Source: Xylanibacter ruminicola 23 (lineage in GTDB: Bacteria > Bacteroidota > Bacteroidia > Bacteroidales > Bacteroidaceae). Taken from it: a stretch of DNA of 32,000 nt. The stretch covers positions 3,570,001 through 3,602,000 of the forward strand of contig NC_014033.1 in NCBI RefSeq assembly GCF_000025925.1, given 5' to 3'. Below are positions 1 through 32,000 of the stretch, piece by piece. Positions within the stretch are counted from its first letter, which is position 1. Each line of letters begins with the position of its first letter. The translations under genes and the position numbers were made by a program. A model generated the notes under the pieces. That model saw only the letters and a list, made by a program, of their open reading frames with translations, did not search any database and had not been told where the DNA came from.

Positions 1-2
1 GT

Positions 3-209
3 ACTTCGGGGTATGAACAGGCGATAGTGTATGCGGCCATCCTCATCAATTATGCTAAAGAATCGCAGCAGGAGTTTGATGAACTGCTGATAGAGAAGCG
101 CTCGGCTTTGCCGCTTGGCTCGTCCAAGAATCGCTATGGTGCCGTGTGGCTGCACTTTGCGGTTAGACCGAAAGATAATCGGCATAAAGTGAATTTTTTG
201 ACTACATGA
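3..209 (+). CDS. 3' end of an unidentified protein-coding gene whose start lies upstream of the window
   Basis: The frame is open from the window edge to TGA at 207-209. I recognise no motif in the 68 visible residues. Confidence 0.4.
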   Translation, partial: TSGYEQAIVYAAILINYAKESQQEFDELLIEKRSALPLGSSKNRYGAVWLHFAVRPKDNRHKVNFLTT

Positions 210-232
210 TGTAGTAATTCCGAAGAAAGTAG

Positions 233-240
233 TAATTTTG
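233..240 (+). promoter_or_regulatory. Bacteroidota -7 promoter box (TAATTTTG)
   Basis: Exact TAnnTTTG match 27 nt upstream of the ATG at 268. A GTAGTAATT direct repeat (212-220 and 229-237) overlaps it. Confidence 0.55.
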
Positions 241-267
241 CAATCGAAAAATTATTTATCTAAATTA

Positions 268-2118
268 ATGAGACGAAGAATATTATTACTATTCATCATA
301 CCTGCATTCCTGCGCGTTTTTGCGCAGGAATCGCATGGATGGGAGACGTACTTGAATCAGGTGATGACGGCTGAGGATGCGGCATCGGAGGGGTGGCAGC
401 AGACGTACGATCTGCTGAGCGACCTGGTGCAGCACCCCATCAACATTAATACCGCCACACGTGAACAGCTGGAGGCCATCCCCTTTTTGTCGGCACAACA
501 GGTAGAGGAGCTGATGGCCTACCTGTACCGCTATGCACCGATGCAATCGACTGCCGAACTGCGTATGATGACACTGTTGACACCTGCCCAGCGCGAACTG
601 CTGAGCTACTGCGTTTATACAGGTGATAGCAAACCCAAACGCTACTTACACCACGAACTGACAGCCACCGCCAAGCTGCCACTAAGCAACGGGCACTGGT
701 TTCGCTACCAGCTGCAATATGGCGACCGGCTGAAGGCGGGGCTGGTGGGTGATTTGGATGCTGACGAACCCTTTATGAAGGGCCCCAACCGATGGGGATA
801 CGACTACTATGCACCGTATGTGCAGCTGAACCACTGGGGACGTATAGAGACACTGGTGCTGGGTAGCTACAGAGTGAGCATGGGTATGGGCTTGGTGATG
901 AACAACAGCTTTAGTTTAGGCAAGATAGCCATGCTACAGAACTTGGGGCGCAGCACAAACACCTTGCGGGCACACGCCTCGAGAACGGAGAACGCACTTC
1001 AAGGTGCAGGTATAACCCTGAAGTTAGGGCGCGGTTGGCAGACTACTGCGTTTGTGGGGTATGTGCCGATGGATGCCACGCTGAATAAGGACGGTAGCGC
1101 ACGTACGATACTAACCACTGGCTACCACCGTACGGAAGCCGAAATAGCTAAGAAATATAATTTGCACGCCCTGAAAACGGGTGGTAGTGTGCGTTATACG
1201 GGACATGGACTGCACATAGGGCTGAACGGGCTTTACGTGCATCTGGACCGGCCGCTGCAACCTAACACCAAACAGCTATACAACCTGTATAAACCGCAGG
1301 GCAGTAGTTTTGTGAACATGAGCACGGACTACGGCTATGCCAATAGCAAATGGTCACTGAACGGTGAAACGGCTGTGGATGGGCACGGGCATATAGCCAC
1401 TATCAACAGTGTGAGCGTGGCGATGGGTAGTAACCTGACGCTGATGGCACTGCAGCGCTATTACCAGTACCGTTATACCTCGCTGGATGCACAGAGCTAT
1501 AGCGATGGGGGCAGCGTGCAGAACGAAAGCGGCGTGTATGTGGGAGCTACCTGGCAGCCATCCTCTAAATGGCAGGTGGCGGCTTATGCCGACTGGGCTT
1601 ACTTTCCGTGGGTAAGGTACCGACAGCAGGCGGGTACTTACACAATGGACTATCTGCTACAGACAACCTATACCAGCAGCCGCTGGAAACTGAGCGGCAG
1701 GTACCGACTGAAAGCCAAGCAACAGGAACACCGCACCAGACTGGCAGCTGAATACAACTGGGACTGCGGCTTGGGTATGCGCACCCAGCTGGATGGCAAC
1801 TATGGTGCGGATGGAGGAACGGAGATAGGTGCTATGCTGAGTGAGAGCATGGCCTACACTTATAAGTGGTTGCGACTGAACGCTGGAGCGGGCTATTACC
1901 ATACGGATGGTTATAATAGCCGACTGTATGTGTATGAGAACGGACCGCTATATACCTATGCCATGCAGCAGCTGTATGGCGAGGGCGTACGTTATTGGCT
2001 GATGCTACGCGCTAATGCAGGAAAACACTTGCTGCTGACTGCCAAAATGGGCGTAAACAACAACTTTGAACGCGAATCGAAAACGGATATGATGCTTCAG
2101 CTGCGGCTTAAGATCTGA
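268..2118 (+). CDS. Secreted helix-hairpin-helix (ComEA-like) domain protein with a Tyr/Gly/Asn-rich C-terminal region, putatively an outer-membrane beta-barrel
   Basis: ATG at 268 gives the signal peptide MRRRILLLFIIPAFLRVFAQ. The HhH segment is ININTATREQLEAIPFLSAQQVEEL. About 500 further residues have alternating aromatic/Gly composition. The TTG at 238 in the ORF track is probably not the real start. Confidence 0.7.
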   Translation: MRRRILLLFIIPAFLRVFAQESHGWETYLNQVMTAEDAASEGWQQTYDLLSDLVQHPININTATREQLEAIPFLSAQQVEELMAYLYRYAPMQSTAELRMMTLLTPAQRELLSYCVYTGDSKPKRYLHHELTATAKLPLSNGHWFRYQLQYGDRLKAGLVGDLDADEPFMKGPNRWGYDYYAPYVQLNHWGRIETLVLGSYRVSMGMGLVMNNSFSLGKIAMLQNLGRSTNTLRAHASRTENALQGAGITLKLGRGWQTTAFVGYVPMDATLNKDGSARTILTTGYHRTEAEIAKKYNLHALKTGGSVRYTGHGLHIGLNGLYVHLDRPLQPNTKQLYNLYKPQGSSFVNMSTDYGYANSKWSLNGETAVDGHGHIATINSVSVAMGSNLTLMALQRYYQYRYTSLDAQSYSDGGSVQNESGVYVGATWQPSSKWQVAAYADWAYFPWVRYRQQAGTYTMDYLLQTTYTSSRWKLSGRYRLKAKQQEHRTRLAAEYNWDCGLGMRTQLDGNYGADGGTEIGAMLSESMAYTYKWLRLNAGAGYYHTDGYNSRLYVYENGPLYTYAMQQLYGEGVRYWLMLRANAGKHLLLTAKMGVNNNFERESKTDMMLQLRLKI

Positions 2119-3239
2119 TGATAGAGCTGATAAACCTGGCCGGCGACATCGGTGCCAGCGAAACGCTGCACATAGGTCTGGCTGCGCTGGATGCGGGCCT
2201 CGCGATGGGCTGAACCAATCAGCGAGCGGCGGATGGCATTGGCCATACCTAACACATCGCCTGGCGACACATAGATGTTGTCGGGGCCGCCAGCCTCTTC
2301 GAGACAGGAACCGCTGCAAGCCACTACTGGCAAACCGCAACGGATGGCCTCGATGATAGGTATGCCGAAACCCTCGTAAACACTGGGATAAACAAACACT
2401 TCGGCCATAGCATAAAGGGCGGGCAGGTGCTCGTCGGGGACACCATGCAGGATACGTACACGCTGCTGCAGGTTCTGACGCTGTGCGTAGGCCATCACCT
2501 TATGGGTGTAATCGGTGGGGCGGCCGATGATGACCAGCGACACATCGGAGGGCAGATAGAGCAGCGCCTGAACGGCCTGCAGCACATTCTTGCGCGTTTC
2601 GATAGAACCCACATTCAGGATGTAACGCTGGGGTAACTGGTAATGCTGGGCTACCTGCTGCAGCACGGCGGCATCGGTCTCGGCACCGAAACGCTGGGCA
2701 CAACTCTGGTAGATGAGCGAGATTTTCTCGTCGGGTACCTGACCGTACTGGATGATATCGTGCTTGGTACGCTCGCTGATGGCAATGATATGGGTGGCCT
2801 CGCGCAGGGTGCGACGGAACTTCCAGGTGTAGAGCTTGACATCGATGGGATTGTAAAACTCAGGATGGCGCAGGAATATCAAATCGTGGATGGTAACTAC
2901 GCTGGGGATGCCGCTCTGACTGATGCCAAGGGGCAGTTCGCCCGATAAGCCATGATAGAGCTGGATGCCATCGCGCTTAAGATCGGCTACGATACCCTTG
3001 GTACGCCAGTAGGCGTTGCCCAACGGCCATCGTTTGTTGGCAAACTTAAATGCTACATTGGGGCGCTCTATGATTTGGTTGCGCAGAGGGGCGCGACCGG
3101 CATCTGGGGCATAGAGGCTGAGCTGCAGGGGATACTGGGCCAGATCGTTGACCAACGTGCGGCCATAGGCACCAAGGCCTGTGCCGTTGCGAACAATGCG
3201 CTTGGCATCGAAACCGATATGAAGGGGCGTGTTACTCAT
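2097..3239 (-). CDS. GT-B fold glycosyltransferase (Glycos_transf_1 / CAZy GT4-like)
   Basis: Start MSNTPLHIGFDAKRI at ATG 3239. The C-terminal half carries the GT4 pattern (RKNV, VFVYPSVYEGFGIPIIEA). The ORF-track extension to 3413 overlaps the GtrA-like gene and is rejected. Confidence 0.8.
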   Translation of the reverse strand: MSNTPLHIGFDAKRIVRNGTGLGAYGRTLVNDLAQYPLQLSLYAPDAGRAPLRNQIIERPNVAFKFANKRWPLGNAYWRTKGIVADLKRDGIQLYHGLSGELPLGISQSGIPSVVTIHDLIFLRHPEFYNPIDVKLYTWKFRRTLREATHIIAISERTKHDIIQYGQVPDEKISLIYQSCAQRFGAETDAAVLQQVAQHYQLPQRYILNVGSIETRKNVLQAVQALLYLPSDVSLVIIGRPTDYTHKVMAYAQRQNLQQRVRILHGVPDEHLPALYAMAEVFVYPSVYEGFGIPIIEAIRCGLPVVACSGSCLEEAGGPDNIYVSPGDVLGMANAIRRSLIGSAHREARIQRSQTYVQRFAGTDVAGQVYQLYHQILSRS

Positions 3240-3246
3240 GATAATA

Positions 3247-3636
3247 CTATTGCTTTTTAAAGTGCTTGAATACAAAACGAACCATGATGAAATTGGCGGG
3301 CACAGCGATGGCCAGTACTGCCAATGGGGCCACAGCACGACTGAGACCCAACCACAGGAAGAAATTGAACAGCACGATGTGCAGCACGTAGTTGACTGCA
3401 TGGGCGCCGCCAAAACCTATGCCGTTGCGGGCTGAGGTTTTTTCGCGGAAGGTGAAGTGGGCCGACAGGTAGTAGTTGACTAAGAAACTAACGATATAGC
3501 CCACCGTATAGGCAATGTTAACCTCGATAAAGTGCTGCAGCAACCAGTACACACCGTAGTGGATGGCGGCGGCAGTGGTGCCCACAATACCGAAGCGAAC
3601 AATCTGACCAAATGTTTCCTTTTTATCCATGAACAT
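3247..3636 (-). CDS. GtrA-family small membrane protein (lipid-linked sugar translocation accessory)
   Basis: About 130 aa with four hydrophobic helices. The N-terminus has the typical GtrA pattern (FGIVGTTAAAIHYGVYWLL ... HFTF). ATG at 3636, or alternatively 3630. It sits 7 nt upstream of the GT4 gene. Confidence 0.8.
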   Translation of the reverse strand: MFMDKKETFGQIVRFGIVGTTAAAIHYGVYWLLQHFIEVNIAYTVGYIVSFLVNYYLSAHFTFREKTSARNGIGFGGAHAVNYVLHIVLFNFFLWLGLSRAVAPLAVLAIAVPANFIMVRFVFKHFKKQ

Positions 3637-3648
3637 GAAATTTTGGTG

Positions 3649-3656
3649 CAAAGATA
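3649..3656 (-). promoter_or_regulatory. -7 promoter box (TATCTTTG on minus strand) for the GtrA-like/GT4 operon
   Basis: Exact TAnnTTTG 12 nt upstream of the ATG at 3636. It forms part of the 12-bp inverted repeat. Confidence 0.55.
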
Positions 3657-3678
3657 CAAATAATTCGGTATAATTGTG

Positions 3679-3686
3679 TACCTTTG
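3679..3686 (+). promoter_or_regulatory. -7 promoter box (TACCTTTG) for the CE4/GT2/GT87 operon
   Basis: Exact TAnnTTTG 24 nt upstream of the ATG at 3711. Confidence 0.6.
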
Positions 3687-3710
3687 CACCAAATTATACC
3701 AATTATTATC

Positions 3711-4487
3711 ATGATACTATTGAGTTTTGATACCGAAGAGTTTGATGTGCCCCGCGAACATGGCGTGGATTTTACATTACAACAAGGTATGGAAGTTTCG
3801 AAGGAAGGCACGCGCCGCATATTGGACTGCTTGAAGCAGAACGGCGTGAAGGCTACCTTTTTTTGCACAGGCAATTTTGCAGAGAATGCACCCGAACTGA
3901 TGCAACGGATTATGGACGAAGGGCACGAGGTGGCCTGTCATGGCGTGGATCACTTTGAGCCGAAAGAGACTGACTTTGCCCGATCGAAGGAAATAGTGGA
4001 ACGGGTAACCGGACGAACGGTGTACGGCTACCGACAGCCACGTATGTTCCCCGTGGTGGAGAGCGAAATAAAGCGTGCGGGCTATCGCTATAACTCGAGT
4101 TTGAACCCTGCGTTCATTCCCGGCAGATACATGCATCTGACTGAACCCAGAACCTGGTTTATGAAGGATGGGGTGATGCAGATACCGGCTTCGGTAACAC
4201 CGCTGATACGATTCCCGCTGTTCTGGCTGGCACTGCACAACCTGCCACAGAGCGTGTACCACTGGCTGGTGAGAAGGGTGCTGAAGCACGATGGCTACTT
4301 TGTGACCTACTTTCACCCATGGGAGTTTTACGACCTGAAGGAGCACCCCGAGTTTAAGATGCCCTTTATTATCAAGAACCACAGCGGACGTGAGATGGCT
4401 GGGCGACTTGACAAGCTGATAAAGATGCTGAAAGCCCACGGCCACGAATTTATAACTTACACGGAATTTACTGACAAGCAACTATAA
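3711..4487 (+). CDS. Polysaccharide deacetylase family protein (CE4; ArnD/LgmC-like candidate)
   Basis: Starts MILLSFDTEEFD (CE4 motif 1, TFDD-like). Contains ATFFCTG and HEVACHGVDH (His-His metal motif). No signal peptide. ATG at 3711. Confidence 0.75.
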   Translation: MILLSFDTEEFDVPREHGVDFTLQQGMEVSKEGTRRILDCLKQNGVKATFFCTGNFAENAPELMQRIMDEGHEVACHGVDHFEPKETDFARSKEIVERVTGRTVYGYRQPRMFPVVESEIKRAGYRYNSSLNPAFIPGRYMHLTEPRTWFMKDGVMQIPASVTPLIRFPLFWLALHNLPQSVYHWLVRRVLKHDGYFVTYFHPWEFYDLKEHPEFKMPFIIKNHSGREMAGRLDKLIKMLKAHGHEFITYTEFTDKQL

Positions 4488-4506
4488 GATAACAACAAAC
4501 GAATGT

Positions 4507-5454
4507 ATGAAAACGGTAACAATTATACTGCCTGCCTATAACGAGGAGTCGTCGTTCGAGCTACTGAAAGAACGGATGGGCGAGGTGCTGAAACAGAACC
4601 CGGACTACAACTGGGAGTTTCTGCTGGTAAACGATGGCAGTAGCGACCATACGCTGCAGCAGATGATGCGACTGCACCGCGAAGACCTGCATTACAACTA
4701 TCTGGACCTGAGCCGCAACTACGGCAAGGAGATAGCGATGATGGCTGGTTTTGACTATGCCAAAGGCGATGCCGTAATAGTGATGGACGCCGACATGCAG
4801 CACCCGATAGACGTGATACCCGAGATGCTGCAATACTGGGAGCAGGGTTACGACGACGTGTATGCCACCCGACAGGACAGTAAGGAGAGTTGGCTGAAGC
4901 GTAAGACATCGCACTGGTACTACGAGGTGCTGCAATCGGTTACCAAGGTGCCCATACAGAAGGATACCGGTGACTTCAGACTGCTGGACCGCTCGTGTGT
5001 GGAGGCCTTGAAACAGATGCGCGAAACCGAACGTAACACCAAGGGTATGTACTCGTGGATAGGATTCCGCAAAAAGGGCATCGGCTACAAGCAGCTGGAG
5101 CGACAGACGGGTGAGAGCAAATGGAGCACACGCGCGCTGATGCACCTGGCACTGAACGGTATCATGTCGTACACCACCGCACCGCTGCGACTGGCATCGG
5201 TACTGGGACTGATCGTATCGTTTGCGGCTTTCCTGTATCTGATATACATTATTGTGATTACCAATTTGTATGGCGAGCCGGTTCAGGGTTATCCTACGAT
5301 GATGGTAACGATACTCTTCTTAGGTGGCATACAGCTGCTGAGCTTGGGCATCCTGGGTGAGTATGTGGCAAAGATTTTTAATGAAGTGAAGGGCCGACCG
5401 GGCTACTTCCTGAACTCGTATAATGGCGAACGAAACCATGTGGCAAAAAATTAA
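4507..5454 (+). CDS. Polyprenyl-phosphate glycosyltransferase, GT2 (GtrB/ArnC/DPM1-like)
   Basis: Contains IILPAYNEE, LVNDGSSD and MDADMQHP (DxD). Two C-terminal TM helices carry GILGEYVAKIFNEVKGRPGY, typical of GtrB/ArnC-type enzymes. Confidence 0.85.
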   Translation: MKTVTIILPAYNEESSFELLKERMGEVLKQNPDYNWEFLLVNDGSSDHTLQQMMRLHREDLHYNYLDLSRNYGKEIAMMAGFDYAKGDAVIVMDADMQHPIDVIPEMLQYWEQGYDDVYATRQDSKESWLKRKTSHWYYEVLQSVTKVPIQKDTGDFRLLDRSCVEALKQMRETERNTKGMYSWIGFRKKGIGYKQLERQTGESKWSTRALMHLALNGIMSYTTAPLRLASVLGLIVSFAAFLYLIYIIVITNLYGEPVQGYPTMMVTILFLGGIQLLSLGILGEYVAKIFNEVKGRPGYFLNSYNGERNHVAKN

Positions 5455-6565
5455 GCATATCAAAAACAAAGAACAGATATTATTTTGGTTGGGACTGATT
5501 ATCATGGTGGCAGCAACTGCCATCGAAACGCTGCGTGGCAGGGCCAGCAACTACTATGTGTATAGCGATGCCACCAGCATGTTCTGGCACGGACTGACAC
5601 CTTACACCCAGCAGTTTATTACCGACCATGGGCGCTATTTTCTTTATACACCCGTGTTTACCACCCTGTATGCACCTATCCTGCTGCTGCCCAAATGGTT
5701 AGGGCCGTTTGCATGGAACGGCATGCTGTATGCCCTGATGGTAACGGCCATCAGAACGCTGCCGGGCGAGGTGAACAAATACCGCACTAAGATTTTCGGA
5801 TTCCTGCTGTTGCTGATAGTGCAGGGCACCTTCTGTTTTCAGTATAACCTGGTGGTGTGCGCGCTGTTCCTGTTGGCCTTTACGCTGCTGGAGCGTAACA
5901 AGCCGCTGTGGGCGGTACTGCTGATTATGATTTCGGCTACCACTAAGATTTATGGCGGTATAGAGTTGGCGCTGCTGTTGTGCTATCCCAAAATGTGGCG
6001 TAACCTTGGCGCTGCGGTGCTGATGGGCGTGGGATTGCTGTTGCTGCCAGCCTTGAACCCGATGTTTGAGCACCCGCTTGACCTGTACCGACAGATGGGC
6101 GAGATGCTGACACAGCACGGCGATTCGGGTACCTGGGCAGGACTGCTGTTTGCACCCGTACTGCGCGATGTGCTGCTGCCAAACATGCGAGCCATACAGT
6201 TGGGTGTGCTGGCCGTATTGGCTGCCATCTTCTTCTGGAAGTACCGTTTGTGGAACAATTACAGATTCAGAGTAACGGCCTTAGCAGTGATGATGGGCTA
6301 CGTGATACTGTTTAGCGACAGTCCGGAAACACATACGTACCTGATTGCCTTGGCTGGCTACCAGATGGTGTTCTGGTTGCAACCCAAACGTACCACGATA
6401 GACTGGGTGATATTCTGGCTACTGTTCGTAAACTTCTGCATCTTCCCTGTAGATGCACTCTGTCCTGTAGCAGTATATAAATTCTTCCACAATAACTTCT
6501 GGTTTGATATCTATTGCATGACGCTGGCCTGGGTGCGCATGGTTTGGGCTGTGGTGAAGGCATAA
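5423..6565 (+). CDS. Polytopic membrane glycosyltransferase, GT-C fold (DUF2029/GT87-like), paralogue A
   Basis: At least 10 hydrophobic segments. Shares YFLY-P-F and TKIYG motifs with the neighbouring paralogue. The start is ATG 5423 or 5438, and either overlaps the GT2 3' end. Confidence 0.6.
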   Translation: MANETMWQKIKHIKNKEQILFWLGLIIMVAATAIETLRGRASNYYVYSDATSMFWHGLTPYTQQFITDHGRYFLYTPVFTTLYAPILLLPKWLGPFAWNGMLYALMVTAIRTLPGEVNKYRTKIFGFLLLLIVQGTFCFQYNLVVCALFLLAFTLLERNKPLWAVLLIMISATTKIYGGIELALLLCYPKMWRNLGAAVLMGVGLLLLPALNPMFEHPLDLYRQMGEMLTQHGDSGTWAGLLFAPVLRDVLLPNMRAIQLGVLAVLAAIFFWKYRLWNNYRFRVTALAVMMGYVILFSDSPETHTYLIALAGYQMVFWLQPKRTTIDWVIFWLLFVNFCIFPVDALCPVAVYKFFHNNFWFDIYCMTLAWVRMVWAVVKA

Positions 6566-7716
6566 TCCTTGGTGAGCATCTCGTAAATGAGCTTAAACCA
6601 GATGATAGCTACAGGCAGGGCCTTGAGCGAATAGGGCTTGATGAGCTGGCTCCATACTACCTTTGGAAAGAGGTCGGATGGCGACATCGACGTGATGATA
6701 AAGGCGAAGATGATGAGTGCCAGATCGCAGCGGTTGCGCTGCCAAGGACTGGTGAGATACCAGATGGCTACACCGGGCATGGCGATGATGTAGCTGTACG
6801 ACTCGGAACCGGTGCTGAACAGCACAATCGTCATGAGCGCTGAGGCTACGGCTGCCAGGCGGAACCCCTGATGGCGATACTGATCGAGTCGCAGATAAGG
6901 CAGAGCGAAGAGAATGGCACCAGGCAGGATAAGCCAGATATCGTTGTAACTGGCGATGCCTGATATCTTACGTACCATACCCAATAGTGAGATGTTCTGA
7001 CCGGCGGCAAACTGGTTGAGGTCGTTCTTATGTACCAGCACATCGTACCAGGCACCGTACTGGCCGCACACGTAATCGAACCCGAATACGAACATGGGCA
7101 GTACCGACAGAATGACCATCCAGGCTACAAACCAGCCTAAGAACTGGCGCTTATGGTGCGAGAAGGGGAAGAACGCCAAGCCCGCAATACCGTAGATTTT
7201 GGTGACAGTGCCCAAGGCGATGAGAAACGCCGCCCAGCAATCCTTCTGCTTCTGGGTGAGGTAATAGGTGAACAGGATGCAGGCTAAGATGAGACTGTTG
7301 CTCTCGGAATCGAGTATGCAGGTATAGGCTTCGACGGCCACAAACCACAGGATGAACAGCTGCTGACTGCGGGTGAAGAACGACTGGCGTATGCTCCAAT
7401 AAGGCACAAACGTGATGAGCAGCATCCAGATCAGTCGGCCTAACTGATAGGGCAGCACTGCCATGGGTGCCATGAGCAGCGGGAAGAGCGGTCCGTATAG
7501 AAAATAATTACCATCCTCGGGGTAGATAATATACAGTGGCATTTGTTGCCAGGCATGCCAGAACGAGTGGTAGAAGATGGAATAATCGAGGTCGAACTTA
7601 CCCTTGAGCCAAATGCGCAGCCAAGGGATGATGGCCATGATGAGCCATACGAAAAACACGACACGAAAGTCGGCCAGATAGTGTTTAATCTTAGAGGTTA
7701 ATACAGATAGTTTCAT
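6511..7716 (-). CDS. Polytopic membrane glycosyltransferase, GT-C fold (DUF2029/GT87-like), paralogue B
   Basis: ATG at 7716 (MKLSVLTSKIKHYL). Contains YFLYGPLFPLLMAP and TVTKIYGIAG, matching paralogue A. The TTG at 7743 in the ORF track lies inside the promoter box. Confidence 0.6.
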   Translation of the reverse strand: MKLSVLTSKIKHYLADFRVVFFVWLIMAIIPWLRIWLKGKFDLDYSIFYHSFWHAWQQMPLYIIYPEDGNYFLYGPLFPLLMAPMAVLPYQLGRLIWMLLITFVPYWSIRQSFFTRSQQLFILWFVAVEAYTCILDSESNSLILACILFTYYLTQKQKDCWAAFLIALGTVTKIYGIAGLAFFPFSHHKRQFLGWFVAWMVILSVLPMFVFGFDYVCGQYGAWYDVLVHKNDLNQFAAGQNISLLGMVRKISGIASYNDIWLILPGAILFALPYLRLDQYRHQGFRLAAVASALMTIVLFSTGSESYSYIIAMPGVAIWYLTSPWQRNRCDLALIIFAFIITSMSPSDLFPKVVWSQLIKPYSLKALPVAIIWFKLIYEMLTKDYAFTTAQTMRTQASVMQ

Positions 7717-7740
7717 GATCAAAAGGTAAATAATTCTTTG

Positions 7741-7748
7741 CAAAGGTA
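7741..7748 (-). promoter_or_regulatory. -7 promoter box (TACCTTTG on minus strand) for GT87-like paralogue B
   Basis: Exact TAnnTTTG 24 nt upstream of the ATG at 7716. Confidence 0.6.
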
Positions 7749-7790
7749 TAAAAATTTTAGTAGTTTTGGTATAAAAAGCTAAAAAAATTG

Positions 7791-7798
7791 TAACTTTG
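7791..7798 (+). promoter_or_regulatory. -7 promoter box (TAACTTTG) for the PLP enzyme/LicC-like/GT2 operon
   Basis: Exact TAnnTTTG 19 nt upstream of the ATG at 7818. Confidence 0.6.
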
Positions 7799-7817
7799 CA
7801 CCCAAATAAAATAAATT

Positions 7818-8864
7818 ATGGAGAAGGAAATGAATTTTCTGGATAGAAATGAGTTTAATTTCGAACCCAGTGAGAAGGTGGTAGAAGCTATCCGCAATTT
7901 TGACCCAAAGACATTGTGTTTTTATACCCGCATTTACGATCAAGGCAAGAAAAGCGTTGTATCGGTAAAGTTGAGCGAGATATACGGCGTACCCGAAGAG
8001 CAGGTACTGCTGGCTTATGGTGGTGAGGACATTCTGAAGAATGCCATTCACTACTACCTGATGAAAGGCGACAACAAGAAAATACTGATACCCGAATACT
8101 CATGGTGGTACTACAACAAGGTGGCTGCTGAGTGCTACGGTACCTTTGAGATGTACCCCCTGCACGAACAGGAGGATACCTTTGCCTATGATGTGGATGA
8201 GGTGATAGAATATACCAACCGCATTCATCCCCGTATGCTGCTGTTGGCATCGCCTAACAACCCCACGGGTAACTGCTTGACACCCGAGGAGATCGGACGT
8301 ATCATGGAGAACATCCCCAGCGATACAATGGTGCTGATAGATGAGGCTTATGCCAGCTTTATTACCAGCGATACCGACTATATCGCACCACTGGTAAACA
8401 AATACCGCAACCTGATTATATCGCGTACGCTGAGTAAGTTCTACGGACTGCCCGGACTGCGTTGTGGCTTTGGCTTTATCGGTGCCGGACACGATCATTT
8501 TGTAAGCTATATCAACAAGTACTTGGGTTACAACCGCTTCTCGGAGGCTGTGGCTTTGGCTGCGCTCGATAGCGATGAGCACTACCGTAAGGTGGCCGAC
8601 GATATGGAGTGGGGCCGACAGCTGTACAAGAAAGCACTGGGCGACAAGCCTGGCTTTAAGGTGTATAAGAGTGTGGCCAACTTTATCCTGATAAAATATC
8701 CTGTAGAGATTAAGGAGGCCCTGCAGAAGGCGCTGGCCGACCAGAACTACAAGATTAAGTTTATGAGCGATAAGGGCCTGGAGGAGTGTGTGCGTATTAC
8801 CTTGGGTCGCAAGGAGCAGACACAGGTTGTAGTGGATACCATACTGAGAGTAATTGAACATTGA
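7818..8864 (+). CDS. Class I/II PLP-dependent enzyme of the HisC/CobD family (aminotransferase or phospho-amino-acid decarboxylase)
   Basis: Contains LLASPNNPTGN, LIDEAYASF and SRTLSKFYGLPGLRCGFG (PLP lysine in SK). The layout is typical of the histidinol-phosphate aminotransferase family. An alternative ATG lies at 7830. Confidence 0.8.
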   Translation: MEKEMNFLDRNEFNFEPSEKVVEAIRNFDPKTLCFYTRIYDQGKKSVVSVKLSEIYGVPEEQVLLAYGGEDILKNAIHYYLMKGDNKKILIPEYSWWYYNKVAAECYGTFEMYPLHEQEDTFAYDVDEVIEYTNRIHPRMLLLASPNNPTGNCLTPEEIGRIMENIPSDTMVLIDEAYASFITSDTDYIAPLVNKYRNLIISRTLSKFYGLPGLRCGFGFIGAGHDHFVSYINKYLGYNRFSEAVALAALDSDEHYRKVADDMEWGRQLYKKALGDKPGFKVYKSVANFILIKYPVEIKEALQKALADQNYKIKFMSDKGLEECVRITLGRKEQTQVVVDTILRVIEH

Positions 8865-8883
8865 CCATTGACCATTGAACATT
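8853..8883. repeat. Tandem heptamer array ATTGAAC-ATTGACC-ATTGACC-ATTGAAC-ATT
   Basis: Read directly. It spans the upstream stop codon (8862-8864) and ends 1 nt before the ATG at 8884. It places TGA in all three plus-strand frames (8855, 8862, 8869, 8876). Confidence 0.95.
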
Positions 8884-9612
8884 ATGATAGGTGTGATATT
8901 GGCGGCGGGAATGGCCAAGAGACTGCGCCCGCTTACTGACGAGAAACCCAAATGCCTGCTGGAGGTTGGTGGTAAAACGCTGTTGCAGCGTACGGTTGAC
9001 GCGATGATAAGCGCCGGCGTAAAGGAGTTTGTGGTAGTAACAGGCTATCGCGAAAACATGATTCGTGAATTCCTAACTGTCAATTATCAATTGTCAATTA
9101 TCAATTATATCGACAACGTCGATTTTGAGCATAACAACAACATTTTCTCGTTGTGGCTGGCCATGCAGAAACTGCACGGACAAGAGGTGCTGCTGATGGA
9201 TAGCGACATACTGTGCGATCCAGAGGCTGTGCGCCGTGTGGCCCGTAAAACCAACCCCGCCTTGGCCATGCAGCAGCACGAGCTGGGCGAGGAGGAGATG
9301 AAGATTGTGGTTGACGAGGCCGGACGTATTACTGAGATAAGCAAAACCTGCAGTCCTGCCGACGCCATTGGCGAGAGTGTGGGTATCGAGAAGATGACAC
9401 CCGCCTATACCGAGGCCATCTATCAGGAACTGCGCAAGATGATATTGGATGAGAACCTGATAGATATCTTCTACGAGCGCGCCTTTGAGCGACTGATTCC
9501 ACAAGGACATACGTTTGAAGTGGTAGATACCACCGACCTGTTCAGTTACGAGCTCGACACCCCCGAGGACTTGGAAAAAGCTTCGGCTGCATTACCAAAA
9601 GAATTGTATTAA
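8884..9612 (+). CDS. LicC-like nucleotidyltransferase (phospho-base/phospho-alcohol cytidylyltransferase family)
   Basis: Contains MIGVILAAGMAKRLRPLTDEKPKCLL (nucleotide-binding loop), NNNIFSLWLA (LicC-like) and MDSDIL. ATG at 8884 is preferred over the TTG at 8875. Confidence 0.8.
   Translation: MIGVILAAGMAKRLRPLTDEKPKCLLEVGGKTLLQRTVDAMISAGVKEFVVVTGYRENMIREFLTVNYQLSIINYIDNVDFEHNNNIFSLWLAMQKLHGQEVLLMDSDILCDPEAVRRVARKTNPALAMQQHELGEEEMKIVVDEAGRITEISKTCSPADAIGESVGIEKMTPAYTEAIYQELRKMILDENLIDIFYERAFERLIPQGHTFEVVDTTDLFSYELDTPEDLEKASAALPKELY
9079..9108. repeat. Exact 14-bp tandem duplication GTCAATTATCAATT x2, equivalent to four CAATTRT heptamers, inside the LicC-like CDS
   Basis: Read directly: 9079-9092 equals 9093-9106. 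The heptamer phasing is CAATTAT, CAATTGT, CAATTAT, CAATTAT over 9081-9108. Confidence 0.95.
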
Positions 9613-9613
9613 T

Positions 9614-10495
9614 ATGGATAAACCTCTGTTCTCGATATTGATCCCTACCTGGAACAACCTGAAGTTCCTGAAGATTTGTGTGGATAGCATCCGCAAAAAC
9701 TCGACGTATCCGCACGAGATTCTGATTCATGTGAACGATGGTAGCGACGGCACGCTGGAGTGGGTAAAGGCCGAGGGACTGAAATATACGCACTCGCCCG
9801 AGAACATCGGTGTGTGCTTTGCACTGAACGGTTTGCGCCCATTGGCCACCACCGACTACATACTGTTTATGAACGACGATATGTATGTGTTGCCCGACTG
9901 GGATAAGAACCTGTACGAGGAGATAGAGCGTATCGGACATAAGATGTTCTTCCTGTCATCTACCCTGATTCAGCCACGCCCATTCTTCTGTAAGAGCGTG
10001 ATTGCACCAGCCGACTTTGGACAGACCGTAGAGACCTTTGACGAACAGAGACTGCTGAACGAATATAAGAACCTGCCACACTACGATTGGAAGGGCGCTA
10101 CATGGCCACCAAACGTGGTGCATAAGGATATCTGGGACTTGGTAGGCGGCTACTCGATTGAGTATTCGCCAGGCATGTATAGCGATCCCGACTTCTCGGC
10201 TAAGCTGTGGAAGGCGGGTGTAAGAATCTTCAAAGGCATTGATAAGAGTCGTGTGTACCATTTTGAGGCACGCTCAACCCATCGCATTGTGAAGAACGAT
10301 GGCAGTACGCAGTTTCTGAGAAAATGGGGCATCACATCGGCATCGTTTATGCGCGATGTGCTGCAGCGCGGCGAACGCTGGGACAGCCAGAACGACACCA
10401 GTGCCGCCCTGAAGAAAGACCTGACAAGAAGTAAGCTGAAGAAAGCCCTGACGATATTCCGTGATGTGAAAATCAAGAATATCTGGGAGGATTAA
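9614..10495 (+). CDS. Glycosyltransferase family 2
   Basis: Contains FSILIPTWNN, VNDGSDGT and MNDDMYVLPDW (DxD). It starts 1 nt after the LicC-like stop. Confidence 0.8.
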   Translation: MDKPLFSILIPTWNNLKFLKICVDSIRKNSTYPHEILIHVNDGSDGTLEWVKAEGLKYTHSPENIGVCFALNGLRPLATTDYILFMNDDMYVLPDWDKNLYEEIERIGHKMFFLSSTLIQPRPFFCKSVIAPADFGQTVETFDEQRLLNEYKNLPHYDWKGATWPPNVVHKDIWDLVGGYSIEYSPGMYSDPDFSAKLWKAGVRIFKGIDKSRVYHFEARSTHRIVKNDGSTQFLRKWGITSASFMRDVLQRGERWDSQNDTSAALKKDLTRSKLKKALTIFRDVKIKNIWED

Positions 10496-11325
10496 CCCTT
10501 CATATTGGCACGCTGATCATCGTACTGGCGATAGGGCAGCTGATAGTCGAGATAATGAAAATCGTGCTGTCGCTGTTCGTCGTGCTTTGGGATGGTCATA
10601 TAATCGCCGTATTTGGTAGCCAGGTAGGTATCGAAATGCTCAACGCCCATAAACGTGATATCCTCGAACTTGATGGGTGTGGGTTGACCTAATACAGCCT
10701 TGTTGATGATGCCGTTCTTGCCATCATCGTAATCGGCTATCAAATCGCACTTGTCGTAATCGTAGTGCATCATAATGCGGCGCATCTTCTGCTGCACATA
10801 GTGGTTGGTAAACAGCTTCTGGCACAGCAAAGGCACTACGGCACTGAGATCCTTACCATGTTTGAACGGATCGCGGTGGATGTAGTAGATAACACGCTTC
10901 CAGAACTCGTAGCGCGCAAAGTTAAGGCGCTGCAACAGTTTGTTGGCACAAACACCATCCAAGGGGAACACATCGATATACAAACCACCGATATAGTTGA
11001 TATGCTCGCGTTCAATCAGCGTGGTGCTGGCATCCTGGATTTTACCGAAGGGACCTGGGTAGTTGGGATCGGTCTCGGCACAAACGGCCTCGAATGGCTT
11101 GGGCAGCCACTCGTGGGCATGAGCCATCAGTGTGTCGTAATCCTTACGGGGCATGGCGATATCCATATCATCATCCCAGGGAATAAAGCCCTTGTGGCGC
11201 ACTGCACCCAGCATGGTGCCTGCCCAGAGATAATAGCGCAGGTTGTGTTCCTGACATACTTTATCGACGGCCTGAAGAATCTTCAGGATGTGGAGTTGAA
11301 GGGGACGGATATCGTAACTTGCCAT
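10492..11325 (-). CDS. LicD-family phosphotransferase (CDP-X:glycan phospho-X transferase)
   Basis: Contains YYLWAGTMLGAVRHKGFIPWDDDMDIAMPRKDY (LicD signature with DxD), then YIDVFPLD. It overlaps the converging GT2 by 4 nt. Confidence 0.8.
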   Translation of the reverse strand: MASYDIRPLQLHILKILQAVDKVCQEHNLRYYLWAGTMLGAVRHKGFIPWDDDMDIAMPRKDYDTLMAHAHEWLPKPFEAVCAETDPNYPGPFGKIQDASTTLIEREHINYIGGLYIDVFPLDGVCANKLLQRLNFARYEFWKRVIYYIHRDPFKHGKDLSAVVPLLCQKLFTNHYVQQKMRRIMMHYDYDKCDLIADYDDGKNGIINKAVLGQPTPIKFEDITFMGVEHFDTYLATKYGDYMTIPKHDEQRQHDFHYLDYQLPYRQYDDQRANMKG

Positions 11326-11356
11326 AAAACTATTGTTATTTGTTTATATTTCGTGG

Positions 11357-11364
11357 CAAAGGTA
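11357..11364 (-). promoter_or_regulatory. -7 promoter box (TACCTTTG on minus strand) for the LicD-family gene
   Basis: Exact TAnnTTTG 31 nt upstream of the ATG at 11325. Confidence 0.55.
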
Positions 11365-11418
11365 CGCAAAAAACTGCATATTTCAATAAAAACGCTTGTG
11401 AGATTGCAAATAATTATA

Positions 11419-11426
11419 TAATTTTG
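11419..11426 (+). promoter_or_regulatory. -7 promoter box (TAATTTTG) for the LpxL-like gene
   Basis: Exact TAnnTTTG, but only 5 nt lie before the ATG at 11432. This implies a leaderless or near-leaderless mRNA, or another promoter. Confidence 0.4.
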
Positions 11427-11431
11427 CATCC

Positions 11432-12406
11432 ATGAAGGTTCTCTACTATATTGTTTTAGCCGTTTGGTATGTGTTCTCATTACTGCCATTACGTGTACAT
11501 TACTTCATCAGCGACCTGCTGTTCTGGTTGCTGTATGGCGTATTGGGCTATCGTAAGAAGGTGATAAGAAGAAACATCAAAGAGTCGTTCCCCGAGAAAA
11601 CTGATGACGAGAGATACAGGATAGAACGCGGATTCTACCACTTTTTCTGTGATTACATCGTGGAGAGTGTGAAACTGATGACGATGACACCCGAGAACCT
11701 GAAGCGCCGTATGGTGTTTAAGGGGGTAGAGCAGATTGATGAGGCTATCAATTCGGGGCAGTCGTGCGCCGTGTATCTGGGGCATCTGTGCAACTGGGAG
11801 TGGATAACATCGTTGCCACTCTGGATGAAGTCGGACGCGCAATTAGGACAGATTTATCATCCTATCGAGAATAAGGATTTCGACCGCTTGTTCCTGCGCT
11901 CGCGCCAGCGTATGGGAGCCGTTTGTATCCCCATGCAGGATACGCTGCGAAGAATGGTGGAGTACCGCAGGGCTAAGCAGCCTATCGTTATCGGATTTAT
12001 CTCGGACCAGAAGCCCCATTGGGTGAATATCCACCACTGGATAGATTTCCTGCATCACGATACACCCGTGCTCACTGGTACTGAGCGTATTGCCAAGAAG
12101 ATGAATTATGCGGTGTTCTTCATGGATGTGCGTCGTGTAAAGCGTGGCTACTATGAGGCCGAAGTGATTCCTATGACCCGCGAGCCACAGCAGCTGAAGG
12201 ATTACGAACTCACAGATATGTACTTTGATTTGTTGGAGAAGAGCATCAAGCGTGCGCCTGAGTTCTGGTTGTGGAGTCACGACCGCTGGAAGCGTACACG
12301 TGCTGAGTTTAACGAGCGTTTCGAGGTGATCGACGGTAAGGTGATAGCTAAGGATCATCCCGACAATAAGCCCGCGCCTCCCAAGAAACCTTGGTATAAG
12401 TTCTAA
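11432..12406 (+). CDS. Lipid A late acyltransferase family (LpxL/HtrB-type lysophospholipid acyltransferase)
   Basis: N-terminal TM anchor, then the FPEK motif in RRNIKESFPEKTDDE, and GHLCNWEW (HX4E catalytic motif of the LpxL family). Confidence 0.75.
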   Translation: MKVLYYIVLAVWYVFSLLPLRVHYFISDLLFWLLYGVLGYRKKVIRRNIKESFPEKTDDERYRIERGFYHFFCDYIVESVKLMTMTPENLKRRMVFKGVEQIDEAINSGQSCAVYLGHLCNWEWITSLPLWMKSDAQLGQIYHPIENKDFDRLFLRSRQRMGAVCIPMQDTLRRMVEYRRAKQPIVIGFISDQKPHWVNIHHWIDFLHHDTPVLTGTERIAKKMNYAVFFMDVRRVKRGYYEAEVIPMTREPQQLKDYELTDMYFDLLEKSIKRAPEFWLWSHDRWKRTRAEFNERFEVIDGKVIAKDHPDNKPAPPKKPWYKF

Positions 12407-14283
12407 AGCAACTTGTTTTTGGTCATGCGCATCATATATTGTTGTATGATGGCTTTCAGCTCGCGTTCCATCTGCGCCTGCTGAGGTACCTTGCCCTTCA
12501 GGTTGTGCTGCATCAGACGGTCGGTTAACTGGTAAACACCCTTGGTTTGTTTGCCGTCGAACTGAAGCACATAACCGTATTTAGCGTACTGATAAATGCC
12601 GTTGAGGTAGTTAACCGCCCACGTATCGTTGGTGGGCGTGCTGAGCACGTCGATACCAAAGGCCATATAGGGCTTAGAGTAGCCTAACATGCCTAAGATG
12701 GTGGGCATGATATCTATCTGCTGGGCAATCTTCTCTTCCATTCGGCCTACAGGCTGCGAAGGATCGTAGATGATGATGGGCGAACAGAATCCACCCAGAT
12801 CGCTCTGATATTCAGCGTGGTCGCTCTGGTTGGTATGGTCGCTGGTAAGCACAAAGATGGTGTTATCAAACCAAGGCTGCTTACGGGCGGTGGCAAAGAA
12901 CTTGCCAAGGGCCATATCGGTATAGCGGATGCACTTCTGGATGGGCAGATGCTCCTCGGGGAACTGTGCCTTATACTGCTCGGGGATGGCGAATGGATGG
13001 TGACTGGAAGCTGAGAAGATAGCTGTCATAAACGGCTGCTGCATCTTACTCATCTCCTCAGCATAATACTGGAAGAAAGGCTCGTCCCAGATGGCCCAGG
13101 TACCATCGAAATCGTTAGTGCCACGAGCAGCCTCGTATTCGGTACGACCGTAATAACGCTGGAAGCCCGTCTTCTTGGCAAAGGCCTCGAAGCCCATCGA
13201 ACCATTCTGGGCCCCATGGAAGAAAGCTGTCTGGTATCCCTCGTTACCCAAGATGCCAGCCAGACCGGTATAATCGTTCATCGAGGCTGGGGTGAGGAAG
13301 AACGGCTCAACAAACATAGGGATGCTGGAGAGGATGCTGGGCATGCCGTCGATACTCTTTCGGCCGTTACAGAAACTGTAGCGGAAGGTGGTGCTGTGGG
13401 CAATGAGCGAATCAACACAAGGGGTATAGCCCTTGTACTTTCCGCCTTCCAAATCGTGATTGAGTGCACCGATATACTCGCGACCAAAACTCTCGATAAT
13501 CAAAACAACAACGTTCTTTTTTACCAATGTATCGGTCTGGGCTTTATGCTGTGGGGTGTAGATAGCTTCTAATTCAGTCTCGCTCTGATAATAGTTGGGC
13601 ACAGTGAATACGCTTTTGCCAATGGTGCGGATGAGCGAGAAGGGGGTGTTGAGCACCAAGGCGGCATCGGTAGGATGCTGGGCGTACTGGTTGGCATTTG
13701 ATACGGTGATGGGGCGAACGGCTGTGGTAAAACCACCGCGCATGCCGGCAATACTCAGAGGTGCGATAAGCAGCAAGCTGGCTAAGTTGGCTGCATGCTT
13801 GCGTCGGGGTAGGGCATATAGCTTGTAAAGGGCTATCATCACTACTACAAACAGCAGTACCAGATACCAGTGGTTGATGAACTCGGTGCCAAAAATGCTA
13901 CCTAAGTTGCCCTCGTTCGAGAACTCGCCGAACACCGTTGTAGTGGTGCGGCGCATGGTGTATTGGAAATAAACCGCATCGCCTAAGTTGATGGCTAAAG
14001 CAAGACCGTTGATGATGAGATACAGCCACTTAAGGGCTTTCTGACCTTTCAGCGTAAATGCCCCAACGGCTATCATCAGCACCACATAAAGCGCATTGGT
14101 ATAAACAATGGCTGAGGTGTCGAACAAGAGTCCGCCACAGAATACATCACTGTTATAATGGAGCAGTTGGGCGTTTTCGAAGAAATATGCCAATCGGGCT
14201 ATCTGGTAAACCACATAGACTAACAGGATGTTCCAGATAACGGCCACGATAGGGGCGTAGGGCTTGCTGAGAAGATGTTTCAT
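12403..14283 (-). CDS. LtaS/OpgB-like membrane phosphotransferase (sulfatase / alkaline-phosphatase superfamily), paralogue 1
   Basis: N-terminal polytopic domain followed by a sulfatase-type domain. Contains VVLIIESFGREY (metal Glu), GRKSIDG (candidate nucleophile Ser) and VLTSDHTN. Confidence 0.75.
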   Translation of the reverse strand: MKHLLSKPYAPIVAVIWNILLVYVVYQIARLAYFFENAQLLHYNSDVFCGGLLFDTSAIVYTNALYVVLMIAVGAFTLKGQKALKWLYLIINGLALAINLGDAVYFQYTMRRTTTTVFGEFSNEGNLGSIFGTEFINHWYLVLLFVVVMIALYKLYALPRRKHAANLASLLLIAPLSIAGMRGGFTTAVRPITVSNANQYAQHPTDAALVLNTPFSLIRTIGKSVFTVPNYYQSETELEAIYTPQHKAQTDTLVKKNVVVLIIESFGREYIGALNHDLEGGKYKGYTPCVDSLIAHSTTFRYSFCNGRKSIDGMPSILSSIPMFVEPFFLTPASMNDYTGLAGILGNEGYQTAFFHGAQNGSMGFEAFAKKTGFQRYYGRTEYEAARGTNDFDGTWAIWDEPFFQYYAEEMSKMQQPFMTAIFSASSHHPFAIPEQYKAQFPEEHLPIQKCIRYTDMALGKFFATARKQPWFDNTIFVLTSDHTNQSDHAEYQSDLGGFCSPIIIYDPSQPVGRMEEKIAQQIDIMPTILGMLGYSKPYMAFGIDVLSTPTNDTWAVNYLNGIYQYAKYGYVLQFDGKQTKGVYQLTDRLMQHNLKGKVPQQAQMERELKAIIQQYMMRMTKNKLL

Positions 14284-16091
14284 CGTTGATTTAAATCTTT
14301 TGTAGCGGCTTGCAGAATGGCTTGGGCAATAGTGATATCGCCCTTACCTGTGGTAACACGCTGACTGTACAGGTCGAATACCGTCAATCCCGTACTATCT
14401 ACCATCGAATATCCTTCGGTAAAGGTATGCATGGCCACGGGGTGGGTATAGGTGCTGCTGAGCACATCGCGACTAAACGTGTAATCGCTATGCGACAGAC
14501 CTAACTGGGCTAACAGCGTAGCGGGCAGGTCGGTCTGATTGCAGATGGTATCGATACGGCGAGGCGCTTTTACGGCGCCGCCAACCCAAATCATCGGGAT
14601 GCGATTGCGTAGCGGATGCTGTTCGTCGTACGCTTTGTAGTTGATGCCGTGATCGGGCAGCAGCACAATCAGCGTATTCTTCCAGGCCTCTGTGCGGCGC
14701 AGTTTGGTTACGAAATCGCCAATACACTGGTCGAGATAATAGAAAGCATTCAGAATCTCGTCGTCGAAATGCTTGATGGGCACATCCCAAGGCTCATGAC
14801 TGCTCAGCGAAGAGTAGCCAATGAGATAAGGCGATGGGAGGGTGGTGGCCATATCATACAGGGTGCCGAAGGTGATGTCATCGCGTACACCCCATTCGGC
14901 TGATTTCTGTTCGGCTGTTGTATAGTCGGCCTTCCAGGTAAGCTGGTCGAACCCGCCGCTAATCAGATAGCTGCGCATGTTGGTAAAATTGATGTCGCCA
15001 CCATACAGATAGTGGGTGTTGTACTGCTTCTCGTCGCGTAGCGAACGGGCGATACAAGGCAGGGTGCGCGATTTGGCGGGCAACTTCATTACCGACGTGT
15101 TGGGGAACGAGGGGTAGCCGCTATAGGTACACAGGGTGCCGCGATCGGTGCGCCATGAGTTGGCATAGCAGTTGGTAAAGTAAACACCTTCGGTAGCCAA
15201 CTTGTTGAGGTTGGGGGTGATATCCTGGCGACCGCTGAGTTCGGTAAACTCACCGCCGAGACTCTCCATCAGTATCACAATGATGTTAGGGGTTGGGGTG
15301 TTCAACAGGGTATCGCTATCTACACTCTCGGTGTTATACAGCTTGTTGATAATCTGTTGGCAGTCCTCGTCGCTCATGTAGTTGTAGCTCTCTACCTCGC
15401 CCGTTTTCTCTAGCGAAGCCAGGAAACTGAAAACGGGATTAACAGCCGAGTGGTTGAGGAACTGATTCTGTGAATAGTACACCTGACCGATATTGGTGGT
15501 TGATTCGTCTAAGCCACCACGAATACCGATAACTATCAATGGTGCCATGACCAGGAAAGTAACCAGGCTGATGACTGCTGTTTTGAGTGAACTCTTCAGT
15601 GGGCTGGTGCCTTTCAGACTGCATAAGGCGTTAGCATAACCCTTATAGATAATTACAGCCGTAACTACTAATGCTACGAATCGCCAGATGAGATAGACGA
15701 TAGAGACGCTGGCTGTAGCCTCGTTGGGTGTTTCGAGATACTGCAGGCACGAGGCATCGAGCTTGAATGCCCAGAAGGGATAAAGACTGGTGTCGGCCAC
15801 AAAAGCCAAAGCAAAGGCGATGGCTATCAGGGCGTAATACCCTTTCAGAATGCGGAACAGCCATTGGCCTGTGTACCACATGCTGACGATGGTGGCGAGA
15901 AAAGGTACAATAAAGAAATAAAGGGCTGTTGATAAGTCGAGCGACAGTCCGTGCTGTACCACCTGCCACATATCGATAAACACGAACTCGTGTCCCTCTC
16001 GGCAGAAAAGCATAAATGCCAACTTGGCCAAGACGAACACAAGAACCGTCCAGAGGTACGTCTTTATCAGATAACTAACTCTGCATTTCAT
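14280..16091 (-). CDS. LtaS/OpgB-like membrane phosphotransferase (sulfatase / alkaline-phosphatase superfamily), paralogue 2
   Basis: Same architecture as paralogue 1. Contains IVILMESLGGEF, SWRTDRG (candidate nucleophile Thr) and VLLPDHGINY. It shares a 4-nt ATGA overlap with paralogue 1. Confidence 0.75.
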   Translation of the reverse strand: MKCRVSYLIKTYLWTVLVFVLAKLAFMLFCREGHEFVFIDMWQVVQHGLSLDLSTALYFFIVPFLATIVSMWYTGQWLFRILKGYYALIAIAFALAFVADTSLYPFWAFKLDASCLQYLETPNEATASVSIVYLIWRFVALVVTAVIIYKGYANALCSLKGTSPLKSSLKTAVISLVTFLVMAPLIVIGIRGGLDESTTNIGQVYYSQNQFLNHSAVNPVFSFLASLEKTGEVESYNYMSDEDCQQIINKLYNTESVDSDTLLNTPTPNIIVILMESLGGEFTELSGRQDITPNLNKLATEGVYFTNCYANSWRTDRGTLCTYSGYPSFPNTSVMKLPAKSRTLPCIARSLRDEKQYNTHYLYGGDINFTNMRSYLISGGFDQLTWKADYTTAEQKSAEWGVRDDITFGTLYDMATTLPSPYLIGYSSLSSHEPWDVPIKHFDDEILNAFYYLDQCIGDFVTKLRRTEAWKNTLIVLLPDHGINYKAYDEQHPLRNRIPMIWVGGAVKAPRRIDTICNQTDLPATLLAQLGLSHSDYTFSRDVLSSTYTHPVAMHTFTEGYSMVDSTGLTVFDLYSQRVTTGKGDITIAQAILQAATKDLNQR

Positions 16092-17901
16092 GTAACTTCT
16101 TGTAATAACCGTCGATATTCAACAGTTCATCGTGGGTGCCACGTTCTACTATCTTACCCTCGTGCAGTACGCAAATCTCGTCGGCATTCTTAATGGTGCT
16201 CAAACGGTGTGCGATGGCTACGGTAGTGCGGGTCTTCATCAGGCGCTCTAAGGCATCCTGCACCAGGCGCTCGCTCTCGGTATCGAGGGCCGAGGTGGCC
16301 TCGTCGAGAATCAGGATAGGTGGATTCTTCAGAATGGCACGAGCGATGCTGACACGCTGGCGCTGACCACCTGACAAACGACCACCGCGATCGCCTATAT
16401 TGGTATCGAAACCGTTCTCGGATGCCATGATGAAATCGTAGGCGTTGGCAATCTTGGCTGCTTCCTCAATCTGCTGCTGGGTGGCGTTATCCACACCGAA
16501 CGAGATGTTATTGCGGAACGAATCGTTAAAGAGAATAGCCTCCTGATTTACATTACCAATCAGCTGGCGCAGATCGTGAATGCCCAACTCCTTCACGTTG
16601 ATGCCATCGATGAGCACCTCGCCCTCCTGAACATCATAGTAACGGGGAATGAGATCTACCATCGTAGATTTTCCGCTACCACTCTGACCTACCAAAGCGA
16701 TGGTCTTGCCCTTGGGGATTACCAGGTTGATATCCTTCAATACCCACTGCTCGCCGTATTTGAACGATACGTGGCGGAACTCTATCTGGTGCTCGAAGTT
16801 AGCGATATGCTTGGGGGCTGCTGGCTCCTTAATGGTGTTCTCGGCCATCAGAATCTTATCAACACGTTCCATCGAAGCCAGTCCCTTGGGGATGTTATAA
16901 CCGGCTTTCGAGAAATCCTTCAATGGGTTGATAATCGAGTAGAGCATCACCATATAATAAATAAAGATAGGACCAGAGAGTGTGTGGTTGTTGAGTACCA
17001 ATACACCACCGAACCACAACACAATCACAATCATCACGGTACCCAGGAACTCCGACATAGGATGGGCCGACGACTGGCGGATGTTTACACGCATGATGTC
17101 GTTGCGATAGGCCGAGTTGATGGTGTCGAAACGCTTGTTCATCTTATCTTCGGCGCAGAAGGCCTTGATGATGCGCAAACCACCTAAGGTTTCCTCGACC
17201 TGACTCATGGTATCGCTCCAAAGCGCCTGAGCCTTGACCGATTGGGCTTTGAGCTTTCGACCAACCCAACCCATAAACCAACCCATGATGGGTACGATAA
17301 CCAGGGTGAACACGGTGAGCTGCCATGAGATAAACAGCAGCATGGTGAAATAGCCTACAATCAGGATGGGGTTCTTGAACAGCATCTCGAGACTCGACAT
17401 GATAGAGTTCTCAATCTCCTGTACATCGCCGCTCATACGAGCAATGATGTCGCCCTTGCGCTCCTCGCTGAAGAAACCTAATGGCAGGGTGTTTATCTTC
17501 TGGTACAACTGGTTGCGGATGTCGCGAACCACACCTGTGCGGATGGGCACGATGGTGGCCGACGACAGGAAGTAAGCACCCGTCTTCAGGAAAGTCATAA
17601 AGGCCAGGAAGAGGCCGATGATGAGCAGGGTGGTGGTAGGACCAAGATCGGCAATGAGGCTGTTAACGTAGTAGTTCATGTTGTTCATCAACACCTCCTG
17701 CGCATTTGCCCAATCCCATGCCATCAGTGCGGTTGCTGTGTCGCCATCGCCTGTCTTGAAGATAATCTGCAAGATAGGTATCAGGGCTGCAAACGAGAAG
17801 ACATTCAGGATAACCGATAGGATATTGAACACTACCGATGCCACCAGATATTTTTTGTAAGGAGGTACAAACCGCCTCAGTACGTTCAGGAACTCTTTCA
17901 T
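16075..17901 (-). CDS. msbA: ABC transporter, fused permease/ATPase, MsbA-type lipid exporter
   Basis: Six-TM type I exporter domain followed by Walker A GQSGSGKST, signature LSGGQRQR and Walker B ILILDEATSALD. The MsbA assignment is inferred from the LPS-gene context. Confidence 0.75.
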   Translation of the reverse strand: MKEFLNVLRRFVPPYKKYLVASVVFNILSVILNVFSFAALIPILQIIFKTGDGDTATALMAWDWANAQEVLMNNMNYYVNSLIADLGPTTTLLIIGLFLAFMTFLKTGAYFLSSATIVPIRTGVVRDIRNQLYQKINTLPLGFFSEERKGDIIARMSGDVQEIENSIMSSLEMLFKNPILIVGYFTMLLFISWQLTVFTLVIVPIMGWFMGWVGRKLKAQSVKAQALWSDTMSQVEETLGGLRIIKAFCAEDKMNKRFDTINSAYRNDIMRVNIRQSSAHPMSEFLGTVMIVIVLWFGGVLVLNNHTLSGPIFIYYMVMLYSIINPLKDFSKAGYNIPKGLASMERVDKILMAENTIKEPAAPKHIANFEHQIEFRHVSFKYGEQWVLKDINLVIPKGKTIALVGQSGSGKSTMVDLIPRYYDVQEGEVLIDGINVKELGIHDLRQLIGNVNQEAILFNDSFRNNISFGVDNATQQQIEEAAKIANAYDFIMASENGFDTNIGDRGGRLSGGQRQRVSIARAILKNPPILILDEATSALDTESERLVQDALERLMKTRTTVAIAHRLSTIKNADEICVLHEGKIVERGTHDELLNIDGYYKKLHEMQS

Positions 17902-17905
17902 TTAT

Positions 17906-17933
17906 CTATTTGACGATTTACTATTTGACGATT
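17906..17933. repeat. 13-bp direct repeat CTATTTGACGATT x2 (period 15) at the miaB stop / msbA start junction
   Basis: Read directly: 17906-17918 equals 17921-17933. The second copy encodes the last miaB codons plus the stop. Confidence 0.9.
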
Positions 17934-19258
17934 GCTTCGCCCAGAAGCGTGGCGCTGGTGCTACCAGTGATTCTTACGCGAACGGTTTCGCCGATATGGT
18001 GAGTACCCTTATCGAAGACTACCATCTTGTTCTGTTCGGTACGACCGCAAAGCTGCTCACGACTGCGCTTTGAGAAGCCCTCAACCAGCACGTCGAACTC
18101 CTTGCCCTCGTCCTTCTTGTTCTGGATGGCACTCATCTCGGTCTGTAGCGCGATGAGCTCGTTCAGTCTGCGAATCTTCTCCTCCTCGGGCACATCGTCG
18201 GGCAGGTGCTTCGAAGCGTAAGTGCCTGGGCGCTCGGAGTATTTGAACATAAAGGCAGAATCGTAACCCACCTCGCGCATCAGGTCGAGCGACAGCTGGT
18301 GGTCTTCCTCTGTCTCGGAGTGATAACCTACAAAGATATCGGTAGAAAGACCGCAATCGGGGATGATACGACGGATGGCATGTACGCGATCCATGTACCA
18401 CTCGCGGGTGTATTTGCGGTTCATCAACTTCAAGATACGATCGCTACCACTCTGTACAGGCAGGTGGATGTGCTTGCAAACGTTGGGCACTTCGGCAATC
18501 ACCTTCAGGGTTTCATCGCTCATATCCTTAGGGTGCGAAGTGGTGAAGCGCACACGCATGGTGGGCACCTCTTCGGCCACTCTGCGCAATAGGGTGGGGA
18601 AGTCGGTATCCTCGAACTTATACGAGTTTACGTTCTGTCCCAACAGGGTTACCTCCTTAAATCCCTTATCGCGCAGGTCGCGAACCTCACGCAGGATGCT
18701 CTCTACATCGCGACTGCGCTCACGACCACGGGTGTAAGGCACAATGCAGTAGTGGCAGAAATTGTTGCAACCACGCATAATACTTACAAAACCGCCAATC
18801 TTATGTCCGATGCCGATACGCTGTGGTACCACATCCTTATAAGTCTCGCTGGTAGAGAGTTCGGTATTCATGGCTTTGTGTCCCAGTTCGGCCTGAGCAA
18901 TCAGGTCGGGCAGCGACAGATAAGCGTCGGGACCTGCCACCAGGTCGGCAAAGTGATTATCAAGCAAATCGCGCTGAGCTCTCTCTGCCATACAACCAAG
19001 TACACCAAGAATCATTTTGGGAGCTTCGGGATTGCTCTTCAGTCGGCGGCGACGCTCAGCATCCAGCGCTTCCAAACGGTGATAAATCTTCTGCTCGGCG
19101 TTATCTCTAACAGAGCAGGTGTTCAGGAATACAGCATCGGCCTCGTCGATGGTCTCGGTGGTTTCGTAACCAGCCATCTGCATCACCGATGCAACAACTT
19201 CAGAATCGGCCACATTCATCTGGCAGCCATACGTTTCAATATATAACTTCTTCATCAT
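17921..19258 (-). CDS. miaB: tRNA (i6A37) methylthiotransferase MiaB (radical SAM)
   Basis: Contains MMKKLYIETYGCQMNVADSE (UPF0004 domain), CNNFCHYCIVPYTRG (CxxxCxxC) and a C-terminal TRAM-like region. The upstream extension to 19333 is rejected. Confidence 0.9.
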   Translation of the reverse strand: MMKKLYIETYGCQMNVADSEVVASVMQMAGYETTETIDEADAVFLNTCSVRDNAEQKIYHRLEALDAERRRRLKSNPEAPKMILGVLGCMAERAQRDLLDNHFADLVAGPDAYLSLPDLIAQAELGHKAMNTELSTSETYKDVVPQRIGIGHKIGGFVSIMRGCNNFCHYCIVPYTRGRERSRDVESILREVRDLRDKGFKEVTLLGQNVNSYKFEDTDFPTLLRRVAEEVPTMRVRFTTSHPKDMSDETLKVIAEVPNVCKHIHLPVQSGSDRILKLMNRKYTREWYMDRVHAIRRIIPDCGLSTDIFVGYHSETEEDHQLSLDLMREVGYDSAFMFKYSERPGTYASKHLPDDVPEEEKIRRLNELIALQTEMSAIQNKKDEGKEFDVLVEGFSKRSREQLCGRTEQNKMVVFDKGTHHIGETVRVRITGSTSATLLGEAIVK

Positions 19259-19274
19259 GCAAAGTATAAACAGG

Positions 19275-20615
19275 TTAAATAATAGGTAGCGATATACCGT
19301 TAATCTTCTGGAACACATCAAGTGCATACACATCGGTCATACCGCTGATATAATCGATAATCGCCATGATACGCGTTTCAAGGTCGGGCGCATCAATATC
19401 ATACTGACTCGACACACGACTGATCAGGTGCTTAGAGTAAAAACGCTCGGGATGAACAGCGGCATTGATAAACTTCTCCATCAGCGTCTGGATAATCTGA
19501 TAACCCGACAGCTCTACATCGAGTACGGGACGACTCTTGTAGATGTGCTGAACCGAGAGCTCGCAACAACGCTTATAGGCATTCTGCGGCAGGTCGCTGA
19601 TATGATCAATCAAACTGCCTTGGAAATCGCCGCTCAATATCTCGTCCTCGTGCTCAACAAACACGCGTACACACTCATTCTCGAGTTTGCCAATCACGCA
19701 GGCTCGCAGATATACAATCTTTTCGTTATTATCATTTACACCTTCCTCAACAATGCGGTTCTGGATACGGGCCTGGGTCTCCTCGTCGAAGAATCCCAAC
19801 AGCAACTGCATGGTGTCGGCGTGCGAAATAATTTTAAGTTTGTGGGCATCCTCAAGGTCCATAATCTCGTAGCAGATATCGTCGGCTGCCTCAACAAGAT
19901 ACACCAGCGGATGACGGGCATAACGCAAGGGTTCGCCCACTTCTGATTTACAAGGGATGCCTAATTCGTCGGCAATGCGACGGTAATATGTCTTCTCGGA
20001 ATCAAAGAATCCGAACTTGCCTTTCTTGCCGGCAGCACTCGATGAGAATGGATACTTAACAATGCTAGCAAGTGTAGAATAAGTCATGACAAATCCTCCC
20101 GGACGGCGACCTTTGAACTGATGCGTTAACAAACGGAACGCATTGGCGTTACCCTCAAAATGGGTAAGGTCGTTCCAGAAGTTGGCACTTACCTGGCGCT
20201 GCAGGTCGTAACCGGCACCTTCGGTAAAGAACGACTGGATGGCTTTCTCGCCGCTATGACCAAAGGGCGGGTTGCCTAAATCGTGTGCCAAGCAGGCGGT
20301 GGCTACAATCTGACCAATCTCCTGAAACAGCTGGTCCTTCAGCTCAGGATGCTTCTTGGTAAGTTGGGCAGCCACATCGTTTCCAAGCGACATACCCACG
20401 CTGGCCACCTCGAGTGAGTGGGTCAGACGGTTGTGCACAAAGATACTTCCCGGGAGTGGAAATACCTGGGTTTTGTTCTGCAAACGACGGAACGGAGCAG
20501 AGAAAATCAAACGGTCGTAATCGCGCTTGAACTCTGTTCGGTCGTCGTGGCGCTCAGGATGACGATGCTCCTGACCGAGACGCTTGTTCGATATCAGTTG
20601 TTGCCAATTCATCAT
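19275..20615 (-). CDS. dgt: dGTP triphosphohydrolase-like HD-domain protein
   Basis: Contains FKRDYDRLIFSAPFRRLQNKTQVF, HSLEVASVG and AHDLGNPPFGHSGE, the classic Dgt family motifs. Confidence 0.9.
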   Translation of the reverse strand: MMNWQQLISNKRLGQEHRHPERHDDRTEFKRDYDRLIFSAPFRRLQNKTQVFPLPGSIFVHNRLTHSLEVASVGMSLGNDVAAQLTKKHPELKDQLFQEIGQIVATACLAHDLGNPPFGHSGEKAIQSFFTEGAGYDLQRQVSANFWNDLTHFEGNANAFRLLTHQFKGRRPGGFVMTYSTLASIVKYPFSSSAAGKKGKFGFFDSEKTYYRRIADELGIPCKSEVGEPLRYARHPLVYLVEAADDICYEIMDLEDAHKLKIISHADTMQLLLGFFDEETQARIQNRIVEEGVNDNNEKIVYLRACVIGKLENECVRVFVEHEDEILSGDFQGSLIDHISDLPQNAYKRCCELSVQHIYKSRPVLDVELSGYQIIQTLMEKFINAAVHPERFYSKHLISRVSSQYDIDAPDLETRIMAIIDYISGMTDVYALDVFQKINGISLPII

Positions 20616-20625
20616 AATCAGGGTG

Positions 20626-20633
20626 CAAAGGTA
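20626..20633 (-). promoter_or_regulatory. -7 promoter box (TACCTTTG on minus strand) for the dgt-miaB-msbA-ltaS-ltaS unit
   Basis: Exact TAnnTTTG 10 nt upstream of the ATG at 20615. Confidence 0.55.
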
Positions 20634-20727
20634 CGAAAAATACGCGCAGTAGCGGCATATTTCGCAGAAATTAACGAAAAAATCAAAAAATTAGTCGCCG
20701 AAAGGGTGATTTCTAAGCTAAAAGCAC

Positions 20728-20735
20728 TACCTTTG
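20728..20735 (+). promoter_or_regulatory. -7 promoter box (TACCTTTG) for the dut operon
   Basis: Exact TAnnTTTG 28 nt upstream of the ATG at 20764. Confidence 0.6.
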
Positions 20736-20763
20736 CACGTGGATTAAAATATTATTTTAAAAG

Positions 20764-21201
20764 ATGCTGAAAATTAAAGTCGTAAACAAAGGTCACCAGC
20801 CCTTGCCGCAGTATGCTACTGCGCAGAGTGCCGGTATGGATCTGAGAGCTAATATAGATGAACCCATCACCCTGAAACCGCTGGAGCGCCGACTCATCCC
20901 AACAGGCTTGCATATTGCTTTGCCTGTAGGTTATGAGGCACAGGTACGTCCTCGTAGCGGTTTGGCATTAAAGAAGGGTATCACCGTACTGAACACCCCA
21001 GGTACTATCGATGCCGACTATCGTGGCGAGATAGGTGTGGTTCTTATCAACCTGTCGAACGAGGACTTTGTTGTTGAGGATGGTGAGCGTATTGCCCAGA
21101 TGGTGATTGCACGTCACGAGCAGGGTGAGTTCGTATCGGTAGAGGTTCTGGATGAGACCGAACGTGGCGAAGGTGGTTATGGTCATACTGGCGTGAAGTA
21201 G
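20764..21201 (+). CDS. dut: dUTP diphosphatase
   Basis: 145 aa. Contains [27 protein letters not shown] and C-terminal [10 protein letters not shown]. Confidence 0.95.
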
Positions 21202-21205
21202 AATC

Positions 21206-22807
21206 ATGATGCGAATGAAGAAAATCGGACTGTCGTTATTGTTACTGCTTTCTGTAACCACTGGTTACGGACAGCGTGAGTACGACCAGTTCTTTCTTGA
21301 AGCCATGATGCAGCGCCAGAAGGGTAACAACGATGCAGCCTTTGATTTGCTGCGTCATTGTCTGGAGATTAATCCCGATGCCCCCGAGGCGTACTACTTT
21401 TTGGCACAGTACTATAACGCCCTGAAGGATGGCGAGAAAAGTCTGGCATATATCCAGAAGGCGGCTGCACTCGATCCGGATAACGCTACCTATATGGAAA
21501 CATTGGCACAGGCGTACATCCGTCAGCAGGATTATGAAGCTGCCATCCCTGTTGTGGAGAAGATCTATGAGCGCGACAAAGAGCGTGAGGACTTGCTGGA
21601 GATGCTGTTCCAACTGTATCAGCAGGTGGGCGATTTCGATTCGGCCGTAGAGGTGCTGAACCGTATCGAAGCCATCGATGGCAAGAGCGAACGCCTGTCG
21701 GTAGCCAAGAGCGAGATATATACCCGTCAGGGGAACAAGAAAGCGGCCATTGCCGAGATAAAGGCTTTGGCAGAGAAATTCCCCAACGATGGTAATTATC
21801 AGGCTTTGTATGGTGAGACGCTGATGATGAACGGACAGCTGAAAAAGGCACTGAAGGTGTACGACAAGATTCTGAAAGATGAACCTGATAACAATCGTGT
21901 GCTGATGTCGCTGCGTACCTATCATCAGGCTTTAGGGCATCGTGAGATAGCCGACTCGCTGACTGAACGTGTGCTGCTGAATCGTAATGCCACCATTGAG
22001 GAAAAGATACTGCTGTTGCGACAGGAGATTTCGGCCAGCGAGAATGCGGGCGGCGATAGTACCCGTGTGCTGCAGCTGTTTGATAAGATTCTGAAACAGC
22101 CTCAGACCGATGAGCACATGGCTATTCTCTGTGCCTCGTATATGAACGTGAAGAAGATGCCGAAGGATACCATCGCTACGGTGCTGACGAAGGCTTTGCA
22201 ACTGGCGCCCGATAACTCGTCGGCCCGTTTGCAGTTGATTGGTTATGCCTGGGAGGCTGATGATATGGAGCGCGTGATTGCACTCTGTCAGGATGCCCGA
22301 CAGTATAATCCCGACGAGATGGCCTTTTATTACTATCAAGGTATCGCCTACTATCGTCGTGACAGTCTTGATGCCGCCCTTTCTACCTTTAAGAATGGTA
22401 TCGGCGTGATTAAGGAGGACAGTGATCCTGCTATCGTATCCGATTTCTATGCGGTGATGGGCGACATCCTGCATCAGAAGGGCTTGATGAAAGAGGCCTA
22501 CGAGGCTTATGATAGTTGCTTGCAATGGAAAGATGATAATATGGGCTGTTTAAATAACTATGCCTACTTCTTAAGCGAAAGTGGTGAGCAGTTGGCTAAG
22601 GCCGAGCAGATGAGTTTTAAAACCGTGAAGGCTGAGCCTAAGAATGCTACCTACTTAGATACCTACGCTTGGATACTGTATATGCTGGGCCGCTACTCTG
22701 AGGCCAAGATATATATCGACCAGGCGTTACAGAATCTGGATGAGTCGATCGACAACTCTGTGATTCAGGAACATGCAGAAAAAATAAAACAAAAAGCAAA
22801 TCAATAA
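21206..22807 (+). CDS. Secreted tetratricopeptide-repeat protein
   Basis: Signal peptide MKKIGLSLLLLLSVTTGYGQ. Multiple TPR-like A-x-Y/A-L-x-x-P repeats. The start is ATG 21206, 21209 or 21215. Confidence 0.8.
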   Translation: MMRMKKIGLSLLLLLSVTTGYGQREYDQFFLEAMMQRQKGNNDAAFDLLRHCLEINPDAPEAYYFLAQYYNALKDGEKSLAYIQKAAALDPDNATYMETLAQAYIRQQDYEAAIPVVEKIYERDKEREDLLEMLFQLYQQVGDFDSAVEVLNRIEAIDGKSERLSVAKSEIYTRQGNKKAAIAEIKALAEKFPNDGNYQALYGETLMMNGQLKKALKVYDKILKDEPDNNRVLMSLRTYHQALGHREIADSLTERVLLNRNATIEEKILLLRQEISASENAGGDSTRVLQLFDKILKQPQTDEHMAILCASYMNVKKMPKDTIATVLTKALQLAPDNSSARLQLIGYAWEADDMERVIALCQDARQYNPDEMAFYYYQGIAYYRRDSLDAALSTFKNGIGVIKEDSDPAIVSDFYAVMGDILHQKGLMKEAYEAYDSCLQWKDDNMGCLNNYAYFLSESGEQLAKAEQMSFKTVKAEPKNATYLDTYAWILYMLGRYSEAKIYIDQALQNLDESIDNSVIQEHAEKIKQKANQ

Positions 22808-23670
22808 TGAAACTGAAAAGTATCGTAAGAATTGCCGTATTGGCATTGCCATTGATGTTTAGTTCATGTGGTATATTCAAGAAATCGAAAGAGGTGAAGC
22901 CAATCATTGAACAGCGTCAGACTACCGACTTTGTGAGTCAGGTGCGTGATAACCAGCAAACCAATAAGTTCATCACCTCGAAGGTGAAGTTCTCGGTTGA
23001 GGTTGGTCCGCAGAAGATTACACTGACGGGTAATCTGAAAATGCGTCGTGACGATGTAATCCGTTTGCAGCTGATGGCCTTTGGATTTGTTGAGGCCGGA
23101 CGTCTTGAATTCACCAAGGATTACGTGCTGATTATGGACCGTATCAATAAGCAGTACCTGAAGGCTCCTTACCGCCAGGTAGATTTCCTGCGTAATAGCG
23201 GTTTGAACTTCTCGGCTATTCAGGCATTGTTCTGGAACGAGCTTTTCAAGCCCAATCAGGGTAGCGAGGCAGTTGTGCTTGCAAAGAATAACAAGGAGGG
23301 CGAAGGCAAGTTTACCACCATTGAGAGTGGCGACGATATGATTATCAATCTCGAAGAGGGAAAGATGGACTACAGTTGGTTGGCCAGCAAGAATACCGCA
23401 CTGATTCGTATGGCTAACATCCTTTATAAGGACCGCTTTAATGGTAACACCCAGCTTAACTGGGACTATTCCGAATACGATGTGTTTGGACGTAAGATGT
23501 TCCCCAAGAAGCATCTCATTACACTTACCACTCCTGATAAGGAAGTGAAGTTGGGTATGACCCTGAATTATCTGGGTAATGATACCGAATGGGATGCACG
23601 AACCGAAGTTTCTAACAAGTATCGCGAGGTAACAGTTGACGAGATACTCCGCCGCTTCATGGCTCTATGA
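22807..23670 (+). CDS. DUF4292-like lipoprotein
   Basis: Lipobox LPLMFSSCG. About 285 aa. It occupies the conserved Bacteroidota position between a TPR protein and an EnvC-like protein. Its start overlaps the TPR stop by 1 nt. Confidence 0.6.
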   Translation: MKLKSIVRIAVLALPLMFSSCGIFKKSKEVKPIIEQRQTTDFVSQVRDNQQTNKFITSKVKFSVEVGPQKITLTGNLKMRRDDVIRLQLMAFGFVEAGRLEFTKDYVLIMDRINKQYLKAPYRQVDFLRNSGLNFSAIQALFWNELFKPNQGSEAVVLAKNNKEGEGKFTTIESGDDMIINLEEGKMDYSWLASKNTALIRMANILYKDRFNGNTQLNWDYSEYDVFGRKMFPKKHLITLTTPDKEVKLGMTLNYLGNDTEWDARTEVSNKYREVTVDEILRRFMAL

Positions 23671-25292
23671 TGAATAGAGTGTTACGTATGCGATATATCG
23701 CGATGGTGCTGATGGCACTCATCACGTTTTCTTCGCCTGCTATTGCACAGCTGGCGAAAAAAAAGTCTGTGCAAAAACGTACGGCTACCACAACTAAGAA
23801 GTCGGGCAGCAAGAAATCTACAGGTAAGAAGACAACCACCAAGAGTTCTGCATCCAAGCAGTCGGTAACGGTTAACAGTTTGAAGACCGAGCAGCAGAGG
23901 GTGCGTAAGCAGATTGAGGAGCAGCAGCGTAAGTTGAAAGCCAACGAGCGCGATGTGAAGAAACGTTTGCAGAACCTGCTGATTATCAACAATGAGATTG
24001 CCGATAAGCGTAAGTCGATTGATACCATCCGTCATGATATCAATCGTCTTGATGGTAATATCCATACGCTGGAGGTACAGCTGGTAACACTCGAGAAGGA
24101 ACTCGAAGAGCGTAAGCTGCGTTTCATCAAGTCGATGAAATACATGCATCGCAACCGAAATCTGCAGAGTCGCCTGATGTTTGTGTTCAGTGCTAAGAAC
24201 CTGTCGCAGATGTACCGACGACTGCGTTTTGTGCGTGAATATGCGGCCTATCAGCAGAATCAGGCCGAAGCGGTGAAGTCGATGAAGGATCAGGTGACTG
24301 AGGCGCATAGCGAACTCACCGACACCAAGCGACAGAAGAGCGACTTGTTGGTGAGAGGCGAACGGGAGCGCCGTTCGCTCGAAGGCAAACAGGAAGAGCA
24401 GCAGAAGATGGTGTCATCTCTGCAGAAACAGCAGAAAACCATTCAGGGCATCATCGAAAAACAGAAAAAGCGCGATGCTGAGTTGAATGCACAGATCGAC
24501 CGACTGATTGCTCAGGAGATAGCCCGTGCGAAGGCGCGTGCCGAAGCCGAAGCCCGGCGCAAAGCTGCCGAGGCCGAAGCAAAACGTAAGGCTGAGGAAC
24601 TGGCCCGCAAACAGGCTGCAGCCGAAGCGGCTCGTAAGGAGAACGAGCGACGTATTGCTGAGGCTAAGGCTCGCGAGGAGAAAGCCAAGGCCGAAGCCCG
24701 TGCGGCTGCTGCCCGTAAGAATGCCGAAGAGAAAGCGGCTGCCGAGCGTGCTGCTGCTGAGGCTGAGCGTGCCCGATTGGCAGCTGAGCGAAAGGCGGCT
24801 GCCGATGCGAAAGCACACGAGAAGGAGGTGGCCGAAGCCCGTAAATCAGAGGCTGCAGTTTATACTGTTTCGTCCGAAGACCGTATGCTGAGTGGTAACT
24901 TTGAGAGCAATCGCGGTAGATTGCCTATGCCTATTGCTGGCGGCTATCGTATTGTGAACCACTTTGGTACCAACCACGTAACAGATGTGAAGGGACATGT
25001 AACACTCGATAAGAAAGGTATCGATATCAAGGGTCAGCCTGGTGCTGCAGTTCGTTGTGTGTTCGATGGCGAGGTGAGTGCTGTATTCAGCTATGCTGGC
25101 ACCACAGTAGTCATCGTGCGTCATGGTAGCTACCTGTCGGTTTATTGCGACTTGGCTTCGGTTAACGTGAGTCGAGGACAAAAAGTAAGCACCCGACAGA
25201 CACTTGGTCGTGTGGGTGCTGAGGGTTTGATGCAGTTCCAGTTGCGCAAAGGCAGCGCTAAACTGAACCCTGAGGGCTGGTTGGCGCGATAG
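23667..25292 (+). CDS. EnvC-like murein hydrolase activator: signal peptide, K/T/S-rich linker, coiled coil, A/E/K/R-rich tract and a degenerate LytM (M23) domain
   Basis: Signal peptide ending SPAIAQ. Long heptad-like coiled coil. The C-terminal fold is GIDIKG...VVIVRHGSYLSVYCDL...LMQFQLR, M23-like but lacking the catalytic His residues. It shares an ATGA overlap with the DUF4292-like gene. Confidence 0.8.
   Translation: MMNRVLRMRYIAMVLMALITFSSPAIAQLAKKKSVQKRTATTTKKSGSKKSTGKKTTTKSSASKQSVTVNSLKTEQQRVRKQIEEQQRKLKANERDVKKRLQNLLIINNEIADKRKSIDTIRHDINRLDGNIHTLEVQLVTLEKELEERKLRFIKSMKYMHRNRNLQSRLMFVFSAKNLSQMYRRLRFVREYAAYQQNQAEAVKSMKDQVTEAHSELTDTKRQKSDLLVRGERERRSLEGKQEEQQKMVSSLQKQQKTIQGIIEKQKKRDAELNAQIDRLIAQEIARAKARAEAEARRKAAEAEAKRKAEELARKQAAAEAARKENERRIAEAKAREEKAKAEARAAAARKNAEEKAAAERAAAEAERARLAAERKAAADAKAHEKEVAEARKSEAAVYTVSSEDRMLSGNFESNRGRLPMPIAGGYRIVNHFGTNHVTDVKGHVTLDKKGIDIKGQPGAAVRCVFDGEVSAVFSYAGTTVVIVRHGSYLSVYCDLASVNVSRGQKVSTRQTLGRVGAEGLMQFQLRKGSAKLNPEGWLAR
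24511..24855 (+). repeat. Low-complexity GC-rich coding tract encoding about 115 aa of Ala/Glu/Lys/Arg
   Basis: Recurrent GCCGAAGC / GCTGAGGC / AAGGC units. The tract is open in several frames, which explains the spurious ORFs at 24414-24818 (-) and 24526-24891 (+). Confidence 0.85.
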
Positions 25293-25293
25293 G

Positions 25294-25331
25294 GTCGACA
25301 CGCTGAGTGTCAACTCTGGCCACACGGCCAG
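25294..25331. terminator. Two adjacent hairpins between convergent genes (GTCGACAC-GCTGA-GTGTCAAC and CTGGCC-ACAC-GGCCAG)
   Basis: The stems were read directly: 7/8 bp with a 5-nt loop, and 6/6 bp with a 4-nt loop. Neither has a U-tract, so terminator function is uncertain. Confidence 0.35.
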
Positions 25332-25339
25332 ATAGGCAC

Positions 25340-26404
25340 TTATAGTGTCAATCCGTCCAACAATCCTATATAGGTATCGATGGCATGTTCCATCTCCGAA
25401 ATCTTTATGAACTCATTGGCTGAGTGCGAGCGACTTGATTCGCCTGGTCCCAGCTTAAATGATGGGAATGGCATCAGCGCCTGATCGCTCAGTGTGGGCG
25501 AACCGAATGGCTGCATGCCTCTGTCGATACATCTCTTAATGAGCGGATGCTCGGGTGAGATGGCCGATGAGTGCAGGCGGAACGAACGGGCACGCAACTC
25601 GCACTTGGTCATCTTCTTGCACAGGAAGTTAAACAGATATTCGTTCTGATAGAACTCGTTGGTGCGTACATCAATAACAAAATGCAGTGTATCAGGCACT
25701 ACGTTATGCTGGGTACCGCCTTCAACTACGGTCACCGTCATCTTTGTGGGGCCTAAGAGCGGACTTACCTTGCGGAATTTATAATCGCGAAGCCAAACCA
25801 GATCGTCGAGTGCTTCGTAGATAGCATTTATGCCTTCGTTACGGGCAGCATGGCCCGATTTGCCGTGAGCATAACCATCAATTACCATCAGTCCTTTTTC
25901 TGCAATGGCGGGTTGCATGCCTGTAGGCTCACCCACAATGGCTACGTCAATCTTGGGCAACAAAGGCAGCACGCGACTCAGTCCGTTCTGTCCCGATATC
26001 TCTTCTTCGGCCGAAGCTACCCACAACAGATTATAGTTGCGAGGACGATACAGCATGATGCGATAGGCTTGCAATAACGAAACCAGTCCGCCGCCACAGT
26101 CGTTTGAGCCCAGACCATATATCACGTCGTATTCCTGATCTGGTGAAAATGGATCGCGTGTCCACGAGCTAACGGGTTTTACGGTGTCGATATGGGCGTT
26201 GAGCATCACGGTAGGTCGATTGTTGTCCCAATCAGGACAGCCCACCCAGAGGTTGTTACCCTCGCGACCGAATGGTAGATTCCACATGTTCAGGAAATCA
26301 GCCAGTTTATCGGCAGCTCTCGTCTCGTCTCTACTAACCGAAGGAATGGCAATCAGCTCCTTCAGCAAGGCTACGGCGTCGTAAAGATAGTTTTTGTTTT
26401 CCAT
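25340..26404 (-). CDS. M20-family metallo-deacylase (ArgE/DapE-like)
   Basis: Contains LLKELIAIPSVSRDE, LNAHIDTV, GSNDCGGG, SAEEEISG and a C-terminal SHSANEF motif, typical of the ArgE/DapE family. Confidence 0.8.
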   Translation of the reverse strand: MENKNYLYDAVALLKELIAIPSVSRDETRAADKLADFLNMWNLPFGREGNNLWVGCPDWDNNRPTVMLNAHIDTVKPVSSWTRDPFSPDQEYDVIYGLGSNDCGGGLVSLLQAYRIMLYRPRNYNLLWVASAEEEISGQNGLSRVLPLLPKIDVAIVGEPTGMQPAIAEKGLMVIDGYAHGKSGHAARNEGINAIYEALDDLVWLRDYKFRKVSPLLGPTKMTVTVVEGGTQHNVVPDTLHFVIDVRTNEFYQNEYLFNFLCKKMTKCELRARSFRLHSSAISPEHPLIKRCIDRGMQPFGSPTLSDQALMPFPSFKLGPGESSRSHSANEFIKISEMEHAIDTYIGLLDGLTL

Positions 26405-26407
26405 ATT

Positions 26408-27403
26408 TTATTTGGTTTTTGCTTTTGATACACATACGGATAGTAGCATCGATAATACCAAAACACCGAAGATGATGGCCAACGAAAGTGTGGTGGGTAC
26501 TTCGATGTGTGGCATGTCGATATTTAATCCTATCATCTCGCCGAATGCGTTCACGTACTCGTTCATGGCTAATAGCATCTTTACGCCTACAAAGCTCAGG
26601 ATGATACCTAAGCCATATTTAAGATAGGTGAAGTATTTGGCTACTGCTGCCAGCGCAAAGTATAGGGCACGCAGACCCAGAATGGCGAAGATATTGGAGG
26701 TGAGCACGATAAACGGATCGCGGCTCACTGAGAATACGGCAGGGATTGAATCAACGGCAAAGGCCACATCGGTTGTCTCGATTACCAATAAGGCAATAAA
26801 CAATGGAGTTGCTAATCGCTTACCGTTCTCGATGATAAAGAACTTTCCCTCGTGCATCTGGTCGGTCACAGGGAAGAATTTCTTGAATATCTTTACGAAG
26901 AAATTGTTCGAGGGGTCGACCTGCTCGTCGTTATGTCCGAACATCTTGATGCCCGTATAAATCAGGAATAATCCAAACAATCCTAATATCCATTCAAACT
27001 GGGCAATCATCGCTGTACCTGCAAAAATAAAGATACTGCGCAGTACTAAAGCACCAAAAATACCCCAGAACAATACCTCGTGCTGGTATTTTCGCTGTAC
27101 GCCGAAGAACGAGAAAAGCATCAGGAATACAAACAGATTATCCATCGATAAGGATTTCTCAATCAGATAACCTGCCAAGAACTCCATTGCTTTCTCATGA
27201 GAGTTAACAGGATATAACAGATAGATGCCACCGCAGAAAACAAGCGATACACCAATCCATACGGCTGTCATCTTCAGAGCTTCGGATACGCTCACTTCAT
27301 GTTGACCTTTCTTACCGAACGATTTCAGGTCGATCAGCAACATAATGAATACCAGTATGTAGAACAAAATCCACGCCCAGATGGGGATATTTACCATTTC
27401 CAT
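26408..27403 (-). CDS. TerC-family integral membrane protein
   Basis: About 9 TM segments. Contains LAGYLIEKSLSMDNLFVF and ETTDVAFAVDSIPAVF (duplicated TerC motifs). Confidence 0.85.
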   Translation of the reverse strand: MEMVNIPIWAWILFYILVFIMLLIDLKSFGKKGQHEVSVSEALKMTAVWIGVSLVFCGGIYLLYPVNSHEKAMEFLAGYLIEKSLSMDNLFVFLMLFSFFGVQRKYQHEVLFWGIFGALVLRSIFIFAGTAMIAQFEWILGLFGLFLIYTGIKMFGHNDEQVDPSNNFFVKIFKKFFPVTDQMHEGKFFIIENGKRLATPLFIALLVIETTDVAFAVDSIPAVFSVSRDPFIVLTSNIFAILGLRALYFALAAVAKYFTYLKYGLGIILSFVGVKMLLAMNEYVNAFGEMIGLNIDMPHIEVPTTLSLAIIFGVLVLSMLLSVCVSKAKTK

Positions 27404-27430
27404 TCTTTCTTTATTCTTTGATTACGGCGA

Positions 27431-27438
27431 CAAAGTTA
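27431..27438 (-). promoter_or_regulatory. -7 promoter box (TAACTTTG on minus strand) for the TerC/M20 unit
   Basis: Exact TAnnTTTG 27 nt upstream of the ATG at 27403. Confidence 0.55.
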
Positions 27439-27470
27439 CGAAATAATTCTTATATTCCCAAAAATAGTTG

Positions 27471-27478
27471 TATTTTTG
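27471..27478 (+). promoter_or_regulatory. -7 promoter box (TATTTTTG) for the ComEC-like gene
   Basis: Exact TAnnTTTG 9 nt upstream of the ATG at 27488. Confidence 0.45.
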
Positions 27479-27487
27479 TACCTTGGT

Positions 27488-28672
27488 ATGCAAAGTCGAT
27501 TATTCGATAAATGTCCCGTAGCGGCTTTAACGGTGAGTATGATTCTTGGCATTATCATCGCTCACTACGTGTCGCTTCCCATCACCATATTACCTGTGCT
27601 GGCTGGTATGGTGGTTGTGGCTTTGCTGCTTTATAAGTTTGCCAATGCGCAGTCGGTAGCTATTCTGGTATGTTGCCTGTTGCTGGGGATGTGTGTGATG
27701 CAGCACCATCAGCAAACCACCAATCAACCGCAAACCGAAACCCGATTAGATCGTTCCAGAAACTTTTTCCTTCAGCAACGCGAGCAGTTGTTGCAGCGTT
27801 TTAATGATAGTGGGCTTGATGGCGATGCTTATGCGGTGGTGGCAGCCATGTCGTTAGGCGATAAGTCGGCTTTGACTCGAGATGTGAAAAGTGCATATTC
27901 TGTCAGCGGTGCCTCGCATGTGTTGGCTCTCAGTGGTCTGCACCTTGGTATTATCTATATGCTGTTGTCGTTGTTCCTGCCACGAAGACGGTGGCCGGCT
28001 TTGTCGCAGTTGTTGATGATCCTGGTGGTATGGGCGTTTGTGCTGCTGGTTGGTATGCCTGTTAGTGCTGTACGCTCGGCCGTCATGCTTACCATCTATG
28101 GCGTTTTGTCGATTGGGCGTCGTAATAAGATGTCGGTCAACGTTCTGGCTTTTACAGCTTTTTTGATGTTGATGTGGAATCCTGCCTGGCTGTTTGATGT
28201 GGGATTTCAGATGTCGTTTATGGCCGTATGGGCTATCCTGCTGTTTGTGCCCTTGTTTACCAGCGTGTTTTCCGACCAGTATTATATGGAGCACCCCTGG
28301 GTGGCAAAGGTTTGGGGCATGGTGGCTGTCTCTATTGCGGCTCAGTTGGGTGTGGCACCATTAATCGCCTATTACTTCGGACAGTTCTCTACCTGTTTTC
28401 TGCTTACCAACTTCCTGGTGGTGCCTGCGGCATTCATTATTCTATGTCTGTCGATAGCCGTTCTGTTGTTTCCGCCCCTCGCGTACCTATTATTATATAT
28501 AGTGAATGGGTTGAATGCGTCGTTGAATACCATCGCCACCTTTCCGGGCGCCAGTATCGGTAACTTGCATCCAACCATCCTTCAGGTTGTGCTTATCTAT
28601 GTGTTGATTGTTTGTTGCTATCTGCTTATAGAAAGAATAAAACCAATAATGGGATGGACACCATGGAGATGA
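27488..28672 (+). CDS. ComEC/Rec2-family membrane protein, channel (Competence) domain only
   Basis: Contains AMSLGDKSALTRDVKSAYSVSGASHVLALSGLHLGII and AQLGVAPLIAYYFGQFS, the ComEC core motifs. There is no C-terminal metallo-beta-lactamase region. The start is ATG 27488, and a later start is possible. Confidence 0.75.
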   Translation: MQSRLFDKCPVAALTVSMILGIIIAHYVSLPITILPVLAGMVVVALLLYKFANAQSVAILVCCLLLGMCVMQHHQQTTNQPQTETRLDRSRNFFLQQREQLLQRFNDSGLDGDAYAVVAAMSLGDKSALTRDVKSAYSVSGASHVLALSGLHLGIIYMLLSLFLPRRRWPALSQLLMILVVWAFVLLVGMPVSAVRSAVMLTIYGVLSIGRRNKMSVNVLAFTAFLMLMWNPAWLFDVGFQMSFMAVWAILLFVPLFTSVFSDQYYMEHPWVAKVWGMVAVSIAAQLGVAPLIAYYFGQFSTCFLLTNFLVVPAAFIILCLSIAVLLFPPLAYLLLYIVNGLNASLNTIATFPGASIGNLHPTILQVVLIYVLIVCCYLLIERIKPIMGWTPWR

Positions 28673-29537
28673 GGGTGGTAATAAATGTTACCTCGGTTAT
28701 CATCGTGGTATCTTTGCCGTATTTTAAGCACAGAATAGTACCGTAAGTAGCCACAGGCATGGCAATTACTACCGTATTGATGTTTACTACAAACTGCGAG
28801 AAGCCTAAAAGCGTGCACAGATAGTAGATGCCGATGGGCAGTATGGCCAGTCGGAAAAGTGTGGTAGCATAAACGCTGGTGTTACCTAACAGCGATTTGA
28901 TGGGGAGGTTCGACATCGATGAACCGATAATCAGCAGCGCGGCAGGTACGGTGATGTTACCAATCATGGTGAGTGGTGCGCTGATGGCTTCGGGGATATT
29001 ATCGATGCGCAATGCTACTATCAGCATGGTCAGGTAGCAGGCCAACATCGGGGTAGAGTAGAGCACCTTTTTTTCAAAACGGCTTTCCTCTACTTCATTT
29101 TTACCTGTTATCAGGATAGTACCTACAGTAAACACTGCAAATGTATTTACAACATTCAGCACAGCAGCATAGAAAACGGCCTCGTGTCCGAATATCGATG
29201 CCACCACAGGGTAGCCCATAAAGCCCACGTTACCAAACATCAGAGCAAAACCGATAGCGCCTTCGTCGTCTTTCTTCTTGGTAAGGTAGCGTGGCAACAG
29301 AAAGGCGATACCTGTAAGCACCGCATAGGTAATCACGCTGATGAGTAATAACGGTAGAATATACTCACGGTCAGGCAGTTCGCCTGTCATAGCCGACGAC
29401 AGAATCAGCGCCGGACAGGTCATATTAATTACCAACCTCGACAGCTGTCTGTCAAAGTCGCCTCCCAAATATCCCAATTTGCCTGCCCCGTATCCCACGA
29501 GCACAATGGCAAACAAAGTCATCATCACTACAAACAT
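28626..29537 (-). CDS. AEC (auxin efflux carrier) family transporter
   Basis: 303 aa with about 10 TM segments. The N-terminus FAIVLVGYGAGKLGYL...LSRLVINMTCPALI is typical of the Mem_trans/AEC family. Confidence 0.75.
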   Translation of the reverse strand: MFVVMMTLFAIVLVGYGAGKLGYLGGDFDRQLSRLVINMTCPALILSSAMTGELPDREYILPLLLISVITYAVLTGIAFLLPRYLTKKKDDEGAIGFALMFGNVGFMGYPVVASIFGHEAVFYAAVLNVVNTFAVFTVGTILITGKNEVEESRFEKKVLYSTPMLACYLTMLIVALRIDNIPEAISAPLTMIGNITVPAALLIIGSSMSNLPIKSLLGNTSVYATTLFRLAILPIGIYYLCTLLGFSQFVVNINTVVIAMPVATYGTILCLKYGKDTTMITEVTFITTLISMVSIPLLVLFFL

Positions 29538-29551
29538 AGAGTAAAGGCATT

Positions 29552-29580
29552 AAAAAAGCCCCAGTGAGTGGGGCTTTTTG
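29552..29580 (-). terminator. Rho-independent terminator downstream of rseP (AGCCCCA-GTGAG-TGGGGCT flanked by A6/T5 runs)
   Basis: The 7-bp GC-rich stem is at 29557-29563 / 29569-29575. A T-run follows it on both strands. It lies 2 nt after the rseP stop. Confidence 0.8.
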
Positions 29581-29581
29581 T

Positions 29582-30967
29582 TTACATATATCCTAACCAC
29601 CGCAATATATCATTGAGGTTCGCGAATACCATCAGGAGTATCAGCAGACCGAAACCGAAGTATTCGGCACGGATCATGAAGGTCTCTGAAGGCTTTCTGC
29701 GGGTAATCATCTCATAAATCAGGAACAGTACATGTCCACCATCCAAGGCTGGGATGGGCAGAATGTTCATGAAGGCGAGGATGATTGAGAGGAAGGCGGT
29801 CATCTTCCAGAACAGATACCAATCCCACATGGGAGGGAACAGACTGCCGATAGCGCCGAAACCACCAATCGACTTCGCACCGTCGGCTGTGAACACATAC
29901 TTCATGTCGCCCACATAACCCTTCAGCACGTTGATGCCGTATGCTATTCCGGCAGGGAAACTCTCAAAGAAACCATATTCCTTGGTGACGGGCTGGTAGA
30001 TGCCAGCGATGGTCTGCACCATGAAACCGAGTTTCAAATCAGGAGTCAAGGTGATGGTGGCTGTATCCTGTACCTCGTTACGTGCATAAACGATGGTGGC
30101 TGTGCGCACCTTCAGGCTGTCGGCCTGAGTCTTGGCGGCTGTCATCATATCCTCGAGTACACCCAGCTGGTCGGTAAACTCATTGTAGCTGTCAACAGGC
30201 TTGCCGTTGATACCTACAATCTTATCGCCTTTCTGCAATCCCATCTTGGCGGCAGGTGTATTCTCCATTACACTGTCTATCACAGCAGGAATCAGTGGAC
30301 GAACGAACGATGGCTCTGCCTTAAGCATACCTAACAGGTTGATGTCGCCAGGCAACTTGATACTCATGGCTTTACCATCACGAATAATGTCGGCACGGGT
30401 AGCCTCGCTCAGGGCGCGGTACATATCTGCGCTGAAGTCCTTGAACTCACCGTTCTCGGTACCTACCAGGATATCACCATCCTTAAAACCATACTGCTTA
30501 GCCTCGGTGTTGAACTTCATACCCAAGGTCATGTTCTTGGTGGGGATATAGGTGTCGCCCCAGTAGAACAGAATCATTGAGTAGATGAACAGGGCCAGCA
30601 GGAAGTTTACCAATACACCGCCAATCATCACCAGCAGGCGCTGCCATGCTGGTTTCGAGCGGAACTCCCATGGCTGCATGGGCTGTTTCATCTGTTCGGT
30701 ATCAAAACTCTCGTCGATCATACCGGCAATCTTACAGTAGCCGCCCAATGGCAACCAACCTACACCATACTGTGTGTCGCTGTTCTTAGGCTTGATCTTA
30801 AACAGACTGCCGTCCCATTTCCAAATGCTGGGATCGAAGAAGAGATAGAACTTCTCTACGCGGATGCCAAAAAGCTTGGCAAAGAAGAAGTGGCCACCCT
30901 CGTGGAGCAGCACTAGCAGGCCAATGGCCAGCATGAATTGCAAAAGTCTAATTAAAAAGATATCCAT
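29582..30967 (-). CDS. rseP: RIP site-2 metalloprotease RseP
   Basis: Contains LLHEGGHFFFAK (HExxH), central PDZ-like regions and NILPIPALDGGHVLF (LDG motif). Confidence 0.9.
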   Translation of the reverse strand: MDIFLIRLLQFMLAIGLLVLLHEGGHFFFAKLFGIRVEKFYLFFDPSIWKWDGSLFKIKPKNSDTQYGVGWLPLGGYCKIAGMIDESFDTEQMKQPMQPWEFRSKPAWQRLLVMIGGVLVNFLLALFIYSMILFYWGDTYIPTKNMTLGMKFNTEAKQYGFKDGDILVGTENGEFKDFSADMYRALSEATRADIIRDGKAMSIKLPGDINLLGMLKAEPSFVRPLIPAVIDSVMENTPAAKMGLQKGDKIVGINGKPVDSYNEFTDQLGVLEDMMTAAKTQADSLKVRTATIVYARNEVQDTATITLTPDLKLGFMVQTIAGIYQPVTKEYGFFESFPAGIAYGINVLKGYVGDMKYVFTADGAKSIGGFGAIGSLFPPMWDWYLFWKMTAFLSIILAFMNILPIPALDGGHVLFLIYEMITRRKPSETFMIRAEYFGFGLLILLMVFANLNDILRWLGYM

Positions 30968-30973
30968 TGTTGA

Positions 30974-32000
30974 TTATTTATTCATGAGTTCTGTAGCGAT
31001 ACGACGGGCTTCGGCATCGGTAGCGATGTAGGTGTCGTAGCTGGGGTTCTTATCGAAGGTTGCACGCTGCATGGTCTCGGCAATGATGTCGCCCATCTGC
31101 AGGAATCCGCACTTATCCTCCAGGAATCCACGGTTCACAATCTCGTTAGCAGCATTCACGATACATGGCATGTTACCGCCCTTGTCGATAGCTTCGAACG
31201 CCAAAGCTAAGCAACGGAACTTCTCCAAGTCGGGTTCGAAGAACTCCAGGTGCTGGGCCTTGAACAGGTCGAGGCGCTCGCCACTCAGGTGCAAACGCTG
31301 TGGGAACGAGAAGGCATACTGGATAGGCAGACGCATATCGGGTACACCCAGTTGGGCTTTTACACTACCATCCTGGAACTGAACGGCGCTGTGAACAATA
31401 CTCTGTGGGTGAACCAAAACCTGAATCTGCTTAGCGTCCACACCAAACAGCCACTTGGCCTCGATGACCTCGAAGCCCTTGTTCATCATCGAAGCTGAAT
31501 CGATGGTGATCTTAGCACCCATGTCCCATGTTGGATGGCGCAGGGCATCAGCCTTAGTTACGTGAGCAATCTCTTCCATCGACTTCAAGCGGAAAGGACC
31601 ACCAGATGCTGTGAGCAGAATCTTTTCGATGGGATTCTGATCCTCGCCAACCAAACTCTGGAAGATAGCTGAGTGCTCGCTGTCGACAGGCAGGATGGGG
31701 GTATGGTACTGCTGGGCCAGCTGCAGAATCAGCTCACCGGCAACTACCAGTGTCTCCTTATTTGCCAAGCAGATGGTCTTACCTGCCTTGATGGCATGGA
31801 TGGTGGGATTCAATCCCGAGAAACCTACCATCGCTGTGAGTACCATGTTGATGGGACCGGCTTCTACAATCTCGTTCAGTGCCTGGGCACCGGCATATAC
31901 TTTTACGTCGGGCATGTCGCTCATCAGGCTCTTCAGCTCGTCGTAACGTGCCTCGTTGGCAATCACGATGGCGGCGGGCTTGAACTTATGAGCTTGCTCG
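30974..32000 (-). CDS. dxr: 1-deoxy-D-xylulose-5-phosphate reductoisomerase (N-terminus beyond window edge)
   Basis: Contains LANKETLV, PVDSEHSAIFQ, LTASGGPFR, HPTWDMGAKITIDSASMMNKGFEVIEA and NAANE. The frame is open to position 32000. Confidence 0.9.
   Translation of the reverse strand, partial: EQAHKFKPAAIVIANEARYDELKSLMSDMPDVKVYAGAQALNEIVEAGPINMVLTAMVGFSGLNPTIHAIKAGKTICLANKETLVVAGELILQLAQQYHTPILPVDSEHSAIFQSLVGEDQNPIEKILLTASGGPFRLKSMEEIAHVTKADALRHPTWDMGAKITIDSASMMNKGFEVIEAKWLFGVDAKQIQVLVHPQSIVHSAVQFQDGSVKAQLGVPDMRLPIQYAFSFPQRLHLSGERLDLFKAQHLEFFEPDLEKFRCLALAFEAIDKGGNMPCIVNAANEIVNRGFLEDKCGFLQMGDIIAETMQRATFDKNPSYDTYIATDAEARRIATELMNK

Follow-up and report, generated by a model that had tools for sequence, protein, structure and literature searches.

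A conserved Bacteroidota gene cluster proposed to couple de-N-acetylation of a lipid-carried sugar to periplasmic glycosylation

The window analyzed here, a 32,000-nucleotide stretch of the genome of Xylanibacter ruminicola 23 (NC_014033.1), a Prevotella-family member from the rumen, contains six neighboring genes of a proposed lipid-carrier-dependent glycosylation system (Table 1). Each falls above its Pfam gathering score in the family that an initial annotation, made from the letters alone, had foreseen. A GtrA-family gene and a GT4 glycosyltransferase gene of GT-B fold, which lies downstream of gtrA and is co-transcribed with it, form a minus-strand operon that diverges from a CE4 deacetylase–GT2–GT87-A operon; a second GT87 gene, GT87-B, converges on the latter. 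The stretch from 11432 to 17901, with lpxL-, LtaS- and msbA-type genes, is context rather than a proven part of the system.

Table 1. Coordinates of the genes and other features within the window.
Feature	Position	Strand	Evidence
GT4	2097-3236	-	Pfam Glycos_transf_1 9e-25, Glyco_transf_4 5e-15
GtrA	3247-3636	-	Pfam GtrA_DPMS_TM 7.5e-18, domain full-length
Divergent promoter region (putative)	3637-3710	.	17-nt inverted repeat, one TAnnTTTG -7 box per arm
CE4	3711-4487	+	Pfam Polysacc_deac_1 2.3e-17; 258 aa
GT2, GtrB/ArnC/PgfS-type	4507-5454	+	Pfam Glycos_transf_2 3e-31
GT87-A, GT-C-type polytopic transferase	5423-6565	+	Pfam GT87 1.3e-14
GT87-B, GT-C-type polytopic transferase	6511-7716	-	Pfam GT87 7.5e-28
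lpxL-type lipid A acyltransferase, context	11432-12406	+	Pfam
LtaS-type membrane phosphotransferase, first, context	12403-14283	-	Pfam
LtaS-type membrane phosphotransferase, second, context	14280-16091	-	Pfam
msbA-type ABC exporter, context	16075-17901	-	Pfam

The divergent operons had been thought to share one promoter region, and the 74-bp gap between GtrA and CE4 holds one predicted -7 box per strand. A motif scan places matches to TAnnTTTG, the known Bacteroidetes -7 consensus, at 3649-3656 (minus) and 3679-3686 (plus), both inside the arms of an inverted repeat identified by repeat search (3642-3658 and 3677-3693; 94% complementary, 18-nt spacer). Resemblance to the consensus suggests a promoter role for these boxes, of which the whole window holds 33 against 16.6 expected. 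GT87-B is a separate transcription unit, with its own box at 7741-7748 (minus), 24 nt upstream of the ATG at 7716.

The CE4 gene starts at ATG 3711 rather than TTG 3684, because homologues begin at that position. Its product carries the motifs that had drawn attention to it, SFDTEE (residues 5-10) and HGVDH (residues 77-81), and topology prediction finds no signal peptide and no hydrophobic or transmembrane segment; in the AlphaFold2 (AF2) model (pLDDT 93, pTM 0.92) the N-terminus forms strand beta-1 of a NodB-fold barrel. Residues D7, E9, H77, H81, R108 and H202, including the acid/His/His metal-ligand set (D/E-H-H), are kept in 36-40 homologues, with identities as low as 30%. Foldseek returns 3rxz and HpPgdA (3qbu, TM 0.69) among the top matches, along with ArnD at rank 8 (8t0j, TM 0.61). 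We rejected orthology with ArnD: the NCBIfam ArnD model gives no match, and the family profile meets ArnD at E = 0.004 only. With DUF3473 slightly under cut-off in Pfam (1e-6), the protein is a cytoplasmic NodB-fold enzyme of the DUF3473/XrtA/PuuE-HpPgdA branch, which we propose to be a polyprenyl-phosphate-HexNAc deacetylase. One precedent offered by the initial annotation is doubtful. Bordetella Lgm had been listed among de-N-acylation systems using CE4 enzymes, but LgmC is a homologue of NaxD. The NaxD of Francisella, which acts on Und-P-GalNAc, belongs to the YdjC family and not to CE4 (PMC11279074).

The predicted GtrB/ArnC-type nature of the GT2 was confirmed. Besides its DAD motif, it matches Synechocystis GtrB (5EKP) over its full length (E = 2e-81) and ArnC structures at 3e-46, with NCBIfam matches to PgfS (7e-87) and ArnC (7e-53) that both lie under the equivalog cut-offs. 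As judged from its sequence, it is a full-length GtrB/ArnC/PgfS-type polyprenyl-phosphate glycosyltransferase, comprising a GT2 catalytic domain and two predicted C-terminal transmembrane helices (233-251 and 265-283). The sugar that it carries is not readable from sequence, and any assignment, including ours below, is indirect. GtrA is a small polytopic membrane protein, presumed to flip the lipid-linked sugar and/or to act as its scaffold, while the GT4 might build or extend the acceptor at the cytoplasmic side; no NCBIfam model attains its cut-off for the GT4, and the weak matches include MshA, BshA and GlcNAc-PG synthase.

The GT87-A reading frame shares 32 nt with the end of GT2, including its stop, and 55 nt with the 3' end of GT87-B. 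It must start at 5423, because orthologues conserve both the N-terminus and TM1, and this region aligns with GT87-B from residue 10 of the latter; automated calls of 353 aa in public contigs matching the window lose TM1. A 'Y-x-D-(A/S)-T' motif after TM1 is likewise conserved in orthologues. One locus (L006) encodes GT87-A as a fusion with a periplasmic FGE-sulfatase domain. For GT87-B, a moderately confident AF2 model (pLDDT 68, pTM 0.70; below 50 in the loop expected to hold the catalytic Asp) adopts a GT-C fold; Foldseek ranks PimE first (9dm7, probability 1.0, TM 0.51/0.55), followed by PIGU, ALG6 and GPI-MT-I (TM 0.59). That the two proteins are paralogues stood up to comparison (~25% identity; hhalign of GT87-A against the GT87-B family, probability 100%, E = 7e-42), but their equivalence did not.

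GT87-B is the ancestral partner, orthologous to the GT87 of a phylum-wide GT87-GT2-CE4 triad, whereas GT87-A is a divergent, added paralogue of restricted lineage. GT87-B shares 49% identity with the triad GT87 of B. salyersiae and 37-40% with those of Pseudopedobacter, Flavobacterium and Chitinophagaceae; GT87-A is 24-28% identical to triad GT87s of other classes, and its orthologues occur in just 7 of 80 loci. The triad forms tight, overlapping operons in Sphingobacteriia, Flavobacteriia and Chitinophagia, and the gene set is syntenic far outside the circle of close relatives, including in other Bacteroidota classes.

The closest association is that of CE4 with GT2. Of 80 Bacteroidales species, 72 have a GtrB-type GT2 no more than 3 kb from the CE4 orthologue; in 52 of 74 loci it lies directly 3' of CE4, and the pair is also found alone amid unrelated genes. 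The adjoining GT2s are of divergent types (31-94% identity), all full-length and GtrB/PgfS/ArnC-like, while CE4 meanwhile remains 63-97% identical. Gene fusions tie the same partners together. A natural GtrA-CE4 fusion (P0122) is 48% identical to the window GtrA and 64% to its CE4; its cluster holds 343 member sequences, and in two loci (L081 and L080) such a fusion precedes GT2 and GT87-A. In GT2-CE4 fusions, the GT2 halves best match polyprenyl/dolichyl-phosphate glycosyltransferase families; on a metagenomic contig of 68% GC, GT87 comes after a fusion of this kind. More distantly, a CE4-methyltransferase fusion adjoins a short GT2 and two PMT_2 (ArnT-like) GT-C genes. A search of the 8 kb around CE4 detected GtrA in only 16 of the 33 fully flanked loci, and GT87 likewise in 16 of 33; in roughly half of them, then, the complete system is often dispersed or incomplete.

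Taken with the folds, this adjacency, the triad and the fusions support the initial proposal that an Und-P-HexNAc is deacetylated to Und-P-HexN and handed on by a GT-C enzyme, a donor pathway that we consider probable. At the cytoplasmic face, GT2 would load undecaprenyl phosphate with an N-acetylated amino sugar, drawn from a nucleotide sugar that is most likely UDP-GlcNAc or UDP-GalNAc. The soluble, membrane-associated CE4 would then remove the N-acetyl group from the still carrier-bound sugar, leaving Und-P-HexN with a free amine. GtrA may scaffold this deacetylation and/or flip the product, after which GT87-B would attach the amino sugar to a periplasmic-face acceptor, and GT87-A would modify a second acceptor or site. 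The E. coli annotation of ArnC/ArnD/ArnEF/ArnT offers a precedent for this order of steps, and NaxD a precedent for deacetylating a carrier-bound sugar (PMC11279074). Several observations count against the scheme: the sparser linkage of GtrA and GT87, the low confidence of the GT87-B catalytic loop, and the failure of the GT87-A and GT87-B candidate Asp residues to share an alignment column (hhalign). GtrB itself uses glucose, and HpPgdA and PuuE, the closest characterized relatives of CE4, work on soluble or polymeric substrates.

An alternative would keep every enzyme class but divide the labor differently, as in GPI- and PIM-like glycolipid pathways. There, PIG-A (or MshA and BshA on their own acceptors) parallels the GT4; PIG-L, MshB and BshB parallel CE4; and DPM1 with PIG-M, or Ppm1 with PimE, parallels GT2 with GT87. 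The GT4 would place GlcNAc on a membrane lipid for CE4 to deacetylate, with GT2, GtrA and GT87 merely supplying and transferring a neutral hexose from Und-P-hexose, such that CE4 and GT2 adjoin through a shared pathway and not a shared substrate. All the necessary classes are present, GT87-B most resembles PimE and a GPI mannosyltransferase, and the weak matches of the GT4 include enzymes of such logic. We nonetheless find this improbable: the constant partner of CE4 is GT2 (31 of 33 fully flanked loci) and not the GT4 (within 8 kb in 9 of 33), both the pair and the triad exist without a nearby GT4, and the fusion partners of CE4 are GT2 and GtrA, with none of the ten multidomain homologues examined showing a GT4. 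Less credible still, to the point of being very unlikely, is a role in which CE4 deacetylates a nucleotide- or Und-PP-linked di-N-acetyl sugar for a glycan such as the A-LPS/type IX secretion anchor, unrelated to the adjoining GT2. Its precedent is P. gingivalis VimE, a putative CE4-family deacetylase of a Bacteroidales glycan pathway with relatives tied to PEP-CTERM systems (PMC7468200), and the best NCBIfam match of our CE4 is indeed the XrtA (PEP-CTERM) system deacetylase (8e-28). That match, however, reaches 97 bits where the cut-off is 276, a WbmS-like Pfam match also falls under cut-off, the window yielded neither VimA-like (FemAB-type) nor Wbp-pathway genes, and the GT2/GtrA fusions and GT87 triad are left unexplained.

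For the acceptor, the lipid A-core region of LPS/LOS, modified before export, is the leading candidate, as the initial annotation had supposed. Linkage to lpxL, msbA and LtaS-like genes recurs and leads us to favor LPS, if only tentatively: of the 33 loci with full flanks, 13 have an LtaS-like gene close by, 7 have lpxL and 4 have msbA, and the gene order varies. The B. salyersiae locus, for instance, reads GT9-lpxL-GT4-CE4-GT2-GT87-GtrA-LtaS-like, and an LtaS-like gene lies near CE4 in Flavobacterium too. This rearranged linkage strengthens the supposition without proving it. The lpxL/msbA linkage could in part be inherited synteny inside one order. The first sulfatase-family (LtaS-type) protein of the window has VP1736 and LtaS as its best PDB matches. 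Literature searches turned up no description of Prevotella or Bacteroides lipid A bearing a free-amine hexosamine.

The same donor could instead serve periplasmic or outer-membrane proteins, a capsular or O-polysaccharide, or another glycolipid, a prospect that we regard as rather unlikely. PgfS/PgfM and GtrB/GT-C systems glycosylate proteins in streptococci, and PgfS is the best NCBIfam match of the GT2. The CE4-GT2 pair lies away from LPS genes in many loci, the Pseudopedobacter and Flavobacterium triads lie inside larger polysaccharide-type clusters, and the FGE-sulfatase fusion of GT87-A hints at a macromolecular acceptor. Characterized GT87 enzymes, such as PimE, act on glycolipids other than LPS (PMC12041525). 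Against this stand the recurrence of lpxL, msbA, GT9 and LtaS-like genes in rearranged orders and, to our knowledge, the targeting of lipid A by every characterized Gram-negative Und-P-amino-sugar system with a deacylation step.

On balance, and with moderate confidence, we favor a periplasmic, lipid-carrier-dependent glycosylation system of GtrA/GtrB/GT-C logic with built-in de-N-acetylation, for which lipid A-core would be the most likely acceptor. The gene set is conserved across the phylum Bacteroidota and was previously without study. If the proposal is true, removal of an acetyl group from the amino sugar would expose a positive charge on an outer-surface molecule, probably lipopolysaccharide.

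The locus is best read as a lipid-carrier glycosylation pathway of the kind proposed in the initial annotation. The GtrB/ArnC-type glycosyltransferase (GT2) would make Und-P-HexNAc at the cytoplasmic face of the membrane, where the CE4 deacetylase would strip off the acetyl group; GtrA would scaffold and/or flip the deacetylated product, and GT87-B, in this lineage together with GT87-A, would move the free-amine sugar in the periplasm. ORF calls and Pfam searches returned exactly the gene content that had been described beforehand, and the same gene order recurs on five metagenomic contigs identified by exact-sequence look-up. The closest genome is the rumen Prevotellaceae MAG RUG13469 (L063), whose CE4 is 97% identical to that of the window.

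Genes of the glycosylation locus in window coordinates
Feature	Position	Strand	Evidence
GT4	2097-3236	-	ORF + Pfam
GtrA	3247-3636	-	ORF + Pfam
CE4 with weak DUF3473 tail	3711-4487	+	ORF + Pfam
GT2	4507-5454	+	ORF + Pfam
GT87-A, polytopic	5423-6565	+	ORF + Pfam
GT87-B, polytopic	6511-7716	-	ORF + Pfam

Two start sites were corrected. CE4 is placed at 3711 because its homologues begin there and the N-terminus is then barrel strand beta-1. GT87-A is placed at 5423, as a 380-aa ORF overlapping the GT2 stop, because its first transmembrane helix is kept in orthologues and its profile alignment to GT87-B begins at residue 1 of A and residue 10 of B; gene calls on public contigs (L001-L004) begin at an internal ATG, giving 353 aa and losing this conserved helix (window 5423-5503). 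The 74-bp gtrA/CE4 intergenic region contains a 17-nt inverted repeat (3642-3658 and 3677-3693; 94% complementary, 18-nt spacer), each arm of which bears one TAnnTTTG box, one per strand, for the divergent operons. TAnnTTTG is the -7 promoter consensus of Bacteroidetes; a motif scan shows it to be enriched across the window (33 matches against 16.6 expected), and another box lies 24 nt upstream of the GT87-B ATG. The placement of these boxes predicts three transcription units: gtrA-GT4, CE4-GT2-GT87A and GT87B by itself. The mirrored gtrA and CE4 promoters could share one regulator site.

GT2 matches the GtrB structure 5EKP over residues 4-304 (E = 2e-81) and the ArnC structure over residues 2-303 (E = 3e-46). 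Its DAD motif aligns with that of GtrB (Pfam Glycos_transf_2, 3e-31), and hydropathy peaks at 233-251 and 265-283, aligned with the GtrB transmembrane region, mark a C-terminal hairpin; full-length structure matches and hydropathy therefore agree with the earlier description of a GtrB/ArnC-type enzyme with a DAD motif and two C-terminal helices. GT2 falls short of the NCBIfam equivalog cut-offs (292 against 500 bits for PgfS, 180 against 529 bits for ArnC), and hence its sugar specificity is not fixed by family assignment.

The AF2 model of CE4 is a NodB barrel (pLDDT 93, pTM 0.92) with 70 PDB matches at E <= 0.001; among the matches listed, almost all are CE4 structures, the nearest being the M. 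smegmatis deacetylase 3rxz, H. pylori HP0310 and a Burkholderia homologue, with Salmonella ArnD at rank 8. Across 36 homologues, down to ~30% identity, residues D7, E9, H77, H81, R108 and H202 either do not vary or reach at least 90% conservation, and all are invariant in a second set of 40. H77-x3-H81 lines up with HAWDH in ArnD, and D7-x-E9 parallels ArnD D9-x-D11 when the N-termini are read side by side. The modelled fold, with its conserved acid, His-x3-His, Arg and His, upholds the assignment of a CE4 enzyme with SFDTEE and HGVDH motifs, and hydropathy shows no signal peptide, in agreement with the earlier claim that there is none, and no transmembrane segment. By sequence, the protein falls in the XrtA/PuuE/HpPgdA branch, for which the source names are only 'polysaccharide deacetylase' or 'DUF3473 domain-containing protein'. 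Pfam gives only Polysacc_deac_1, DUF3473 and a weak WbmS-like match, with no YdjC-superfamily domain. ArnD orthology was rejected, as no ArnD model appears among the NCBIfam matches at E <= 1e-3. The ArnD structure 8T0J was not found by phmmer with the CE4 query; the CE4 family profile reaches it at E = 0.0037 over ~50 residues, hhalign of that profile against E. coli ArnD gives a probability of 95.8%, and Foldseek a TM of 0.61. The kinship of the two enzymes is at the level of the CE4 superfamily only. An invariant hydrophobic motif specific to the family, R167-x-P-L-F-W-L, could be a membrane- or lipid-binding element.

Both polytopic proteins exceed the Pfam GT87 gathering cut-off of 25 bits (55.0 for GT87-A, 98.3 for GT87-B). 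GT87 is the sole Pfam domain in each, with no PMT or PMT_2 (ArnT-type, GT83) domain, in line with the earlier view of transferases that are GT87-like rather than ArnT/GT83-like. The two align end to end as profiles (E = 7e-42) at ~25% identity. The AF2 model of GT87-B is moderate (pLDDT 68, pTM 0.70), and every one of its best PDB matches is a GT-C or GT-C-like protein: PimE, PIGU, ALG6, GPI mannosyltransferase I (GPI-MT-I) and EmbC. The GT-C fold initially proposed is accordingly predicted for GT87-B from its model's matches to PimE, ALG6, GPI-MT-I and EmbC, and for GT87-A by alignment to the GT87-B family only. A PDB sequence search returned no relative of either protein, PimE being reached only by fold comparison. 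PimE carries its catalytic base, D58, on the tip of the first periplasmic juxtamembrane helix, with K195 as the phosphate-binding Lys (PMC12041525). In GT87-B, TM1 is followed by D51-L-D53-Y, at least 90% conserved in a loop with pLDDT <50; in GT87-A the D53 column holds Asn, and a conserved Asp follows six positions further on. These conserved Asp residues, candidates for the catalytic base, occupy the same region as PimE D58 but different columns of a poorly modelled loop, and the D55/D58/Y62 spacing of PimE (PMC12041525) is not reproduced. An invariant Lys in 'TK(I/L)(Y/F)G', a candidate counterpart of K195, is common to GT87-A and GT87-B. GtrA matches Pfam GtrA_DPMS_TM (7.5e-18) over profile positions 1-115 of 117, and a simple hydropathy scan resolves, at its threshold, two of the four expected transmembrane segments.

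Association across genomes supports a common system for these proteins. The 36-sequence CE4 alignment held no stretch conserved enough for a genome scan, and a 10-sequence subset was used instead; it matched at least 591 genomic stretches. Window proteins were mapped onto the best 80, all Bacteroidales-type loci, while other classes were reached by profile search and contig look-ups. Among these best 80 of at least 591 loci, GT2 lies within 3 kb of CE4 in 72; of the 74 with enough sequence, 52 have it directly downstream in the same orientation. The 33 loci in which CE4 is flanked by 8 kb or more on either side include GT2 in 31, GtrA in 16, GT87 in 16, an LtaS-like gene in 13 and GT4 in nine. 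CE4 is the most constant partner of GT2, and in some genomes (for instance L008) the pair is found by itself, flanked by glycoside hydrolase and phosphate-transporter genes. The CE4-adjacent GT2 of other loci is often 31-36% identical to that of the window; the idea that most genomes carry a different kind of enzyme there, prompted by this figure, was rejected, as these proteins are again full-length GtrB/ArnC/PgfS-type. GT2 type differs even between close relatives of the window (L006 against L063) that keep CE4, GtrA and GT87-A, and because CE4 is retained as the type varies, the GT2 types look like interchangeable partners of a conserved CE4.

The association reaches beyond Bacteroidales. 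A tight GT87-GT2-CE4 operon is present in Pseudopedobacter saltans, Flavobacterium sp. N1994 and one Chitinophagaceae MAG, in the last of which the triad stands alone among unrelated genes; the CE4 module is known from Bacteroidales, Sphingobacteriia, Flavobacteriia and Chitinophagia. The triad GT87 of other classes is 37-40% identical to GT87-B versus 24-28% to GT87-A, and is the orthologue of the former rather than the latter. Gene fusions point the same way. A GtrA-CE4 fusion forms a 343-member cluster from many independent contigs, and in L081 and L080 is followed by GT2 and GT87-A. GT2-CE4 fusions have a GT2 half that best matches polyprenyl/dolichyl-phosphate GT families; on a 68% GC contig the fusion has a GT87 gene immediately 3', and upstream of the fusion on a 66% GC contig lies the gene of an unannotated protein of 594 aa in which eight or more segments are hydrophobic. 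A cytoplasmic CE4 fits its fusion to the C-termini of GtrA and GT2. Linkage counts, GT2 swapping, triads and fusions together argue, from gene arrangement, that CE4 is tied to the lipid-carrier GT2, GtrA and GT-C transferases far more specifically than to its other neighbours. Chance co-location is rejected by the linkage counts, the triads in other classes and the high-GC fusion with GT87. The gene set is syntenic in other genomes, as anticipated, and the genetic linkage of GT2, small membrane protein and GT-C is conserved across Bacteroidales and other loci.

Some carriers depart from this layout. Distant CE4 members (P0183, P0201, P0252 and L094 4384-5778) have a C-terminal SAM methyltransferase fused, which may serve N-methylation of the freed amine; that of L094 has B12-radical-SAM genes, a short GT2 and two PMT_2 (ArnT-like) GT-C genes around it. 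In L006 (11739-13655) and L020, both close relatives of the window, GT87-A has a C-terminal FGE-sulfatase (sulfatase-modifying-factor-like) domain of ~250 residues that is presumably periplasmic. Ten contigs of Methanobrevibacter-labelled MAGs (L022, L023, L028, L030, L038, L040, L050, L053, L057, L061) carry CE4 at 71-80% amino acid identity, with flanks of 31-42% GC and a CE4 gene 4-11 GC points above its locus. The L022 flanks encode archaeal-looking YcaO, AIM24, CBS and TrkH together with a 473-aa ORF without a Pfam match, and most of the ten have a GtrB/PgfS-type GT2 within ~3 kb of CE4. This pattern suggests bacterium-to-methanogen transfer in the rumen, not a binning error. Bacteroidales-type CE4 loci at ~49-52% GC also occur in an 'Escherichia coli' bin (L066) and a 'Bacteroides fragilis' bin (L039); the E. 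coli label is most likely mis-binning.

By analogy, the locus would work like the Arn, Flm/Nax and PpgS systems. With the Arn system of E. coli and Salmonella, which modifies lipid A with Ara4N, it shares a GT2 with full-length homology to ArnC, a cytoplasmic de-N-acylase of CE4 fold that would act once the carrier is loaded, a small membrane protein proposed for flipping and a GT-C transferase, likely in the same order of steps (ArnC/ArnD/ArnEF/ArnT). Unlike in Arn, the deacetylase is not an ArnD orthologue, the candidate flippase is GtrA-family rather than ArnE/F (SMR-like), and the transferases are GT87 rather than GT83/PMT_2. ArnA and ArnB genes are absent here, so that Ara4FN is excluded as the sugar and acetyl, not formyl, is probably what the enzyme removes. 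In Francisella, the ArnC-like GT2 FlmF2 makes Und-P-HexNAc and the GT-C enzyme FlmK moves the Und-P-HexN sugar to lipid A. The YdjC-family enzyme NaxD deacetylates Und-P-GalNAc on the carrier (PMC11279074). The FlmF2/NaxD/FlmK route, and likewise A. baumannii NaxD and Bordetella LgmA-D, would parallel ours in passing from Und-P-HexNAc through Und-P-HexN to GT-C transfer; it differs in deacetylase (YdjC-family there, CE4 here), transferase (ArnT-like there, GT87 here) and acceptor (lipid A there, a proposed one here).

For the GalN of mycobacterial and corynebacterial arabinogalactan, PpgS makes polyprenyl-P-GalNAc with the GtrA-like Rv3632, a deacetylase 'as yet unidentified' acts on it, and the GT-C Rv3779 carries out transfer (PMC9671496). 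The likely parallel lies in a carrier synthase, a GtrA-like protein, deacetylation and GT-C transfer of a free-amine sugar; the differences are a short GT2 without the C-terminal hairpin and arabinogalactan as acceptor. The GT2 half of the GT2-CE4 fusions on high-GC contigs matches the PpgS profile. Three-component schemes of GT2, small membrane protein and GT-C (PMC11127046, PMC7389260), such as GtrA/GtrB/GtrC of O-antigen glucosylation, CsbB/GtcA/YfhO and GacI/J/K/L, likewise combine a GtrB orthologue, a GtrA-family protein and a polytopic GT-C-type transferase, and by eye roughly half of the aligned residues of the window GT2 are identical in Synechocystis GtrB; however, they have no deacetylase, move Glc or GlcNAc unchanged, and use GT-C enzymes of other families. 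PimE with Ppm1 shares Pfam GT87 with both transferases, is the top structural match of GT87-B and has the polyprenyl-monophospho-sugar type of donor expected here, but is only ~16% identical to GT87-B and moves mannose to phosphatidylinositol mannoside. The locus proteins are thus members of the GtrB-type GT2, CE4, GtrA and GT87 families and fall outside ArnD, NaxD/YdjC and ArnT. Our literature search found no characterised system combining these four families, and none in Bacteroidota, in keeping with the claim that the combination matches no characterised system; it likewise gave nothing relevant on a GT87/DUF2029 system characterised in Bacteroidota or on lipid A of Prevotella or Bacteroides modified with hexosamine. 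Free glucosamine is reportedly present in the LPS core of Tannerella forsythia.

The carrier sugar may vary between lineages. In P. saltans (L087 8773-12127), the genes after the triad encode an LPG_synthase_TM membrane protein, two FdtA proteins, a hexapeptide acetyltransferase and a DegT aminotransferase, a set that hints at a dTDP-activated 3-acetamido-3,6-dideoxyhexose rather than GlcNAc or GalNAc. As to the acceptor, lpxL, two LtaS-type genes and msbA lie within 10 kb in the window; B. salyersiae (L055) has the order GT9-lpxL-GT4-CE4-GT2-GT87-GtrA-LtaS-like; and in Flavobacterium (L088) an orthologue of the window's first LtaS-type gene (38% identity) is found 3' of the triad. Because such lpxL/msbA/LtaS-like neighbourhoods recur, in rearranged order, in other loci (lpxL in seven and msbA in four of the 33 fully flanked ones), we tentatively favour LPS (lipid A-core), at somewhat less than an even chance; the counts are inflated by shared ancestry, and many loci have no LPS-gene link. 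The main rival keeps the same donor pathway and gives it an acceptor other than LPS.

Two further readings assign CE4 to a different pathway, and both are disfavoured. In a GPI/PIM-like scheme CE4 would act on the product of GT4; the linkage counts and the fusions count against this pairing, and the idea that CE4 belongs with GT4 was down-weighted. Alternatively, CE4 could play a part like that of VimE of P. gingivalis, likewise a CE4-family putative sugar de-N-acetylase of a Bacteroidales surface-glycan pathway, Wbp/Vim (PMC7468200). VimE, however, has vimA, vimF and Wbp genes nearby where CE4 has GT2, GtrA and GT87; VimA (FemAB-like) and Wbp genes were not found among the annotated ORFs of the 32-kb window, and a VimE-like role leaves the fusions unexplained.

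Other genes in the window may add to the same surface. Window 7818-11325 encodes a HisC/CobD-like PLP enzyme, a LicC-like cytidylyltransferase (best PDB matches LicC 1JYK and PntC 6PD1), a GT2 and a LicD phosphotransferase, and resembles a cassette for the synthesis of a CDP-activated amino-alcohol phosphate and its transfer to a glycan. These genes are interleaved with the CE4/GT2 cassette in L026 and L079, so that both modifications may be made to one structure. Between lpxL and msbA lie two tandem LtaS-type (not EptA-type) membrane phosphotransferase genes (12403-16091), the first of which also has an orthologue 3' of the triad genes in B. salyersiae. They resemble GacH of the Gac system, the LtaS-family enzyme through which the GlcNAc side chain receives glycerol phosphate, and recall GacH-type decoration of a sugar delivered by a lipid carrier. 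The product of window 238-2118 is 626 aa long and combines a signal-like segment at its N-terminus with a helix-hairpin-helix motif; its gene converges on that of GT4 with a 22-nt overlap, and orthologues flank the cassette in six other loci.

A broader reading, which we consider possible but on balance rather unlikely, is that the DUF3473-type CE4 is a general, unrecognised polyprenyl-phosphate amino-sugar de-N-acetylase; that with a GtrB-type GT2 and GT87 it makes up a phylum-wide Bacteroidota system putting a cationic free-amine sugar on LPS, and would then be an unstudied factor in the resistance to cationic peptides and the immune silence of the dominant bacteria of gut and rumen; and that the GT2-CE4 fusions of high-GC bacteria may fill a vacant deacetylase role elsewhere, for example in actinobacterial arabinogalactan GalN. 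For deacetylation steps that other, related pathways have yet to assign (PMC9671496), this enzyme type is a candidate. A large orphan branch of CE4 enzymes would gain a concrete function from the proposed role, which would also extend GT87 chemistry past the mycobacterial mannosyltransferases. The logic of the system is familiar; the module itself is phylum-wide, unstudied and directly testable in cultured carriers, which include Bacteroides salyersiae DSM 18765, Segatella paludivivens DSM 17968, Prevotella jejuni DSM 26989 and Pseudopedobacter saltans DSM 12145. A positively charged sugar on the envelope is a classic route to resistance to polymyxin and host peptides and to altered innate immune recognition, and to our knowledge the only well-known surface-charge mechanism in Bacteroidota is lipid A dephosphorylation. 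If the proposed pathway holds, this dedicated, conserved module would be a second mechanism of charge change in the phylum.

Follow-up and report, generated by a model that had tools for sequence, protein, structure and literature searches.

The HisC-like, pyridoxal phosphate (PLP)-dependent enzyme and the adjoining LicC/PntC-like nucleotidyltransferase (NTase) of Xylanibacter ruminicola 23 (a rumen Prevotella) probably constitute a portable supply cassette for a CDP-amino-alcohol, which would feed a LicD-family phosphotransferase here and other CDP-alcohol transferases elsewhere. The cassette is a variation on known Lic/Pnt/Kennedy-type logic, and no description of it was found in the literature searched. 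The stretch of DNA analysed, called the window below, is 32 kb long, and its relevant features are collected in Table 1.

Gene layout of the window

Table 1. Coordinates of the genes and promoter motifs discussed in the text.
Feature	Position	Strand	Remarks
Promoter motif TAACTTTG, Bacteroidetes-type -7	7791-7798	+	TAnnTTTG copy, PLP gene
HisC/CobD-family PLP enzyme gene	7818-8864	+	348 aa; PF00155, 137 bits
LicC/PntC-like nucleotidyltransferase (NTase)	8875-9612	+	245 aa; NTP_transferase
GT2 glycosyltransferase, last gene of + strand unit	9614-10495	+	293 aa; PF00535, 74 bits
LicD-family phosphotransferase, WDDDMD motif	10492-11325	-	277 aa; PF04991, 150 bits
Promoter motif TAnnTTTG, LicD	11357-11364	-	upstream of LicD
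LpxL-type lipid A secondary acyltransferase	11432-12406	+	context only
MsbA-like ABC exporter	16075-17901	-	context only

The ORFs of GT2 and LicD are convergent, and their ends overlap by 4 bp. In the window, the motif TAnnTTTG occurs 33 times, against 16.6 +/- 4.2 copies expected. The copy TAACTTTG is located inside a 74-bp intergenic gap, 20 nt from the ATG of the PLP gene (7818), and together with the copy before LicD it fits a layout in which PLP, NTase and GT2 form a single transcription unit and the convergent LicD is transcribed on its own. ORFs, family matches and promoter motifs thus agree with the initial annotation, in which a PLP/LicC-like/GT2 operon converging on LicD had been described. 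The true start of the NTase may be an ATG a few codons further downstream.

The absence of a licA-type kinase and a licB-type permease from the 32 kb, also claimed there, was borne out when all 25 plausible window genes of at least 150 aa were compared with Pfam: neither a choline/APH-type kinase nor an EamA/LicB-type permease was found among them. The sole generic permease in the window is a Mem_trans gene of the AEC family, about 17 kb off.

Conservation and partners of the PLP-NTase pair

Among the 80 species-level Prevotellaceae loci compared, the distance between the PLP and NTase genes is at most 3.5 kb in 76, and in 65 the two are immediate neighbours, while the flanks of the pair differ or are rearranged from locus to locus. 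In 33/80 loci, a LicD gene lies no more than 8 kb from the pair, often co-directional and right behind the NTase; in 35/80 the pair stands beside a gene for a CDP-alcohol phosphatidyltransferase (CDP-OH_P_transf, PF01066) and a gene for an MprF-like membrane protein (PF03706), and the two arrangements coincide in one locus only. In addition, a TagF-like gene (PF04464) is situated immediately upstream of the pair in 5/80 loci, and in 9/80 none of the three transferase types is within reach of it. CDP-alcohols are substrates of LicD, CDP-OH_P_transf and TagF-like transferases alike. The identity of the PLP enzyme is 85% between partner classes and 88-89% within a class, and on sequence grounds both the PLP enzyme and the NTase are orthologous across these classes.

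The GT2 gene accompanies the pair in only four of the 80 loci (L005, L017, L018 and L040), that is to say, it is no conserved member of the module. The four-gene set in the initial annotation is thus not conserved as a whole, LicD joining the pair in fewer than half of the loci, and because the GT2 is so seldom present, a sugar added by it is unsupported as the acceptor. The core logic proposed at the same time, from the PLP enzyme through the LicC-like enzyme and CDP-X to LicD, is supported by comparative genomics, namely by the linkage, the partners and the fusions described below. Around the module, genes for LpxL, an MsbA-like ABC transporter, GT9 and Kdo/WaaP-family kinases were found; LpxL recurs close to it in 25 loci and the MsbA-like exporter in 19.

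In other Bacteroidota (L085, L086, L088, L089 and L091), the gene order is PLP, CDP-OH_P_transf, NTase and then LysE, and in the first three of these loci the PLP-CDP-OH_P_transf-NTase block lies directly 3′ of serine palmitoyltransferase, which in L085 scores 700 bits against NF047600 (cut-off 640). Judging from this context, the wider family of the PLP enzyme, here called 'SWWYY', appears to be mainly a lipid (sphingolipid) head-group cassette, which had not been foreseen in the initial annotation. In other phyla, the two proteins also occur as fusions: at least 1050 proteins have a wHTH-NTase-PLP architecture, and the NTase-PLP fusion is present in three phyla, with Treponema and Lachnospiraceae among its carriers. 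The fusion gene of Treponema succinifaciens adjoins a TagF-like gene (L092), and that of a Lachnospiraceae locus (L093) adjoins LicD and is followed by a methyltransferase gene.

Family assignment of the two enzymes

The PLP enzyme carries the motif SRTLSKFYG, in which the PLP lysine is K207. It scores 209.7 bits against the hisC model TIGR01141 (cut-off 276.55) and 114 bits against the CobD model TIGR01140 (cut-off 290.55), so that it falls under both cut-offs with a hisC score about twice the CobD score. The 'SWWYY' subfamily to which it belongs is HisC-like, and its invariant residues are D9 R10 N11 E12, Y36, S95 W96 W97 Y98 Y99, SPNNPTGN, DEAY178, S206 K207, R215, YLGxNR240, K314 and R326. 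In the comparison of profiles and structures named in the initial annotation as a check, the profiles set the enzyme apart from both families, but the fold does not separate them, the TM values for HisC (0.79-0.84) and CobD (0.82) being about equal. With HisC and CobD, the enzyme has in common the fold (TM 0.8), all PLP-binding residues and the C-terminal phosphate/carboxylate arginine R326; unlike them, it lacks the N-terminal arm (about 25 residues in HisC) and the HGGN motif, and SWWYY and YLGxNR are its own invariant motifs in place of those of HisC. It therefore looks competent, yet looks like neither HisC nor CobD. Its identity over the 80 species loci is 84-99%, unusually high in comparison with neighbouring genes; such conservation would suit a housekeeping enzyme too.

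These data bear on the reading that the PLP gene encodes a plain histidinol-phosphate (or aromatic) aminotransferase, whose adjacency to the NTase is incidental, so that NTase and LicD would use another substrate such as scavenged phosphocholine, AEP or glycerol-P. The top family match (hisC), the database label 'histidinol-phosphate aminotransferase (family protein)' and the very high conservation are all in its favour, but we consider it quite unlikely, given the score below the trusted cut-off, the missing arm and the subfamily's own motifs. Moreover, his genes never adjoin the PLP gene in about 95 loci, nor does it ever occur in a cob context, and the pair stays linked despite its rearranged flanks and is fused in three phyla.

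The closest solved relatives of the NTase are LicC (1jyk, 3.7e-12) and then PntC-AEPT (6pd1, 1.1e-11). Both LicC and PntC activate aminoalkyl phosph(on)ates, and Asp109 of the NTase is aligned to Glu104 of PntC, which contacts the amine (PMC6697681). The NTase accordingly looks like a small-phosphoester cytidylyltransferase. Its top NCBIfam matches are sugar-1-phosphate and inositol-phosphate nucleotidyltransferases (archaeal GlmU-type, AglF and inositol-1-P cytidylyltransferase), and Heaver et al. report a Prevotella cluster of NTase, CDP-alcohol phosphatidyltransferase and an LPG-synthase-like protein. It could be argued from this that the substrate is a sugar-1-phosphate or, as in that 'alternative' inositol-lipid cluster, a myo-inositol phosphate, with the PLP enzyme acting elsewhere. 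This is hardly probable: the NCBIfam scores are 3-8 fold under the cut-offs, the MIPS motif was found in none of 84 loci, and the PLP gene sits where the inositol cluster has MIPS. Furthermore, LicD, TagF-like and PF01066 enzymes take CDP-alcohols, not NDP-sugars, and the NTase-PLP domain fusion argues for substrate channelling.

The second-best solved relative raises the question of phosphonate tailoring, in which the PLP enzyme would make 2-aminoethylphosphonate from phosphonoacetaldehyde, the NTase would act as PntC to give CMP-AEP, and LicD would transfer AEP; there, the logic of aminotransferase, LicC-like enzyme and LicD is established (PMC6697681). We regard this as very improbable here, as no PEP-mutase signature ORF was present in 84 loci, no PEP_mutase or Ppd Pfam match in L085-L093, and the known AEP transaminases belong to class V (PMC6697681) while the PLP enzyme is HisC-type.

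Proposed pathway and known systems

From the genes present, their families, synteny and fusions, and the promoter motifs, we infer each enzymatic step of the cassette as follows. First of all, the PLP enzyme would make a phospho-amino-alcohol out of a phosphorylated compound of central metabolism, so that neither a kinase nor an importer would be needed. By a narrow margin, we favour serinol phosphate, formed from DHAP by transamination with glutamate; ethanolamine phosphate, formed from O-phospho-L-serine by decarboxylation, is nearly as probable. By homology to LicC/PntC, the NTase would then combine CTP with this product to CDP-X, from which LicD, according to its family and context, would move phospho-X onto an LPS core sugar or a related lipid-linked glycan. 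The nearby LpxL-type acyltransferase gene points to LPS as the acceptor, and the MsbA-like exporter gene suggests that decoration takes place on the cytoplasmic face, before LPS is flipped by the neighbouring transporter; the glycan would thereby gain a phosphodiester substituent that is zwitterionic. Elsewhere, in other species, CDP-X would pass through a CDP-alcohol phosphatidyltransferase to the head group of an amino-phospholipid or sphingophospholipid, or alternatively to a TagF-like polymerase/transferase.

As for the amino alcohol, characterised COG0079-family enzymes are known for both candidate reactions: Cj1437 makes serinol-P out of DHAP, and Cj1436 makes ethanolamine-P out of Ser-P (PMC11800397). 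The sequence markers lean towards a transaminase, that is, serinol-P from DHAP: the Tyr of DEAY is kept, as in transaminases, where Phe occupies this position in the characterised decarboxylases CobD (1lc5) and SMUL_1544 as well as in the CobD-like 3ftb; the N-terminal motif is NE[N] as in HisC, where HGGN/NINP would be CobD-like; and the hisC score is the higher one. If X is ethanolamine instead, which is a tenable though tentative reading, the enzyme would be an O-phospho-L-serine decarboxylase like Cj1436/SMUL_1544, the NTase would form CDP-ethanolamine and LicD would place PEtN on the LPS core, while in relatives the phosphatidyltransferase would yield ceramide-phosphoethanolamine or, along a Kennedy-type route, PE. 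Ethanolamine-P is the product that known Bacteroidota chemistry favours. The amino-alcohol phosphate actually known on Bacteroidales LPS is PEtN, as Kdo-4-PEtN in Segatella copri (PMC12643348) and B. stercoris; ceramide phosphoethanolamine is a dominant Bacteroidota sphingolipid (PMC9324278), and the wider family stands behind serine palmitoyltransferase. With the family profile, SMUL_1544 (6oux) reaches 128 bits, inside the HisC range, the extra invariant basic residues R10, K45 and R240 could bind a carboxylate, and the methyltransferase of L093 would also suit ethanolamine. Against it, PE- and Ept-type PEtN routes already exist in these bacteria, so that the cassette route would be redundant.

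Compared with Lic-1 (LicA-LicD of Streptococcus pneumoniae and Haemophilus influenzae), the proposed cassette has in common a LicC-type cytidylyltransferase producing a CDP-alcohol and the LicD-family transfer of a phospho-alcohol onto a surface glycan. Lic-1 possesses the importer LicB and the kinase LicA and uses choline, whereas the cassette has neither gene, its phospho-alcohol would arise de novo through the PLP enzyme, and a primary amino alcohol presumably takes the place of choline. Phosphonate tailoring (Ppm, Ppd, AEPT and PntC; Rice et al. 2019, PMC6697681) likewise joins a PLP aminotransferase to a LicC-like cytidylyltransferase, sometimes as a fusion (PntC-AEPT Tde1415), and feeds LicD-like or lipid transferases. 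Its PLP enzyme is of class V, that of the cassette is a class I/II HisC-type enzyme, and since the cassette is without PEP mutase and decarboxylase, what it makes would be a phosphate ester, not a phosphonate.

The Campylobacter jejuni HS:2 capsule enzymes Cj1437 ((S)-serinol-P) and Cj1436 are, by their description, similar HisC/CobD-family enzymes, which use central metabolites to make small phospho-amino-alcohols for a surface glycan. An ATP-grasp ligase couples their products to glucuronate through amide bonds, after which the phosphate is removed; unlike the proposed cassette product, these products are neither CDP-activated nor transferred as phosphodiesters. Finally, the block of the relatives resembles Kennedy-type systems (eukaryotic CDP-ethanolamine; the putative Prevotella CDP-inositol cluster, Heaver et al. 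2022) in combining NTase, phosphatidyltransferase and an LPG-synthase-TM-like protein next to the enzyme making the head-group phosphate. In those systems this phosphate comes from a kinase or MIPS, whereas in the cassette it would come from the HisC-like PLP enzyme, and in this window LicD stands where the relatives have the phosphatidyltransferase.

Gene content of the module and its surroundings in the window

It was proposed in the initial annotation that an operon of a HisC/CobD-family PLP enzyme (the PLP protein), a LicC/PntC-like nucleotidyltransferase (NTase) and a GT2 converges on a LicD-family gene, forming a LicC/LicD-type module in which the PLP enzyme replaces a choline kinase. 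Open reading frames and family matches confirm that the four genes are real, and the converging arrangement is consistent with the positions of the Bacteroidetes promoter motif TAnnTTTG, which is enriched in the window (33 copies versus 16.6 expected). Since one copy is located 20 nt 5′ of the PLP start codon and a second one upstream of LicD, PLP-NTase-GT2 would be one unit and LicD would be separately transcribed towards it. Rfam, tRNA, sigma-70 promoter and terminator scans returned nothing relevant.

Features of the module and its neighbourhood (window coordinates)
Feature	Position	Strand	Remarks
GT4			upstream of the module
Polysaccharide deacetylase	3684-4487		upstream of the module
ArnC/PgfS-like GT2	4507-5454		upstream; 180 bits on the ArnC model, 292 on PgfS
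GT87-like polytopic membrane protein	5423-6565		upstream
GT87-like polytopic membrane protein	6511-7743		upstream
PLP protein, 348 aa	7818-8864	+	class I/II aminotransferase fold; PLP-lysine motif SRTLSKFYG
NTase, 245 aa	8875-9612	+	
GT2	9614-10495	+	
LicD-family protein	10492-11325	-	PF04991; convergent with the GT2, 4-bp overlap
LpxL-type lipid A acyltransferase			downstream of the module
Two tandem LtaS/sulfatase-family membrane proteins, 626 and 603 aa	12403-16091		after the LpxL-like gene, before the MsbA-like exporter
MsbA-like ABC exporter			downstream of the module

In the profile search, the LicD-family protein reached 150.4 bits on PF04991 (cut-off 22.6) and covered profile positions 1-227 of 227; its translation contains IPWDDDMDIAMP, which we take to be the acidic DxD-type motif of the nucleotidyltransferase fold. 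The NTase has no NCBIfam equivalog match, and its nearest solved relatives are LicC (1jyk, 3.7e-12, aligned over residues 6-114 only) and, in second place, the PntC domain of Tde1415 (6pd1, 1.1e-11), both of which are cytidylyltransferases acting on small aminoalkyl phosph(on)ates. That neither a licA-type kinase nor a licB-type permease occurs in the 32 kb also holds: none was found among the 25 plausible genes, which gave no match to the choline kinase families PF01633 or PF01636 and included no EamA-type (LicB) permease. A Kdo/WaaP-type kinase, which recurs in no more than 19 of the 80 related loci, is likewise missing from the window.

The neighbourhood of the module is an island for LPS assembly and modification. 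The gene set at 3684-7743, which in relatives is accompanied by a GtrA-like gene, looks like an Arn/Lgm-type system, that is, one by which a deacetylated amino sugar would be passed from a polyprenyl-phosphate carrier to LPS at the periplasmic face. The LtaS/sulfatase-family tandem, probably periplasmic phosphoglycerol or PEtN transferases, also accompanies the module in many loci of Prevotellaceae.

The PLP-NTase pair and its transferase partners

In the genome scan, close relatives of the PLP protein were found in 200 species genomes; the best 80, all from rumen Prevotellaceae, were analysed, with ORFs called and clustered in every locus. In strain Ga6B6 the PLP protein is 99% identical and the gene order is the same as in the window. 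As for whether the four genes are conserved as a set, the coupling of PLP and NTase stood, with an NTase no more than 3.5 kb from the PLP gene in 76 of the 80 loci and immediately beside it in 65, and the GT2 did not: it is so rarely present (4/80) that it lies outside the conserved module. LicD occurs within 8 kb in 33 loci, and a block of CDP-alcohol phosphatidyltransferase (PF01066) and LPG_synthase_TM (PF03706) in 35, while a single locus has LicD and the phosphatidyltransferase together; a TagF-like glycerophosphotransferase (PF04464) lies immediately upstream in five, and nine loci have none of these three transferases in reach. That is to say, the pair is constant and its transferase partner is variable; between the partner classes, PLP and NTase are orthologous in sequence.

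LicD often follows the NTase in the same direction, for example as PLP-NTase-LicD-GT4 next to a GT9, another LicD and a Kdo/WaaP-family kinase. In a 91%-identical relative (L001-L003, about 15.5-20.6 kb), the genes beside the module are those of a CotH-family kinase, a Kdo/WaaP-family kinase, a GT9 and a further LicD; CotH genes are likewise found flanking the NTase-PLP fusion gene of Treponema (L092). The phosphatidyltransferase block may stand in any order relative to the pair. A four-gene lipid block (phosphatidyltransferase, LPG_synthase_TM-like, PLP and NTase) of variable order is present in about 35 of the loci L041-L084 (e.g., L074 and L081), with no further conserved gene in its flanks, and from this self-contained block an amino-phospholipid not yet characterised is predicted for many rumen Prevotella.

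The family search, covering 1.84 billion representative proteins, placed the PLP protein in a broad HisC-like subfamily (the SWWYY family) with a very short N-terminus, an NE motif at residues 2-15 and the invariants DRNE, SWWYY, SPNNPTGN, DEAY, SK, YLGxNR, K314 and R326. Eight members from other Bacteroidota were looked up. The order PLP, CDP-OH_P_transf, NTase is found in five of these loci (L085, L086, L088, L089 and L091), with LysE next in four; L087 has PLP followed by the phosphatidyltransferase only, and the L090 sequence stops 88 bp past the PLP gene, so that its downstream genes are out of view. In L085, L086 and L088 the block lies directly downstream of genes for serine palmitoyltransferase, a GNAT-like protein and an SDR; the serine palmitoyltransferase of L085 reaches 699.6 bits on NF047600 (cut-off 640), and those of L086 and L088 have a Pfam-level match only. 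This linkage suggests that the family usually serves to make (sphingo)phospholipid head groups. In L085 (3234-11525), as in L086 and L088, the genes from serine palmitoyltransferase through LysE form one co-directional cluster, a candidate for the complete operon of a sphingophospholipid, head group included; in L085 and L086 an additional unannotated gene follows the palmitoyltransferase.

The two enzymes also occur as one polypeptide, in at least 1050 wHTH-NTase-PLP fusion proteins that form one family. The fusion gene of Treponema succinifaciens (L092, 7001-8971) adjoins a TagF-like gene and a YidC-sulfatase fusion, and that of a Lachnospiraceae member (L093, 7001-8908) adjoins LicD inside a glycopolymer cluster and is followed by a methyltransferase. 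In three phyla, therefore, synteny or fusion ties a PLP enzyme of HisC type to a LicC-like NTase and to one of three transferases that depend on CDP-alcohols; the cassette is widespread and modular.

The named members of the PLP protein's cluster are all "Prevotella sp." or "Bacteroidaceae" MAGs. One protein of its 90%-identity cluster (P0455, 244 aa) is named "choline kinase" by JGI, which is probably a carry-over from a LicC/LicA-type neighbour or a mis-called ORF.

The PLP protein compared with HisC and CobD

The PLP protein scores 209.7 bits on the hisC model TIGR01141, below the cut-off of 276.55 (its L085 relative scores 244.3 bits), and 114.4 bits on the CobD model TIGR01140, below the cut-off of 290.55. 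In the PLP protein, residues 11-12 hold the NE motif, and the TIGR01141 alignment begins at profile position 25; that is, the arm of about 25 residues that precedes the NENP motif in HisC is missing. In E. coli HisC this arm carries Tyr20. The PLP-binding set of HisC is kept (N148, D175, Y178, S206-K207, R215 and R326, invariant in 40 family members).

That the gene is simply the housekeeping hisC would suit the striking conservation of its product, which across species (L005-L084) is 84-99% identical with a median of 87%, much more than the neighbouring NTase (68%) and LicD (62%). However, such a reading is unlikely in view of the sub-threshold TIGR01141 score, the missing arm, the linkage and fusion to the NTase, and the lack of his context, since no his gene was found in about 95 loci.

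A CobD-type N-terminus, by comparison, carries HGGN/HGGD and NINPLG, as in 1lc5 (S. enterica CobD) and the CobD-like 3ftb. The PLP protein begins with MEKEMNFLDRNEFN and has neither the HGG[ND] nor the NINP motif, its NE[N] motif being HisC-like and unlike HGGN...NINP; the HGG motif is absent from all 601 collected sequences. The position from which O3′ of PLP is hydrogen-bonded is occupied by Tyr (DEAY) in HisC structures, in the PLP protein and in at least 99% of the SWWYY and fusion families, and by Phe in 1lc5 and 3ftb (DEAF) and in SMUL_1544 (6oux, DESF), a marker based on just three decarboxylase-type sequences. Against the solved structures, the family profile scored 175-129 bits for HisC, 128 for SMUL_1544 and 87 and 68 for CobD, a ranking that is only suggestive of a transaminase. 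The AlphaFold model of the PLP protein is confident (pLDDT 89.1), and Foldseek gave TM values of 0.79-0.84 for HisC, 0.82 for S. enterica CobD and 0.73 for SMUL_1544; as HisC and CobD are equally close in fold, structure comparison does not separate a transaminase from a decarboxylase. Taken by the sequence markers, the reaction leans towards transamination.

A Porphyromonas gingivalis structure deposited as L-threonine-O-3-phosphate decarboxylase (3fkd) has SFSHAYG in place of the S(L/F)(T/S)K of CobD and HisC, and thus no PLP lysine, so that its activity may differ from what the deposited name says.

Proposed route and nature of the amino alcohol

From the gene content, family membership, synteny and fusions observed, we infer a route in which the PLP enzyme would form the phosphomonoester of an amino alcohol X, and the NTase would activate it with CTP to CDP-X. 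CDP-X would then be the donor for whichever transferase accompanies the pair, in the window LicD, and the acceptor, judging by the LpxL/MsbA/GT9/Kdo-kinase context, would be the LPS core at the cytoplasmic face. Asp109 of the NTase is aligned to Glu104 of PntC, which contacts the amine of AEP (PMC6697681), and this alignment fits an amine-bearing substrate. An NTase for sugar-1-phosphates is disfavoured, because NCBIfam matches to such enzymes are far under their cut-offs and the partner transferases use CDP-alcohols.

Such a route works like three known systems without matching the defining features of any. It resembles the Lic-1 phosphocholine pathway in LicC and LicD, but has a PLP enzyme instead of the kinase and permease; it resembles the phosphonate Pnt pathway in its aminotransferase, PntC-like and LicD-like proteins, but without C-P chemistry; and in relatives of the window locus it resembles a Kennedy-type lipid pathway. 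A phosphonate (AEP) route is disfavoured: no ORF with the K[RK]CGH PEP-mutase motif was found in 84 loci, and no PEP_mutase Pfam match in the nine distant loci L085-L093. An inositol-phosphate route is likewise disfavoured, the MIPS motif being absent from the 84 loci; the cassette is parallel to the inositol cluster of PMC9246714, yet distinct from it.

As for X, it has been reported that Cj1437 transaminates DHAP to (S)-serinol-P and that Cj1436 decarboxylates L-Ser-P to ethanolamine-P (PMC11800397). Chemical precedent points to ethanolamine, against the lean of the sequence markers towards a transaminase: Kdo-4-PEtN is present in the LPS of Segatella copri (PMC12643348) and also of Bacteroides stercoris, and ceramide phosphoethanolamine is a dominant Bacteroidota sphingolipid (PMC9324278). 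S. copri DSM 18205 carries a LicD gene. No report of phosphoserinol in the phyla of Bacteroidota, Treponema or Lachnospiraceae was found in the searched literature. On balance, serinol-P is tentatively placed first and ethanolamine-P a close second, while another product (aminopropanol-P, AEP or histidinol-P) is improbable.

If the proposed route is correct, it would be a kinase-, importer- and PE-independent bacterial path from central metabolism to a CDP-activated amino alcohol, whose destination (LPS, wall polymers or (sphingo)lipids) would be set by the attached transferase. No description of the HisC-like plus LicC-like cassette, of CDP-serinol or of a bacterial CPE synthase was found in the searched full-text literature, which takes in few subscription journals. 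Since the cassette occurs in rumen Prevotellaceae, other Bacteroidota, gut Treponema and Lachnospiraceae, it could explain zwitterionic surface charges in abundant gut and rumen bacteria and perhaps also how their phospho-amino-alcohol sphingolipid head groups arose. It is a more doubtful conjecture that CDP-serinol, made by DHAP transamination and then cytidylylation, supplies phosphoserinol as an unrecognised head group in Bacteroidota, gut Treponema and Lachnospiraceae, passed by LicD/TagF-like enzymes to LPS and glycans and by the dedicated CDP-alcohol phosphatidyltransferase to ceramide or diacylglycerol; if true, some of the "unidentified aminophospholipids" of Bacteroidota could be of this kind.
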